Below are positions 1-40,939 of a stretch of 40,939 nt of DNA, one piece after another (position 1 is the first letter of the stretch; the number at the start of each line of letters is the position of its first letter). Under the pieces are notes generated by a model, which saw only the letters and a program-made list of their open reading frames with translations, did not search any database and was not told the DNA's origin. The DNA is taken from IMG/VR virus record IMGVR_UViG_3300038379_000537, positions 1 to 40,939 of that record; one strand, 5' to 3'. The translations under genes were made by a program, and so were the position numbers. The DNA is from a virus. Its lineage: Duplodnaviria; Caudoviricetes.

Positions 1-121
1 AATGCCGCCCCAGCGCGAACCGGTGGCGCGCGAGGTCTCGTCGATGCCGTTGATCCAACCACTGTTGCTGTTGTTCCCGACCGGCAGTTTCTTCGCGTCG
101 GCCGAGAATACACCCTCTTCG
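1..121. repeat. Terminal direct repeat / circular assembly overlap (copy 1)
   Basis: 1-121 equals 40819-40939 except G/A at position 13 (synonymous Arg codon in the capsid frame); the capsid ORF reads continuously across the join. Confidence 0.95.
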
Positions 122-1287
122 TGGATCGGCAAAATCACCGAGGGAAGCAGGGTCGGCTCCAGCAATACCCCGCCGTCCTGCGGGATCGACTCGCTGGCAC
201 CCTGGATAGCTTTGGCCTCCTTGGCCTGCAACCCGAGAATGCGCGGATGCACATTACGGCCCAGCGAAGTATAGAAATTTTTGACGGCTTGGCACTGCTC
301 GGCGAGGGTTTTGAATTCGCGATCGCCCTCGTCAAGCGTCACCTGTACAACGTCCGTCTTTTTGATCGGCTCCGGCAGATCGGCAATCGCCTTTTTCGCG
401 CCTGCCTCCGCAGCCTGCGTCACGATATCCTGGAGTTTGTCTTCTGTAATCTCCATTTTTGTAATCTCCTGTTTGGTTTCCGATTTGACAGTTTTGACTT
501 CCTCGGGACCTTCACGCTTGACCTGCGCTGCATCGTCCCGTTGTGGCACGCTGATGGATTTCAGCGAAACTACCATGTTCTTGGGCTCGGCCGGCGTAGG
601 TGTCAGACTGGCATCCGCTCCGAGCGGCCAGCGTTTGACATGCCAGGCTTTGCCAGAGGCAGCCGGTTCGCGATCCACCAAATGCGGAGCTGTACCGCTC
701 GACCATCCCAGCTTCCCGGCCAGGCCTGCGGCGATGATCGCCTCCTCATACTCGTCATGAGCCTTCATAATGATCTCCGCCAATACACCGCGGTCGTCCT
801 TTTTAAGATCGACCTGCCCGAGCAATTCGGTGTATGCAAACGACAGATTATCCGCGTACACCGGCATGCGATGATTAAAATAACCATCCGATTTTTCCGC
901 CGGACCGAAATAGGTTCCCGGAGTGAAATAGTCGCCGGTCAGATCAGTATTATTTTCATCGCCGAAGGTGATCAGATAGCCCGAAAATTTTACCGAACCG
1001 TCGTCCAGCTTGATCGCCTTGACCGGCGAACCGAAATAAATCAATTTATCCTCGGCCTCTTGCGGCATGTCGCACAGCGCTCCGTTGGCTACGCTCATGT
1101 CATGGATGTCCTGGATACGTTCCTGATCCAGTCGGTTATTACGCGCGCCGCGCTTGACCGATTTGTCCTCCCACATTCCGTTACAGATCACCGCGGCCTG
1201 ATCCTGCGGTTTACCCTCCTCGATCAGTTTTGGAATGCACACGGCCATGAACTCCTCTTTGCTTCCGTAGTCATTAGGTTCCGGCAT
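1..1287 (-). CDS. Fused prohead protease-major capsid protein, 5' part (continues at 40818..40096; about 669 aa in total)
   Basis: Hand-translated, absent from the ORF track: GAGGTG SD and ATG at 1287, no in-frame stop down to position 1. The N-part (VKFSGYLITFGD..DLTGDYFT..GWSSGTAPHLV..DASLTPTPAEP) resembles HK97-type prohead protease; the downstream part resembles a capsid (DGGVLLEP..). Confidence 0.85.
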   Translation of the reverse strand, partial: MPEPNDYGSKEEFMAVCIPKLIEEGKPQDQAAVICNGMWEDKSVKRGARNNRLDQERIQDIHDMSVANGALCDMPQEAEDKLIYFGSPVKAIKLDDGSVKFSGYLITFGDENNTDLTGDYFTPGTYFGPAEKSDGYFNHRMPVYADNLSFAYTELLGQVDLKKDDRGVLAEIIMKAHDEYEEAIIAAGLAGKLGWSSGTAPHLVDREPAASGKAWHVKRWPLGADASLTPTPAEPKNMVVSLKSISVPQRDDAAQVKREGPEEVKTVKSETKQEITKMEITEDKLQDIVTQAAEAGAKKAIADLPEPIKKTDVVQVTLDEGDREFKTLAEQCQAVKNFYTSLGRNVHPRILGLQAKEAKAIQGASESIPQDGGVLLEPTLLPSVILPIHEEGVFSADAKKLPVGNNSNSGWINGIDETSRATGSRWGGI

Positions 1288-1309
1288 GTTGCACCTCACA
1301 AAAAAAAAC

Positions 1310-1360
1310 AAAAACACGGCATCCGGCAGCCTTCGCTGCCTGAGACGCCGTGCCGTTTTT
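1310..1360 (-). promoter_or_regulatory. Long hairpin in the leader of the protease-capsid gene; extended -10 (TGTTATAAT) at 1415-1423
   Basis: CACGGC..GGCAGC-CTTC-GCTGCC..GCCGTG nested inverted repeat; TGnTATAAT on the minus strand upstream. Confidence 0.45.
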
Positions 1361-1423
1361 GGACTTATCCTGTCCTACACTACGGGACTCTCGTCGAGAT
1401 ATTTGGTTGTCTGGATTATAACA

Positions 1424-1921
1424 CTATTTTCGGCGTCGCGGCAGCACCTTTTTTATCGCCGCGTTCGCCACACGGACAGCACCTTTAAAATTATCAGTGA
1501 TGACCTTCGATACCTTTTGCCATCCGACAAGCGCCGGCTGTCTGGCCTGACCCTTGTCGTCCATCGTGTAATATGCACCGGGCTCCTTGTTGTAAATCAT
1601 AAATCCATACCCCTTGCGGGTTGGTGCGGCATACCACCCCCGCTGTACCCTGCCCGTACGATGAGGGACACCCGGGTCTATCCGTCCATCCCGGATAGCC
1701 GCCATGACAAACCGGCGTTGTGCGTCGCTGAAAAATGTCTTACCATACGCGGATTTTCTGGAAACATATTTGTAAGACGGATAATGCCGTAAGCCGCGAG
1801 ATTGATTCCCCAGAATGTAATCGACGAACGCCTTCAGCCCAACGACAAAGCCCCCGCGCACAACGGTTTTCAAGTAACGCTGCACCTGCTTATGATTGCG
1901 TATCCTGAATTTGACGTTCAT
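1424..1921 (-). CDS. Virion morphogenesis / HK97 gp10-like protein
   Basis: Start MNVKF overlaps the upstream stop (ATGA); basic protein with RTGRVQRGW motif; lies between the minor head and protease genes. Confidence 0.55.
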   Translation of the reverse strand: MNVKFRIRNHKQVQRYLKTVVRGGFVVGLKAFVDYILGNQSRGLRHYPSYKYVSRKSAYGKTFFSDAQRRFVMAAIRDGRIDPGVPHRTGRVQRGWYAAPTRKGYGFMIYNKEPGAYYTMDDKGQARQPALVGWQKVSKVITDNFKGAVRVANAAIKKVLPRRRK

Positions 1922-2607
1922 ACGGTAATGGCTTCGCCTTCGTCGTTCACCAACACGTGCTGGCACCTGCCGCCCGGGTGACATTCCAGCCCGATCCCGA
2001 ACGGCGGGACCGCGTCGCGGGCAACGAACCAGGATATCTTGCGCCGCTGACCCTTGTATCGCCGACAATCGTCGCACGATTCCGCGCCATCCTCGCCGTC
2101 GAACGTCACCATCTGATCTTTCATCGCTCGCAGCTTGGCCGTGTTGTAGGCGTCGCGCAGACTGTTGGTATACCCATCCGCCCGGGAAACAGCCCAGGTA
2201 AAATAATCAAAATCCTCCTCCTTCTTTAACGCCTTCGCCTGCTCAAAAAGCATTTCAATGTGGCCCATTTCGGCATCCATGCGCGCCGACAGCCAGTCCG
2301 TAACGTCCTGATCCGGCGGCATCTCCCCGCCTCCATCGACCCAACCCAGGTCGAACGCATCGCCCATTGCCTGCACCATTTCGCGGCGGAACGCGTTACG
2401 CGCAGCAACCAGACTCCCGCCCTCGAAGTATCCGACCAGGGCGGTCGTGATCGCGTCATGATACCGCGCATTGATCGCTGTCAGATCGCCTTCGGCCTTT
2501 GTGGCCCCGGCCCTCCGTGCCCGCATAAGCAGGTCTGGAGGAACTTCAATACCGTTTCTATCGGCAAACGAAATTGCTTTATTCACGGCCTGCTGCAAAT
2601 CATCCAT
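1918..2607 (-). CDS. Minor head morphogenesis protein (SPP1 gp7/Mu F-like)
   Basis: Follows the portal; C-terminal CDDC...CHPGGRCQH Cys/His motif. Confidence 0.7.
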   Translation of the reverse strand: MDDLQQAVNKAISFADRNGIEVPPDLLMRARRAGATKAEGDLTAINARYHDAITTALVGYFEGGSLVAARNAFRREMVQAMGDAFDLGWVDGGGEMPPDQDVTDWLSARMDAEMGHIEMLFEQAKALKKEEDFDYFTWAVSRADGYTNSLRDAYNTAKLRAMKDQMVTFDGEDGAESCDDCRRYKGQRRKISWFVARDAVPPFGIGLECHPGGRCQHVLVNDEGEAITV

Positions 2608-4108
2608 TACGCGACTCCAGTGCCCGCACACCCAGCTCAATGCCGCGCAGCAAATCAGTAATTGCCGGCATCGGTTTGATCCGCTGCCGCGCCTGATCAA
2701 ACGTCATTTCTCCGCACTTGACCGCGCGCACGATTTCATCAGACAGGTCCACTGCATGCCACGTCACCATCTTGCCGGCCTTTTGTACCTTGGCCTCCCA
2801 TTTATCCAGCTCCACCAGGGCACGTTTATTGACCGGCTTTTCCTCCTCCTCCTGCACAGCTTCCGGCTTGATCCGTTCTTTTTCCTGCATTGCGCGTCTG
2901 GCTTCTGCTACGGCTTTTTGTTTTTCGTCTATGCCGGTCGCAATCAAAGCACGTTGCTCTTTAGTCAGATTGTATCCCAGAATTTGCATTGCCAGATCGA
3001 GCGCCTGGGGCGGGGAAATTGCGCCGCTGAACACCTGGTATAACTGTGACAGACTGCCCGCTCGTTCAGCCTCGTCCGTCTGGAAAATCTCCAAACGTTC
3101 CGGCTCAAATTGAATACGGACCTCAAGCGGCTTGAATACCTGTTCGTTTAGCGCCGACTGAATCAATCGCGCATCCGGCATTATTGTTTGCGTATAAAAT
3201 TGCCGTTCACGAACCGAGGCAGTGGCATAATTTTCGTCCTCCAATAGGTGACGCGTGCCAAGCGCCTGGTGTATGTCGTAGCGCAAATCGCGGGTAATCG
3301 ACAGATCGCGCAAGGCATCCAGCCCCTCGCCGATCACCTGAGGCTTGGTGCCGGCCGCGTTGAAAACCTTCCAGCCGAAGCCGCGGACCCCGTTCATAAA
3401 TTTATTGAACCAGGTCTCCATCCGCTCGACTTCGCCCGGCGGAGGCGCGCCGTCCACCATCAACAGCATCGCCTTGATCGCGCCGCGCAGCATGTAATCC
3501 CGCACCCATGCGCTTATCGCGCCCTGGGCCTGAGCGGAAACCAAGGCGGATTGCAGAGGCCAGACCGTGGGAGGCCCCAATTCGACACTCGGATCGATCC
3601 CCCACAGATAATGCACCGCCTCCTCGGGAAACTCCTTTTGATCCGTGCCCTGACGCCGGAAAAAAATCTCGCGCTTTTGAGCCCTCTGCGGGTCGAGCGT
3701 AACGGAATCGGGCTTCCAGTATTGCAGCGCCCTTGTTTTTCCCGAACGCGCGCCGGCCGCCTTGAACCAATAGCATTGACCGGCAATCACCAGCGACGCC
3801 TCAGTCATCCCCAGATAGCGGAATGGCTCAGGCCATATACCGACTTTATTCTCGTAATAGTCGCTGGAATCAATCACCTTGTCGCCTCTGCCGTAGATCG
3901 TGAACGGCATATCGGACATGGCCTGCATGCGGGCCTGAACACCGGCGAAGACGGACGGGACCAGACGCGTCGATTTGGCAGCCTTTTCCACCTCAGTATC
4001 CGGCACCCACACCCCGGGCGTCTCGTCGGTATACGGATTGATCGATTTGACCCTGTACAAATCCACATACCGGCTGCCGTCTGTCATGATTATTTTTCTG
4101 GATTGCAT
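2600..4108 (-). CDS. Portal protein (HK97-like)
   Basis: AGGAGG SD before ATG 4108; directly after TerL; VFAGVQARMQAMSDMPF, SLVIAGQCYW, ENYATA..RQFY motifs. Confidence 0.85.
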   Translation of the reverse strand: MQSRKIIMTDGSRYVDLYRVKSINPYTDETPGVWVPDTEVEKAAKSTRLVPSVFAGVQARMQAMSDMPFTIYGRGDKVIDSSDYYENKVGIWPEPFRYLGMTEASLVIAGQCYWFKAAGARSGKTRALQYWKPDSVTLDPQRAQKREIFFRRQGTDQKEFPEEAVHYLWGIDPSVELGPPTVWPLQSALVSAQAQGAISAWVRDYMLRGAIKAMLLMVDGAPPPGEVERMETWFNKFMNGVRGFGWKVFNAAGTKPQVIGEGLDALRDLSITRDLRYDIHQALGTRHLLEDENYATASVRERQFYTQTIMPDARLIQSALNEQVFKPLEVRIQFEPERLEIFQTDEAERAGSLSQLYQVFSGAISPPQALDLAMQILGYNLTKEQRALIATGIDEKQKAVAEARRAMQEKERIKPEAVQEEEEKPVNKRALVELDKWEAKVQKAGKMVTWHAVDLSDEIVRAVKCGEMTFDQARQRIKPMPAITDLLRGIELGVRALESRNG

Positions 4109-4118
4109 ACTGCGCCTC

Positions 4119-5360
4119 CTAGGACATCCACCAGTTAACACCGCTGGATAGATAATGATCGAGATACTCGTAAGCATCCGTGCCGTGATCGTTTTCCTTC
4201 ACCGGCTCATCTTTTTCCGGCTTCCAAACACGCGACTCAAAGTCATTGATCGTGCCTGTGCAGGAGGGATCAATCGTGAGCCTTGGCCTGCCGTCCCCCT
4301 GCACTTTTAGCCGGTCCTGCACCGACTGGATGCGATCCAGGACACGGCCCTTGGCTGCCTGCGCCGGCACGTTATGATTACGCAAGTCGGCAATCAATCC
4401 CGCGGCAGCTTCATCCACTGTTACCAGCGATGCACCGAATTCGCCGAACCACTGTGCCGTTTGCGTCACCACAGTTTCCTGGATCACGCCGGTTTTGTAG
4501 AACTCGCGATGGATATGATGACGCTTATCGCTGTCCTCCCCGACCACCAAAATAACCGCCGGGTTGGTATACCCCTCATCCAACGTCAAATACCAGGCCT
4601 TGAATTCCTTAGGGTCGCGTTCCATCACGTGCACGTTGGCGTCGAACGTATCGTACACCGCGCCCTCAGCCGTGGCCCAGATGCCCTCGTAGAGCCGCTT
4701 GCGCCGGACGCCGGTCAACGAAGACAAGTCCTCCATGGTCCGCTTCCCGTGTTTCGTGAGGTTGCCATTTGCGTCATACAGCGTCGGATTGTCTGTGTGT
4801 CGTGTCCGAATCAATTTCAACTTGCCGGCCCTGGCCCTATCCCTGATCCAATGACGGGAACCTCCGGGATTGCAGTCTCCGAGCAGCTGCGTATACGGCA
4901 TTATCGCACCGCGGCCCGTTGTACGGGTAAGCAGTTTTTCCCAGGCGTCCAGTTTCAACTCCTCCGCCTGGTTGACATAGACAAAATCGCGCTCGGATGA
5001 CAATATCTTGTCGGGATTGTCCATCCCCCCGATCCAAATCGACGATCCGTTCGAGTACAGATATTTGTCCGGCCGCTCGCCGCCGTACACCTGTACAGGT
5101 GCGCCAAGGATCACCCGCGCAAAAGTCTGTAGGACGGACCCGGGCATGGATTTGTACGTATTGCGGACAATCGCACCGTTGAGACCGGGATACTTGATCG
5201 CCCAAATATGTACCTTCCAACAGGCCGCCAGTGTCTTGCCGGTCTCGGATGGTCCCTCGGCAATCACCTCGCGGTCCCGGGAATACAGAAAATCAGCACA
5301 ACCTCCGTACGGGGTATATACGTTTTCCTGCGTCAGACGCTGTTCCAGCACATAGGTCAT
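4119..5360 (-). CDS. terL: Terminase large subunit
   Basis: Walker A EGPSETGKT, Walker B-like FVYVNQAEE, motif C DCNP, nuclease domain LTLDEGYTNP and C-terminal NDHGTDA. Confidence 0.93.
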   Translation of the reverse strand: MTYVLEQRLTQENVYTPYGGCADFLYSRDREVIAEGPSETGKTLAACWKVHIWAIKYPGLNGAIVRNTYKSMPGSVLQTFARVILGAPVQVYGGERPDKYLYSNGSSIWIGGMDNPDKILSSERDFVYVNQAEELKLDAWEKLLTRTTGRGAIMPYTQLLGDCNPGGSRHWIRDRARAGKLKLIRTRHTDNPTLYDANGNLTKHGKRTMEDLSSLTGVRRKRLYEGIWATAEGAVYDTFDANVHVMERDPKEFKAWYLTLDEGYTNPAVILVVGEDSDKRHHIHREFYKTGVIQETVVTQTAQWFGEFGASLVTVDEAAAGLIADLRNHNVPAQAAKGRVLDRIQSVQDRLKVQGDGRPRLTIDPSCTGTINDFESRVWKPEKDEPVKENDHGTDAYEYLDHYLSSGVNWWMS

Positions 5361-5719
5361 AATTTGTCTGTGTCTATTCCGATCCGGATGACGATTTCGC
5401 CGTCTTCCCCGGAGCCAACGATTGGCTGCGGGACCTTCCCAAAACGGCGCTCCAGGATGTGGATCGGACCGGCAGGTGACTTGGACAAGAGCAGGCGGTT
5501 GAGCGCCACGCGCAGCTTGTCCATCTTGTCACCCTTGGCGTCCGCGATCAACTCACCAAATATCTCGTCGATTATCGCGTTCAATTCGCGTTGGTCCTTC
5601 GGGATCGGTGGACGGCCTTTGCGGTTGATGTTCTGCGGGTTAACGTCAAAGCCCTTGCCCGTCGCCCCGCCGCGCTTCTTGGGTTGTTTACCCGTTGCAT
5701 TACTACTTGTTTTCGGCAT
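5357..5719 (-). CDS. terS: Terminase small subunit (probable)
   Basis: Immediately upstream of and overlapping TerL; GKGF..NINRKGRP N-terminal motif. Confidence 0.7.
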   Translation of the reverse strand: MPKTSSNATGKQPKKRGGATGKGFDVNPQNINRKGRPPIPKDQRELNAIIDEIFGELIADAKGDKMDKLRVALNRLLLSKSPAGPIHILERRFGKVPQPIVGSGEDGEIVIRIGIDTDKL

Positions 5720-5723
5720 TCAT

Positions 5724-6854
5724 CTATCCGTTCCAAATCTTTACAGCCTCGTCCCGCGATAAAGCCGGGCCGATATATTCAAAAGTGCCTCTTATTCTTT
5801 CAGAAAATGAAAATCGCCGAGTGCCAAACCCGACAAATGACATGTCTTTCGGCATAGCTTGGATTGTATTATTTGGCTTGGCAATCATGCGCCAATTATT
5901 CGATCTTGCCCTTGTTTTAATCATGGCCGGGTGGGAAGTTTGAGAAATAAACGAATATCCAAGACCCCGACAAACCGAACCGATATATGCGCTCATTGCA
6001 TTTCCAATGCCCACACCCTGAAAATCGGGCAAACAAACTGTTCGATGCTCCCGTTTTGTGTTTTTGCGCCGGGGGTGAGGAAAATGCAAAATAGCTGTGA
6101 ACGCCACAGGAACACCATCCCAAAAAGCACAAAAACAAACGGCGGATGAATTTAGCGATGTGCTCAAATAATGATGCTTCCGAAATAATTGCCAAGCGGA
6201 CGAATGTACGCGCTTAATTTCAAGCCGAATTTTGGGACGCCGAAGGAACCTCCCGTCCGCAAATTCGTTTGTTGCGGGCTGATAAATCCAATCAGGCTCC
6301 AGCCATTCGGCAATATCGTAATGGCATGAAACAGCAATAAACTTTTGATTTCTGCTTCGCACAGTTTTTGCAATTGCGAAGCTTCCAATTTTCGCGACTG
6401 TTCTATCCACGACGCTGGTGAATTCGTCCATCACTGAAATTTCTCGATTTTCCGCCAGCATACGTGCCATATTGACTCGGAATTGTTCCCCATTTGACAA
6501 AACTCGGAATGGACGCAGCCACGAAGGAGGAGAGGAAAACCCAACAGATGAAAGCAAATCTGTTATTTCCTTGATGCTCATCTCTTTGGGAAAATTGTCA
6601 ACAATGCTATTTTCCTCCGACCATTGCCAGTCTTTGACAACATATTTGCCAAATAATTCTCTTGCCACCGTGCTTTTTCCACTTCCGCTGGGGCCGACGA
6701 TCAATCCGACATTCCATTCCTGCGGCAAATCAAGATCAATTGTCCATTTTTCAAAACTTTTTTCAGATGGCGAAACGTCAAAAATTCCCTCAAGCTGCAT
6801 TACTCGCGGCGTCCTTCTGATATTAGTCTCTCTCAGGATAGTAACGCCCGGCAT
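5724..6854 (-). CDS. ABC-type ATPase fused to GNAT acetyltransferase (putative DNA-modification enzyme)
   Basis: Walker A GPSGSGKST, signature LSNGEQFR, Walker B VMDEFTS, H-loop SCHYD; C-terminal GNAT motif RTVCLPDFQGVGIG and FRKHHYL. Confidence 0.85.
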   Translation of the reverse strand: MPGVTILRETNIRRTPRVMQLEGIFDVSPSEKSFEKWTIDLDLPQEWNVGLIVGPSGSGKSTVARELFGKYVVKDWQWSEENSIVDNFPKEMSIKEITDLLSSVGFSSPPSWLRPFRVLSNGEQFRVNMARMLAENREISVMDEFTSVVDRTVAKIGSFAIAKTVRSRNQKFIAVSCHYDIAEWLEPDWIYQPATNEFADGRFLRRPKIRLEIKRVHSSAWQLFRKHHYLSTSLNSSAVCFCAFWDGVPVAFTAILHFPHPRRKNTKREHRTVCLPDFQGVGIGNAMSAYIGSVCRGLGYSFISQTSHPAMIKTRARSNNWRMIAKPNNTIQAMPKDMSFVGFGTRRFSFSERIRGTFEYIGPALSRDEAVKIWNG

Positions 6855-7399
6855 TGTATGCCCTCCTCCAGAAATCGCTCCAGTAATTGCATCTGCTTTT
6901 CCTCATTTTCGCATGTTATCAAAATTAAATATTGCTCTGGAATTATTTCGGGCTTGTCCTTCCTTTCGATTATATCAAAGCCGGCAAGTTCCAATTCCCT
7001 TTTATCGAACCCCCACTCCAGCAGATCATCCACCTCGAAAAAATTAGCCAGCTTGTCGAAGTCGAATGAACCGACATTCTTACGCAAACGGACAACAAGC
7101 TCCTGCCGTTCCCTCTCAGTCAATTTGCGCGATGGAATTCGGACATCGACAAGCGTATCGGGTGAAATCTTGTTAATCTGCAATTCCACCATTTTCCGCT
7201 GATGACCATCCAGGAGCGGCAGACCTTTTTGGCCGTTAGGAGGCGCGGCTGCCACATAGGGGATTACATGCTCGAATTTTTCCAGGGACTTTGAAAGCTC
7301 CTGGGCATCACGCTTGGAAAGCTGAACGGGATTTTTATCCCATTCGACCAGGTCTTTTAGTTTTACACGCCTTGTCATCCAGGTCAACTTCTCGGCCAT
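6833..7399 (-). CDS. ParB/Srx-like N-terminal domain protein
   Basis: LVEWDKNP..SLEKF..LLDGHQR motif; upstream of the GNAT and terminase genes. Confidence 0.75.
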   Translation of the reverse strand: MAEKLTWMTRRVKLKDLVEWDKNPVQLSKRDAQELSKSLEKFEHVIPYVAAAPPNGQKGLPLLDGHQRKMVELQINKISPDTLVDVRIPSRKLTERERQELVVRLRKNVGSFDFDKLANFFEVDDLLEWGFDKRELELAGFDIIERKDKPEIIPEQYLILITCENEEKQMQLLERFLEEGIQCRALLS

Positions 7400-7467
7400 A
7401 CCCCCATTTTACACCCATTTTATTTTAACTTTCCGCACGCCAGTGGTAACGGGCACCACTGCCCAAA

Positions 7468-7481
7468 CGAACAAACGTTCT
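7468..7481. promoter_or_regulatory. Candidate LexA (SOS) box GAAC-N4-GTTC
   Basis: CGAACAAACGTTCT in the divergent intergenic region, about 40 bp upstream of the rightward -35. Confidence 0.55.
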
Positions 7482-7518
7482 AAAACATTACAAAAACATT
7501 ACAACCGGAATAAAACCA

Positions 7519-7546
7519 TTGACAATGTACTACACCGTGGTACAAT
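7519..7546 (+). promoter_or_regulatory. Sigma70-type early promoter
   Basis: TTGACA-16 nt-TACAAT with extended TG; an imperfect inverted repeat TGTAC..GTACA overlaps the spacer. Confidence 0.75.
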
Positions 7547-7575
7547 AGAGAAAATGAAGAAAAAAGGAGATACCA

Positions 7576-7794
7576 ATGGACATCAACAGAATCAAAACAG
7601 GGCAATACGTGAAGATAATCAAGAAACACGATGCAACCCCTGCTGGTGGCATCCACAAAGTTTTGCAAGTTGGCAATTACCCAACCATCAAATTTGTGGT
7701 GGTTGTATACCCGGGAAGGGGTACAGAAAGTTTCAGCCCTGATGATTTGGCTTCGCCGACATTTTCGGATTGGGCCGAAGAATATGTCAACTAA
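7576..7794 (+). CDS. Hypothetical early protein
   Basis: AGGAG SD, first gene after the promoter. Confidence 0.7.
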   Translation: MDINRIKTGQYVKIIKKHDATPAGGIHKVLQVGNYPTIKFVVVVYPGRGTESFSPDDLASPTFSDWAEEYVN

Positions 7795-7796
7795 CA

Positions 7797-7907
7797 CCGC
7801 CTGATTGTACTCCCCGCCTGCACATCACCACCAGGTGATGTGCAGGCCGGACGGCACAATCAACCGTCTAACCATAACCCACCCGGCGGGGTGCGCCGGG
7901 AGAAAAG
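7797..7907 (+). repeat. Structured intergenic repeat, copy 1
   Basis: 94 bp identical to 8767-8860; hairpins GCCTGCACATCACC/GGTGATGTGCAGGC and CCCGGCG/CGCCGGG, followed by an RBS. Confidence 0.92.
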
Positions 7908-7914
7908 AGAAAAA

Positions 7915-8349
7915 ATGAACAAACGAGAACGAGCGATTAGTATGTATAACGGCCACAAGGGGGCGGCAACTATCGCGCATGTGGAACGCAATATTACGCT
8001 TGCGTATCCGACGGCGTGGGAGGACCTTACTGGCATACAGTATGGCCGGCTGATGTCCGTGGCCAATACCAGCTTCCACGACGGCCGCGCTGCGGCCGGA
8101 GCGTGGAGGGAATCCGGATTGGTCGGATTTGACAAAATCTGCCTCCCGGAAAAGCTGCTGCGGGCAATCTCCGTCCGCGAACGGGTGGAGTACACATATA
8201 AGCCGTGCGCCGGCATTGTGGCCGCCCTCCCATCAGGCAGATACGATTCCGACGGCACACCCAACCCGGATGGCACACACTATCGCCAGGCCTGGTATAT
8301 CACCGATTATTATATCGGCGATATGCTGATCTATACTGAGCGATCTTGA
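7915..8349 (+). CDS. Hypothetical early protein
   Basis: ATG directly after repeat copy 1; the stop abuts repeat copy 2. Confidence 0.75.
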   Translation: MNKRERAISMYNGHKGAATIAHVERNITLAYPTAWEDLTGIQYGRLMSVANTSFHDGRAAAGAWRESGLVGFDKICLPEKLLRAISVRERVEYTYKPCAGIVAALPSGRYDSDGTPNPDGTHYRQAWYITDYYIGDMLIYTERS

Positions 8350-8351
8350 CC

Positions 8352-8455
8352 CTCCCGCCTGCACATTACCTGGTAGTAATGTGCAGACTGACTGGGCACA
8401 AGCCTGCCGCTTACACCACCAACCCCACCCGGCAGGGATATGCCGGGAAGGAGAA
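8352..8455 (+). repeat. Structured intergenic repeat, diverged copy 2
   Basis: CTGCACATTAC/GTAATGTGCAG and CCCGGCA/TGCCGGG stems with compensatory changes relative to copies 1 and 3. Confidence 0.85.
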
Positions 8456-8459
8456 TGAA

Positions 8460-8774
8460 ATGAACATCACGCGCAAGACTGCAAGCTATAACGCCCGCCG
8501 CTACGGACGCCCCTGGATTGCCCGGGTAACATTTGACACGAACGGCAAGGCCAGTTACGACTGGGGGAATTGGATAGGCACAATTGAGGGGGGTAACGGA
8601 TCGGCCGGTGAGCTAGTCATCACAGTCAATGAGGGGGACATTGTGGCCACCGGCCACAAGGACTTGCGGAAAGGTCCAGCCAATATCAATTATTGGCTGG
8701 TCCGGGATGGTCAGCTGGTACACCTTGACAAAGCCGAGGCCTACCGCATATATACAGCCGCCCCCGCCGCCTGA
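8460..8774 (+). CDS. Hypothetical early protein
   Basis: AAGGAG SD; YNARRYGRPWIARV motif. Confidence 0.8.
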   Translation: MNITRKTASYNARRYGRPWIARVTFDTNGKASYDWGNWIGTIEGGNGSAGELVITVNEGDIVATGHKDLRKGPANINYWLVRDGQLVHLDKAEAYRIYTAAPAA

Positions 8775-8881
8775 TTGTACTCCCCGCCTGCACATCACCA
8801 CCAGGTGATGTGCAGGCCGGACGGCACAATCAACCGTCTAACCATAACCCACCCGGCGGGAATGCGCCGGGAGAAAAGGAG
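8767..8881 (+). repeat. Structured intergenic repeat, copy 3
   Basis: Identical to copy 1 over 94 bp. Confidence 0.92.
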
Positions 8882-8888
8882 TAAAGAA

Positions 8889-9821
8889 GTGAAACTGCGT
8901 GATCAAATAAAAAGCGAATGGTGGTATTACCCCGGAGAATGTCGTTGGGAGTACGACCTGGGATGGACCCTCTATAACCGCACCACCCCCGTAATCCGCA
9001 AAACCACGGACGTATCCGTGGTCCTGGATCACATCGAAGAGGGGGACAAAATCGTAATCAAAAGTGACGTATATCTGCCCTACGGCTCCTACTATTATGG
9101 CGAGAGCCGGGATGCAGATTTTGTGCAAATCCGGGCGTGTAATTTTCGGCCCAACCTGCAATGGGGCGTTCAGCCAGGTTTGAAAAGCCTGGTTGAAAAA
9201 GCGGTCTACCCGCCTGATGATGCCGACATAGTCGAAATCGACACGAGTCTCTCCCTCGCACGCGAGTGCGCGTGTGTGGAGTATCCAGATGTGCTCACGC
9301 AGCCGTATTGCACGGACCGTACGGTTGAACTTAATGAGCATTACCGGATGACGTTGTTCAAATATTTTCCGTGCGACCTTACCGCGCGGAAGGCGATATT
9401 TGCGCACTTCCAGGCCATGGCCTGGAGGAACGAACAGGTCTTCATCGACCGAAAAGCGGGCATCCTGCCATACGTGCCCGAAAACATCAGGGCCGCGGCC
9501 AAAAGACTGCTGTATCACACCTGGACGGATGAGGATATCCAGGTGGTGTACAGGGGTATTTTTGGAGTGCCGCCGCAGCCCATACAAGTCAAAGTCGTGC
9601 CTAACGACAACGGGAGGCTTAAATATATCCTCAGCCGGGAGGATGGTCTTCTGTGTGAACTTCTACCCGGCTCTTGCGTAGTGTGCAGTTCTGGCGAATT
9701 AATCGCCCACAACCCGGACCTCCAAAGACTCGAGCTCAGGGACGTGGTCCTCCACGGCCTGAAAATGGAAATCGATGAGTTCGTCGAAAGCAGGAATGGT
9801 TATGAAAACGAAGAATGGTAA
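8889..9821 (+). CDS. Hypothetical early protein (310 aa)
   Basis: AAGGAG SD then GTG; long ORF. Confidence 0.75.
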   Translation: MKLRDQIKSEWWYYPGECRWEYDLGWTLYNRTTPVIRKTTDVSVVLDHIEEGDKIVIKSDVYLPYGSYYYGESRDADFVQIRACNFRPNLQWGVQPGLKSLVEKAVYPPDDADIVEIDTSLSLARECACVEYPDVLTQPYCTDRTVELNEHYRMTLFKYFPCDLTARKAIFAHFQAMAWRNEQVFIDRKAGILPYVPENIRAAAKRLLYHTWTDEDIQVVYRGIFGVPPQPIQVKVVPNDNGRLKYILSREDGLLCELLPGSCVVCSSGELIAHNPDLQRLELRDVVLHGLKMEIDEFVESRNGYENEEW

Positions 9822-9825
9822 AACG

Positions 9826-10086
9826 ATGAACAATAAAAATAAAAAACAAATCCGCCTGAACGAACACGACCAGGCCGCTTTGACCCGCGGCTTCGCGTTC
9901 GCCCAAAAGTACTACCCCGCCGTAGAACCGTCCGTGAGCTTTGTCCTCCGCCTCGCGCTGCATAGGGCCTTCCCCCTGGAAGAAGACAGGCTGTTATGCC
10001 CTCATTGCAGCACGGAGCTTGAAACCGACAATAACACGCCGGGAATTTGGCGCTGCCCAACCTGCGCGCCCAAGGAGTCAAAATGA
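9826..10086 (+). CDS. Putative ribbon-helix-helix regulator with C-terminal zinc ribbon
   Basis: KQIRLN..SVSFVLRLAL RHH-like pattern; CPHC...CPTC. Confidence 0.55.
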   Translation: MNNKNKKQIRLNEHDQAALTRGFAFAQKYYPAVEPSVSFVLRLALHRAFPLEEDRLLCPHCSTELETDNNTPGIWRCPTCAPKESK

Positions 10087-10304
10087 ACGAACCAAGAAAG
10101 TACCGCATGTTGTCCGATCCTCATCTGGACCCGTTCCAGGTGCTGGGAAAGGACCTGGAAAAGTCACTGGAAGAGCTTGTCGATTCCAGGGACAAAAAAA
10201 TCCTGGTGGCCTACGGCGCACTGATGCAGGTCAGGAAGCACCTTGCCGCAGGCACATCCGCCGCCTACGCGGTCGAGGTTGCGCTCGCAGTCCTCGCGGA
10301 GTAA
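10083..10304 (+). CDS. Hypothetical protein
   Basis: AAGGAG SD, ATGA overlap with the previous gene. Confidence 0.65.
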   Translation: MNEPRKYRMLSDPHLDPFQVLGKDLEKSLEELVDSRDKKILVAYGALMQVRKHLAAGTSAAYAVEVALAVLAE

Positions 10305-10505
10305 TCACCTCACCTGCACCCAATGCAGATGCCCGCATTTGGTGCAGGTGTATTGTTCGTGCAGCGGCCCATAGTCCTCACAGGTATGAGGCGTGGTGTT
10401 GACGCAATCGTCACACCACTGCGGAGTGGTCTCAAGCCGCGACAGCCTGGCGATCTCCAAAAACGCACTGGACAGGGGGATGACTTCATCGGGTTGTTTG
10501 TTCAT
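10305..10505 (-). CDS. Small zinc-ribbon protein
   Basis: CDDC..CTKC; overlaps the DnaB stop. Confidence 0.6.
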   Translation of the reverse strand: MNKQPDEVIPLSSAFLEIARLSRLETTPQWCDDCVNTTPHTCEDYGPLHEQYTCTKCGHLHWVQVR

Positions 10506-11866
10506 TCGTCTATTCCTTCACTTTCAGATTCCGCCGGTTCCCGTGTATATCCCGCCGGGGCAAAAAACTGCTGTTTCGTCAAATGAAAACGGGCCAATTC
10601 GGTGCCGGTCCAGCCAAAACGGGACTTGGCGGTAATGATCTCGATGTCAATCACCTTCGATACAATGTCCTCATCCGGACGATGTAAAAGATAGATCGCG
10701 TCCGCGTCGTTCTCGCCGGCATAGGCGAGATCGTGCTTTGTCGGCCTGCGTTTTTCACGGGACGCTCCACGGCTCAACTGATGCAATAACACAACCGGAA
10801 TATGATTTTTGCCCTTGGCCACGTTCTGCCGCAAAAAACGGGTGCAAAAGTTGTACCAGTCCATTTTACTATCGCGCTGCGGCTTCCCCTCGAGCAGGTC
10901 CAGATGATCGATATAGACTATGTCAGGCTGCTCCAACATCGAGGCCGACAGAACCTCGACGGGGGTCATTGGGGATTCATAAATAACTATTTTGCCCTCA
11001 TACTTTTCAGCCAGCTCGACGGCGTGCTGCACGATTCCGGATTGTACCGTGCTCGAAACATTCCCACTGCGCAGCTGATTCATGTCGATTTCCATATCGC
11101 CGCATGCCATACGCATCCATTTTTGCTCGGCCGACATTTCCAGGGAGCAGTCCAAAACGACCTTCCCGATGTCGGCATTCTGCCGCATCGAATGGATCGC
11201 CAGTGCCGACTTCCCGGTACCCTGATAACCGGCTATGATGCTGAGCTCGTCCCCAAAAAGCCCGCCGATCCTGCGATCCTGGTTCGAGACCCCGAATTTG
11301 CAGTAACGCGGATTCGAAATCATCCTGTCGATTGCGCGCGACGCGGCCTCCTTGGCTGTAACACGGTTCGACCCGCGCCCCTCGGTCCGCACAATCCTGA
11401 TCGCCTGCTCACGCAGATCGAAATCGACCGCGTCGTTATAGGCGGCCTTGGCGATCTCATTGGCAAAGGTTATCCCGTCACGGCGCTCCGAACACTGCTT
11501 TACGATCCCGGCGTAGTATTCCGCGTTAAGGGAGGACGGCACCAAGTTGACCAGGGATGCCAGATAAACCCTCCCGCCAACCTCCTCGAGTTTTCCGGCG
11601 TTCTCCAATTCGTCTGAAACCGTCAACAGATCAATTGGAACAGTCCTTTGGATGAGGGCCTCGAACGCCTCCCAAATGAACCGATGACGATGGGTGTAGA
11701 AATCGCGCGATGCGACGATCTTGGAAGTATCCCAGTAAGAGGATGGGTTGATCAGGACGGAACCGATTGCGGCTTCCTCGGCCTCTCTGTTGTTGGGCGG
11801 GGAGGCCGTAACGGAAACTTCGGCGGGCAGACAATATTCCGGCTCGGGAGGCGTGAAATCAATCAT
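10502..11866 (-). CDS. dnaB: Replicative DNA helicase (DnaB family)
   Basis: PPNNREAEEAAIGSVL, DFYTHRHRFIW, Walker A AGYQGTGKS, SLEMS, YIDHLDL, LLHQLSR, ENDAD, AKSRFG. Confidence 0.93.
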   Translation of the reverse strand: MIDFTPPEPEYCLPAEVSVTASPPNNREAEEAAIGSVLINPSSYWDTSKIVASRDFYTHRHRFIWEAFEALIQRTVPIDLLTVSDELENAGKLEEVGGRVYLASLVNLVPSSLNAEYYAGIVKQCSERRDGITFANEIAKAAYNDAVDFDLREQAIRIVRTEGRGSNRVTAKEAASRAIDRMISNPRYCKFGVSNQDRRIGGLFGDELSIIAGYQGTGKSALAIHSMRQNADIGKVVLDCSLEMSAEQKWMRMACGDMEIDMNQLRSGNVSSTVQSGIVQHAVELAEKYEGKIVIYESPMTPVEVLSASMLEQPDIVYIDHLDLLEGKPQRDSKMDWYNFCTRFLRQNVAKGKNHIPVVLLHQLSRGASREKRRPTKHDLAYAGENDADAIYLLHRPDEDIVSKVIDIEIITAKSRFGWTGTELARFHLTKQQFFAPAGYTREPAESESEGIDE

Positions 11867-12851
11867 CAAATACCGCCTTTCCATCTTCAAAACGGGGAAA
11901 TTTTCCGGGTTCACTTTGCCGGCCCCGATACACGGCCGTATAAGCCAGAAATGTCGGCCAGCCGGTGTCCATGAATATTTGCGGATTACGGCGAATGGCG
12001 GTGTTCGTCATCGCCCCTTGGTATTTCCCCTCCCCATCCCTCCAGGCGGCATAATCCAGAAATGCACCCGGATCCTTTCCGTAAACCCCAGACACCCAGG
12101 CCGCAAATTTGCGCCATATCTGCTGCCCCCCCCAGGGCCAGGAAGTCACCCCAAAAGCGGCCTCAAATTCCATGGCGGCATCCCGCACCTTTTGGCCGAC
12201 CCCCTCATTCTCCAAAATTGCGTCCATTAAATCGGGTTTTTCGTTTTTTGGCGCGTAAGCGCCATTAAATGGGTTTCTCTGGGTTTCAATGGGTTTTGTG
12301 TCTCTGTTCAACAGAGGGCTGGCCCTCTGTTCAACAGACCCCTCAGCCCTCTGTTGAACAGAACCCCTCTGTTCAACAGAGTACCTGGCTTTTTGGGTTT
12401 GTTTTCGATATTTTGCGGTTTTTTCGTCCTTCCTTTTCAGCAGTCCCTCCCAATCTATGTTGTTTTCGTTGTCCTGCAACCAGTATTCCTGCCCTTTGCG
12501 CTGGTCCGGTTTTGCGGTCGTCGGCAACAGGATTCTGAATTTGGTAAGCACCTCCAGCGCCTTAATCGTCGCATCCACTCCGACACCGCAGCCCATCGAA
12601 ATAATACACCCATCCGCGGCAACTATCTCCTCTGTGAATTGTGACAGACTGATATTGTCCCTCCTGCTCATGATGTTTTTCTGAAACCCCAGGATGCGGC
12701 GGACCGCAAATGTCAGTATGATATTTTCCACCGGCGAAAGGTAATACATCAGCCGGTCCACAAAAATATTGGGATGTTGGAAGGTGTTTGGAATAACAGC
12801 GTTTCCATTTGTGTTGTATTTTGCCCTTAGATCGTTGACCGCTTTTTTCAT
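11859..12851 (-). CDS. Phage replication initiator protein (lambda O-like position)
   Basis: Upstream of DnaB; N-terminal wHTH-like region (PNIFVDRLM..RRILGF..DNISLSQF); internal iterons. Confidence 0.8.
   Translation of the reverse strand: MKKAVNDLRAKYNTNGNAVIPNTFQHPNIFVDRLMYYLSPVENIILTFAVRRILGFQKNIMSRRDNISLSQFTEEIVAADGCIISMGCGVGVDATIKALEVLTKFRILLPTTAKPDQRKGQEYWLQDNENNIDWEGLLKRKDEKTAKYRKQTQKARYSVEQRGSVQQRAEGSVEQRASPLLNRDTKPIETQRNPFNGAYAPKNEKPDLMDAILENEGVGQKVRDAAMEFEAAFGVTSWPWGGQQIWRKFAAWVSGVYGKDPGAFLDYAAWRDGEGKYQGAMTNTAIRRNPQIFMDTGWPTFLAYTAVYRGRQSEPGKFPRFEDGKAVFDD
12302..12381. repeat. Four iteron-like palindromic repeats CTCTGTT(C/G)AACAGA; putative replication origin
   Basis: Copies start at 12302, 12325, 12349 and 12367, inside the initiator gene. 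Confidence 0.8.
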
Positions 12852-13099
12852 GAAAAAATCTCCATAAAAAATCCCATTCCTGGATGCTCCGTGCTCCGTG
12901 GAAGGTCGGCTAACTGACTTTGCACAGAGCATCCAGAAATGGGATTGTTAGCCGTTTTCCTGCTTCCACACAGGAGCGGTTTCTCCGCACCCCCTATTAT
13001 ACACCTCCCGCCCAATTTCGCAAGAGTGGTACCGGATACCACTCGACCCCGGCTTGAGTCCGGGGCCGAGCTCCTGCTGGAGGAGAATGAAACACCGCC

Positions 13100-13149
13100 A
13101 TTATACCAGGTTTCCAGCCCTTGACAAATACTAGAACATAATTTACAAT
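13100..13149. promoter_or_regulatory. Back-to-back divergent sigma70 promoters sharing the -35 region
   Basis: Plus strand: TTGACA(13121)-17-TACAAT(13144). Minus strand: TTGTCA-16-TATAAT with extended TG (13127 to 13100). Confidence 0.7.
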
Positions 13150-13249
13150 CCAAGCACTTGAGATATGCACGAAAGAGGAAACGCCATAAAGCCCCGGCAA
13201 GGCCATGTCGTCACCCCGCTGAGGCGGGAATAATTCCAGGGAAAATAAA

Positions 13250-13849
13250 ATGAGCAAAAGTATTCACGAGGCAATTAACGCTGTCATGGGGGAGGTCGGA
13301 TATGTCAAAAAAACGAGGTCCGACAAATTGAGTTATTCCTTCGCCGGAGAAGCGGCGCTGATCTCGGCGCTGCGTCCGGCAATGGTCGAGCAGGGAATTT
13401 ACATGCACGTTCTCGAAATCAGGGGGATCACGCGGCAGGAATATTCGACCAAAAGCGGGACAAGCATGGTGAATACCGTCATTCAGGCGGTGGTTAGATT
13501 CACCCATGCCCCGTCCGGAACGTCCATTGACACAGCCGCGGTCGGCGAAGGGTCAGACGCTGGGGATAAGGGAGCCAATAAAGCCATGACCGGCCTGTAT
13601 AAGTATGCCCTGCGTCAAACATTCTGCATCGAAACCGGCGATGACCCGGATAAGTTTGCCAGCGAGGAGCGGGCTGTCCCCAAAGAATATCGCCAAAAGC
13701 TGATTGAACGGTATGATGCTCTGTCCAAAGAGGCCCGAAAATTCGGCGTGGAAGTTTACGACCTGAATGAGCATATGCAGGATGAAGAAATAACAGAAGC
13801 CGGAGTTGAATTGAAGAGCCGGCTGGATGCGGCAAAGGCGGGTAAATAA
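13250..13849 (+). CDS. erf: ERF-family ssDNA annealing protein
   Basis: YSFAGEAALISALRPAM..GEGSDAGDKGANKAMT..KYAL..TGDDPD motif. Confidence 0.88.
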   Translation: MSKSIHEAINAVMGEVGYVKKTRSDKLSYSFAGEAALISALRPAMVEQGIYMHVLEIRGITRQEYSTKSGTSMVNTVIQAVVRFTHAPSGTSIDTAAVGEGSDAGDKGANKAMTGLYKYALRQTFCIETGDDPDKFASEERAVPKEYRQKLIERYDALSKEARKFGVEVYDLNEHMQDEEITEAGVELKSRLDAAKAGK

Positions 13850-14232
13850 TGTACCAATGCATCACAATCCTGGGAAACCTTGGCCGCGACCCGGAATTAC
13901 GCTTTACTCCGAATGGCTCCGCCGTTTGTCAATTCTCTGTTGCAGCTTCCCGCAGGTATAAGAAGGGCGATGAGCTCACAGAAGAAACAACTTGGTTTCG
14001 GGTCTCTGCCTGGGGAAAAATGGCCGAAGCCTGTAACAGCTATCTCCATAAAGGTTCCAAGGTCCTGGTTGTCGGGCGCTTGGTTCCCGACCCGACCACC
14101 GGCGGCCCCCGAATTTGGACAAGCGAATCCGGAGCGGCAAAAGCATCATTCGAAATAAACGCGTCAGAGGTAAGGTTCCTTGACGCAAAAGGCGATAAAA
14201 AACAAGAAGCAGAGAAGGAATTCCCCTTCTAA
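13849..14232 (+). CDS. ssb: Single-stranded DNA-binding protein
   Basis: ILGNLGRDPELRFTPNG..TWFRVSAWG..YLHKGSKVLVVGRL; acidic C-terminus ending in PF. Confidence 0.95.
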   Translation: MYQCITILGNLGRDPELRFTPNGSAVCQFSVAASRRYKKGDELTEETTWFRVSAWGKMAEACNSYLHKGSKVLVVGRLVPDPTTGGPRIWTSESGAAKASFEINASEVRFLDAKGDKKQEAEKEFPF

Positions 14233-14278
14233 CTCACCACGGAAGCCGGTGTGATCGGCTTCCAATTTCGGAGTGACA

Positions 14279-14500
14279 ATGGAAATAATCGAGACTGTAC
14301 CATACGACCTGGATTATGCGCTCTTCCGCCTGCGGGAGGCAATCGACTTCGCCGAGCTGGAAGGCGATTTCCAGCCGGCCCGGAAATGGACGCACGAGGT
14401 CGAATTGTTGATGCGGCATACCGTCCAGCCCGAAGGCTGCGACAATTCCATGGCCGGCCAACTGAGGGCGGCCGGCTACGGCGATGGGGGGGTGATGTGA
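14279..14500 (+). CDS. Hypothetical protein
   Basis: GGAG SD; stop overlaps the next start. Confidence 0.6.
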   Translation: MEIIETVPYDLDYALFRLREAIDFAELEGDFQPARKWTHEVELLMRHTVQPEGCDNSMAGQLRAAGYGDGGVM

Positions 14501-14772
14501 AGGAAAGGACCATCGTCAAACTTATCGCAATATACCGCTGGATCGAACAGTACCAGCGGGAACATCACAGCTCGCCGTCAATCCGGGAATGGGCGGCGGC
14601 GGTGGGAATCAACAGTACCTCAGTGGCACATTATTATCTGCGGTACATGATACAGATGGGTATGATCGCGCCGGCCTTCAAGCACCGGCCGCGTTCGATC
14701 GTCCTGCTGCCGCTCGAACAGGCGAATGAACGGCTCAGGCCATTTGTCGAGAAAAAAGGAGAAAAGAAATGA
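14497..14772 (+). CDS. LexA N-terminal DNA-binding-domain-only protein
   Basis: SPSIREWAAAVGINSTSVAHYYL..RPRSI matches the LexA winged HTH (PSVREI..GL.STS.VH..L..PRAI); no peptidase domain. Confidence 0.8.
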   Translation: MKERTIVKLIAIYRWIEQYQREHHSSPSIREWAAAVGINSTSVAHYYLRYMIQMGMIAPAFKHRPRSIVLLPLEQANERLRPFVEKKGEKK

Positions 14773-14855
14773 ACAGGAATATTCCGGCTTATCTGTTTCT
14801 GGCCGCGGCGATATACGGTATGATTGTTTTCATCATGGCCCGTTGCGCATTCTGA
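14769..14855 (+). CDS. 28-aa hydrophobic peptide (MNRNIPAYLFLAAAIYGMIVFIMARCAF)
   Basis: AGGAG SD, ATGA overlap; the stop abuts the attI-like motif. Confidence 0.5.
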   Translation: MNRNIPAYLFLAAAIYGMIVFIMARCAF

Positions 14856-14883
14856 TGTACATTCCGTATAAACATAGTTAGCC
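14856..14883 (+). other. attI-like recombination site A
   Basis: TGTACATTCCGTATAAACATAG|TT matches 23/24 nt of the motif at 19595; its GTTAGCCAGAT is the exact reverse complement of ATCTGGCTAAC (15023-15033), which opens the next attC. Confidence 0.75.
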
Positions 14884-14896
14884 AGATAGGAGAAAA

Positions 14897-15136
14897 ATGA
14901 AGCCTTTCTTTGTCGTGTTCTTTAGTTCGTTTGGCGCGTTTGTTGGCGCGGTTATGGGCACAAATGGTTACGGTTGGCGCACATGGCAATTTTATGTCGT
15001 GCTTGCTTTGCTTTGCTTAGTCATCTGGCTAACAAAGCGTGCACTGGACTGGGCTAATGCGCCCACGAAAGAGCAGGCTCGGCGCAATAAGTTTCTGCGC
15101 GAACATTTCGGTCCTCCAAAATCGCCCAGCCAGTAA
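14897..15136 (+). CDS. Cassette A1: small two-TM membrane protein
   Basis: AGGAG SD; two hydrophobic stretches; reads through its attC. Confidence 0.75.
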   Translation: MKPFFVVFFSSFGAFVGAVMGTNGYGWRTWQFYVVLALLCLVIWLTKRALDWANAPTKEQARRNKFLREHFGPPKSPSQ

Positions 15137-15151
15137 CGCAAACCGTTCGGC
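15027..15151 (+). repeat. attC site A1
   Basis: GGCTAAC..GCGTGCACTGGACTGGGC / GCCCAGCCAGTAACGC..GTTCGGC with two unpaired bases in the stem. Confidence 0.9.
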
Positions 15152-15170
15152 GGCTTCCTTTAGGTGGCTT

Positions 15171-15440
15171 ATGTATATGTTCTTTGTAGGTTTGAAAGCA
15201 AAATGGGAGTTGCGAGAAATTGATGGTTGTCCTCCCTGTCCTTCTTGTGGTCACAAACACCGTTTCAACGGTTGTGTTTGCGGGTGCGAGAACAAAGCAT
15301 GGCGAGAGTATCCGCCTGTTCCCTGGTGGGTGCGTCAGATATGGTTTTGGATTTACGATATTTCCTTCCATTTCAGCCACCTGACAAAGCATGCAGCGGA
15401 TGGTGGCAACGCCGCGTCAGAGTTTAGTAATTTTGAATAA
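15171..15440 (+). CDS. Cassette A2: Cys-rich hypothetical protein
   Basis: ORF between GTT core and attC; CPSCGH..CVCGC. Confidence 0.7.
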   Translation: MYMFFVGLKAKWELREIDGCPPCPSCGHKHRFNGCVCGCENKAWREYPPVPWWVRQIWFWIYDISFHFSHLTKHAADGGNAASEFSNFE

Positions 15441-15488
15441 TTATCAGGTCTTGCGTTCACCCACCACCGCTAACGCAAACCGTTGGAG
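15379..15488 (+). repeat. attC site A2
   Basis: ACCTGAC..GCATGCAGCGGATGGTGG / CCACCACCGCTAACGC..GTTGGAG. Confidence 0.88.
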
Positions 15489-15497
15489 GACACTCGC

Positions 15498-15797
15498 ATG
15501 AATGAATATACCCAAGCATTAGAACGTGTCGCTAAAATATCGGCGCAAATTTACAAAGTAACTAGCCTAGCGTTTGCCCGCACAAAACAAATATGTTGCT
15601 CGCATGGTAACTGCCCGTCATATCCTACTCATGCGTGGTGGTGTGATAAATGCTGGTTCGAGTTGAAAGACGCTCTTGATGAGTTAGAGTCCTTCCAAGA
15701 AACCGCCCTGAAAGAAATCTTTGCTGGCAGTCAGTCTGCCCAACAAGGGCGTGAACCCGGCAAGGGCAACGTCCCGGAGCCGGTGAAGTCGGAGTAA
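15498..15797 (+). CDS. Cassette A3: hypothetical protein
   Basis: GGAGG SD inside the GTT core; Cys/His cluster. Confidence 0.7.
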   Translation: MNEYTQALERVAKISAQIYKVTSLAFARTKQICCSHGNCPSYPTHAWWCDKCWFELKDALDELESFQETALKEIFAGSQSAQQGREPGKGNVPEPVKSE

Positions 15798-15837
15798 TCT
15801 TGCGTTGCCCCTGCGGGTTACGTGCAGGCTGTTAGCC
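15738..15837 (+). repeat. attC site A3
   Basis: GCCCAAC..GCGTGAACCCGGCAAGGGCAACG / CGTTGCCCCTGCGGGTTACG..GTTAGCC. Confidence 0.85.
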
Positions 15838-15855
15838 GTCACTGAAAGGATAAAT

Positions 15856-16128
15856 ATGACTGCACACATTCACAGCTGGAATTGGGTGGTGGTGGGGTGG
15901 ACAATCTGGGCTGAGTGCTCAAAGGATTTTTGCGGGGCAACCGTCTCTCTTGTCGACATTGCGGAGATGGCAAAAGATATTCCTTACTGCGGCCCCATTT
16001 GCCCGTATTGCCGGGAATCATTACACTATAAGCCAACAAAAACTTGCGGCGGGCTGACACAGCGTACACCCGGCTTTGAGCAGGCTGTGGCGAATGACGA
16101 TGATCCAGGCGATGCCCCAAGCGGGTAA
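15856..16128 (+). CDS. Cassette A4: Cys-rich hypothetical protein
   Basis: AAGGA SD; CPYC motif; stop inside the attC. Confidence 0.7.
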   Translation: MTAHIHSWNWVVVGWTIWAECSKDFCGATVSLVDIAEMAKDIPYCGPICPYCRESLHYKPTKTCGGLTQRTPGFEQAVANDDDPGDAPSG

Positions 16129-16140
16129 CGCAAGTCCAGG
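16052..16140 (+). repeat. attC site A4 (degenerate, GTT core lost)
   Basis: GGCTGAC..GCGTACACCCGGCTT / AAGCGGGTAACGC followed by AAGTCCAGG instead of ..CCGTT. Confidence 0.7.
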
Positions 16141-16146
16141 AGAAAT

Positions 16147-16503
16147 ATGGACGCGCAAATTGAAACACTCGATGAGCAAACAGAAAAAGAAATTGAAGTC
16201 GCGCTGGGTGAATTGCGAAGCATTCAGTTTTCAGACAACACACATACTCAGGCAGTCGAAGCGCGTGAAGAAGTTGAGATCATTATTCGCGCATTGGCAA
16301 AACGTCTAACACAGCGTGCATGCGAATGGCATCTTGACGATGACGAAGCAGGCGCATGGGAATCTGCGTGTGGTGAATTGTGGTGCTTTGGAGATGGTGA
16401 TCCAAAAGATAATGGCATGCAGTATTGCCCGTTCTGTGGTTGTCATCTAACACAGCGTGTGCCTGACGCTTCGCCGTCAAGCTCACAAGCGGACGAGCTA
16501 TAA
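16147..16503 (+). CDS. Cassette A5: hypothetical protein, probably two fused cassette ORFs
   Basis: Internal attC left-arm remnant GTCTAACACAGCGTGCA at 16304-16320; C-half ends in YCPFCG. Confidence 0.7.
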   Translation: MDAQIETLDEQTEKEIEVALGELRSIQFSDNTHTQAVEAREEVEIIIRALAKRLTQRACEWHLDDDEAGAWESACGELWCFGDGDPKDNGMQYCPFCGCHLTQRVPDASPSSSQADEL

Positions 16504-16533
16504 GGCTCGCGCAGGTAACGCAAACCGTTAGGT
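16445..16533 (+). repeat. attC site A5
   Basis: ATCTAAC..GCGTGTGCCTGACGC / GCGCAGGTAACGCAAACCGTTAGGT. Confidence 0.85.
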
Positions 16534-16537
16534 GCTT

Positions 16538-16714
16538 ATGGAAACAGACATTGAAATTCATATTCTGAAAGACGGTACGCCAATTATTACCGCAATTGTC
16601 GCAGGTCGCCCAATCGCAATGACATCTTTTGAATGGCAGTTGTTTTGCCGTGATATGCTCTGCGCAATTGAAACGCACCTGACAAAACATGCACCTGCGG
16701 AAGGAGAAACGTGA
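16538..16714 (+). CDS. Cassette A6: hypothetical protein (left-arm-only attC at 16675-16700)
   Basis: Cassette start GTTAGGTGC pairs with GCACCTGAC at 16675. Confidence 0.7.
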   Translation: METDIEIHILKDGTPIITAIVAGRPIAMTSFEWQLFCRDMLCAIETHLTKHAPAEGET

Positions 16715-16932
16715 TGAACGTAGGTCAACTGAAAAAGATGTTGGAACAATATCCTGATGATATGGAAATCCTGAATAGACGTTGCAGCGATTATGAAATT
16801 ATCTCAGAAGACGAATGGCATGTTGTTCAGGGTGTCGAGAATGAAGGTGGCTGGGTAATGCGCTCACACCCTACTATGAGTGACGAAAATAAGCGTAAAG
16901 AAAAATCTTATTTGTATCTTGAAGGAAATTAA
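16711..16932 (+). CDS. Hypothetical protein (attC remnant at 16936-16955)
   Basis: AAGGAG SD; MNVGQLKKMLEQYPDD N-terminus typical of small phage proteins. Confidence 0.75.
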   Translation: MMNVGQLKKMLEQYPDDMEILNRRCSDYEIISEDEWHVVQGVENEGGWVMRSHPTMSDENKRKEKSYLYLEGN

Positions 16933-16991
16933 CACGCTCAACAAAGCGCGCAAAAGATTGTTGTAAAAATAGGCAAGAGGAAGGAGAAACT

Positions 16992-17321
16992 GTGAAAAAT
17001 AAGTATTTTTGTGTAGCAATAACTTTTTGGCAATATGTTTGGATGGGCGTAAAAGATGTGTTTACAGATAAAGAAGCCCAAAGTAAAAGTTTTCAAAGCA
17101 GGATGATTTCAAGTGTATTTGGAGTCTTAATTGGCCTGGCGCTTGGAAGCCTTATGGCTTTTGCAATAAAGTTCTTTAATATATTTGATATTTTTGCAAA
17201 GTGTGTTGTCGGCTTTTTTATCTTTGTTTGTGTGGTGGATTTGATTTGTGCAATAATTTTTCTTTTCATAAGTTGGCGCAAAGCCGTCAATGATTGTTGG
17301 GATAAATTCCACGCAGGCTGA
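16992..17321 (+). CDS. Hypothetical membrane protein (attC left arm at 17316-17346)
   Basis: AAGGAG SD, GTG start, two TM segments; followed by GGCTGACAAAGCGTGCAGCGGAC. Confidence 0.75.
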   Translation: MKNKYFCVAITFWQYVWMGVKDVFTDKEAQSKSFQSRMISSVFGVLIGLALGSLMAFAIKFFNIFDIFAKCVVGFFIFVCVVDLICAIIFLFISWRKAVNDCWDKFHAG

Positions 17322-17360
17322 CAAAGCGTGCAGCGGACAAGTGGCAGGAGGAGGTCTTTT

Positions 17361-17567
17361 TTGAAATCTAAATTGTTAAAGGATATTTGTGTATTCACTA
17401 TTTTGTTTGGTCACGGCATGGCAATAAACAGCCTGCTTAGTTGGTCTGTAATTCCCGATCCTGCTCGTTCAACTTTGCAGTGGATTCATCTTGCCACAAT
17501 GATTCCAACTATTGTTTATATGCTGATGATCTTCGACGATGCCGAAACATTGATCAACAAAGGCTGA
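17361..17567 (+). CDS. Small two-TM membrane protein (7-nt attC remnant at 17562)
   Basis: GGAGG SD, TTG start; ends at GGCTGACAAA. Confidence 0.6.
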   Translation: MKSKLLKDICVFTILFGHGMAINSLLSWSVIPDPARSTLQWIHLATMIPTIVYMLMIFDDAETLINKG

Positions 17568-17581
17568 CAAAAGGAGGCAAT

Positions 17582-17761
17582 ATGTCCATTTTCGATCCAC
17601 CCTCAGACCCGTATGGCGATGAGAAGTGCTGTCTTATTTGCGATGCCCTTCTCGAGTACAATCCACTGACCCGGACCTGGGAATGCACCCATGACCATGA
17701 CGAGTGCCATGAGTGCGACGCAACCGAAATTATCGATCCCGCCGGCCGGCCGGGCGGCTGA
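17582..17761 (+). CDS. Small Cys/His-rich protein
   Basis: AGGAGG SD; CLIC..CHEC. Confidence 0.6.
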   Translation: MSIFDPPSDPYGDEKCCLICDALLEYNPLTRTWECTHDHDECHECDATEIIDPAGRPGG

Positions 17762-17762
17762 A

Positions 17763-18227
17763 ATGGACTCCCCATGGATCAGAATTGAAGGCGAGATACA
17801 TAGCAGCAAAAATTCCAGGCGCATACTAATAAACAACAAAACCGGGCGGCCGTTTGTCGCCAAATCGAAAGCATCAAAATCCGATGAATCGTTGTTTTCC
17901 GTGCAACTGGCATCTCAAAGAGATGCATGGGAAAAGATGATCCTGAATTGTGAATACCCCATTGTCGTTGTTTTCTCATTTCGCAGGGCAACCCGCAGAA
18001 AGTTCGATTATACGAACATGACACAGGGAATTTTGGATGCGATGGTGAAAGAAAAATACATCCCGGATGATTGCGCAGATTATGTTATACCGTTTTTCGT
18101 ACCGTATATTGTTGGAAATCCGGGTTGCGACATTACGGTTATGGAAAAGGGCATGTATCTGACAATCTTGCAGATGGCGGGTGTTTTCCCGCTTGCCGCC
18201 AATGTCGCCGGAGGCAAAGATGCGTGA
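17763..18227 (+). CDS. rusA: RusA-like Holliday junction resolvase
   Basis: IEGEIHSSKNSR, RRKFDYTN..GILDAM..IPDD motifs. Confidence 0.8.
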   Translation: MDSPWIRIEGEIHSSKNSRRILINNKTGRPFVAKSKASKSDESLFSVQLASQRDAWEKMILNCEYPIVVVFSFRRATRRKFDYTNMTQGILDAMVKEKYIPDDCADYVIPFFVPYIVGNPGCDITVMEKGMYLTILQMAGVFPLAANVAGGKDA

Positions 18228-18792
18228 ATTAGTGTCAACAGTCCTGAGGCCAATCACCGTTTCCGAAATCTGGGAAATTGCGGGAGAGGCCGCCTGTAAC
18301 CGTTGGGAGGCTCTCGGACAGACCGCCTCAAAGGTCAATTGGGCGTACGGCGCGGAGGCCGAAGCCTTGATCGTCGAGGGAATGCCGGCCATGCAGGTGT
18401 ATAAGGCGATTGCAATCAAGGCCGGCGTGTCCTCGCAGACCGTGCGCAAGTCGTATAATGTCTACATGGCATTCGGCGAGGCTGTCCGCAGGAAATACGA
18501 GCTTTGTCCGTACTCGGCATTTCGAATTGCCCACGGACAGAAGGACCCCGAAGAAGTCCTGAAATATTATCAGGACAGGCGTTGCAGCATTGACGAGCTG
18601 AAGGAAGTGTTCCCGCCCATGAATGACGTGAACGGCGGCAAACACAAGCGGTTTGTATCGTCGGGATACCCCCGATATTTTTGGGGCATCCTGCGCGAGG
18701 TCTACGGCTCGCCCAGGGAGCGTGAGGCTTTGGAGCACCTGGACGCGCTGGCCAGGATAATCAAGGAGCTGAACGATGAAAAATCCGATTGA
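18220..18792 (+). CDS. Hypothetical protein
   Basis: GGAGG SD; coupled to neighbours. Confidence 0.7.
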   Translation: MRELVSTVLRPITVSEIWEIAGEAACNRWEALGQTASKVNWAYGAEAEALIVEGMPAMQVYKAIAIKAGVSSQTVRKSYNVYMAFGEAVRRKYELCPYSAFRIAHGQKDPEEVLKYYQDRRCSIDELKEVFPPMNDVNGGKHKRFVSSGYPRYFWGILREVYGSPREREALEHLDALARIIKELNDEKSD

Positions 18793-19069
18793 TTTGTTGA
18801 TCGAAGAGGACATTGCCCGGAACCGATTCCAGGCCGCGCATATTATAAACGGTCTGAAACTGTGGGAGTTGGAAACGGACGAGGAACGCCTGGAACGTGC
18901 CCGTCTGTACCGCGACTGGCGCAACTCCAAAATCTATCCGGAGAAGGACACTGCGTCATGTTATTGGCAGGCCATCGGCGGGATTCCCGTTCCGCAGCTG
19001 GAACTGATCCGCGGAACACTGCACACCCATGCGGAATCTTCGGGTGACGAAAATAGGAGGGCCAAATGA
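18776..19069 (+). CDS. Hypothetical protein
   Basis: AAGGAG SD; operon-coupled. Confidence 0.65.
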   Translation: MKNPIDLLIEEDIARNRFQAAHIINGLKLWELETDEERLERARLYRDWRNSKIYPEKDTASCYWQAIGGIPVPQLELIRGTLHTHAESSGDENRRAK

Positions 19070-19329
19070 AGTACGTAAAGGTAAGTCTCATTTTGGAGTG
19101 TGACGGCCAGCCGATCTTTGACGATCTGGTCGATGAGATCGTCGAATGGATGATGAAAAATAACCTGCGGGGGTCCGTCGGCCTGCAACCGATCACTGAC
19201 GACGATCTCACCCCTGCCGCCGTCATCGCCGAACACCTGGACGCCATACGCGTCGAGTTGGTCGGCATATGGCGGGAGTGGGTCCGCAAACTCGGGCGGG
19301 TGAGCTGCAACGCTGGGGAGAACCTATGA
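19066..19329 (+). CDS. Hypothetical protein
   Basis: AGGAGG SD; ATGA overlaps. Confidence 0.65.
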   Translation: MKYVKVSLILECDGQPIFDDLVDEIVEWMMKNNLRGSVGLQPITDDDLTPAAVIAEHLDAIRVELVGIWREWVRKLGRVSCNAGENL

Positions 19330-19586
19330 AAAAGACGATGCGCAGGCTTATCCGAACCTGGAAGGACTGTATCGATTACCGCCTGGTGGAAATTGCGGCA
19401 CGTGAATGCGGGGCGGCAATCAAAAACGGCCGCGGGGACCATAAAATGCTCCGGCTCAACGGCTTTGCCGTCACATACTACACGAGTCACAAAATGTCCA
19501 TCGGTGTGGCCCGGGAGGTGTTCAAGTTTTTCCTCCGAGCCGGGGCTGTAGCCTTGTTGGTTGCCGGTCTGATCCTGACAGCTTAG
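19326..19586 (+). CDS. Possible HicA-like protein with hydrophobic C-terminus
   Basis: NGRGDHKML resembles the HicA GSH motif; MSIGVAREVFK resembles the HicA C-terminal helix. Confidence 0.4.
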   Translation: MKKTMRRLIRTWKDCIDYRLVEIAARECGAAIKNGRGDHKMLRLNGFAVTYYTSHKMSIGVAREVFKFFLRAGAVALLVAGLILTA

Positions 19587-19594
19587 AAAGTCCG

Positions 19595-19622
19595 TGTACA
19601 TTCTGTATAAACATAGTTGTGC
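19595..19622 (+). other. attI-like recombination site B
   Basis: TGTACATTCTGTATAAACATAG|TT; its GTTGTGCGC is the reverse complement of GCGCACAAC (24022-24030), which opens the next attC. Confidence 0.75.
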
Positions 19623-19649
19623 GCTTGTTGCGAAAGGATAGGTGTCCCT

Positions 19650-19820
19650 ATAATTTGCTCAAATATTTACGGCGTGGTGCGTGATAACCCTGGCATTCGG
19701 GCGGGCAAAATCGCCGCCTTGCTAAACGTCCAACGCTCACAGATAACCCGCGCGTTGCCGCAAATGCAAAGGCGCGGATACTTATTGAGCGAATATAAAA
19801 ACAGGTTATTTGCTTTCTGA
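19650..19820 (+). CDS. Small winged-HTH (MarR-like) protein; start uncertain, possibly truncated
   Basis: VRDNPGIRAGKIAALLNVQRSQITRALPQMQRRGYLLSE HTH pattern; no clear in-frame ATG. Confidence 0.55.
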   Translation: MICSNIYGVVRDNPGIRAGKIAALLNVQRSQITRALPQMQRRGYLLSEYKNRLFAF

Positions 19821-19850
19821 AACCTGAATGAACCTAAAAGGAAAAATGAA

Positions 19851-21353
19851 ATGAAACTTACAAATGATACCGTAACAAAAGTTGTCTCTGTGCTTGGCTC
19901 AATGATGAACAGCGCAACCGTCACTGGCAAGGGGAACAAACTTGATTTTTATGCCGACAGAGTACGGCAGGCAACGACAAAGCCTGATTTGGTAACTACC
20001 CTGAATCGCTTCGGAGAATTGCTCGGCTCATCCGCTTTGCAGGGCGAAGATTTGAAAAATCTTTTGCTGGCTGGAAAAGCGCAGGACGCAAAAGCGGTTT
20101 ATCAATGGTTGCGCGAATTGCCGCGTTTGCCAGTTGGAATCGCAAAAGAAAAATTGGCAGACCAGCCCGCGTTGATTGAAGCAGTTTGCGACACATACGA
20201 GGCGCAGGAAGTCGCCATCGGCGCACTTAAGCCGCGCCCGAAATTTGACATTAATATGACCGCCACAGTTTTACAGGCTTTATCTCATGGCGCAGATACC
20301 AAAGCGGGAAACGCTACGCTATTTCGCCGCGCAAAAGTTCGGGGCGGAATGGAATTACCTTTCTTTTCCGCGAATGCAATTGGCGGCATTATGCGTGATT
20401 TGCTTTCCGACCATTTCACCGTTGCGATGGGGTTCAAGGTTGACCGCGCCGACCCAATTTGGGATACATGGTTTTTCCATCTGCTATATAGCGGCGGCAT
20501 TATGCAAGATGGATATATCCCCAAAGAATTTGAGCGCGTTCTTACTGGCGCGGCGGCTGGAACTGTCCGCAGTGATGGCGTGCGTCAGTTGCGCTCCATG
20601 CTTCCGTTCTTCTCTGTTCTTGGTGGCGTTGGAAAGCATCCCATCGAAGGTTATATTTTCATAAATGACCTTCGCCCCAAATGTATTGAATGGGGAAACG
20701 GCGGAGAAAAGTCAGTCAACAGCATGATGGACTGGCGTTATATCACGCGCCCTGATAACTACGAAGGACGTACCAGCAAGGCGCAGAAAGAATCGGGCGA
20801 TACAGCCAGCGACGACACTCAAAACACTTCGATGATTGCAAATGCGGAATGCTTGCAGGAAGGCGAAGTCTTGGAAGGCGGATTTTTCCTATCCAGCCAC
20901 ATGACAGAAATCGAACGCGCCGCGCTGTATAAAGGTTTGACCCTGCTCAAAGAATATGGCTATCTTGGCGCAAAGGGTCATCGCGGATATGGCTTGTGTG
21001 CAATTGACTATCAAACTGATTTGGTCATTGACCCCAAGCCATATGATGATTATCTCGCCGCGAACAAGGATGAAATTATCGGCTACCTGAAAGGCATTGG
21101 CGCGTTTCCGAAGGCAGAGAAGGCAAAGAAAGAAACTCAGAGTAAAAAGCAAGAGAAGATTTTCAGTAGCGATGGAGCGTATGACGCCACTAATGATGTT
21201 GCAAGAATCATTCGTGTGTGCGCGACGCATGGAGATAGTTTTACACCCGAAGAAGCACGTGACAGATGGGAAGATATATCAAGTGGTATTGCTGGATGGC
21301 TATCACTTCCAGTATCAGATGATGAACTTTACGAATACTTCGAGAAACGCTAA
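19851..21353 (+). CDS. csf2: Type IV Cas7-like RAMP (Csf2) with N-terminal Cas11-like helical domain and C-terminal extension
   Basis: ALSHG..GNATLFRR, LPFFSANAIGGIMRD, FHLLYSGG, LRSMLPFFSVLGG, and G-rich loop LGAKGHRGYG characteristic of Csf2/Cas7. Confidence 0.85.
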   Translation: MKLTNDTVTKVVSVLGSMMNSATVTGKGNKLDFYADRVRQATTKPDLVTTLNRFGELLGSSALQGEDLKNLLLAGKAQDAKAVYQWLRELPRLPVGIAKEKLADQPALIEAVCDTYEAQEVAIGALKPRPKFDINMTATVLQALSHGADTKAGNATLFRRAKVRGGMELPFFSANAIGGIMRDLLSDHFTVAMGFKVDRADPIWDTWFFHLLYSGGIMQDGYIPKEFERVLTGAAAGTVRSDGVRQLRSMLPFFSVLGGVGKHPIEGYIFINDLRPKCIEWGNGGEKSVNSMMDWRYITRPDNYEGRTSKAQKESGDTASDDTQNTSMIANAECLQEGEVLEGGFFLSSHMTEIERAALYKGLTLLKEYGYLGAKGHRGYGLCAIDYQTDLVIDPKPYDDYLAANKDEIIGYLKGIGAFPKAEKAKKETQSKKQEKIFSSDGAYDATNDVARIIRVCATHGDSFTPEEARDRWEDISSGIAGWLSLPVSDDELYEYFEKR

Positions 21354-21354
21354 C

Positions 21355-22089
21355 ATGCACGCCACAGACCTAATTGCAACGTGCATGACGGACGAACAGA
21401 AAGAGCCGCTTCCCGAAGCGGCTCAAACTGGCGTTTGCTGTGTATCAGGCGCGGAAACGCTGACCATCCAGCGCAAGCATTTATTCGGCGCAAACTTCAA
21501 CGACCTGAATATTCTCGTATGCCCCGACTCTTCACGAGTCGGGGTGAATGTCTGGTATGCGTTCAAGTTCGGGGAGCCTGGCATAAACCCAGAAACAGGC
21601 GAAGTGAACAAGCGTAAGAAGTACAAAGAAATGCAGATGTGTTGGTGGACGGATGGCGAAACATTCCGTGAGATGAACAAGGCAAAAATCCGCGAATTGG
21701 TTTTGCGCGGAACGACGTCAAAGCGTTGGGCGGGATGGGTTACTACATCCTATAAAAAGCATGGCTCTTTGCGCTCGCCTGTCAACAATACACCTTTTGG
21801 CATTTGGGGCTTCGATGGTTTGCAAGTCCGCGCCAATGACAAAGAGCAAGTATTGACAATGTGGGCAAAATTGCGAGACGCGCAAAAGAACGGCATTGGG
21901 CGCACAGGCATCGAGACGCTTGATATTCCAGTCCCCATCATGTCTAAAGTTGGAATTGTATTTTGCAACGATTTTATCTTGTGGGCGCGTCCGCTTGTTC
22001 AATCGCCGTTATATCAATTCCTGACTTATCTTTTGCCAAGTCAGGAAGAATTGAAAGAAGGGTACAGCGATGAAAATTTGTATGATTGA
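21355..22089 (+). CDS. csf1: Type IV Cas8-like large subunit (Csf1-like)
   Basis: N-terminal GVCCVSG..FGANFND..CPDS (degenerate Zn finger), SYKKHGSLRSPVN motif; size and position between csf2 and csf3. Confidence 0.7.
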   Translation: MHATDLIATCMTDEQKEPLPEAAQTGVCCVSGAETLTIQRKHLFGANFNDLNILVCPDSSRVGVNVWYAFKFGEPGINPETGEVNKRKKYKEMQMCWWTDGETFREMNKAKIRELVLRGTTSKRWAGWVTTSYKKHGSLRSPVNNTPFGIWGFDGLQVRANDKEQVLTMWAKLRDAQKNGIGRTGIETLDIPVPIMSKVGIVFCNDFILWARPLVQSPLYQFLTYLLPSQEELKEGYSDENLYD

Positions 22090-23332
22090 ATCTGTCCACG
22101 ATGAAGATACAGGGTCAATTGGACCTTACTTCGTGGCGGAAGCCGTGCGATCTTTAGGGCATACTGTTGACGTAATTCCTTTCGACTCTCCACGCCGACA
22201 TTATGACGTTGAATTGATTAGCGTGCATCATCCAGCCAGTTACCCTGTTTTTCAACAAACCCCGAAGCATGGAAAAATAAGAATCGTCGGCGGACACGTT
22301 ACCTATACAGACCCGCGTCCGCTTATACCTTTGAGTGACGTTGTTTGCGTTGGAGATGGGGAAGTGTGGATAAAGGACATCATACAAAAGATTGACGCAG
22401 ACCGCGATTATCTGAAAAAGGTTGAACATATCGAAGGCGCAATCTTGCCTGAATTTTGGAGCGTTGGCGATATACTTCCGCATCCCAACTTTATTCGTCC
22501 GCTGCTTAATAACCCGCCGTATCTAAGCAAGCCAGGAACATACAAGGCGGCTTGGTATGTTGAGATAGCAAGGGGATGTCCGTTTAGTTGCTCTTACTGC
22601 GAAGTGGGCAACTCTATGCCATACCGTCTCCACAAACTTGACGAAATTATTGAGACAATCAAAACGCTTGATACAAATCAGGCAAATAAAATTGTGTTCT
22701 TTGCTCCTGACGAAGCCAGTTATCCGAAATATGGCGAGTTGGTAAAAGTGGCGAAAGCGCACGGGATGCGGCAAGTTGTAGGGCTTTACCGCCTTGACCA
22801 AATTATGCGGCACGATTTGCAATTTGAACCTAATCAACTTATAAAAGTTGGAATAGATGGATTGTCAGAGCGTATGCGTTATCAAAATAAACGTCGAATT
22901 TCCAACGAAAATATTTATGATTACTTCAAACTTCTTACTTCGCGTGGTCATAAGTTTTTTAAGGCATACCAATTATTCAGCCTGCCGAACGAAACAGAAG
23001 ATGATTTTTACGAATGGGAAGCGCTTATGGAACGAGTGCGGGCTATCCCTGTTCGTGAAACGGTTAAGTTTATGATTGCCTGGTCTCCATTGATTCCACG
23101 TCCTAAAACGCCTTTCGCAAACGAAACTCCGCATTACGACACGAAGGTAGCAAAGTTAATAAAAAATTGGCATAAGCGCGTTGCAGTGCCAGATAGCGAT
23201 CCAGGCTGGCAAATTGACTTTGAACGAATGCAGGGAACAAAAACATATCAAAAAAATGTAGAGATGTATTCTGGAAACGAGTTGTCTTTGATTGAAGGCG
23301 CAAGTTATATACATCCTGCTTGGAGACAATAA
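22070..23332 (+). CDS. B12-binding-domain radical SAM enzyme
   Basis: EIARGCPFSCSYC (CxxxCxxC); N-terminal IVGGHVT..DVVCVGDGE cobalamin-binding-like domain; GIDGLSERMR, LPNETEDD, PLIPRPKTPF. Confidence 0.9.
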   Translation: MKICMIESVHDEDTGSIGPYFVAEAVRSLGHTVDVIPFDSPRRHYDVELISVHHPASYPVFQQTPKHGKIRIVGGHVTYTDPRPLIPLSDVVCVGDGEVWIKDIIQKIDADRDYLKKVEHIEGAILPEFWSVGDILPHPNFIRPLLNNPPYLSKPGTYKAAWYVEIARGCPFSCSYCEVGNSMPYRLHKLDEIIETIKTLDTNQANKIVFFAPDEASYPKYGELVKVAKAHGMRQVVGLYRLDQIMRHDLQFEPNQLIKVGIDGLSERMRYQNKRRISNENIYDYFKLLTSRGHKFFKAYQLFSLPNETEDDFYEWEALMERVRAIPVRETVKFMIAWSPLIPRPKTPFANETPHYDTKVAKLIKNWHKRVAVPDSDPGWQIDFERMQGTKTYQKNVEMYSGNELSLIEGASYIHPAWRQ

Positions 23333-24012
23333 TGAGCAAACCTAAATTGAATCCGTTGAAAGTCACGTTTGAAATGGACATTGCAGGCGCGATATATGAC
23401 CCGTTTGTTCCGCCGACATTGGACGGTATCATTGATTGGTGTCTCTCGCCGATGGTGAGACAATCCAAGTCTGCGCCGACGCGGGGCGGAGAACCCGAAG
23501 AAATCCGCCTACCATTTGGCACTTGGCGCGTTGGTAAACATTGGGGCTGGTGCGCGTCTGCCCTGCAACCGCTGGATGATGAAACCGTGATGACATCTAT
23601 CCGCTATTGGCGTAAGCGATTCCGCGAGAACAAAATATCAATGGTGAATGGTGTTATCAATACGCAAGCTGGAGCAATGCGCGATTACAACTTGCCTTTT
23701 GAAGTGCAACATCCAACATCATTAACGGCTTATTGTGTAGCAGACAGGCATACCATCCATGACCTTTTGCGCCGCAACTTGAAATACATCGCCAAGAAAA
23801 AACATCGCGGCATGGGATTGGTGACTGACTTTTCGGTTGAGATTATTGCAGATGATTACTCTTTGATGTGCGACGGTAAAGCAATGCGCTGGTTGCCGAC
23901 TGCGGAAGGCTTGCGCGAAGTCCGCTTGCGCCCGCCATATTGGAATAATAACGAGCGCGTGGCGTGTTGCGAAGTTGGAGACGAGTATCATGGCGCAATC
24001 AGTCAACCGTAA
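23332..24012 (+). CDS. csf3: Type IV Cas5-like RAMP (Csf3)
   Basis: PLKVTFEM..TLDGII, WCASAL, YWRKRF, C-terminal G-loop YIAKKKHRGMGLV, RWLP..RPPYW; TAATG overlap with the radical SAM stop. Confidence 0.82.
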   Translation: MSKPKLNPLKVTFEMDIAGAIYDPFVPPTLDGIIDWCLSPMVRQSKSAPTRGGEPEEIRLPFGTWRVGKHWGWCASALQPLDDETVMTSIRYWRKRFRENKISMVNGVINTQAGAMRDYNLPFEVQHPTSLTAYCVADRHTIHDLLRRNLKYIAKKKHRGMGLVTDFSVEIIADDYSLMCDGKAMRWLPTAEGLREVRLRPPYWNNNERVACCEVGDEYHGAISQP

Positions 24013-24023
24013 AAACAAAACGC

Positions 24024-24150
24024 GCACAACACCGCTTGCACCCGACAAGTGGGATTCTGTGCCTTTTCTGGCATTGTCCACGCTTTGAGTTTTTCCACAT
24101 CTCGAAGTTTATCCAAGCCCGCCCACTTGCGGGTAAAGCAAAAGTTCGGC
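24024..24150 (+). repeat. attC site B1 (closes the Cas cassette)
   Basis: GCACAAC..GCTTGCACCCGACAAGTGGG / CCCACTTGCGGGTAAAGC..GTTCGGC. Confidence 0.9.
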
Positions 24151-24174
24151 GGCACGCCGAAGAAAGTAGGTAAC

Positions 24175-24405
24175 GTGGATTTTTCTTTCTGTAAATGTGG
24201 TCACTACCACTCGTCACATAGTTTCGGGAAAGGTTGTAGGTATTGCGATTGCAAATTAAGTGATGTCGAAGTTGTATCCGCGAACTCAGAAGCCGCCGAA
24301 CACCGTATGCACCTGACCGCCTTTGGCGTGGGTACTGCGGCGGTAATTCCCCTGCAAGCGTCACTGTTTGCGGATGACCAGCCCGCTACAATCGGCGGCA
24401 GGTAA
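24175..24405 (+). CDS. Cassette B2: small Cys/His protein
   Basis: GTG start; CKCGH..H..C..CDC; stop inside the attC. Confidence 0.6.
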   Translation: MDFSFCKCGHYHSSHSFGKGCRYCDCKLSDVEVVSANSEAAEHRMHLTAFGVGTAAVIPLQASLFADDQPATIGGR

Positions 24406-24420
24406 TGCAGTCCGTTGGAA
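24295..24420 (+). repeat. attC site B2
   Basis: GCCGAAC..GTATGCACCTGACCGCC / GGCGGCAGGTAATGC..GTTGGAA. Confidence 0.88.
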
Positions 24421-24430
24421 GGCTAAAGCG

Positions 24431-24973
24431 ATGTTGTATCCGATAATTTACGCAGACCCACCGTGGAGATATGAGTACCCTCCAATGGGCGCAAGTAACC
24501 GAAGTATTGAGAACCATTATCAAACCATGACCATCGATGAAATAAAGGCTATGAATATCCCTAGTGCAAGCAATGGCGTTCTTTTTTTGTGGGCAACCGC
24601 TCCGAAGTTGAAAGAGTGTATTGATGTAATGCTTGCTTGGGGTTATCAATATAGAACGTGCATGTCATGGGACAAAGAAGTTATTGGCATGGGTTACTGG
24701 TTTCGTAATCAGCATGAATTACTCCTTGTTGGCTTAAAAGGTAAGTTTTCTCCACCAGTGCCGTCGCAAAGAATGTCAAGTGTATGGCGCGAGAAGCGCA
24801 CGAAACACAGCAAGAAGCCAGATGGTATCCGTGAGTGGATAAGTTCCTGTTATCCCAATGTTCCAAAACTGGAGTTATTCGCTCGGCAAAGAGTTGAGGG
24901 TTGGGATGTGTTTGGGAACGAAGTAGAAGGTTCTATACGCCTTCCAACAAAGCGTGAACCCGACAAAAACTAG
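24431..24973 (+). CDS. MT-A70-family N6-adenine methyltransferase (cassette B3)
   Basis: IYADPPW, LFLWAT, GMGYWFRNQHELLLVG, HSKKP, KLELFAR, GWDVFGNE. Confidence 0.92.
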   Translation: MLYPIIYADPPWRYEYPPMGASNRSIENHYQTMTIDEIKAMNIPSASNGVLFLWATAPKLKECIDVMLAWGYQYRTCMSWDKEVIGMGYWFRNQHELLLVGLKGKFSPPVPSQRMSSVWREKRTKHSKKPDGIREWISSCYPNVPKLELFARQRVEGWDVFGNEVEGSIRLPTKREPDKN

Positions 24974-25035
24974 AGTCGGGCAAAATTATCAGGTTCGGCG
25001 TTCCCCGTTTTTGCGGGTTACGCAAGCCGTTGGGC
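24942..25035 (+). repeat. attC site B3
   Basis: GCCTTCCAAC (complement of cassette start GTTGGAAGGC)..GCGTGAACCCGACAAAAAC / GTTTTTGCGGGTTACGC..GTTGGGC. Confidence 0.9.
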
Positions 25036-25065
25036 GGCTCTTGCTCAACAGAAAAGGAAATTGAA

Positions 25066-25227
25066 ATGAGATTATTTTGCTGGTATTGTCACAAGTCTGT
25101 CAGCAGTGAATTACCCGATAATACAATTTTTAAGGGCGGGTCAAGGCCGGGACCCTTTGCCGGATCGCCAAAAGCGCCGGCCGGTGGGTCCCTTGCCGTC
25201 CAGACCTGCTGGATGCCCTTGGCCTGA
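25066..25227 (+). pseudogene. Truncated last cassette ORF (MRLFCWYCHK..)
   Basis: AAGGA SD; the AT-rich start switches abruptly to GC-rich sequence at about 25133; no attC follows. Confidence 0.45.
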
Positions 25228-25405
25228 TCCCCAGACCCGGCCCCAAGCGCCCTCGTCCGCGTCTACGAAGACTGATCGAGGAAATGGCCGCGGAGACACG
25301 CGCGGCATTGTACCGATGGAAAAATCCAGCCAAATGACGGGATTTTTGTTATACTTTCCCTGCCGCCAGGGACGAGGCGAGAGTAGTACTCCCTGCATCG
25401 GCTGA

Positions 25406-25438
25406 GCAAAATCACCCGGGTACAGCCGGGTGATTTGT
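25406..25438. terminator. Hairpin terminator between convergent operons
   Basis: AAATCACCCGG-GTACAG-CCGGGTGATTT immediately beyond the holin stop. Confidence 0.7.
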
Positions 25439-25443
25439 GTTGT

Positions 25444-25713
25444 TTATCCTTGATTGGCGTCGTACAGGCCGGAGGCTGAGACACCGACCGCCAGGCCGAA
25501 TACCAGGACCTCGAACCAGCCGGCGAAGTCGGTCGGCATCGGCGCGCGCGAAAGATGATAGCCAAAGCCGAGCAGCAGCCCGACCCCGGCAGACAGCAGG
25601 CGAACCAGCCGGCCCGAAAGACCGAAACCCTTGATGAACTGCACCAGACCGATGGTCAATACCAGCAGCGGAATGCCGGCCACAACAGCATACTTAAAGG
25701 CATCTTCAAACAT
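25444..25713 (-). CDS. Holin (probable)
   Basis: AAGGAG SD; three TM segments; C-terminal GLAVGVSASGLYD motif. Confidence 0.75.
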   Translation of the reverse strand: MFEDAFKYAVVAGIPLLVLTIGLVQFIKGFGLSGRLVRLLSAGVGLLLGFGYHLSRAPMPTDFAGWFEVLVFGLAVGVSASGLYDANQG

Positions 25714-25715
25714 TT

Positions 25716-26066
25716 TTACTCCTTGTCGAAAATTCCCGGCGGGATGAGCCTGTCCACGTTCTCGGTCGCAGAGAACGGCACCGGGTCGATTTCGTTTTTC
25801 ATGAGTTGATTGGCAAGTCTTTTTGCCCAGTCTTCCCATTTTTGCGAGCGTTTACGCTCCTTGTCCAGCTCCTTTTCGAGCTTTTCGCGCAATGTGGTTT
25901 CTTTCGATAACGCCTCCTTCAAATCCTTGCTTTGTATTTTCAGTTCTTCGACGACCTTTTGCAAGTCCTCGAATGCCGACCGCTTTGCGGCAGTCGAGGC
26001 AATTACCAACGATACGATGACAGGCACGGTCGCGATGATCGCCAGGATGATGTTATTTGTTTCCAT
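25716..26066 (-). CDS. Lysis-module protein (N-terminal TM plus coiled coil)
   Basis: Hydrophobic N-terminus, charged heptad region. Confidence 0.7.
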   Translation of the reverse strand: METNNIILAIIATVPVIVSLVIASTAAKRSAFEDLQKVVEELKIQSKDLKEALSKETTLREKLEKELDKERKRSQKWEDWAKRLANQLMKNEIDPVPFSATENVDRLIPPGIFDKE

Positions 26067-26322
26067 TCAACCGCCTGTATATTCGGATTGCGACATAGGA
26101 TGTGATCTCTACCACCGCGATCATTCCGGTCATCACCCGAAAATATATCCGCGACTCGACAGACATCGACCAGTCTGTATTTATCACGGCATAGAGATAT
26201 AACAACGCCAGGAAAATCCGGGCCAGGGCATGTTCATACTGCTTGCCGAAAATTTTTATCGCGGCGGCGACTAAAAATATCGCGGCGAGAAACACAAAAA
26301 AGGATGGCATGGTATTAATCAT
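26053..26322 (-). CDS. Three-TM membrane protein (holin-like)
   Basis: Hydrophobicity; position in the lysis module. Confidence 0.65.
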   Translation of the reverse strand: MINTMPSFFVFLAAIFLVAAAIKIFGKQYEHALARIFLALLYLYAVINTDWSMSVESRIYFRVMTGMIAVVEITSYVAIRIYRRLNGNK

Positions 26323-26851
26323 AATCCAAAACCCGCCATTTCGGGATCAGCATTTTCCCGGCGGGGGAAACCAACAGGATAAACACCCCGCCCGGCTTGG
26401 CGTCGCGCGTCATCCGGCGTCGCACGTTGACCACGATGAAGCGATGCACAAAACAACTGTACTTCGAGATTGTCTGGAACGATAAATCTTCCGGCGGATT
26501 CTCCGAAATGTTGAACGTATCGATTATCACGTAGTCCTTGTTGTATTCTTCGCCCTGGACGAAATTCCCGCCGAAAGCCAGGGATTGCACGCGCGGGTAT
26601 TTCTGCGGCGGATTGACCCATCCCATTCCCGGAGATTTGAGAAAACCCATCGGGTTCCTGGTCTTCGGATTCTGAATCAGCTCCACCGCTCGCTGCCATG
26701 GGCGAGACAGGTTGATCGTCAACTTCGATACGCTCTTTTTTCCCGGCGCCTGAAAGAAAATCGGCACAGTCTCAGGCGGCCATGATTTGCTGCCGCGCGA
26801 TTGATCGTATCCCGGTATCTCGAAATCGTGCCGAATATAATAGACTTTCAT
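26315..26851 (-). CDS. Hypothetical protein
   Basis: Overlap-coupled to the endolysin. Confidence 0.7.
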   Translation of the reverse strand: MKVYYIRHDFEIPGYDQSRGSKSWPPETVPIFFQAPGKKSVSKLTINLSRPWQRAVELIQNPKTRNPMGFLKSPGMGWVNPPQKYPRVQSLAFGGNFVQGEEYNKDYVIIDTFNISENPPEDLSFQTISKYSCFVHRFIVVNVRRRMTRDAKPGGVFILLVSPAGKMLIPKWRVLDYD

Positions 26852-27672
26852 TTGATCCTCTCAATGGCCGCGATCGCCTCATCCAGGATGACACGGCGGT
26901 CGGCTGTGGGACTGGAAGTCGGTGGAGGCTGGTGAGCTTCACCGTCCAATTTCAACCACGCGCGCATTTCCTCCACCGTGCCGTTATATACGTTGAGGTC
27001 CGGCGATCCGTAATGACGCATGCGCACCCCATCCCGCACTTCGTACGAGTCGCCCTTGTCGGTATATTGCCAGATGTCCCAATTGGACCAACCCGCCACG
27101 GTGGATGGTTGCTTATCCGGCGAGCGCCGCGCAGTGTAATACTGCGCATACCACAACGGATATTTGCGGACCTGTTCGACCCACTCATCGCCCATGTATT
27201 TCCCCCCAACCGGGATGATGTAATTTTGGATTACATTTTTGTTCGTATACAACCCAATAGTTATCCCGGGCAGTGCCGTACGCCAATAATCCATGATCCG
27301 TAATGTATCCGCCAGCATGGTTTTATCAATGCGATTATTGATCTTTTCCAGGTCACACCACAGCATATGCGGTTGTACCTGCAAACGGGCGATGTATTGA
27401 GCGGTAATTTTCGCCTGCATTTGCCAGGAATAGCCTCCCGAGCGTTGGTAAAAATACAGACCGCGGATCGGAACTTCCGAGACCCCGGTCCAAAGTATCT
27501 CGAATTCCGCCGGGTCGGCGATTTTAGTTGAGCTGTACGGCGTGTTATACCCCTCGCCAACCTTGGCAATGGCAAAATCGATCTGCCCCCATGTTTTTGC
27601 GAGATTGAATTCGCCCTGATGATGCGAAATATCTATTCCGTGCGCGCGCACGGTAATCTTTTCACGTTCCAT
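26848..27672 (-). CDS. Endolysin, glycoside hydrolase family 25
   Basis: GIDISHHQG, AKVGEG, CDLE, GLYT, LWYAQY, WQYT, DLN motifs. Confidence 0.9.
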   Translation of the reverse strand: MEREKITVRAHGIDISHHQGEFNLAKTWGQIDFAIAKVGEGYNTPYSSTKIADPAEFEILWTGVSEVPIRGLYFYQRSGGYSWQMQAKITAQYIARLQVQPHMLWCDLEKINNRIDKTMLADTLRIMDYWRTALPGITIGLYTNKNVIQNYIIPVGGKYMGDEWVEQVRKYPLWYAQYYTARRSPDKQPSTVAGWSNWDIWQYTDKGDSYEVRDGVRMRHYGSPDLNVYNGTVEEMRAWLKLDGEAHQPPPTSSPTADRRVILDEAIAAIERIK

Positions 27673-28045
27673 CGTGTCTCACCGGATTTGCCAAGATTTG
27701 CGTTTGCGTAAAGTTCCTCCCACCGTCGATGATCATCACCGTCTGAATAATGCAATTCATCTCCTGCAAAATCGCCTTTAGTGTTGCGCCGGTCTTTAAT
27801 GCACGCTCGCGGCGCGGAGAAACCAGAAGCCAGGGTTTCCACAACGGATATTTTGCAACAACAGACACATTGATTTGCACCATCCCGTTGGATAACACAG
27901 CGCGGCTTCGCAATTCACACGCGGAAGACAGCAATAGATTCTCGATCTTCAGACTGCAATCCTCGGCCCTGCGCTGCTGTTCCTCCTGGATCGCCTGTAT
28001 CGATTTGGCGTTCGAACGCCAAAATGTTCGTTTGTTGGATTTCAT
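27662..28045 (-). CDS. Hypothetical protein
   Basis: In operon between tail and lysis genes; 3' extent uncertain. Confidence 0.5.
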   Translation of the reverse strand: MKSNKRTFWRSNAKSIQAIQEEQQRRAEDCSLKIENLLLSSACELRSRAVLSNGMVQINVSVVAKYPLWKPWLLVSPRRERALKTGATLKAILQEMNCIIQTVMIIDGGRNFTQTQILANPVRHDGT

Positions 28046-28052
28046 TTCGCAC

Positions 28053-28346
28053 CTACGGTATACGGTTGCAGATTTTCAACAGCTTGTAGGCGTTGGTCCC
28101 GACTGTGCCCGGGTCTCCCAGGGTTGTCAAAATGGCATCATACGCCTGTTTCGCAGCCAGGGCTTCCGTCGCCGTCACACCGGCGAATTCGGGCAATTCC
28201 TGGATTTCGGCGTCGGTCAATGTGCCGAGTGATTCAGTAACCCACATTGCGGTAATGTGCTGCAAGGTCGGACGTTTAGCCAGCATTGTAATGGCGTTTT
28301 CCTGCATGGATGATAGTATATTTTTTTGGACATTGTTCGCGCTCAT
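28053..28346 (-). CDS. Hypothetical protein (possible tail-fibre chaperone)
   Basis: AGGAG SD; follows the tail protein. Confidence 0.7.
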   Translation of the reverse strand: MSANNVQKNILSSMQENAITMLAKRPTLQHITAMWVTESLGTLTDAEIQELPEFAGVTATEALAAKQAYDAILTTLGDPGTVGTNAYKLLKICNRIP

Positions 28347-28367
28347 TTTTTCTCCTGTTGTTTATAT

Positions 28368-31300
28368 TTATGCGAATAGATTTACGCCGGTTGCAGACCC
28401 GAGCCTCGCCTCCAGCTCCGCAACCCTGGTTTGCAGATTGGCAACAACCGACAACAGGCTATTAGCCTCATCGTGATTGGCAAACGCCCACCCCGCTCCG
28501 AGGGATACGTCTACGAAGTCCTGAATTGCATAATCGGGTGTCGCTGGTGCAGTATGCGTAATCGATGTTAATTGCGCTGTCAATGCTGCGCCGCGAACTA
28601 CAGGCGTACCTCCGTAGAACGAGATTTTCGGGGCAGATCCGCTGGCCTCAACTTCAAACCCCAAACGTGCGGCGGTATCATAGGCATATATTCTAACCGC
28701 CGCCTTTTTGCTTGCGTGCGTCGCGTCAATCCATCTCCAGTCCATCGCCCCCATTGTTTGTCCCAATGCGGTCGATGTCTTCCCGGCCATTATTATACTC
28801 CCGCCATCGCCTGCCGCGCCGCTGCCCACGCAGTCTAACGTCACGACATTGTTCACGCCGGCGGCGGTATATCCCGGGATGATTGATGTGACCGCATTGA
28901 TACGCATGGTCTGAGCCGCCGGGGTGGATGCCATAACCCCGTAGAATATGGCATTGGTTATTTCTGTCGCCGCGTCTGCACGCAGCTGATTATCGACAAT
29001 CAATCTGTTCGACAAATTTGTCTGTCGATATCCGGCGTTGTAACCAATATAGATATTGGACCCGCCGGACGTGATCGATCTGCCGGCGCTATGTCCAATA
29101 ATCACATTGTTGCTATTGCTGTTTCCCAGCGCCCCCAGGCCTGCCTCATACCCGATTACAACATTGTTCGTTCCGGTCTGGTTATACAAATGTGCGTTAT
29201 ACCCGATGATCACCCCTTGCGCCGCCGTTGTACCGCTGCCGGAAACTTGATATCCAATGCCAACATTGAAATCTCCAGTTGTCAATACGCCGAAAGCACT
29301 ACTACCGATTGCAACATTCCGTGCCGCGCCATTTGCAACATACATCGCTTGATTGCCGATCGCAATATTGTCAGAGCTGTTTTGCGTCGCATACAACGTG
29401 GCGTATCCAATTGCGACATTATTATTACCGTCGATGTTTAAACGGAGCGTACCGGTGCCCAGCCCGAAATTTTGTGAACCGACCGTATTATTAATCAGGG
29501 CACTTGCTCCGATTGCCACATTGCCGTCACCATTGGTCAATGCCGCCAACGCATTGGTGCCTATTGCCGTATTATTCGTCGCTCCGGACGCCGATAAATT
29601 ACCCGCACCTTGTCCGATAAAAAAAGATCCGCTATCTATGTTCAGATTGCAAAAATACGTTCCGCGCCCCTGTACGCCGCCCAATACCACTCCGGCACTG
29701 GATTCAAACGTCGCCAGGTTTGCGGTCTGTGTGCTGTGACCCTGCACGCGCAGTTGTACCTGATCCGCGGCGCCGTCGATAAATCCCTGGCCGAACAAGG
29801 TCATTCCACCACTCGGGTTTATCGTCGCCGCCAATGTCAACGTGGTGGATGCGAGCGGCGTCGTATAGAAATTAATTTTGGTTCCCAGGTTTGTCGATAG
29901 CCAATTTTCCGCGGCAGTGGGACGGATGCTGGCTTGTGTCCCAGTTACGCCCATATTACTATAACCGCGTCCAGAAATTGCGATCAATATATCGTCTGCC
30001 TGTGTAGCCGTAGGCGTGGTCAAATCACCGCGCAAACGCTGACCGGTAATAAACGGAAAAATGGAAGTTCCGGCAGCAGTCAGGAACACTCCCGGCGACG
30101 CAGTTTCCCCGAGAATATGCAGAGTTTCCTCGTTTGAGGTGGCGTGCAGATTGTCCGCTCCCTCACCCAGGACAACACATCCATAAGTCGGATTGATTCT
30201 GAGCGCCGCCTTTGTGGTTATCAACCCCGAGGCATTTGTGATTGCCACTCTATCGGCTGTTTGACCTGAAAGAATTGAGGTCCGTAAATTGGCTTTCGTG
30301 ATCTTGCGCAGCAGGCCGGATATCGAATCCCAGTGTGGAAACTCGTCCGCGTCTGCAAGAGTGGTCTTTGCAATGGCGTTGTGGATTGCGCTGCCGAGGT
30401 CAAACGTTATGTCGCGGTCAAGATAATCCGCGAAATCCTGAAAATTTGTAAGATAAACAGCAAAGCGATAAGCGGTTTTTCCACCGGCCTCCGTAAATCC
30501 TCCAGCGGCATAAACATCGCCAAGATAAACAAGGACCTGACCCACGGGCTCATTAAGTCCATCGCCCAAAGGGAAAAACCTGGCACCATCCCATGAAACG
30601 ATTCGATTCGCCGACACCCCATTCGCTTCAGTAAAGGCTCCTCCTGCGTATATTTTTATTCCGTCGTTTGTCAACGATTGACATCCGTCATTCATGCCGT
30701 CCCCGAACGGGTTGGACCACTCCATATTGGTCAAATGCCAGACGGCAATATTGGCGCATGATACGCCGCCGATTTCACCAAAAAATCCTCCAGCATATAA
30801 ATAATCGCCCAATACATTAAGCGCATATATCCACTGCGTCGGCGACGCCATTCCGCCATCCAGGTCCGACCATGTAGAGCCGTTCCATTTGGCTATTCCA
30901 CCGCATGTCACACCGCCGGCTGTTGTAAAGTTTCCACCTATATAAACATCCGCACCATTAACAAGAACCGCCCGGACGCTGCCGACAATATCTATTCCGG
31001 TCCCCATTGCCGACCACGATCCATTCCATCGAGCAATATGGTTGACGGTGACTCCGCCGGCTGTTACAAAAAAACCGCCTGCGTATAAATATGTTCCATC
31101 AACGTCCAAAGCCCGCACAGCTTGCGAAACCCCTCCGGCCATCCCGGCGCCCAGTGCGGAAAAGGTGGAACCATTCCACGCGGCAATATGGTTTGCACTG
31201 ACACCATCGGCCGCGTCGAATATGCCGCCGAAAATAATATCGGAGCCGAATTTTGTAATCGCATAACAAATACACAGGCCGGATGATTTCGTCAAGCCCG

Positions 31301-32618
31301 CACCAAGTGCATGCCAAGTCCGATTTGTTACGTTGTATCTGACGATCCGTGAAGCGCTGATTCCCCCGATTCTGGTGAACGCCCCGCCCAAATAAATATC
31401 GTCTCCGTCAATATAAGCCGCGTTGATCCCGGCGTCTGTGCTTGAGTAATCATTCAGCGAAGCCCAGAATGAGATATCCAATTGTCCCGCGTCATGTGCG
31501 GTCGTCCATAAATCCATCAACCATTTCAAATTGCGATTTAATTTGAGTCTGTTTTCCGCGGTCAGGGAATTCAGGTTCAAAACGATGTTGGCATAACTCT
31601 CGCCGTCCCAATCAGCATCGATTGCACGAATACGATAATCTGCGGTAACACCGAAGCGATCCAGTGTGATGGTATCTCCCAGGCCGTAATCCTCGAACAG
31701 TCTGTGCCCGAAATCGTCTGACACCGCCAGGGTGATCGATGTAATCGGGTCCTTGGTCAACGTCAATTCCGCCTGCCCGAACGTCAGGGCAACCTCTGAA
31801 TTTGAGGCGTATTCCGTATTCAAGAGCTTCTCGCGCCGCCGGCGGTTGGTGATCGAGGTCGCATCCGAGACATTTGTGAAGCCCGCGCCATATTTGACCG
31901 CATAGGCGTTCTTTATGTCCGTCCCAACTTCGTCGACCACCAATTCGGTGCAATTCACCCCGGTCCGCAAAAAGATCGTATTGGATAAATCCGTGCCGAT
32001 ACCGTTCTTGTAGGCGTTGAGCTCGAAACCGCCCGCTCCGTCCGAAGTCATCGTGAAATCGGTCCCGAGCGCGGCGATTTGTCGGACCACATCCAACAGC
32101 GACATCCCCACTGGAAATTCCAACTCCTCGCTTTCGGTCCAGGAAACCGAATCCGAATCGACTGAATCGGAAAATGAATACGACAAATTCAGCAGCGCCC
32201 CGCGCGCCTGCGCCTCCTCGATCAAGTCGATCAACGTTGCTGCCCTGGATTGCGCCGTGAAAATACGTTTTGTCCCGCCGCTGCCGTCGTCCCAAACAAC
32301 AGCATCGTCCATCAATGCCATTGCCCCGCGGCCGGATATGGACATCATCCGCCCGCCGCCCTCCCCGGCATTGACATGCACGCTGCGAATGTTTTCGGCG
32401 AAAAATCCGCCGCGCACACTGCCGCGATAGCGACATTCAAGGAAGCCTGCCGATTCCACCAAGCCGGCCGAGGTCGAATCGAGCGGGATCACCACTTGTC
32501 CACTGCCCGGCTCACTGATCTCCATGTACAGGTGGCTTTTGACGGCAGGCAGCAGGCTTTCGACCGTCACCAAATCAGGATCGTATAATTTCCACTCAAT
32601 CGGATCGTATATGCTCAT
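28368..32618 (-). CDS. Multidomain tail-tip/host-recognition protein (Tal-like hub, beta-propeller, beta-roll repeats)
   Basis: Follows Dit; repeats LYAGGxF..GG..ANxIAxWNG (propeller) and NxAIGxxAL (Hep/Hag-like). Confidence 0.85.
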   Translation of the reverse strand: MSIYDPIEWKLYDPDLVTVESLLPAVKSHLYMEISEPGSGQVVIPLDSTSAGLVESAGFLECRYRGSVRGGFFAENIRSVHVNAGEGGGRMMSISGRGAMALMDDAVVWDDGSGGTKRIFTAQSRAATLIDLIEEAQARGALLNLSYSFSDSVDSDSVSWTESEELEFPVGMSLLDVVRQIAALGTDFTMTSDGAGGFELNAYKNGIGTDLSNTIFLRTGVNCTELVVDEVGTDIKNAYAVKYGAGFTNVSDATSITNRRRREKLLNTEYASNSEVALTFGQAELTLTKDPITSITLAVSDDFGHRLFEDYGLGDTITLDRFGVTADYRIRAIDADWDGESYANIVLNLNSLTAENRLKLNRNLKWLMDLWTTAHDAGQLDISFWASLNDYSSTDAGINAAYIDGDDIYLGGAFTRIGGISASRIVRYNVTNRTWHALGAGLTKSSGLCICYAITKFGSDIIFGGIFDAADGVSANHIAAWNGSTFSALGAGMAGGVSQAVRALDVDGTYLYAGGFFVTAGGVTVNHIARWNGSWSAMGTGIDIVGSVRAVLVNGADVYIGGNFTTAGGVTCGGIAKWNGSTWSDLDGGMASPTQWIYALNVLGDYLYAGGFFGEIGGVSCANIAVWHLTNMEWSNPFGDGMNDGCQSLTNDGIKIYAGGAFTEANGVSANRIVSWDGARFFPLGDGLNEPVGQVLVYLGDVYAAGGFTEAGGKTAYRFAVYLTNFQDFADYLDRDITFDLGSAIHNAIAKTTLADADEFPHWDSISGLLRKITKANLRTSILSGQTADRVAITNASGLITTKAALRINPTYGCVVLGEGADNLHATSNEETLHILGETASPGVFLTAAGTSIFPFITGQRLRGDLTTPTATQADDILIAISGRGYSNMGVTGTQASIRPTAAENWLSTNLGTKINFYTTPLASTTLTLAATINPSGGMTLFGQGFIDGAADQVQLRVQGHSTQTANLATFESSAGVVLGGVQGRGTYFCNLNIDSGSFFIGQGAGNLSASGATNNTAIGTNALAALTNGDGNVAIGASALINNTVGSQNFGLGTGTLRLNIDGNNNVAIGYATLYATQNSSDNIAIGNQAMYVANGAARNVAIGSSAFGVLTTGDFNVGIGYQVSGSGTTAAQGVIIGYNAHLYNQTGTNNVVIGYEAGLGALGNSNSNNVIIGHSAGRSITSGGSNIYIGYNAGYRQTNLSNRLIVDNQLRADAATEITNAIFYGVMASTPAAQTMRINAVTSIIPGYTAAGVNNVVTLDCVGSGAAGDGGSIIMAGKTSTALGQTMGAMDWRWIDATHASKKAAVRIYAYDTAARLGFEVEASGSAPKISFYGGTPVVRGAALTAQLTSITHTAPATPDYAIQDFVDVSLGAGWAFANHDEANSLLSVVANLQTRVAELEARLGSATGVNLFA

Positions 32619-33397
32619 AGGTACGGCGCGTTGAACGATATTTTAACTGTTCCGGTGGTGGTCACATCCGAGGTGATTGAAAGATCGTTGCTTCCGACCT
32701 CGATCACCATCAATGCGGCGGCGCCGGAATGAGATACGTTCCCGATTACATTTCCATCGACGCTGTGATTGGCGGTATATTCCCCACTGACTGAGGTTTG
32801 TATGGTCACCGTCTCACCAGCGTCGATTACCCCGTTATACTTTAATACACAGTCATTTTCCAAATTTGTGATCTCAGGATTGGTCAATGGGCCTGACAAA
32901 AGTATGATCGGATCGCGTTCCTGCACGGAACCCGGGTTTGTCACCACCATGGCCTTCGGACTGGCGTTGATCGTCGTTGTATTATCCGCGATCAAGTTCT
33001 TATCGCGGAAGAACGGGCTGTTCAGCGTAAATTCGACAAGAACTTTCGCAATTTTGTCGGAAAACCTTTGGATGTCCAGCGATTTATTGACGGTCGCTTG
33101 CGCATTGACCACCAGTGCGCTTTCACGCGTGCATTCCAGGGTCTTCCTGGTCATCGGTGCGAGCAGTTGGCACAGGCTGTCATAGGTATCCTCCAGGTCC
33201 TGAGCGCTCGTCCCAACCAACGCTATCCCCATCGCGATCACCCGCTCATCGAAATATTTATCCACATGCACTGTACCATGACGGAAAGGCACGGTGATAT
33301 TATCGCCGCGGCGATCGGCAAAGTTGAGATAATCGTCAATCAACGTAATCTTCCCGAACGAGGCCAGGTCGGTTCCGTCGAAGGTCCAGGTGGTCAT
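32615..33397 (-). CDS. Distal tail protein (Dit)
   Basis: After the tape measure; WTFDG.., RRGDNITVPFRHG, NPGSV..P motifs. Confidence 0.8.
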   Translation of the reverse strand: MTTWTFDGTDLASFGKITLIDDYLNFADRRGDNITVPFRHGTVHVDKYFDERVIAMGIALVGTSAQDLEDTYDSLCQLLAPMTRKTLECTRESALVVNAQATVNKSLDIQRFSDKIAKVLVEFTLNSPFFRDKNLIADNTTTINASPKAMVVTNPGSVQERDPIILLSGPLTNPEITNLENDCVLKYNGVIDAGETVTIQTSVSGEYTANHSVDGNVIGNVSHSGAAALMVIEVGSNDLSITSDVTTTGTVKISFNAPYL

Positions 33398-35121
33398 AGC
33401 GGTGATCCTACATATGACAGATGTTTTAGCAGCCGGCGGATGTCGTTCTCCGATGTCTCCGCCTTCGGATTGTTTATCGTGATCGAAATGTTCTTCGTTG
33501 TCATCGACGCCTTGTCGGCGTTCGGGATGAAGGTTCCGTTCGTATTCGGCACGAAAATTTCCGGGGCGGCCTTCGGGTTAATCACATACGCAGTGCCCGC
33601 CATGCCCGGCCCGCCCGAATCACGACTGCCGCCTTTGCGCGTCGAACGCTCTTTTTCCATCGCCTCCTGCGACACCCCCTTTGCAGCGCTCGCCTGTTTT
33701 TGATATGCCTGGGTCGTGTTTTCCACGCTCGCTCGAAGCGCCTCCTGGTGCTGGATGTTCTGGATCGTCGCATTCACGACATCCATCATTTTTTGCGCCT
33801 GATCCACCTCGGCCTGCGTCAAAATGCCCATGGTTTTGGCGATTTCGAGGGAGGCCGTATATTCGGCGTCGGTCAAACCGTCCACCGAAATCTTGGCAAG
33901 GATCATGTCATAGATCATGCGCTGCGTTTTTTCGTGCCAGGTAATTTCGAGGTCCGTAACTCCCTGGCGCGCCTCGGCAAGCGCTTCTTTCAACCCTGAC
34001 ATGGTTTCTGCGTCCGCCCCCTCCTTCATTGCTTCCGCCAGATTTTCCTGCGCCTCGCCCACGGCCTCCATCGCCTCAGCATGATCCCGCGCGTAATCCC
34101 TCTGAAAATCGGCGTAGGAGAGCGTGAAATCCAACATTTCCTTGTTGCGCTGCGCAACCTCCTTCATCCGTTCTGCAAGACGGTCAATCGCAGCAGTGCC
34201 AATGTCTATTCCCTCGGCGACGCCCTCGAACGAGTCGGTTACGTCTTCACCGGCTTTGGAAACATCGAAAAGGACATCCATGGATTCCTGTATAAACGGT
34301 GTTATGCCCAGGGAAAATTCCTTTAATGAAAATTCCCCTTCTTTCACCATGTCCACAAACAGGGATACAGCCTTCAGATTCGCCGTGGCCATTGCAACAA
34401 TATCCCCCATCAAATCCAACAATGGCGGACCGGCTTGATAAGTCAAGGCATCCCAGGCGTCGCCCAGGTTGTCCTGTGCAATGCGTAAATCTTCCGCTGC
34501 CTGCGCCGCCTCCTCGGTCACGATCAGGCTTTTGTCCAACGCATCTGCATACTTTAGTATCCAATCGCCGCCCTTTTCCATGATGCGGCCCATGTCGGTG
34601 CCGGATTTTCCGAAGCGGTCCAACAGGAATTGGGTCCGTGCAATGCCAGGTTGTAATTTTAGATATTCATCGGACAATTTTGCCAGGCCGGAAATTGACG
34701 GATCAAAACCATCTTTTTGCGCCAATTTCATGGAAGTCGTTAGGGATTCGTACGTAACCCCCAAATCGTCGGCCACCTGGATTAATTTGGAAGCCTCCTC
34801 GGTGGTCGATCCAAGCGTGCGCGCAACATCCCGGGCCTGTAGTGCGTAGGTCTGGAATTTTCCGGCAGTCTGATCCCAGGCCATGTTACCCAGACGGACG
34901 ACATCCAGGACGGTCGAATAAGCCGACCTAAATTCGGTCCACGATCCAATCGAAGAACGAGCCGCTGCAACAGAAGCCCGCGTCGCGGCAGCCTCCGCAG
35001 CCCGGCGCCTTTCCTGCATCTGATCCAGACCGCGATTGATTTTCGACAACCCGGCCGTGATGTTATCGATTAATTCCGCCTGTATTTGCAGGCGGTTGTC
35101 CGCTCCGCCTACAATCGGCAT
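33394..35121 (-). CDS. Tape measure protein
   Basis: Ala-rich helical protein; C-terminal RDSGGP..AYVIN..PEIFVP..GTFIPN. Confidence 0.85.
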   Translation of the reverse strand: MPIVGGADNRLQIQAELIDNITAGLSKINRGLDQMQERRRAAEAAATRASVAAARSSIGSWTEFRSAYSTVLDVVRLGNMAWDQTAGKFQTYALQARDVARTLGSTTEEASKLIQVADDLGVTYESLTTSMKLAQKDGFDPSISGLAKLSDEYLKLQPGIARTQFLLDRFGKSGTDMGRIMEKGGDWILKYADALDKSLIVTEEAAQAAEDLRIAQDNLGDAWDALTYQAGPPLLDLMGDIVAMATANLKAVSLFVDMVKEGEFSLKEFSLGITPFIQESMDVLFDVSKAGEDVTDSFEGVAEGIDIGTAAIDRLAERMKEVAQRNKEMLDFTLSYADFQRDYARDHAEAMEAVGEAQENLAEAMKEGADAETMSGLKEALAEARQGVTDLEITWHEKTQRMIYDMILAKISVDGLTDAEYTASLEIAKTMGILTQAEVDQAQKMMDVVNATIQNIQHQEALRASVENTTQAYQKQASAAKGVSQEAMEKERSTRKGGSRDSGGPGMAGTAYVINPKAAPEIFVPNTNGTFIPNADKASMTTKNISITINNPKAETSENDIRRLLKHLSYVGSPL

Positions 35122-35378
35122 TCAACCTCCGACAAGATGCGGGCAGCGGACGGATTTTCACGCGCCCATTCCACCCAATCCTTGGAGGATTTGCGCGATT
35201 GATATGCGTGGATGATGTTCTCGGTGGCCGTCATTTCGAGATACTCGCGAAAATATAACTGCTTCCTGCCGGTAACCGCCTCGATCCCGAAGCGGTCGAT
35301 CTGCATAAGTTTTTCGTACTCCGGCGAATAATGGCCTTCGCTTGCCTTACGGTAGGCGTCGGCCATCACGCGTTTGGG
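35109..35378 (-). CDS. Tail assembly chaperone extension (gpT-like, probably made by -1 frameshift)
   Basis: Lies in the -1 frame relative to the upstream chaperone; slippery C-CCA-AAC at 35378-35372. Confidence 0.7.
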   Translation of the reverse strand, partial: PKRVMADAYRKASEGHYSPEYEKLMQIDRFGIEAVTGRKQLYFREYLEMTATENIIHAYQSRKSSKDWVEWARENPSAARILSEVECRL

Positions 35379-35704
35379 ATGTTGATCTCGCCTATGTATA
35401 TCCGTTTCAACGCGGTGAATACCAGATCGATCAACTTGTGCGTTTGCGGACGCGGAGAGAATGGAAAGGTATGCAGTGTCACACCTTCGGGGATTGCCGG
35501 AATTTCCCATTTTTCGACGCATGCCAAAACCGCGGGCAGCTTAAGCTCGTCCTCGTCGGTCAACCACCAGCGGCCATCTGCGTCTTTTTCGGGCGGACGC
35601 ATTCCCGCTTCGATGACATGCGCCTGCGCGAGGGTCAGGGGGTCGGCAATCATCACCGACCCCTCGAATCCCGCAATATCCGAAACAATTTTCTGTGGCA
35701 TCAT
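35366..35704 (-). CDS. Tail assembly chaperone (gpG-like)
   Basis: Between the major tail and tape measure genes; ends IPNA just after the slippery site. Confidence 0.75.
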   Translation of the reverse strand: MMPQKIVSDIAGFEGSVMIADPLTLAQAHVIEAGMRPPEKDADGRWWLTDEDELKLPAVLACVEKWEIPAIPEGVTLHTFPFSPRPQTHKLIDLVFTALKRIYIGEINIPNA

Positions 35705-35709
35705 ATACC

Positions 35710-36207
35710 CTATGCCACAGTAATGGCGGTCGTGCCCCAATCCGGCACGGTCCCACCGCTGACATGCGCGATCTTCGCGGAATATGTACCTGCTGCCGGA
35801 TCGACCGTGTAATCCGTTACGATCACGCAGTTATCCGCGCCGAACACCGGATCGCCCGTGGACCAGTCCGCCTGGATACCAATATAGATACCCATCGCCC
35901 GCGGCGTCAGGCCGCCATTGAGCGGCTCTAAAACCGTGTGCGATCCCGACAGATGCGAAGCCGCGGCCTGGCCGCTGGTGGAAGCCGCCTGCGCCGCGCG
36001 ATTGTCGAATGGCCCGCTGATCGACAAACTGAAATTCGCCTGTCCTGAGAAAAAATTCTTGACGGCCTCCTGAATTGCGGATACATCGACCTCATCATAG
36101 GTCAGGCCGACGCTTCCGAGCGCGGACACCGGAATATCACGCAGTACCCCGCCGCTATCCTCAATTTGAAACTTCACGTATTTTCCTACAGTTCTACCAG
36201 TTGCCAT
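35710..36207 (-). CDS. Major tail tube protein (probable)
   Basis: AAGGAG SD; beta-rich, DEVDVSA motif; upstream of the chaperones. Confidence 0.7.
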   Translation of the reverse strand: MATGRTVGKYVKFQIEDSGGVLRDIPVSALGSVGLTYDEVDVSAIQEAVKNFFSGQANFSLSISGPFDNRAAQAASTSGQAAASHLSGSHTVLEPLNGGLTPRAMGIYIGIQADWSTGDPVFGADNCVIVTDYTVDPAAGTYSAKIAHVSGGTVPDWGTTAITVA

Positions 36208-36219
36208 TTTAGTCTCCTT

Positions 36220-36981
36220 TTACAAATTGTTTCGGTGAAATGAAATCACAAATGTCACCGTGGTTGCCGTCCCGAGCGCGATTTGCCAGCGCACATATCT
36301 TTTGACAGTCGCCGTTTTTGCCAATGTTACAATCCCGTGCTTCGGGGTCGAGCAGTCTATCACGCCGGAGGTCAACAGGTCTGAAAAAGACCCATCCAGA
36401 TTGGTAGACGCGTCCTGCACCTTGATCGCCGCCGTCCCGTTCCCGGCGAATGCATGATACATCATCCATCCACCCTTTGTGGATTGCGCCGTTTGATCTA
36501 AGCCGGTCGCGGTATTTGCCGCTGTACGGGCCGCTTTCGAGTGCAGCAATACCCCCCAGGGCTTGGCATATTCATTGTTGCCGGAGGCCCCGCCCGATCC
36601 GCTGAACGGAATGGTAACATATACCATTTGATTATCCGGTTCGGCGGAATATCCGTTCTGCTGGAACGCCCCGGAAAAGACAGGATCGTTATCAGCCGGT
36701 GCCGCCTGGATACCGCAAGCCAGCATGATATTACGTTTCACGCCGGCGGATTTGGCGACCTCGTGCAGACCGGCGGTCGTGTTGTCGAAAAGCCCGTTCA
36801 GCGTCCCGAGCCCGATGTTGGCATTGCCGGCCAACATCCCTTTGACCGTCAGCGTAACCGCATCGTCAACCCCCTCCTCGAATGTGCAAACGAGCGGGCC
36901 AAAACTGCGGCTGTAACCGGATAGGTCATAACCGTCAACGTAGACCCGCCAGTCGATTAATCTATTCCGTCCGGTCGTCAT
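36220..36981 (-). CDS. Second tail-tube-like structural protein
   Basis: VYVDGYDLSG N-terminus; C-terminal KVQDAS..FSDL..RYVR beta domain. Confidence 0.6.
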   Translation of the reverse strand: MTTGRNRLIDWRVYVDGYDLSGYSRSFGPLVCTFEEGVDDAVTLTVKGMLAGNANIGLGTLNGLFDNTTAGLHEVAKSAGVKRNIMLACGIQAAPADNDPVFSGAFQQNGYSAEPDNQMVYVTIPFSGSGGASGNNEYAKPWGVLLHSKAARTAANTATGLDQTAQSTKGGWMMYHAFAGNGTAAIKVQDASTNLDGSFSDLLTSGVIDCSTPKHGIVTLAKTATVKRYVRWQIALGTATTVTFVISFHRNNL

Positions 36982-37159
36982 GGGTCCTTCTCCGTTTCTC
37001 CCGCTCAGCCTTTTCCACCCTGTCGGACAGGGTGGAGTTATCGTCCTGAATCCTGATCGCTATATCGTCTGCGATGAATTTCTGCGCGACTTCGTCCGGC
37101 AGATCATAGACCAAACCGGCAACAAAGCCTTCCACGGTGTGTGTGAATTTGATTTTCAA
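36962..37159 (-). CDS. Small structural hypothetical protein
   Basis: MKIKF..G.VYDLPDEVAQKFI..IA pattern common in head-tail modules. Confidence 0.65.
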   Translation of the reverse strand: MKIKFTHTVEGFVAGLVYDLPDEVAQKFIADDIAIRIQDDNSTLSDRVEKAEREKRRRTHDDRTE

Positions 37160-37611
37160 TTTTGCAACTCCTCGATCCGCAGAGCGATGTCTGCGCCAAA
37201 ATATGTATCGCCCTGTAAATCCTCCTTCGGCCCAATATCGACCGGTCCCAGGACCATGTTGATCCTGCCGCTGTACGGCGACGAAACCGCCAACATTGCA
37301 TTGATGATCAACACCAGCTTATCCACCAGGGCGGAATATGCGCTTGGAAAGGACGATATATCGCCCACGATGCTCCCGAGGTAGCGATAATTCAGCGTAT
37401 ACGATACGTTGATCGGCGCTTCCACCCCCTGTAACAGGCTTGCAAATTCGACCCCAAAATCCGTGATCCAATTTTCCGGGTTGGGAAACAGCACCCCGGG
37501 AGATGAAATCCATGTACCGACAATCTGATCCTTGTCCTTGACGGTTACGCCGCTTATCGAAATTGCGGCGATGGCATCAGCAATATAGGCGAGATACAAG
37601 GATACCGTCAC
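37156..37611 (-). CDS. Tail terminator / completion protein (probable)
   Basis: Size and position; C-terminal YFGADIALRIEE. Confidence 0.55.
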   Translation of the reverse strand: MTVSLYLAYIADAIAAISISGVTVKDKDQIVGTWISSPGVLFPNPENWITDFGVEFASLLQGVEAPINVSYTLNYRYLGSIVGDISSFPSAYSALVDKLVLIINAMLAVSSPYSGRINMVLGPVDIGPKEDLQGDTYFGADIALRIEELQN

Positions 37612-38453
37612 GAGAATACCCGCCGTTGATAGGTCTGGATGAACGCCTGAGCCATTGCAGGAATATCACGCGGCGAAATCACCACACCGGCAGCAGTCAC
37701 CCGCGCCTCGCCGGATACAGTCTGCCCGAACCTGCGACGATAGGCAGTATTGACAATCTCACAGACCGCATTCCTGGCCTCCTCCATCGGCTGCCATTGA
37801 TAGACCGTCGTATTGATCAAATGTTCGGCCGCGGTCGATCCGTTATCCCCGCGTTTAATCACGGTGACGGTGTTGGTTACCACCGAAGCAACCGGGAAAA
37901 GCTCGTTGTCTATCCGCAGCACGCGCCCGGCCGCCACCGAATGGCCGGCGGACATGGTAAAAGTCAGGGTCGTCAAATCACCGATCGCAGCTCCCAGAGT
38001 GCCGGCGGAAGCCCAGGCCAGGGATGAATATTTCGGGTGGTAGCCCTCGACCGCGTTGATGTCGATCACGGCCTCATACTGCCCGTCACTGTCCGGCTCC
38101 CAGATCAGTGTTGAGGTCTGTTTGATTCGCAGCGCCCACTTCGGGCTCTCGTCGTACGGCATCAGGTGATATTCCGTCGATGCGACACTGGTCCCATCCC
38201 CGTTCAGGATTGACAAAATCTCCAAAACATCAGTAAAGAACAGTATGATCCGTCCATCCGGCGCGTCATATTGCCTGGTCAGGATCGACGGATAAAACGC
38301 CCTGCCCGTTTTTGCGTCCAGGAATCGGGATGCCGCCTCGAGCAATTGCTCGATCACACCGTCATCGGTTGCATCCGTGGATGGCGTTCCCCCGCGTGCG
38401 GTAAAAAAGTTTTTGAATTCGGCAAGCGTCGCATAAACATTTCGCGTGGTCAT
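37608..38453 (-). CDS. Head-tail adaptor protein
   Basis: YATLAEFK..DDGVIEQLLEAASRFLDAKTGRAF motif; C-terminal IQTYQR. Confidence 0.8.
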   Translation of the reverse strand: MTTRNVYATLAEFKNFFTARGGTPSTDATDDGVIEQLLEAASRFLDAKTGRAFYPSILTRQYDAPDGRIILFFTDVLEILSILNGDGTSVASTEYHLMPYDESPKWALRIKQTSTLIWEPDSDGQYEAVIDINAVEGYHPKYSSLAWASAGTLGAAIGDLTTLTFTMSAGHSVAAGRVLRIDNELFPVASVVTNTVTVIKRGDNGSTAAEHLINTTVYQWQPMEEARNAVCEIVNTAYRRRFGQTVSGEARVTAAGVVISPRDIPAMAQAFIQTYQRRVFS

Positions 38454-39523
38454 CGAGCTGCCTCCATCAGAACCTTCCCGCCAGCCCGCGCCTTGTCGTC
38501 ATACAGGCGGATATATCGGATATTCTCCTGATACACGCCCAGGAGCACCCCGACCTCCTCGGACAACCTGCCGAAAGCGTCGATCAAAACAGATAATTGA
38601 CCGGCCGCGTTTTCATTGTTGGTCTGTCGCCACACGTTCCACACATACTCGACCTGGCCCAGGGCGGAATACATCGCGGCCCGTTTCACCTCGCCGTTTC
38701 TTTGTGCGCTTGCGGCGGAAAATTCAAAGCCGCCCCGGTCCGCGTACCTTTCCCCGAATTTTTCGTAACGTTCGGCCTCCGTCAAGGCACCGGCCGCTTC
38801 GCCGCACTTCATGATTGCTTCTTGATAGTCCGTACCGATCAGCCGCTTGACCGTATCGTAATCTTTTCCAGACAGTGCCCGTTCAATGGCCTTGCGGACG
38901 TTTTTCGCGTGTTTATTTGCCGCGTTCCATTCGGCATCCAACAACTGTATTCGCTCTGCGAAATATTCAACGCCAAAGGCATAATTTCCCTCGTAACCGT
39001 ACAGCGGCACATCAAACAGGTTGTTTTCGACGTGCAAAATTTCCGAGTCTACATTACCCGGCCCGAGATGTCCCATCAAAAAACCAAGCCAGAACGCGTA
39101 TCCCTTGGCCTGATATTCGTATTCAGTGGCGGATAACTCGATTCCGAATACGCGCACCTCTTGATATCCATCCAGGATGGCCAGCGCCGCCATGTAAGCG
39201 AAGGTCGTCGGGAACATTTTGACCCCGCACAACCGGATCGCGTCCTCAATCGGATAACGTACGCTGCTTGGAACGCGTGGATCGATCTCTTGCATGTAGA
39301 TCGGCTTATCGTGCCGCCGCTGCAACCACTGCCAATGATTCGCGTCCTTTGTGTTATGGCCGGAATAAATCTCGGGTTCGTGCATTTGAAATACCGCCGT
39401 CCAGCGGCGGCACCAAGCGGAGTTTCCCGCCTCGTTGAATACCCAGATGTCGAACGATGGATCATCGAACGGCGCGTTTCCGCGCGTCAACGGACCGGAT
39501 CCCACAATTGCAAGTTTTTTCAC
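38450..39523 (-). CDS. Hypothetical enzyme with Rossmann-like N-terminus (sialyltransferase/DUF115-like?) and helical C-terminus
   Basis: KKLAIVGSG..DIWVFN..TTFAYMAALAILDGYQEVRVFGIEL; GTG start at 39523 preferred because 39535-39565 is a hairpin. Confidence 0.55.
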   Translation of the reverse strand: MKKLAIVGSGPLTRGNAPFDDPSFDIWVFNEAGNSAWCRRWTAVFQMHEPEIYSGHNTKDANHWQWLQRRHDKPIYMQEIDPRVPSSVRYPIEDAIRLCGVKMFPTTFAYMAALAILDGYQEVRVFGIELSATEYEYQAKGYAFWLGFLMGHLGPGNVDSEILHVENNLFDVPLYGYEGNYAFGVEYFAERIQLLDAEWNAANKHAKNVRKAIERALSGKDYDTVKRLIGTDYQEAIMKCGEAAGALTEAERYEKFGERYADRGGFEFSAASAQRNGEVKRAAMYSALGQVEYVWNVWRQTNNENAAGQLSVLIDAFGRLSEEVGVLLGVYQENIRYIRLYDDKARAGGKVLMEAAR

Positions 39524-39533
39524 GGGATTTTTC

Positions 39534-39568
39534 CTGCCGGGAGGATTATCACACCCTCCCGGCAAAAA
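39534..39568 (-). terminator. Hairpin after the capsid and decoration genes (attenuator or stabiliser)
   Basis: TGCCGGGAGG..CCTCCCGGCA inverted repeat. Confidence 0.5.
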
Positions 39569-39583
39569 GTTGAGTCGATCAGA

Positions 39584-40081
39584 TTACGTAGCCGATTTGT
39601 GCGTGGTCTGCGGATAGGCCGGCTCCAGTACAGCTTCAGCTGCAACTAGAGTAGCCGTTCCGCCGGCGTCCGGGGTGATCACCACACGGACATGACTGGC
39701 ATCCGCCAGCGCCCCATCCAGGGCAGCCGGATCGATGTCGATCGCCAGGATTTTGTTGTCATCGGTGGTGGCAATCGATACACCGCTGGCGGTCGCCGAG
39801 GTGAGCGTCCCCCAGGTATTCGCGCCCACGGCACCGGAGAGACGGTATTTGAATGCGATCGCAACTTCCGAGCCGGAGGCCGCGGCAGTTGCCGCTTCCA
39901 CCGTGACGGTGATCGCCTGATCCGCCGAAGTGGCCGTAATGCTGCCGAAAAACACCTTGAAAACCGTGTGCAGGACATTCTTCATGCTAACAAACGGCGT
40001 CGCCGTGGCGGTCGAACCGATGTCCTGCGGCCCCAGGAGCGGGACCACATTTTCGCCGAACATGTATCGAGAATCTTTCAT
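39584..40081 (-). CDS. Capsid decoration / cement-like protein
   Basis: Directly after the major capsid gene; Ala/Thr-rich beta protein; AGGAG SD. Confidence 0.6.
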   Translation of the reverse strand: MKDSRYMFGENVVPLLGPQDIGSTATATPFVSMKNVLHTVFKVFFGSITATSADQAITVTVEAATAAASGSEVAIAFKYRLSGAVGANTWGTLTSATASGVSIATTDDNKILAIDIDPAALDGALADASHVRVVITPDAGGTATLVAAEAVLEPAYPQTTHKSAT

Positions 40082-40095
40082 GATGGTCTACTCCT

Positions 40096-40939
40096 TTACG
40101 TGGCTGAGCCAAGAACAACGTACGGGCTGTGCGTAGCCGTACCCTTATAGGGTGTCAAGGGCGAGGCGACCGATGACTTGCCGTCTGCGCGATAGATGAA
40201 CCGCAGCACTTCCTGATCGGTCAAAAATTCGACGTGCATTGAGGTGGCATAATCCACGCCGCCCTTTTCCCACAGCAGATACTGCGACATATCGGCCAGC
40301 ATGATATCGCCGGTTGTGTTCAGCGCCGCGTTGAACTCGGTTTCCACCACCGGACGGCCATACAGGGTTCGCACACCATCTGGGCGATACCCGGCGTACG
40401 GGAACAAAACCGCTGTGGAACCGACCGCAAAAAGCTTGTCGAGCTGCGGAGCGCATTCGCTGTTGACATACCACTTCGCGTTAGCCTTGGAACGCAGAAG
40501 AAGCCTCTGCCACATGGCGGAAATATCGGTTCCGAGAATCGCAGAACCGGTATCCCGGGTTACAGTGATCAACGCGCCGCTGTTCATCACACCCTGCGGC
40601 CCGGAAACACCCAGGCCGTTCATGATGTCGTCATTCAACATGAACGATATTTCCTCGCGGCACGCCTGCTGAACGATGGCATTGAACTGCGACGCATCCT
40701 TCAAGAGCTCATTGGTGTCGTACACCAGACAGCCATACTTTTTCAACTCCCATTGGATGCGCCGAAAAGCCGGCTTGCTTTTGGTCAAGGTATCGCCCTC
40801 AGCCAAACGATACCCGCGAATGCCGCCCCAACGCGAACCGGTGGCGCGCGAGGTCTCGTCGATGCCGTTGATCCAACCACTGTTGCTGTTGTTCCCGACC
40901 GGCAGTTTCTTCGCGTCGGCCGAGAATACACCCTCTTCG
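40096..40939 (-). CDS. Major capsid protein (HK97 fold), 3' part of the protease-capsid fusion
   Basis: AEG.., TNELLKDA, GLGVSGPQGV, TLYGRPVV, DIMLADMSQY, FLTDQEVLRFIYRADG motifs. Confidence 0.9.
   Translation of the reverse strand, partial: EEGVFSADAKKLPVGNNSNSGWINGIDETSRATGSRWGGIRGYRLAEGDTLTKSKPAFRRIQWELKKYGCLVYDTNELLKDASQFNAIVQQACREEISFMLNDDIMNGLGVSGPQGVMNSGALITVTRDTGSAILGTDISAMWQRLLLRSKANAKWYVNSECAPQLDKLFAVGSTAVLFPYAGYRPDGVRTLYGRPVVETEFNAALNTTGDIMLADMSQYLLWEKGGVDYATSMHVEFLTDQEVLRFIYRADGKSSVASPLTPYKGTATHSPYVVLGSAT
40819..40939. repeat. Terminal direct repeat / circular assembly overlap (copy 2)
   Basis: Matches 1-121. Confidence 0.95.

Follow-up and report, generated by a model that had tools for sequence, protein, structure and literature searches.

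The window analysed here, the whole 40,939 nt of the Caudoviricetes record IMGVR_UViG_3300038379_000537, raises the question of how two arrays of integron cassettes could be loaded in a phage without an integron integrase. The record had a completeness of 99% (CheckV) and carried a 121-nt terminal repeat, and the intI gene of a complete integron was absent from it. No recombinase was found by Pfam among the 49 ORFs of the window, the integron integrase profile TIGR02249 gave 0 candidates in G000, and tblastn with host IntI and a Xer-like protein as queries reached a best E of 0.6, which agreed with the preliminary description that no tyrosine recombinase is encoded. ERF and SSB were encoded by the phage (Pfam). 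No close relative of the phage was found, and its ERF homologs were at most 39% identical.

The 24-nt motif reported at the head of each array was found at 14856-14879 (site A) and 19595-19618 (site B); all features given below lie on the + strand unless stated otherwise. The two copies differed by one base, no further match with up to 3 mismatches occurred in the window, and 0 were obtained in 100 shuffles. Site A begins on the base right after a TGA stop (14853-14855) and site B follows a TAG stop (19586) at a distance of 8 nt, as expected for copies said to sit just behind stop codons. Identity between the copies stops at the GTT, and the first cassettes behind them differ. That this GTT opens the first cassette, as had been proposed, was borne out by its complementarity to the R'' box of the cassette's own attC, which was 10/10 for GTT 14877 (attC at 15027) and 9/10 for GTT 19616 (attC at 24024). 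The simple site of attI, namely L-like box, spacer and GTT crossover, was present at the array heads with a spacing one base under that of most hosts, and the G/TT crossovers fall at 14877/14878 and 19616/19617. The upstream accessory repeats of attI were absent: no host-type palindromes were seen, and a TGTACA box stands there instead.

The resemblance to attI was measured with a matrix built from 38 host attI candidates only. Sites A and B ranked 1 and 2 of 1221 GTTs, with 13.9 and 13.3 bits against a leave-one-out host median of 7.9 bits, but this required shortening the register by one base; with the register of most host candidates their ranks were just 19 and 20. Since the short register was also rare, being found in 9/38 host candidates and 3/30 family sites (two of them from this window), sites A and B may be impaired. 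The host attI upstream of intI in G002/G001 ends GTATAAAACATAGTT and the window sites read GTATAAACATAGTT; the resemblance was limited to the 3' half of the 24-mer, whose 3' 14 nt fit host attI, and the 5' half was phage-specific. A third high-scoring GTT at 17509 on the minus strand (11 bits) headed no array and was taken as chance. These results suggested that the 24-mers at the heads of both arrays are likely attI docking sites. The expectation that the motif itself would lie upstream of a host intI failed, as the exact motif stood beside no host intI searched. The exact 24-mer or 22-mer gave 0 matches in viral, genome and metagenome collections, the 24-mer with up to 3 mismatches was found in 0/401 Anaerolineales-order genomes, and its best match among the other fetched loci had 7 mismatches.

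Related sites were nevertheless found in other phages, where, as the preliminary description had anticipated, they precede variable cassette arrays, most of them without intI. A pattern drawn from 8 sites gave 37 viral matches, among which several of the 8 and some duplicates are counted, with an attC arm downstream in 28, upstream in 2 and none in 9/37; at least 8/10 complementarity to the first cassette was found in 15. The same pattern occurred in 0/301 host genomes. Scored with the host-only matrix, 17/31 array heads of other phages, which had been found without use of the TGTACA box, reached at least 7, compared with 0.28% of 32,642 GTTs, and among 31 first ORFs after the site a single homologous pair was found. 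Both cassette A7 and the Cas module described below recur in phages which are otherwise dissimilar. Judged from sequence comparison, sites A and B belong to a phage-specific attI family present in many related phages.

In these relatives the attI-like site stands after a gene for a small predicted ribbon-helix-helix (RHH) protein in 22/24 loci, and when loci were collected by the RHH-like protein alone, 4/5 had the site, one as a variant. RHH regulators are homodimers with paired N-terminal strands and a packed helix B. The predicted homodimer scored 0.57 (best control 0.00), a mark reached by 20/30 solved homodimers and 1/23 single chains, with contacts agreeing in at least 96% and pLDDT of at least 74. 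The top fold matches included TraM, NikR and PutA domains at Z 3.3-4.4, a range which the tool calls common; the monomer had no match in Foldseek or to Pfam RHH, and the protein had none in GenBank phages. TGTACA boxes also occur in the promoters of the RHH-like genes, and the box is likely the operator of this protein. Covariation within the TGTACA palindrome was weak (p 0.03, one position), and strong viral promoters showed no clear excess of GTAC (30 compared with 32 in the downstream control, of 291). No homolog of the RHH-like family was detectable in the window. An orphan protein at 9775..10086 with RHH-like layout and a zinc ribbon (single-sequence model, pLDDT 67) may be taken as a lead to a GTAC-box binder; its hhalign probability against the RHH-like family was 0.6%, and no other homolog was found. 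A strong promoter-like site at 7519..7546 has two GTAC boxes 13 nt apart, as in the RHH-like gene promoters of relatives, and is possibly linked to the TGTACA box of the sites. The 14 nt left of sites A and B resembled the ends of RHH genes with p 0.04 and 0.17, and no relation is claimed.

Given the promoter-like features of the motif, it was considered that the 24-mer could be merely an operator or promoter beside which cassettes landed at ordinary secondary GWT (attG) sites, into which IntI inserts according to the available part of 10.1101/2022.09.11.507474. Besides the TGTACA boxes of the RHH-like gene promoters, the TACATT of the motif looks like a -10 box, and a 9/12 promoter match was obtained at site B, but matches to a -35 box barely exceeded chance (7/30 compared with 12%). 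In 30 sites the crossover is separated from the TGTACA box by 21-22 nt, which the pattern itself partly dictates, and the array heads collected without the box argue against this explanation, as does the fit of the 3' 14 nt to host attI. An attG site, in which GWT alone is conserved with no attI-like left arm, does not describe sites A and B, and we regard this explanation as very improbable.

Transcription of the arrays could start at a sigma-70-like promoter at 13121..13149 (11/12 consensus), which ties for the best + strand match and heads a co-oriented ERF-SSB-LexA-like operon spanning both arrays. No strong terminator was found ahead of the terminator-like hairpin at 25409..25436 which closes this rightward operon, so that the proposal of a Pc-like role for the promoter remained tenable, and it is kept as a candidate Pc.

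Seven two-armed attC sites of the Anaerolineales type were detected at 15027, 15379, 15738, 16445, 24024, 24295 and 24942, together with one degenerate site without GTT at 16052 and half sites with only the left arm at 16304, 16677, 16936 and 17316. The numbers given earlier were thus reproduced, but two of the seven sites called complete were not canonical (5/7). The calls were made with our own host-trained matrices, which replaced a noisy generic attC scan. The strict host matrix gave 9 left-arm and 4 right-arm matches, all in 15027-25035 on the + strand, compared with 0.03 each in shuffles, and the soft matrix added weak matches outside the arrays, as in shuffles (mean 3-4). The unpaired bases previously noticed at conserved stem positions were present in 8/8 aligned sites as two bulged bases of the bottom strand, a G and a T; folding energy, weak evidence alone, had z of -0.3 to -2.9, with 2/8 below -2. 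The window therefore contains what defines a CALIN, namely at least two attC sites with R''/L''/L'/R' boxes and extrahelical bases, with the integrase absent nearby.

Array A starts with cassette A1 (14878..15145, 268 bp), whose 79-aa ORF reads into its own canonical 125-nt attC at 15027..15151 (R'/R'' 10/10). In attC A2 (15379..15488) R'' was changed from AAC to GAC and the core no longer fits the cassette start, in attC A3 (15738..15837) the stem is intact and both R-L spacers are lengthened, and in degenerate attC A4 (16052..16138) R'' is GAC and the GTT of R' is lost. These are followed by a left-arm half site within a 118-aa ORF (16304..16330), canonical attC A5 of 89 nt (16445..16533), a half site with R'' GAC fused to the ribosome-binding site of the next cassette (16677..16699), and cassette A7 with a 73-aa ORF (16696..16952), which carries the half site at 16936 and has an intact counterpart in phage G429 with 90% identity. 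The last half site (17316..17345), again with GAC in R'', overlaps the TGA stop of a 109-aa ORF. The match between cassette start and own R'' was weaker at four later positions of array A (A2 7, A3 5, A4 7 and A6 8, of 10). GAC in R'' was found in 3/9 sites here, 0/333 viral sites and 2/302 host sites, a comparison biased by the finding of the viral loci via an intact attC arm. Array A looks largely locked, by silent AAC>GAC changes, or decayed. In the assembled contigs of one run, which contains the region and is possibly its source, neither recombination nor a differing cassette order was seen; the depth was even, and the only joints had 20-nt sides, typical of other organisms. A contig break at 15824-15836 had no loose end and proves nothing.

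Array B is intact and all its attC sites are canonical. Cassette B1 (19617..24144, 4,528 bp) contains a weak HTH ORF followed by type IV Cas7/Csf2 (19851-21353), Cas8-like/Csf1 (21355-22089), a radical SAM protein (22070-23332) and Cas5/Csf3 (23332-24012), and has an attC of 127 nt (24024..24150). Genes csf1, csf2 and csf3 were all detected by PADLOC (E 1e-7, 7e-37 and 2e-27), a TIGR03116 match in this set (E 3e-20) stayed below its cut-off, and the Cas module is 83-87% identical in phage G454. The Cas11 candidate is the N-terminal ~130 aa of Csf2, with weak Cas11 matches in homologs P0051 and P0059 only; Cas11 is probably fused to Csf2. No PAPS-reductase match pointing to a cysH-like gene was found among the 49 ORFs; a CRISPR array was absent from the 20 largest repeat families of the window, and Rfam gave no match. 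B1 thus carries, as one integron cassette, a type IV Cas module which lacks an array and includes a radical SAM enzyme. It is followed by cassette B2 (24145..24414, 270 bp, attC 24295-24420), cassette B3 (24415..25029, 615 bp, attC 24942-25035) encoding an MT-A70 methyltransferase, both with a start matching R'' in 10/10, and a last cassette start, B4 (25030..25227), without attC of its own.

To which pool these cassettes belong bears on the possibility that the phage twice took up a fragment of a host chromosomal integron and merely ferries host cassettes. The attC arms match Anaerolineales arrays, and one host contig, G060:C430, bears an RHH-like gene with the site. However, only 2 of 263 viral cassettes matched host cassettes, while 57 matched other phages, and the cassette bodies were shorter in phages than in hosts (median 245 vs 666 nt), with ORFs reading through into attC in 199/295 and 14/223, respectively. 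Together with the absence of the family pattern from host genomes, these differences largely refute capture from a host, which keeps hardly any credence. At the level of sequence, the phage cassettes form a pool separate from host cassettes. Anaerolineales are known here mostly from sludge and groundwater genomes.

An IntI over the cut-off was found in 99/301 Anaerolineales genomes and in 6/49 and 1/29 virus records. The earlier suggestion that host IntI is borrowed in trans therefore stood with respect to the integrase-less phage and fell with respect to the host as sole source, because phage-encoded intI genes exist and a phage IntI is also conceivable. Host chromosomal IntI may be given slightly better than an even chance as the source, and phage-encoded IntI slightly less. 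The IntI tree came from a quick, unfinished search, and no origin is claimed from it. According to the accessible part of PMC2095811, each IntI is specific for its cognate attI, which, as no host with the exact attI was found, was counted against the best explanation.

A stronger competitor is that both blocks of attI and array are dead relics, built by IntI in other phages and brought in by homologous or illegitimate recombination, with the shortened sites inert. Compared with 27/30 family sites, A and B are shorter by one base, the upstream RHH-like gene is absent, array A is decayed, the encoded ERF and SSB are at hand, and such entry routes were proposed in Qi 2023 (PMC9892861, as far as its available text goes). 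Yet the copies lie one base apart over 24 nt in front of different cassettes with 9-10/10 intact boundaries, the attC sites of array B are canonical, and heads in the short register start intact cassettes in L424 and beside phage intI genes. Inert relics are thus unlikely.

We consider it quite probable instead that the 24-mers are attI docks loaded at G/TT by an IntI borrowed from an Anaerolineales host or from another phage. IntI in trans would insert cassettes, each new arrival at the front, and the 4.5-kb type IV module at site B would be among them; the promoterless cassettes would be read from the operon promoter at 13121. The 5' TGTACA box would replace the upstream palindromes of the host and serve as operator of the small RHH protein, which may gate integrase access or read-through and whose gene would be missing or replaced in this phage. 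Both site copies may derive from one duplication, because they share the rare 21-nt spacing. Array A would have been domesticated, with excision blocked by the silent AAC>GAC changes and by the loss of right arms while the proteins are kept, and array B would still be excisable. The idea of pads that capture and shuffle genes was supported by the variable arrays behind related sites in other phages; it was weakened by the state of array A and by cassettes being shared among phages but rarely with hosts. As a more tentative proposal, for which the case is somewhat short of even, Anaerolineales phages may run their own integron economy, with a phage-specific attI gated by an RHH protein that occupies the place of intI, and with a private set of compact cassettes. 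Integrase would be borrowed from hosts or from helper phages, the cargo could be as large as an entire type IV Cas operon, and useful cassettes would be fixed permanently by silent point changes in attC. If true, phage attC clusters would be a working, regulated phage-to-phage gene exchange in Anaerolineales and not captured debris. The system would provide an attI of 24 nt, a protein that is a candidate accessory factor of an integron site, and matched IntIs from hosts and phages. It would also be a natural example of cassettes fixed through silent mutation of attC, and would show how type IV Cas modules without an array can travel.

In a literature search covering journals outside subscription, no paper was found on a phage-specific attI family or RHH-linked attI (the supplements of Qi 2023 may annotate further attI), on radical SAM in a type IV module, or on Rctr41k. 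The sedentary chromosomal integrons of Anaerolineales (G001, G002 and others) share the attC arm consensus, the extrahelical G and T and the 3' half of attI with the window, but have a divergent intI ~140-290 nt from the site, upstream palindromes, attC sites of 120-139 nt, and larger cassettes with ORFs ending before attC. Complete integrons encoded by phages (G422, G428, G432, G450 and KX853513.1 Virus Rctr41k, whose gene is annotated xerD) have the same attC family, and the attI of G428, G432 and Rctr41k is in the short register as in the window sites; unlike here, intI lies directly upstream in the same orientation and the TGTACA box is lacking. The attG/SALIN insertions of 10.1101/2022.09.11.507474 similarly place cassettes outside an integron platform at a GWT core, whereas in the portion of that work available only GWT and short motifs are common, compared with 24 conserved nt and an attI match here. 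The type IV-B CRISPR-Cas gene set is given as csf1, csf2, csf3, cas11 and a cysH-like gene in the available section of PMC8175902; an array-less Csf1/Csf2/Csf3 set on a mobile element is common to both, but the present module has radical SAM, lacks a cysH-like gene, probably has its Cas11 fused to Csf2, and takes the form of one integron cassette. Clusters of attC in phage genomes are already known: in the excerpted text of Qi, Rajabal, Ghaly, Tetu and Gillings 2023 (PMC9892861), 5/6 phage attC sites were recombined by IntI1, and Shewanella prophage M16-3 carries a CALIN headed by its own attI together with intI. The phage CALINs of that text likewise lack intI and include methyltransferase cassettes, but their attI is of host type and the arrays are treated as captured pieces, whereas here attI belongs to a phage-specific family, is duplicated and tied to an RHH-like gene, with a separate pool of phage cassettes and no intI.

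The 24-nt motif occurred at 14856-14879 (site A) and 19595-19618 (site B), as claimed in the preliminary description, and no third copy with three or fewer mismatches was detected in the window. With matrices derived from 203 attC sites of hosts, attC arms passed the strict threshold only between 15027 and 25035, where seven two-armed sites, one site that had lost its GTT and four left arms alone were found. The extrahelical G and T described for attC stems (PMC7439510) were present in all eight aligned stems. The best proof of cassette status was boundary complementarity, which reached 10/10 for the first cassette behind site A (A1), 9/10 for its counterpart behind site B (B1) and 10/10 for both B2 and B3. 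On folding, the reconstituted free cassettes A1, B1, B2 and B3, and not A2, gave full attC hairpins. The G+C of arrays A and B was 0.46-0.47, compared with 0.54 for the backbone.

The 24-mer had been predicted to lie just upstream of host intI, which did not hold: the exact motif was absent from genome, virus and metagenome scans. The comparison with host attI was made on 92 regions upstream of intI, 84 of them long enough, from which 38 candidates were picked from the cassette side alone; 10 host sites were additionally defined through first-cassette complementarity. When a register (the spacing from L-like box to GTT) one base shorter was allowed, the 38-site matrix placed sites A and B at ranks 1 and 2 among 1221 GTTs; otherwise they fell to ranks 19 and 20. 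The short register was also the better fit in 9 of the 38 host candidates, and in two host integrons the 3' end of attI consisted of the same bases as the phage site plus one A. An L box and upstream direct repeats have been described for attI1 (PMC4792948); the phage site kept an L-like box, whereas the upstream palindromes of host attI were absent from it.

The attC pattern matched 108 stretches in viruses, from which 31 distinct array heads were drawn without use of the motif. At least 7 bits were scored by 17 of these heads, compared with 0.28% of background GTTs, and six began with TGTACA, compared with 0 of 38 host sites. A pattern built from eight array-head sites gave 37 viral matches, including several duplicates or training sites, and none in 301 host genomes. 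The expectation that the motif would precede variable cassettes in other phages was borne out by these related sites, since attC arms lay downstream in 28 of the 37 (upstream in 2) and the first ORFs behind family sites were unrelated (one homologous pair among 31). First-cassette complementarity was at least 8/10 at 15 of the 37, and three contigs besides the window carried two family sites.

By the strict pattern, the attI-like site of the relatives followed the stop codon of a conserved gene for a 64-79-aa protein at 22 of 24 loci; when loci were located from this protein alone, the site followed the gene in four of five. The family comprised 86 representatives (E<=0.001) and occurred in 1 of 301 host genomes. 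Structure prediction gave a two-helix homodimer in which N-terminal residues pair; the score was 0.57, compared with 0.00 for the best control. The mark for this score was reached by 20 of the 30 homodimers of solved structure and by one of the 23 single chains. The nearest folds of the protein included TraM, NikR and PutA domains at weak scores (Z 3.3-4.4), and its atlas neighbours, below 0.9, were of ribbon-helix-helix (RHH) type. Where the gene had its own promoter, TGTAC boxes were seen by eye within it in 8/8 cases. We infer that the protein is an RHH regulator of its own gene and that its operator, in addition, lies directly against the L box of IntI. Two observations count against this operator reading: the window held no homolog of the family, and GTAC at viral promoters was not enriched relative to a downstream control, although that control may include attI sites of this kind. 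The unnamed RHH-like family stood directly upstream of phage attI at L407-L443 and L453-L467. On one short host contig (G060:C430; L453/L477), the RHH-like gene, its promoter and an attI-like site lay just behind a bacterial-looking gene, and such a module may move on its own.

The genome had two pairs of GTAC boxes of this kind, and one of them lay within the strong window promoter at 7519-7546. The operon of this promoter encoded an orphan with RHH-like layout and a zinc ribbon (9775-10086); a link of these to TGTACA is a lead only. Three ORFs of the same operon were set apart by direct repeats, identical over 94 nt and containing a palindrome (7797-7890 and 8767-8860), and by a partial third copy (8354-8386); the repeat was not attC-like and is possibly another modular gene-swap unit.

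Among 263 viral cassette bodies, 57 matched another phage and two a host cassette, while 27 of 209 host cassettes matched another host. The median body was 245 nt in viruses and 666 nt in hosts, and an ORF ran into attC at 199/295 viral versus 14/223 host sites. The phage cassettes make up a separate pool from those of the hosts. Four R'' boxes of array A carried GAC, three through CTA>CTG in a read-through ORF and one through TAA>TGA; at equal threshold it was found in 3/9 window, 0/333 other phage and 2/302 host boxes. A possible fifth GAC remnant, below the matrix threshold, lay at the stop of a 79-aa ORF (17561-17572). Array B had three canonical attC sites. Its cassette B1 (19617-24144, 4,528 bp) encoded type IV Cas7, Cas8-like and Cas5 proteins as well as a radical SAM enzyme, and no CRISPR array was found with this module; a cysH-like gene is a usual part of type IV-B systems (PMC8175902). 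B3 carried an MT-A70 methyltransferase gene. The Cas module was 83-87% identical in phage G454, where it ended at a degraded R'', and cassette A7 (16696-16952) was 90% identical to an intact cassette of phage G429; the remainder of 12800-27000 matched neither phage except in attC arms. The radical SAM gene was just 47% identical between window and G454, its neighbours 89-93%.

The window represents an entire tailed-phage record, 99% complete (CheckV), with a 121-nt terminal repeat and, by Pfam, genes for terminase, portal, capsid, lysin, DnaB, ERF and SSB. The genes of 13250-25227 lay on the + strand with short gaps; a promoter match (11/12) at 13121 preceded them, and a hairpin resembling a terminator followed at 25409. 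Back-to-back promoters (+13121, -13127) occupied 13100-13149 between the replication and recombination operons. The gene at 14497 encoded a LexA DNA-binding domain alone, three 21-nt repeats at 12322-12384 within a replication-initiator-like gene are likely origin iterons, and a ParB-like gene and an ABC-ATPase/GNAT fusion (5724-7399, - strand; 62% identical to the L186 counterpart) lay upstream of the terminase genes. The claimed lack of a recombinase was confirmed, with no integrase among 49 ORFs by Pfam, no candidate in the TIGR02249 profile search and a best E of 0.6 in tblastn with host IntI or Xer-like protein.

At least 187 stretches matched the attC right-arm pattern, those listed being mostly from Anaerolineales and other Chloroflexota as judged by record title, and IntI exceeded the cut-off in 99 of 301 Anaerolineales genomes; an Anaerolineales host is suggested because of these matches and the IntI frequency in that order. 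IntI was present in 6/49 and 1/29 records of two virus sets, and 8 of the 10 near-complete records in the second had no tyrosine-recombinase match. IntIs are specific for their cognate attI (PMC2095811). Phage IntIs of the same attC family exist and share 47-58% identity with their closest counterparts in hosts. The short register of the window sites recurred in the attI of G428, G432 and GenBank KX853513.1. Borrowing from the host, as first proposed, agrees with the commonness of host IntIs, but phage enzymes are also candidates, and the integrase may be supplied by either. In the assembled contigs of one run, no activity of the sites was seen. Virus Rctr41k (L478; KX853513.1 4680-10100) encoded an integron integrase, annotated xerD, and had an attI-like site together with six or more attC sites of the family. 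At L468-L476, attI lay just past the 3' end of phage intI in the same orientation, in contrast to the divergent host layout.

In our literature search, no publication was found that describes an attI family specific to phages, its link to an RHH gene, the locking of cassettes by silent changes, or a cassette made up of a type IV operon. Phage CALINs (attC clusters without integrase), one of them headed by attI, are already known (PMC9892861). The window platform would work like an integron platform and is best described as a CALIN with attI rather than a complete integron.

Follow-up and report, generated by a model that had tools for sequence, protein, structure and literature searches.

The window, that is, the whole stretch of 40,939 nucleotides analysed here, is a complete phage genome of 40.9 kb. 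A segment of 4,528 bp (19617-24144) comprises a decayed HTH frame and the genes for a Cas11-Csf2 fusion, Csf1, a radical SAM enzyme, and Csf3. An attI-like site lies ahead of this segment, and its far end lies in an attC. The features are as follows.

14856..16533, + strand: array A, headed by the twin attI-like site at 14856, with attCs at 15027, 15379, 15738, 16052 (decayed), and 16445
19595..19618, + strand: attI-like docking site of array B, crossover G|TT at 19616/19617
19617..24144, + strand: predicted cassette, 4,528 bp (matched ends, attC model, comparison with relatives)
19617..19820, + strand: small winged-HTH frame, probably decayed (Pfam MarR E 2e-4, below cut-off)
19851..21353, + strand: Cas11-Csf2 (Cas7) fusion, 500 aa (PADLOC Csf2_0_IV 7e-37)
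21355..22089, + strand: Csf1 (type IV Cas8-like), 244 aa (PADLOC Csf1_0_IV 1.3e-7)
22070..23332, + strand: radical SAM enzyme (Pfam Radical_SAM 5.8e-12; CxxxCxxC; cobalamin-binding-like N-domain)
23332..24012, + strand: Csf3 (type IV Cas5), 226 aa (PADLOC Csf3_0_IV 1.9e-27; TIGR03116 3e-20, below cut-off)
24024..24150, + strand: attC closing the cassette, R'' 24024-24030, L'' 24036-24043, L' 24131-24137, R' 24144-24150 (heuristic scan, fold, model R2)
24145..24414, + strand: cassette B2, attC 24295-24420, 10-nt start/R'' match (heuristic and model matches)
24415..25029, + strand: cassette B3, MT-A70 methyltransferase 24428-24973, attC 24942-25035, 10-nt start/R'' match

An earlier note on this DNA had read the genes as HTH, csf2, csf1, radical SAM, and csf3. 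Profiles upheld these calls with two corrections: csf2 is really a Cas11-Csf2 fusion, and the HTH frame has lost its start codon and stops early. The start codon used by three related loci (L005, L009, and L092) is replaced in the window, and a premature stop is present. In P0003, an HTH is fused to Csf2. Within the fusion protein, residues 1-120 are Cas11-like and residues 134-429 are Csf2, followed by a C-terminal extension; Foldseek on Csf2 matched type IV Csf2 chains. The typeIV_Cas11 HMM matched 32 of the 40 members of the N-domain family, the window's own member not being among them, and the family profile matched Cas11c in the PDB (E 3e-4). The best VIA match of the N-domain fold was 7jhy_h, with a middling Z of 6.1 (rmsd 3.5, 101 aligned). 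These profile and fold comparisons indicate that the cas11 small subunit is present as the N-terminal domain of Csf2.

Slot comparison placed the radical SAM enzyme where most relatives have CysH-like genes. NCBIfam B12-rSAM matches to it went down to 4e-20, every one below cut-off, as was the Radical_SAM_N2 (Pfam) match to its N-domain. All 14 viral relatives of the enzyme adjoined csf genes, and nine further viral loci of the family lacked an attC; therefore, the enzyme is not tied to the cassette form. A CRISPR array or mini-array was rejected for the window, which has no CRISPR-spaced repeats, and repeats near L010 proved to be tandem repeats of coding type. Of 236 listed ORFs, 30 were compared with Pfam, and neither cas6 nor dinG was detected among them. 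According to the accessible parts of the literature, type IV-B consists of csf1, cas11, csf2, csf3, and a cysH-like gene, as in the Mycobacterium JS623 complex, PDB 7jhy (PMC8175902, PMC7038947), and viral examples exist (PMC10541130, 10.1101/2023.08.02.551345). The phage operon is like these systems in its Csf1, Csf2, Csf3, and Cas11 domain, the lack of a CRISPR array, and its location on a mobile element, and most of its relatives hold a CysH-like gene. In contrast, Cas11 is here fused ahead of Csf2, the order is cas11-csf2, csf1, enzyme, csf3, and radical SAM replaces CysH. Because of this replacement, the cargo, which has no CRISPR array, is classed by its gene content as a IV-B-like variant rather than a IV-B member. 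The label "type IV-like" of the earlier note was thereby sharpened, its csf1, csf2, and csf3 having been confirmed.

As had been claimed, the start of the segment is complementary to the first arm of the attC: G|TTGTGCGC starts at 19616 and the reverse complement GCGCACAAC, 9 nt, lies at 24022-24030, so that the start and its own R'' pair at nine of nine positions. Given that the 900 nt upstream of csf2 contain 11 GTT sites, such a match would arise by chance with a probability of ~0.003. A second copy of the 9-mer, at 1856, is unrelated. The integron core-site consensus is GTTRRRY, and the site at 19616 (GTTGTGC) agrees with it at 6 of 7 positions, one being off. All cassette genes point toward the attC. 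The complementarity reported for neighbouring cassettes was also found, with 11 nt for A1 (start 14877) and 10 nt each for B2 and B3.

Two covariance models of attC were built here. R2 was made from 16 attCs, with the closing attC left out and six other attCs of the window included. It found exactly 24024-24150, the limits first proposed, on the bottom strand (33.8 bits, E 6e-6), and its best match inside the segment had just 8.6 bits (E 4.9), in line with the claim that no attC lies within. R1, a poor model (9 pairs) made from 17 attCs of other loci and none of the window, matched the closing attC weakly and on the top strand (15.8 bits, E 0.15). The whole 131-nt bottom strand had no extra stability over shuffles (z -1.0) because the loop is long. 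It folded as a hairpin with extrahelical bases and an intact L-box stem, and the rejoined cassette ends formed a complete R stem, at -30.5 vs -22.4 kcal/mol. A contig of a second study spans the csf3-to-attC junction, with 2 differences in 162 nt.

The attI-like site of array B was identical to that heading array A at 23 of 24 positions. L004, L153, and genome G385 contain near copies, after all of which come G|TT and a start resembling that of a cassette, and L005 and L009 carry variants. The likeness of the attI-like sites to host attI was weak (ranks 6 and 10 among 1,221 GTT sites). A sigma-70-like promoter over the site was not above chance. No gene for a tyrosine recombinase (PF00589) was found in the phage genome or in five related viral records, and the phage array is of the CALIN type with attI-like heads, not a complete integron, as it has no intI. 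The available sections of Qi et al. 2023 (PMC9892861) describe phage attC clusters without integrase as CALINs, one of which is headed by an attI (prophage M16-3), and a myovirus with several ORFs between attCs; IntI1 recombined five of the six phage attCs tested. The present phage is similar in its attC arrays without intI and in its methyltransferase cassette. However, Cas cargo is not mentioned in those sections, and here a single cassette holds a 4.5-kb effector operon of four genes, with compensatory ends across many phages. Regarding a possible source of integrase, IntI was above cut-off in 55 of 151 genomes from the order of the Anaerolinea MAG, and attCs of similar type adjoin Anaerolineales intI. 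The host probably belongs to the Anaerolineae (Chloroflexota).

The ends of related operons were compared in 43 distinct operons with both flanks, five loci with <100 nt of flank having been excluded beforehand. An attC directly 3' of csf3 together with a 9-11-nt start/R'' match was present in 7, and 6 had a partial signature. Cassette ends were absent from 30 operons of the same kind, close ones included (L004, L066, and L093), with start/R'' matches of 7 nt at most. Perfect 9-11-nt matches that differed in their letters were found in the window, L003, L005, L006, L017, and L034/L098; starts and R'' cross-paired between operons matched over 3-7 nt, except for L034 with L098, which have one start in common. 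The window and L005 have a leader in common, and the three start letters that differ are mirrored in R'' 4 kb away. The same or a close leader lies after an attC right arm in L092 and after an intI remnant in L002, and in both L005 and L009 a different attI-like site precedes the same leader; therefore, the operon occupies different docking sites. DNA similarity to close relatives begins at most ~20 nt from 19616 and stops within or just before the attC. The earlier note had named as a refutation that operons in related phages have limits with no relation to the GTT points; this refutation failed for a substantial minority of the relatives.

The L034 operon forms a single cassette of an array with 12 or more attCs; the attC that closes it is identical to another of them at 88 of 90 positions, and a non-IntI tyrosine recombinase follows the array. 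The cassette start lies 12-24 nt upstream of csf2 and R'' starts 6-9 nt downstream of the csf3 match in L017, L034, L098, L070, and L097. The heuristic attC scan chose the wrong strand on near-palindromic sites in L034 and L098, and operon orientation was taken from the sequences. The attC of L002 is intact with complementarity of just 7/9, and that of L008 has no matching start. The nearest relative, L001 (93%), has no attC; its upstream DNA is missing and no start/R'' match was counted. Its csf genes are 89-93% identical to those of the window, and its radical SAM 47%. The leader gene varies, with three different HTH-like frames (window; L002/L003; L006). On the Csf2 tree, operons with cassette ends, 3.3-4.5 kb in size, do not cluster but turn up in no fewer than five parts. 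Csf2 had no match among 50,697 records of cultured phages and only four in plasmids, distant and archaeal. The cassette observation is confirmed, and it is broader than first claimed.

We consider it likely that the IV-B-like operon between the attI-like site and the matching attC moves as one cassette via a host integrase. That it is a cassette by descent is very probable; that it is still excisable at present is somewhat better than an even guess. By analogy with integron biology, the operon would once have been a circle, its two ends forming one attC stem, and a host integron integrase, supplied in trans, would have placed it into the attI-like site at G|TT. Its first place in array B would agree with its being the latest acquisition, as the earlier note had suggested. 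Through the same integrase it would leave the phage again as one cassette, and phage transcription passing through the attI-like site may read it. Viral contigs, scanned twice by motif and once by neighbouring genes, did not yield the sister phage lacking 19617-24144 that the earlier note had suggested looking for, and neither circle nor empty-site joints were seen in two contig sets, which cannot exclude either.

The absence of these joints from contigs counts in favour of a second explanation, unlikely yet the strongest competitor: that the operon came as a cassette and is now fixed, being too long or too seldom exposed to IntI. The decayed HTH frame, the decayed ends of L070, L008, and L002, and the poor recombination of long cassettes (10.1101/2024.07.02.601686, in its accessible part) agree with it, whereas the 9/9 match, the intact L-box stem, and a close leader at several distinct docking sites speak against it. 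The operon might also have entered an older small cassette (e.g. the HTH) by homologous or illegitimate recombination, a capture without IntI in which the ends come from the shell. The three leader frames, the exchange of the middle gene even between relatives as close as L001, and the near-identical attCs of L034 would fit, but four other clades have no leader gene and both ends tight against csf2 and csf3, and matched ends at differing docking sites require movement of the whole unit. We regard this as improbable; it concerns origin, and later mobility by IntI is compatible with it.

Action of a phage-encoded or Xer-like recombinase on the sites, for which the recombinase of L034 might be cited, is very unlikely, considering the absence of PF00589 noted above, the canonical attC anatomy, the intI remnant immediately upstream of the L002 cassette, and the intI-adjoining attCs of Anaerolineales. 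Finally, a terminator or chance hairpin with a coincidental 9-nt match, as the fold z and the R1 score might suggest, can practically be dismissed given the R2 E-value, the compensatory matches in six further sequences, and the shorter matches of the 30 non-cassette relatives.

Returning to the operon as a mobile cassette, we tentatively propose that the Cas11-Csf2 filament with Csf1 and Csf3 may bind RNA and direct to nucleic acid a modifying enzyme that can be exchanged (CysH-like or radical SAM), by which the phage would counter host defence or rival elements; it would not be an adaptive CRISPR system. There is almost no non-coding DNA, so a guide RNA, if any, would come from outside, the attC, or the leader. 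It is also conceivable, at slightly less than even chances, that phages of several phyla repeatedly make the operon a cassette and swap it between docking sites via host integrase, near-identical pairs with and without attC ends capturing the moment at which cassettes arise, at the DNA level, out of multi-gene units.

Both attC arrays in phages and viral IV-B systems have been published. A Cas operon as an integron cassette was not found in the published passages searched, as the earlier note had supposed, although supplements could hold such loci. The default aggregation distance of IntegronFinder is 4 kb, possibly a reason why such cassettes get missed. The threshold is mentioned, its value not given, in PMC9024848. 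Cassette packaging is unmentioned in the accessible parts of the type IV-B papers (PMC8175902, PMC7038947, PMC10541130, 10.1101/2023.08.02.551345). In a RefSeq survey of 85,204 cassettes, defence systems had at most two components and CRISPR-Cas was absent from integrons, as far as the available text reports (Darracq et al., 10.1101/2024.07.02.601686). The phage cassette resembles those in that a defence-type function is carried as an attC cassette, but it has four to five genes, resides on phages, and probably benefits the phage. The concept of the integron cassette is thus stretched, the Cas effector operon greatly exceeding in size the defence cassettes of one or two genes described to date. 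The cassette limits define a minimal IV-B-like unit of four genes with an exchangeable enzyme slot, and closely similar operons of which one has an attC and the other lacks it, such as those of the window and L001, make the question of cassette origin testable. If cassettes are indeed born repeatedly, these phages would offer a direct handle on cassette making, and integrons would be a transfer route for Cas modules.

Our analysis supported the proposal of the earlier note that the Cas operon (19617-24144) is a single integron cassette, on account of its matched ends and differing docking sites. The complementarity between its start and the R'' box of its closing attC was borne out as written, as was that in the neighboring cassettes; a 9-nt match is expected by chance with P ~0.003. 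Covariance models run on the window found an attC at exactly 24024-24150, the same as a heuristic scan, and that scan and the two models detected nothing credible from 19616 to 24024, in keeping with the claim that no other attC lies inside. Model R2, whose training set included six other window attCs and left this site out, gave it 33.8 bits (E 6e-6, bottom strand), and model R1, trained on attCs of other loci only, gave 15.8 bits (E 0.15). Folding of the whole site was no more stable than that of shuffles (z -1.0). Rejoining the cassette ends completed a 9-bp R stem and gave a folding energy of -30.5 instead of -22.4 kcal/mol.

Three scans with the Csf2 alignment returned 64, 27 and 7 loci, from which 43 distinct Csf2 sequences were kept after removal of five loci with less than 100 nt of flank. 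In seven of the 43 (L003, L005, L006/67, L017/71, L072, L034 and L098), an attC starts 6-19 nt past csf3 and its R'' perfectly matches the GTT start upstream of csf2 over 9-11 nt. The signature was partial in six (L002, L008, L023, L069, L070 and L097) and absent from 30, in which best matches were 3-7 nt or no candidate existed; these 30 served as the control for start/R'' matching. Training-independent model support was obtained for L003 (R2), for L017, L034 and L098 (R1) and, weakly, for L005. L006, one of the R2 training sites, was supported by its fold; the model searches left out L072 and L014, the L072 site repeating that of L017. The start/R'' pairs differ in sequence between loci, and only those of L034 and L098 cross-match. 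The window and L005 have their leader in common, but three start letters differ and the change is mirrored in R'' ~4 kb away; therefore, both cassette ends once formed one stem. Within the array of L034 (8534-8623 and 13200-13289), the operon's attC is identical at 88/90 positions to another, and L098 has the R'' of L034 with a different attC body. Judging from these sequences, attC bodies seem to have been copied or exchanged.

DNA similarity of the window to L002, L005, L009 and L092 starts at 19595-19622, and that to L002, L003 and L005 stops in the left arm of the attC. L001, the nearest relative, lacks an attC; its similarity ends at 24019, three bases short of the match start, and its upstream side is missing. 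Cassette forms did not constitute a single clade (9 changes, AU p 1e-40) in a test of 28 chosen rows, with the cassette group set by flanks but post hoc. Since the Csf2 tree is unrooted, gains and losses of the cassette form are not separated. The contexts of the relatives are phage-like: terminase and portal genes adjoin L017 and L070, and RecT/YqaJ genes adjoin the 12-attC array of L034. No tyrosine recombinase was found in the five viral records of relatives checked, nor in the window genome.

The window is an entire tailed-phage genome, with portal, terminase, capsid, tail, DnaB and lysin genes, a 121-nt terminal repeat and 99% completeness. Its two accessory regions are richer in AT (GC 0.46-0.47 vs 0.54-0.56), and both are attC arrays, A beginning at 14856 and B at 19595; at the head of each lies one 24-nt motif that ends in ATAG|TT (23/24 identical between the two). 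Other features of the genome are as follows:
5724-6854: GNAT domain fused to an ABC-type ATPase, adjoining the terminase genes
7797-7890, 8354-8386 and 8767-8860: a 94-nt repeat with a palindromic core, present as two identical copies plus a partial third, flanking small ORFs
12303-12384: direct and inverted iteron-like repeats within the gene preceding dnaB, likely a replication origin
14856-17340: array A, the second cassette array, under its twin attI-like head; its attCs decay distally (R'' = GAC; half sites at 16304, 16679 and 17316)

The substrate of IntI is the folded bottom strand of an attC, which it recombines at G|TT with either attI or a second attC, and integron cassettes move as circles, entry at attI leading to the first position. 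The operon cassette would thus have been moved by IntI at G|TT, as a circle, into the first position at the attI-like site. Such movement would explain why the ends match and why the docking sites differ, and the first position in array B fits recent entry or reshuffling. The window leader lies behind an attC right arm in L092, a contig of an Anaerolinea MAG. In L002 it follows a C-terminal remnant of intI, 80% to an IntI from the same MAG across 46 residues, and L005 and L009 have it behind different attI-like sites. The head motif recurs in near copies ahead of G|TT in L004, in the viral contig L153, where one cassette with an attC scoring 39.7 bits follows, and in 1/401 genomes of the MAG's order. 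The window's two head sites ranked 6th and 10th of 1,221 GTT sites, a weak result with a matrix from 14/31 intI upstream regions. In L102 (G001:C287), phage-like replication genes surround an intI whose 3' end carries an attI-like site; of such an intI, L002 has just the 3' end (430-610), upstream of the cassette. The closest Csf2 in named genomes belong to Chloroflexota MAGs (59-62%), and 55/151 genomes of the MAG's order encode IntI, with attCs of the same type; we therefore infer an Anaerolineae host that supplies IntI. The circle junction and empty site, which the earlier note had suggested seeking, were not found in contig sets X1, probably from the source sample, and X2; matches in X2 were short pieces, one spanning csf3 and the attC. 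No sister phage lacking the cassette was found either; the cassette may still be mobile today.

PADLOC called Csf2, Csf1 and Csf3 in the cassette, and the predicted fold of Csf2 resembles type IV backbones. Csf2 residues 1-120 are a Cas11 domain: type IV Cas11 models match 32/40 members of the N-domain family (the window's own member being unmatched), the domain profile matches PDB Cas11c, and the best match of the predicted structure is the IV-B chain 7jhy_h (middling Z of 6.1). A 70-residue C-terminal extension of Csf2 (21140-21353) is common to P0002, a relative's protein, only, and lies in another frame in L001. The leading HTH frame no longer has the start codon that L005 and L092 use, and it ends prematurely. 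There is no CRISPR array in the window; L044 has a CRISPR-like mini-array (~680-850; ~35-nt repeats, 36-nt spacers) ~300 nt upstream of csf2. A radical SAM gene sits where IV-B, as defined in the available text of PMC8175902, has cysH; the operon, which otherwise agrees with that type, is therefore an IV-B-like variant.

According to their available texts, phage CALINs with functional attCs (PMC9892861) and viral IV-B systems (PMC10541130; 10.1101/2023.08.02.551345) were already published. The defense cassettes in the available text of Darracq et al. (10.1101/2024.07.02.601686) have at most two components each and CRISPR-Cas is absent, whereas the cassette here holds a Cas operon. The main text of PMC7038947 mentions neither integron nor radical, and those of PMC12669027 and PMC10910872 neither integron nor radical SAM. 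A Cas operon as an integron cassette was not found in the literature searched by title and abstract start.

In a scan of 40 proteins, the slot between csf1 and csf3, occupied here by the radical SAM gene, contains a CysH-like gene in most relatives; some have ParB/DUF3440 pairs or GNAT genes there as well. It is expanded in L016, L022, L024, L029, L038, L042, L050, L089 and L096, with PAPS-reductase/DUF3440 and ParB-like pairs, GNAT or methylase genes. Each of the 14 relatives of the radical SAM enzyme in viruses adjoins csf genes. The enzyme slot has been exchanged often, because between the window and L001 the radical SAM enzyme is 47% identical and the csf genes 89-93%. RNA sponging is a published alternative for the role of this cargo. 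We favor, by analogy, a scaffold plus a modifying enzyme, the model proposed for CasCysH in the available text of PMC8175902, which may extend to the radical SAM enzyme.

What the first reader, a model, noticed from the sequence alone, without database searches (positions are those of the whole stretch)
19851..24012. Array-less type IV-B-like complex with a B12 radical SAM enzyme in place of CysH
Seen: csf2-, csf1- and csf3-like genes are tightly coupled, and a cobalamin-binding radical SAM gene (CxxxCxxC) is wedged between csf1 and csf3, overlapping both. I found no PAPS-reductase (SxGKDS) gene, DinG, Cas6, Cas1/2 or CRISPR array anywhere in the genome. Established: type IV-B loci (csf1, cas11, csf2, csf3) generally lack arrays and carry a CysH-like gene, and B12-dependent radical SAM enzymes are often C-methyltransferases. 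Inference: this may be an undescribed variant in which the RAMP filament recruits a radical-SAM nucleic-acid-modifying enzyme. Alternatively it could hijack or sequester host crRNAs as an anti-defence device.
Basis: partly seen in the sequence, partly recalled or inferred. Interest (0 to 1): 0.9.

Follow-up and report, generated by a model that had tools for sequence, protein, structure and literature searches.

The report
Phage CRISPR-like complex with swappable enzyme
A phage carries a guide-array-less type IV-B-like CRISPR complex whose usual helper enzyme is replaced by a predicted vitamin-B12 radical methyltransferase, a swap repeated across many phages and here bounded like one mobile integron cassette, which suggests these unexplained complexes likely deliver chemical marks to nucleic acids instead of cutting them.

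Summary
Confirmed and extended. A complete ~41-kb tailed phage encodes Csf2/Cas7 with a Cas11-like domain fused in front, Csf1, a B12-type radical SAM enzyme (rSAM) and Csf3. It has no CysH, DinG, Cas1/2/6 or array.

The link is real. Of 22 viral contigs found through the rSAM, 21 lie beside csf genes; 0 of 152 distant rSAM loci do. Among 72 loci with a complete core, 15 have the rSAM only, 54 have CysH/IbrA only, and none has both. The Cas7 tree forces at least five swaps, and this phage's rSAM allele was itself replaced.

New here: the operon is bounded like a 4.5-kb integron cassette. Its ends co-vary in relatives, and its attC resembles those of Anaerolineae chromosomal integrons. A host type I-C spacer matches the phage (32/36).

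Best guess (0.38): the complex loads host crRNA, binds matching DNA, and the rSAM C-methylates it as counter-defence. Substrate, cobalamin binding, guide source and physical contact are all untested.

Ten literature searches found no description of this variant; earlier unchecked scan notes saw the same swap in other genomes. Verdict: new variant of type IV-B.

The parts
19595..19618 (+). Cassette entry point: GTT core at 19616 preceded by a motif that recurs before the other cassette array at 14860-14879 (attI/attG-like role inferred)
   Evidence: sequence; the 9 bases from 19616 are the exact complement of 24022-24030
19641..19820 (+). Small winged-helix HTH gene, first gene inside the cassette; likely regulator
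   Evidence: Pfam MarR E 1.4e-4, below cut-off; the upstream DNA including this gene is conserved in L213 and L215
19851..21353 (+). Cas11-like domain (about 1-115) fused to Csf2/Cas7 (about 130-420), plus a 70-residue helical tail found only in L210 and, as a separate ORF, in L001
21355..22089 (+). Csf1 (Cas8-like large subunit); the second cysteine pair seen in canonical-order relatives is absent; TTSYKKH motif nearly invariant
22070..23332 (+). Csf-dedicated radical SAM enzyme with an N-terminal Rossmann (predicted cobalamin-binding) domain; a divergent, lower-GC allele
23320..24012 (+). Csf3 (Cas5-like RAMP); likely start ATG 23332
24024..24150 (+). attC-type site (127 nt) closing the 4.5-kb csf cassette
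   Evidence: matches in 26 of 401 genomes of G001's class; 72-74% identical over about 116 nt to attC sites of the G080 chromosomal integron
13378..13413 (-). Near-match (32/36) to a spacer of a type I-C CRISPR array in genome G120; lies in the ERF gene; host and CRISPR-pressure clue

Best explanation
The four genes encode a type IV-B-like CRISPR effector without its own guide array that likely loads CRISPR RNAs made by the host, likely binds matching DNA, and likely uses the radical SAM enzyme to put a carbon-linked methyl group on the bound nucleic acid so that host defences would no longer recognise it.

Shown: subunit identities; strict linkage of this rSAM family to csf genes; mutual exclusion with CysH/IbrA; repeated swaps; cassette-type boundaries.

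Inferred steps:
(1) The fused Cas11-Cas7 polymerises on RNA at a fixed 1:1 ratio, capped by Csf1 and Csf3, as in solved type IV complexes.
(2) The guide comes in trans, most plausibly from a host type I-C array.
(3) The target is DNA, as for IV-A and IV-C.
(4) The slot enzyme is the effector. CysH/IbrA would adenylate or thiolate; the rSAM would use a 5'-deoxyadenosyl radical and methylcobalamin to methylate an unactivated carbon, as RlmX does at ribose C5' of rRNA.
(5) The unit would move between host integrons and phage through host IntI.
For: Linkage:
- 7 of 7 close rSAM loci from the context-blind alignment A2 lie beside csf genes.
- 21 of 22 contigs from two further scans do too, including 10 of 11 that were not seeds; the miss (L316) is a half gene.
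- 0 of 152 distant rSAM loci have csf hits.

Exclusion and swapping:
- Of 72 loci with both Csf1 and Csf3: 15 rSAM only, 54 PAPS-type only, 0 both, 3 neither (Fisher 7e-13; loci are related, so this is overstated).
- The Cas7 tree needs 7 changes, 5 forced by branches at 95 or more.
- The other slot residents hit DndC/BrxP weakly or pair with a ParB-like protein.

DNA target:
- IV-A and IV-C bind dsDNA, and IV-C uses crRNAs from distant arrays (PMC13676074).
- A clamp-binding-like QxxLF motif ends 7 of 89 Csf1 proteins against 6 of 416 other ORFs (p 0.003, post hoc).

Guide use: Cas6e sits inside one rSAM locus, L053; a mini-array precedes one CysH locus, L251.

CRISPR pressure: a type I-C spacer matches at 32/36, next best 9 mismatches.

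Chemistry precedent: RlmX (PMC13602947).
Against: - The nearest solved structure and sequence is MgmA, a protein glutamine C-methylase; the other top matches mostly act on small molecules.
- No guide source or conserved non-coding element was found in the window or across 93 upstream and 67 downstream flanks, apart from L251.
- The only solved IV-B complex bound heterogeneous non-CRISPR RNA (PMC7937560).
- The window's proteins lack the clamp-like motif.
- The window's rSAM is not basic (pI 6.8), and the family is only slightly more basic than other rSAMs.
- Csf1 lacks the second cysteine pair of canonical relatives, so DNA recognition may have changed.
- rSAM and CysH exchange on Cas7 cores 60% identical to the window's, which is hard to square with a large specific interface.
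- The spacer has 4 mismatches and its TTC sits one base off the expected PAM position.
Confidence: 0.38

Rival explanations
1. Guide sponge with a chemical lock: the filament captures host crRNAs or other small RNAs, and the rSAM methylates the captured RNA so that it cannot be reloaded into host Cascade.
For: IV-B binds heterogeneous 55-60 nt RNA. RlmX is a B12 rSAM acting on RNA. 110 of 118 members hit TIGR03960, a family linked to RNA modification (recalled). An acidic residue at Cas7 position 149 is kept in 109 of 109 (104 D, 5 E); equating it with Csf2 Asp42 is inferred from position only. An unchecked scan note (e1-4032389) reports an RNA methyltransferase inside IV-B cassettes.
Against: A pure sponge would not need the strongly conserved Csf1 and Csf3. 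Clamp-like motifs on some Csf1 point to DNA. IbrA/ParB and DndC-like slot residents point to DNA.
Confidence: 0.22
2. Protein C-methylase: like MgmA, the rSAM methylates a residue of a Csf subunit or of a host Cas or defence protein brought by the complex.
For: Best structural (E 4e-17) and sequence (E 7e-15) match is MgmA, PDB 9CCB; 74 of 118 members hit TIGR04014. PP-loop CysH enzymes could likewise adenylate proteins (inference).
Against: Scores are far below the MgmA cut-off (42 against 360 bits) at 17% identity. MgmA is simply one of few compact solved B12 rSAMs.
Confidence: 0.15
3. Co-regulated but physically independent cargo: the rSAM (or CysH/IbrAB) modifies phage DNA genome-wide, and the Csf complex works separately.
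For: Slot enzymes swap freely on near-identical cores. IbrAB co-occurs with CysH in 13 of 19 loci. A second B12 rSAM sits in L055 and L297.
Against: The intact family was never found without csf genes (21 of 21 full-length genes). Strict one-for-one exclusion with CysH would not be expected of independent cargo.
Confidence: 0.13
4. Target-triggered synthesis of a small molecule: on recognising a target the complex switches on the enzyme to make a signalling or antiviral nucleotide, for competition with other phages.
For: CasCysH is proposed to AMPylate or make second messengers. OxsB and other small-molecule B12 rSAMs are among the fold matches. There is a weak hit to the candidate defence rSAM PDC-M51A (E 1.8e-8 for L018).
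Against: No conserved sensor or effector gene travels with the rSAM loci. Two unrelated enzymes would have to make interchangeable signals.
Confidence: 0.12

Closest known systems
Subtype IV-B CRISPR-Cas (csf1-cas11-csf2-csf3 plus cysH-like), e.g. Mycobacterium sp. JS623, PDB 7JHY; viral examples Fuxivirus (PMC10541130) and a Methanoperedens virus (10.1101/2023.08.02.551345)
   Same: Csf1, Csf2, Csf3 and a Cas11-like unit; no array, Cas6, adaptation genes or nuclease; on a mobile element; one accessory enzyme inside the operon.
   Different: The accessory enzyme is a B12-type rSAM, not CysH. Cas11 is fused to Cas7. The order is cas11/7-csf1-enzyme-csf3. Csf1 lacks the second cysteine pair. The operon is bounded like an integron cassette.
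Subtype IV-C (Pyrococcus abyssi, PDB 11FS; PMC13676074)
   Same: Best PDB sequence hits of the fused protein's profile are Cas7c (E 1e-14) and Cas11c (E 8e-4); crRNAs are supplied from distant arrays.
   Different: No Cas10-like HD nuclease; it has Csf1 and a separate enzyme.
MgmA/QCMT, B12-dependent rSAM glutamine C-methyltransferase (PDB 9CCB; PMC11796369)
   Same: Compact Rossmann plus rSAM barrel fold, TM 0.64, aligned over profile positions 17-321.
   Different: 17% identity, far below the family cut-off; MgmA acts on MCR in methanogens; different context.
RlmX, cobalamin-dependent rSAM that methylates ribose C5' in 23S rRNA (as described in review PMC13602947)
   Same: Enzyme class; precedent for methylating a nucleic-acid backbone under anaerobic conditions.
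   Different: No direct sequence comparison was made; RlmX is a stand-alone rRNA enzyme.
Phage-borne attC clusters lacking an integrase (PMC9892861)
   Same: attC sites in a phage with no integrase gene of its own.
   Different: Here one cassette is 4.5 kb and holds a five-gene CRISPR-derived operon.

Membership tests
Type IV-B CRISPR-Cas | Csf2-type Cas7 | tested here: met
   PADLOC E 7e-37; Foldseek top hits type IV Csf2; 7JHY Csf2 E 8e-12
Type IV-B CRISPR-Cas | Csf1 and Csf3 | tested here: met
   E 1.3e-7 and 2e-27; TIGR03116 E 3e-20, below its cut-off
Type IV-B CRISPR-Cas | Cas11 small subunit | tested here: inconclusive
   All-helical N-terminal domain; family profile hits Cas11c E 7.7e-4; 4 of 5 homolog N-termini hit typeIV_Cas11 weakly, the window's does not; comparison with one free Cas11 gave nothing. 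Free Cas11 is clear in the canonical-order rSAM loci L053-L055
Type IV-B CRISPR-Cas | cysH-like signature gene | tested here: not met
   None in the genome; hence filed as a IV-B-like variant, although sister loci with 60-63% identical Cas7 carry CysH
Type IV-B CRISPR-Cas | No array, Cas6 or adaptation genes | tested here: met
Type IV-B CRISPR-Cas | Csf2 falls in the IV-B clade against reference IV-A, IV-B and IV-C sequences | not tested
   The tree held only loci fetched here
Type IV-B CRISPR-Cas | Assembles an RNA-bound filament | not testable with these tools
   needs purification
Type IV-A CRISPR-Cas | CasDinG, Cas6/Csf5 and array | tested here: not met
Type IV-C CRISPR-Cas | Cas10-like HD large subunit in place of Csf1 | tested here: not met
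Cobalamin-dependent radical SAM methyltransferases | CxxxCxxC radical SAM core | tested here: met
   118 of 118; Pfam
Cobalamin-dependent radical SAM methyltransferases | N-terminal Rossmann cobalamin domain | tested here: met
   pLDDT 97 model whose best match is MgmA, with TsrM and CysS also in the top ten; 118 of 118 hit TIGR04013 below cut-off; Pfam B12-binding did not hit the window protein
Cobalamin-dependent radical SAM methyltransferases | Binds cobalamin and transfers a methyl group | not testable with these tools
   The same fold occurs in AprD4, a dehydratase
MgmA (TIGR04014) | Score above the equivalog cut-off | tested here: not met
   42 against 360 bits
Integron gene cassette | attC with inverse-core and core boxes downstream of the genes | tested here: met
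   similar to host integron attC sites
Integron gene cassette | Cassette start complementary to its own attC inverse core | tested here: met
   9/9 in the window; 9/9, 9/9 and 10/10 with different sequences in L213, L211, L051; 7/10 in L210; 27 of 30 host cassettes reach 9 or 10
Complete integron | Integron integrase in cis | tested here: not met
   No tyrosine recombinase in the phage; IntI over cut-off in 4 of 5 class genomes tested, including G001, not in G120
Integron gene cassette | Excised and integrated by IntI | not testable with these tools
   needs a recombination assay

The most novel reading that the evidence does not exclude
Type IV-B complexes are RNA-guided writers: a Cascade-like scaffold with a plug-in enzyme slot. 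This variant performs guide-directed radical C-methylation of a DNA or RNA sugar or base, using the host's own anti-phage crRNAs to find and shield exactly the sites the host would attack, and it travels as a single integron cassette.
Probability: 0.3. Interest if true: 0.93.

Novelty: new variant of a known kind. Interest (0 to 1): 0.76.

Why it matters
The function of type IV-B is a long-standing open question. The 2025 classification still calls the role of CysH enigmatic (PMC12669027 supplement), and a 2026 paper calls IV-B function unclear.

A chemically unrelated enzyme substituting one-for-one for CysH, repeatedly, says the slot holds the effector and that its job is group transfer, not sulphur metabolism. 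A methyltransferase is also far easier to read out than CysH: SAH plus 5'-deoxyadenosine, and a labelled +14/+17 Da product.

If guide-directed, it would be a natural programmable C-H methylation tool and a new counter-defence strategy. The Cas11-Cas7 fusion simplifies reconstitution. The cassette boundaries suggest that integrons can move whole CRISPR-derived operons between hosts and phages.

Tried and rejected
- Complex prediction of rSAM with Csf1 and Csf3: no answer, score 0.00, no evidence either way.
- VIA-align fold searches never ran, so the Cas11 domain has no domain-level structural match.
- No relatives among GenBank phages for rSAM or Cas7; only distant rSAMs in plasmids. No cultured model was found.
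- A hidden conserved guide RNA was not found. One L251 spacer had no exact match in IMG/VR.
- The D3/D7 repeats as a degenerate CRISPR array: rejected, they are attC ends.
- Charge as a substrate clue: uninformative.
- The lead that related rSAMs pair with ParB: no ParB hit among 59 of 126 listed neighbours of distant viral rSAMs, mostly sugar enzymes; these may not be the nearest relatives.
- Two other short host matches (G109, G287) were not in arrays.
- No RNA holder listed.
- Contig joints between attC sites had sides of 28 nt or less and were set aside; no joint for an excised csf cassette was listed.
- mis-picked the inverse core for the csf cassette (3/10); the correct pair is.
- Chance co-location was rejected on linkage, exclusion and the distant-rSAM control.
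Full report
OBSERVATION. The window is a tailed-phage genome with a 121-nt terminal overlap, rated 99% complete. It has portal, terminase, capsid, tail, DnaB, ERF and SSB genes. Four tightly coupled ORFs lie at 19851-24012. They hit type IV Cas7 (E 7e-37), Csf1 (1.3e-7) and Csf3 (2e-27) in PADLOC and Radical_SAM in Pfam. The AlphaFold model of the first ORF (pLDDT 87) matches type IV Csf2 chains best. No PAPS reductase was found. No Cas1/2/6, DinG or Cas10 hit appeared among 107 ORFs scanned, and no array was found.

THE FUSED SUBUNIT. Residues 1-115 of the first ORF are all-helical. The fusion is a large family: 131 proteins, most about 400-430 aa and covered full length. Its profile hits PDB Cas11c at positions 22-98 (E 7.7e-4) and Cas7c and 7JHY Csf2 downstream. 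Four of five homolog N-termini hit typeIV_Cas11 weakly; the window's own does not, and one profile comparison failed. I read it as a Cas11-Cas7 fusion, likely but not proven. An acidic residue at position 149 is kept in 109 of 109 sequences. Csf1 has lost the second cysteine pair seen in canonical-order relatives.

THE ENZYME. The rSAM belongs to a sharply bounded family. About 17 near-full-length 50% clusters score 280 bits or more, a few score near 190, and the general B12 rSAM background starts at 150. The nearest Atlas clusters are viral. Its model (pLDDT 97) matches MgmA best (E 4e-17, TM 0.64), with TsrM, CysS and AprD4 in the top ten. All 118 members hit TIGR04013, 110 hit TIGR03960 and 74 hit TIGR04014, all far below cut-off. 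Cobalamin binding and methyl transfer are inferred from the fold.

LINKAGE. From 137 fetched loci with a Cas7 hit, 104 remained after merging at 95% identity. Of these, 17 carry the rSAM (four came only from rSAM-first searches). Another 68 carry PAPS-reductase-type genes: 49 CysH, 13 CysH plus IbrA, 6 IbrA. None carries both kinds. Nineteen carry neither: 16 lack Csf1 or Csf3 in the fetched DNA, one ends 23 nt after csf3, and two hold other genes (a DUF4417-like protein and an unassigned 310-aa protein). The CysH and IbrA labels come from my own profiles, with representatives checked in Pfam; one (L006) had no hit.

Among the 72 loci with both Csf1 and Csf3 the split is 15/54/0/3. Searching from the enzyme, 7 of 7 close loci and 21 of 22 contigs sit beside csf genes. 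The second set was seeded with csf-linked proteins, but 10 of 11 non-seed contigs agree, and the miss is a half gene in a repetitive contig. None had CysH or IbrA in the fetched flanks of up to 7 kb. Many have the canonical order csf1-cas11-csf2-csf3-rSAM. As a control, 0 of 152 distant rSAM loci carry csf hits.

SWAPPING. A quick IQ-TREE of 85 Cas7 proteins (the 19 loci without an accessory gene left out; L053, L055 and L049 on long branches) needs 7 changes between rSAM and PAPS type, 5 of them forced by strong branches. L211-L213 (CysH) and L003 (rSAM) share one clade. The window's rSAM is only 46-49% identical to those of its nearest relatives, which are 81-84% identical to each other. The csf genes of L052 are 89-92% identical to the window's. 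The rSAM gene is 43% GC against 47-50% for its neighbours. So the slot has also exchanged one rSAM allele for another.

CASSETTE. Seven full attC-type sites lie on the + strand between 15027 and 25035; none appeared in 20 shuffles, though the matrices were trained on these sites. The unit from 19617 to 24144 (HTH gene plus operon) starts with 9 bases that exactly complement the inverse core of the attC after csf3. The same rule holds with different sequences in L213 (9/9), L211 (9/9) and L051 (10/10), and partly in L210 (7/10). L130 begins right after an attC end. It is not seen in L052, L003, L212, L214, L216 or L005, and sites were detected in only 12 of 104 loci. Cassette packaging is therefore confined to part of one clade.

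This attC matches 26 of 401 genomes of the class of G001, the MAG titled Anaerolinea thermophila that holds L130. In G080 such sites form an array of at least 31 beside an integron integrase, and 27 of 30 neighbours obey the same rule. The phage has no integrase. Mobility by host IntI is inferred.

HOST. One of 158 spacers in a type I-C array of G120 matches 13378-13413 with 4 mismatches in 36. The next best match has 9 mismatches and shuffled sequence 10. With the attC match and L130, this points to Anaerolineae hosts with CRISPR pressure on this phage group.

MECHANISM. The slot accepts unrelated group-transfer enzymes one at a time, so it most likely holds the effector. IV-A and IV-C bind dsDNA, and IV-C uses distant arrays. 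Seven of 89 Csf1 proteins end in a clamp-binding-like motif against 6 of 416 other ORFs (the motif is recalled, the pattern was chosen post hoc, and it is absent in the window). One rSAM locus has Cas6e and one CysH locus a mini-array. RlmX shows that a B12 rSAM can methylate ribose C5'.

I therefore favour guide-directed C-methylation of bound target DNA as counter-defence (0.38). The rivals are methylation of captured guide RNA (0.22), protein methylation (0.15), independent cargo (0.13) and signal synthesis (0.12). Against the favoured reading stand the MgmA match, the absence of a guide source, the non-specific RNA in 7JHY and the ease of swapping.

LITERATURE. Searches were. Searches returned no papers. 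One search returned one, in which the rSAM and IV-B mentions are unrelated. No title or abstract start listed concerns a type IV operon as a cassette.

Seen as passages: PMC11437467, PMC10541130, PMC8175902, 10.1101/2023.08.02.551345, PMC12669027 (plus a supplement search: 'radical SAM' 0 hits, one file unreadable), PMC13602947, PMC7937560, PMC13676074, PMC11796369. Abstract and outline only: PMC9892861. PMC8658065 was not held. Subscription papers and unseen supplements, notably the neighbourhood tables of Pinilla-Redondo 2020, could mention this variant. Five earlier notes of this scan report the same swap in other genomes; they are not independent support.

VERDICT. A real, recurrent IV-B-like variant lacking the CysH signature. 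It is a new variant of a known kind, and it offers a tractable assay for an open question. Interest 0.76.

Noticed in passing
window 14860-17340 and 24024-25035: Two phage-borne cassette arrays: 7 full attC-type sites plus fragments (16052, 16304, 16679, 16935, 17316), each array opening with the same short motif; the MT-A70 methyltransferase (24368-24973) is itself a cassette with 10/10 complementary ends.
   Followed up: partly
window 7797-7890, 8354-8386, 8767-8860: A 94-nt exact direct repeat with a palindromic core, and a third partial copy, separating small unannotated ORFs.
   Followed up: no
window 5724-7399 (- strand): ABC-ATPase/GNAT fusion next to a weakly ParB-like gene, beside the terminase; a similar pair follows csf3 in L317.
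   Followed up: no
L053:5777-6364: Cas6e inside a canonical-order csf1-cas11-csf2-cas6-csf3-rSAM locus, with no array in 15 kb.
   Followed up: partly
L251:567-846: Degenerate mini-array (about 37-nt repeat, 73-nt period) just upstream of a fused cas11-cas7 CysH locus; one spacer had no exact match in IMG/VR.
   Followed up: partly
L299:379-1851: A 490-aa Cas7 that appears to carry a long helical insertion after its first strand: possibly a second, independent Cas11-Cas7 fusion, also with the rSAM.
   Followed up: no
L055:5523-7004 and L297:5613-7016: A second, different B12-binding rSAM between csf3 and the Csf-linked rSAM.
   Followed up: partly
CysH genes of the fetched loci, e.g. L211:2580-3332: The PP-loop is altered in many: 14 of 64 have Gln in place of Asp, including the loci closest to the window.
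   Followed up: partly
19 loci, e.g. L020:9126-10819: IbrA (PAPS reductase plus DUF3440), mostly with a ParB-like IbrB, sits inside the csf operon, alone (6) or with CysH (13).
   Followed up: partly
L273:3276-4208 and L281:995-2014: Further slot residents: an unassigned 310-aa protein and a DUF4417-like protein.
   Followed up: no
L130 (G001:C237): The csf-rSAM cassette directly follows an attC end on a 3.6-kb MAG contig from a genome with IntI; it may lie in a host integron, not a prophage.
   Followed up: no
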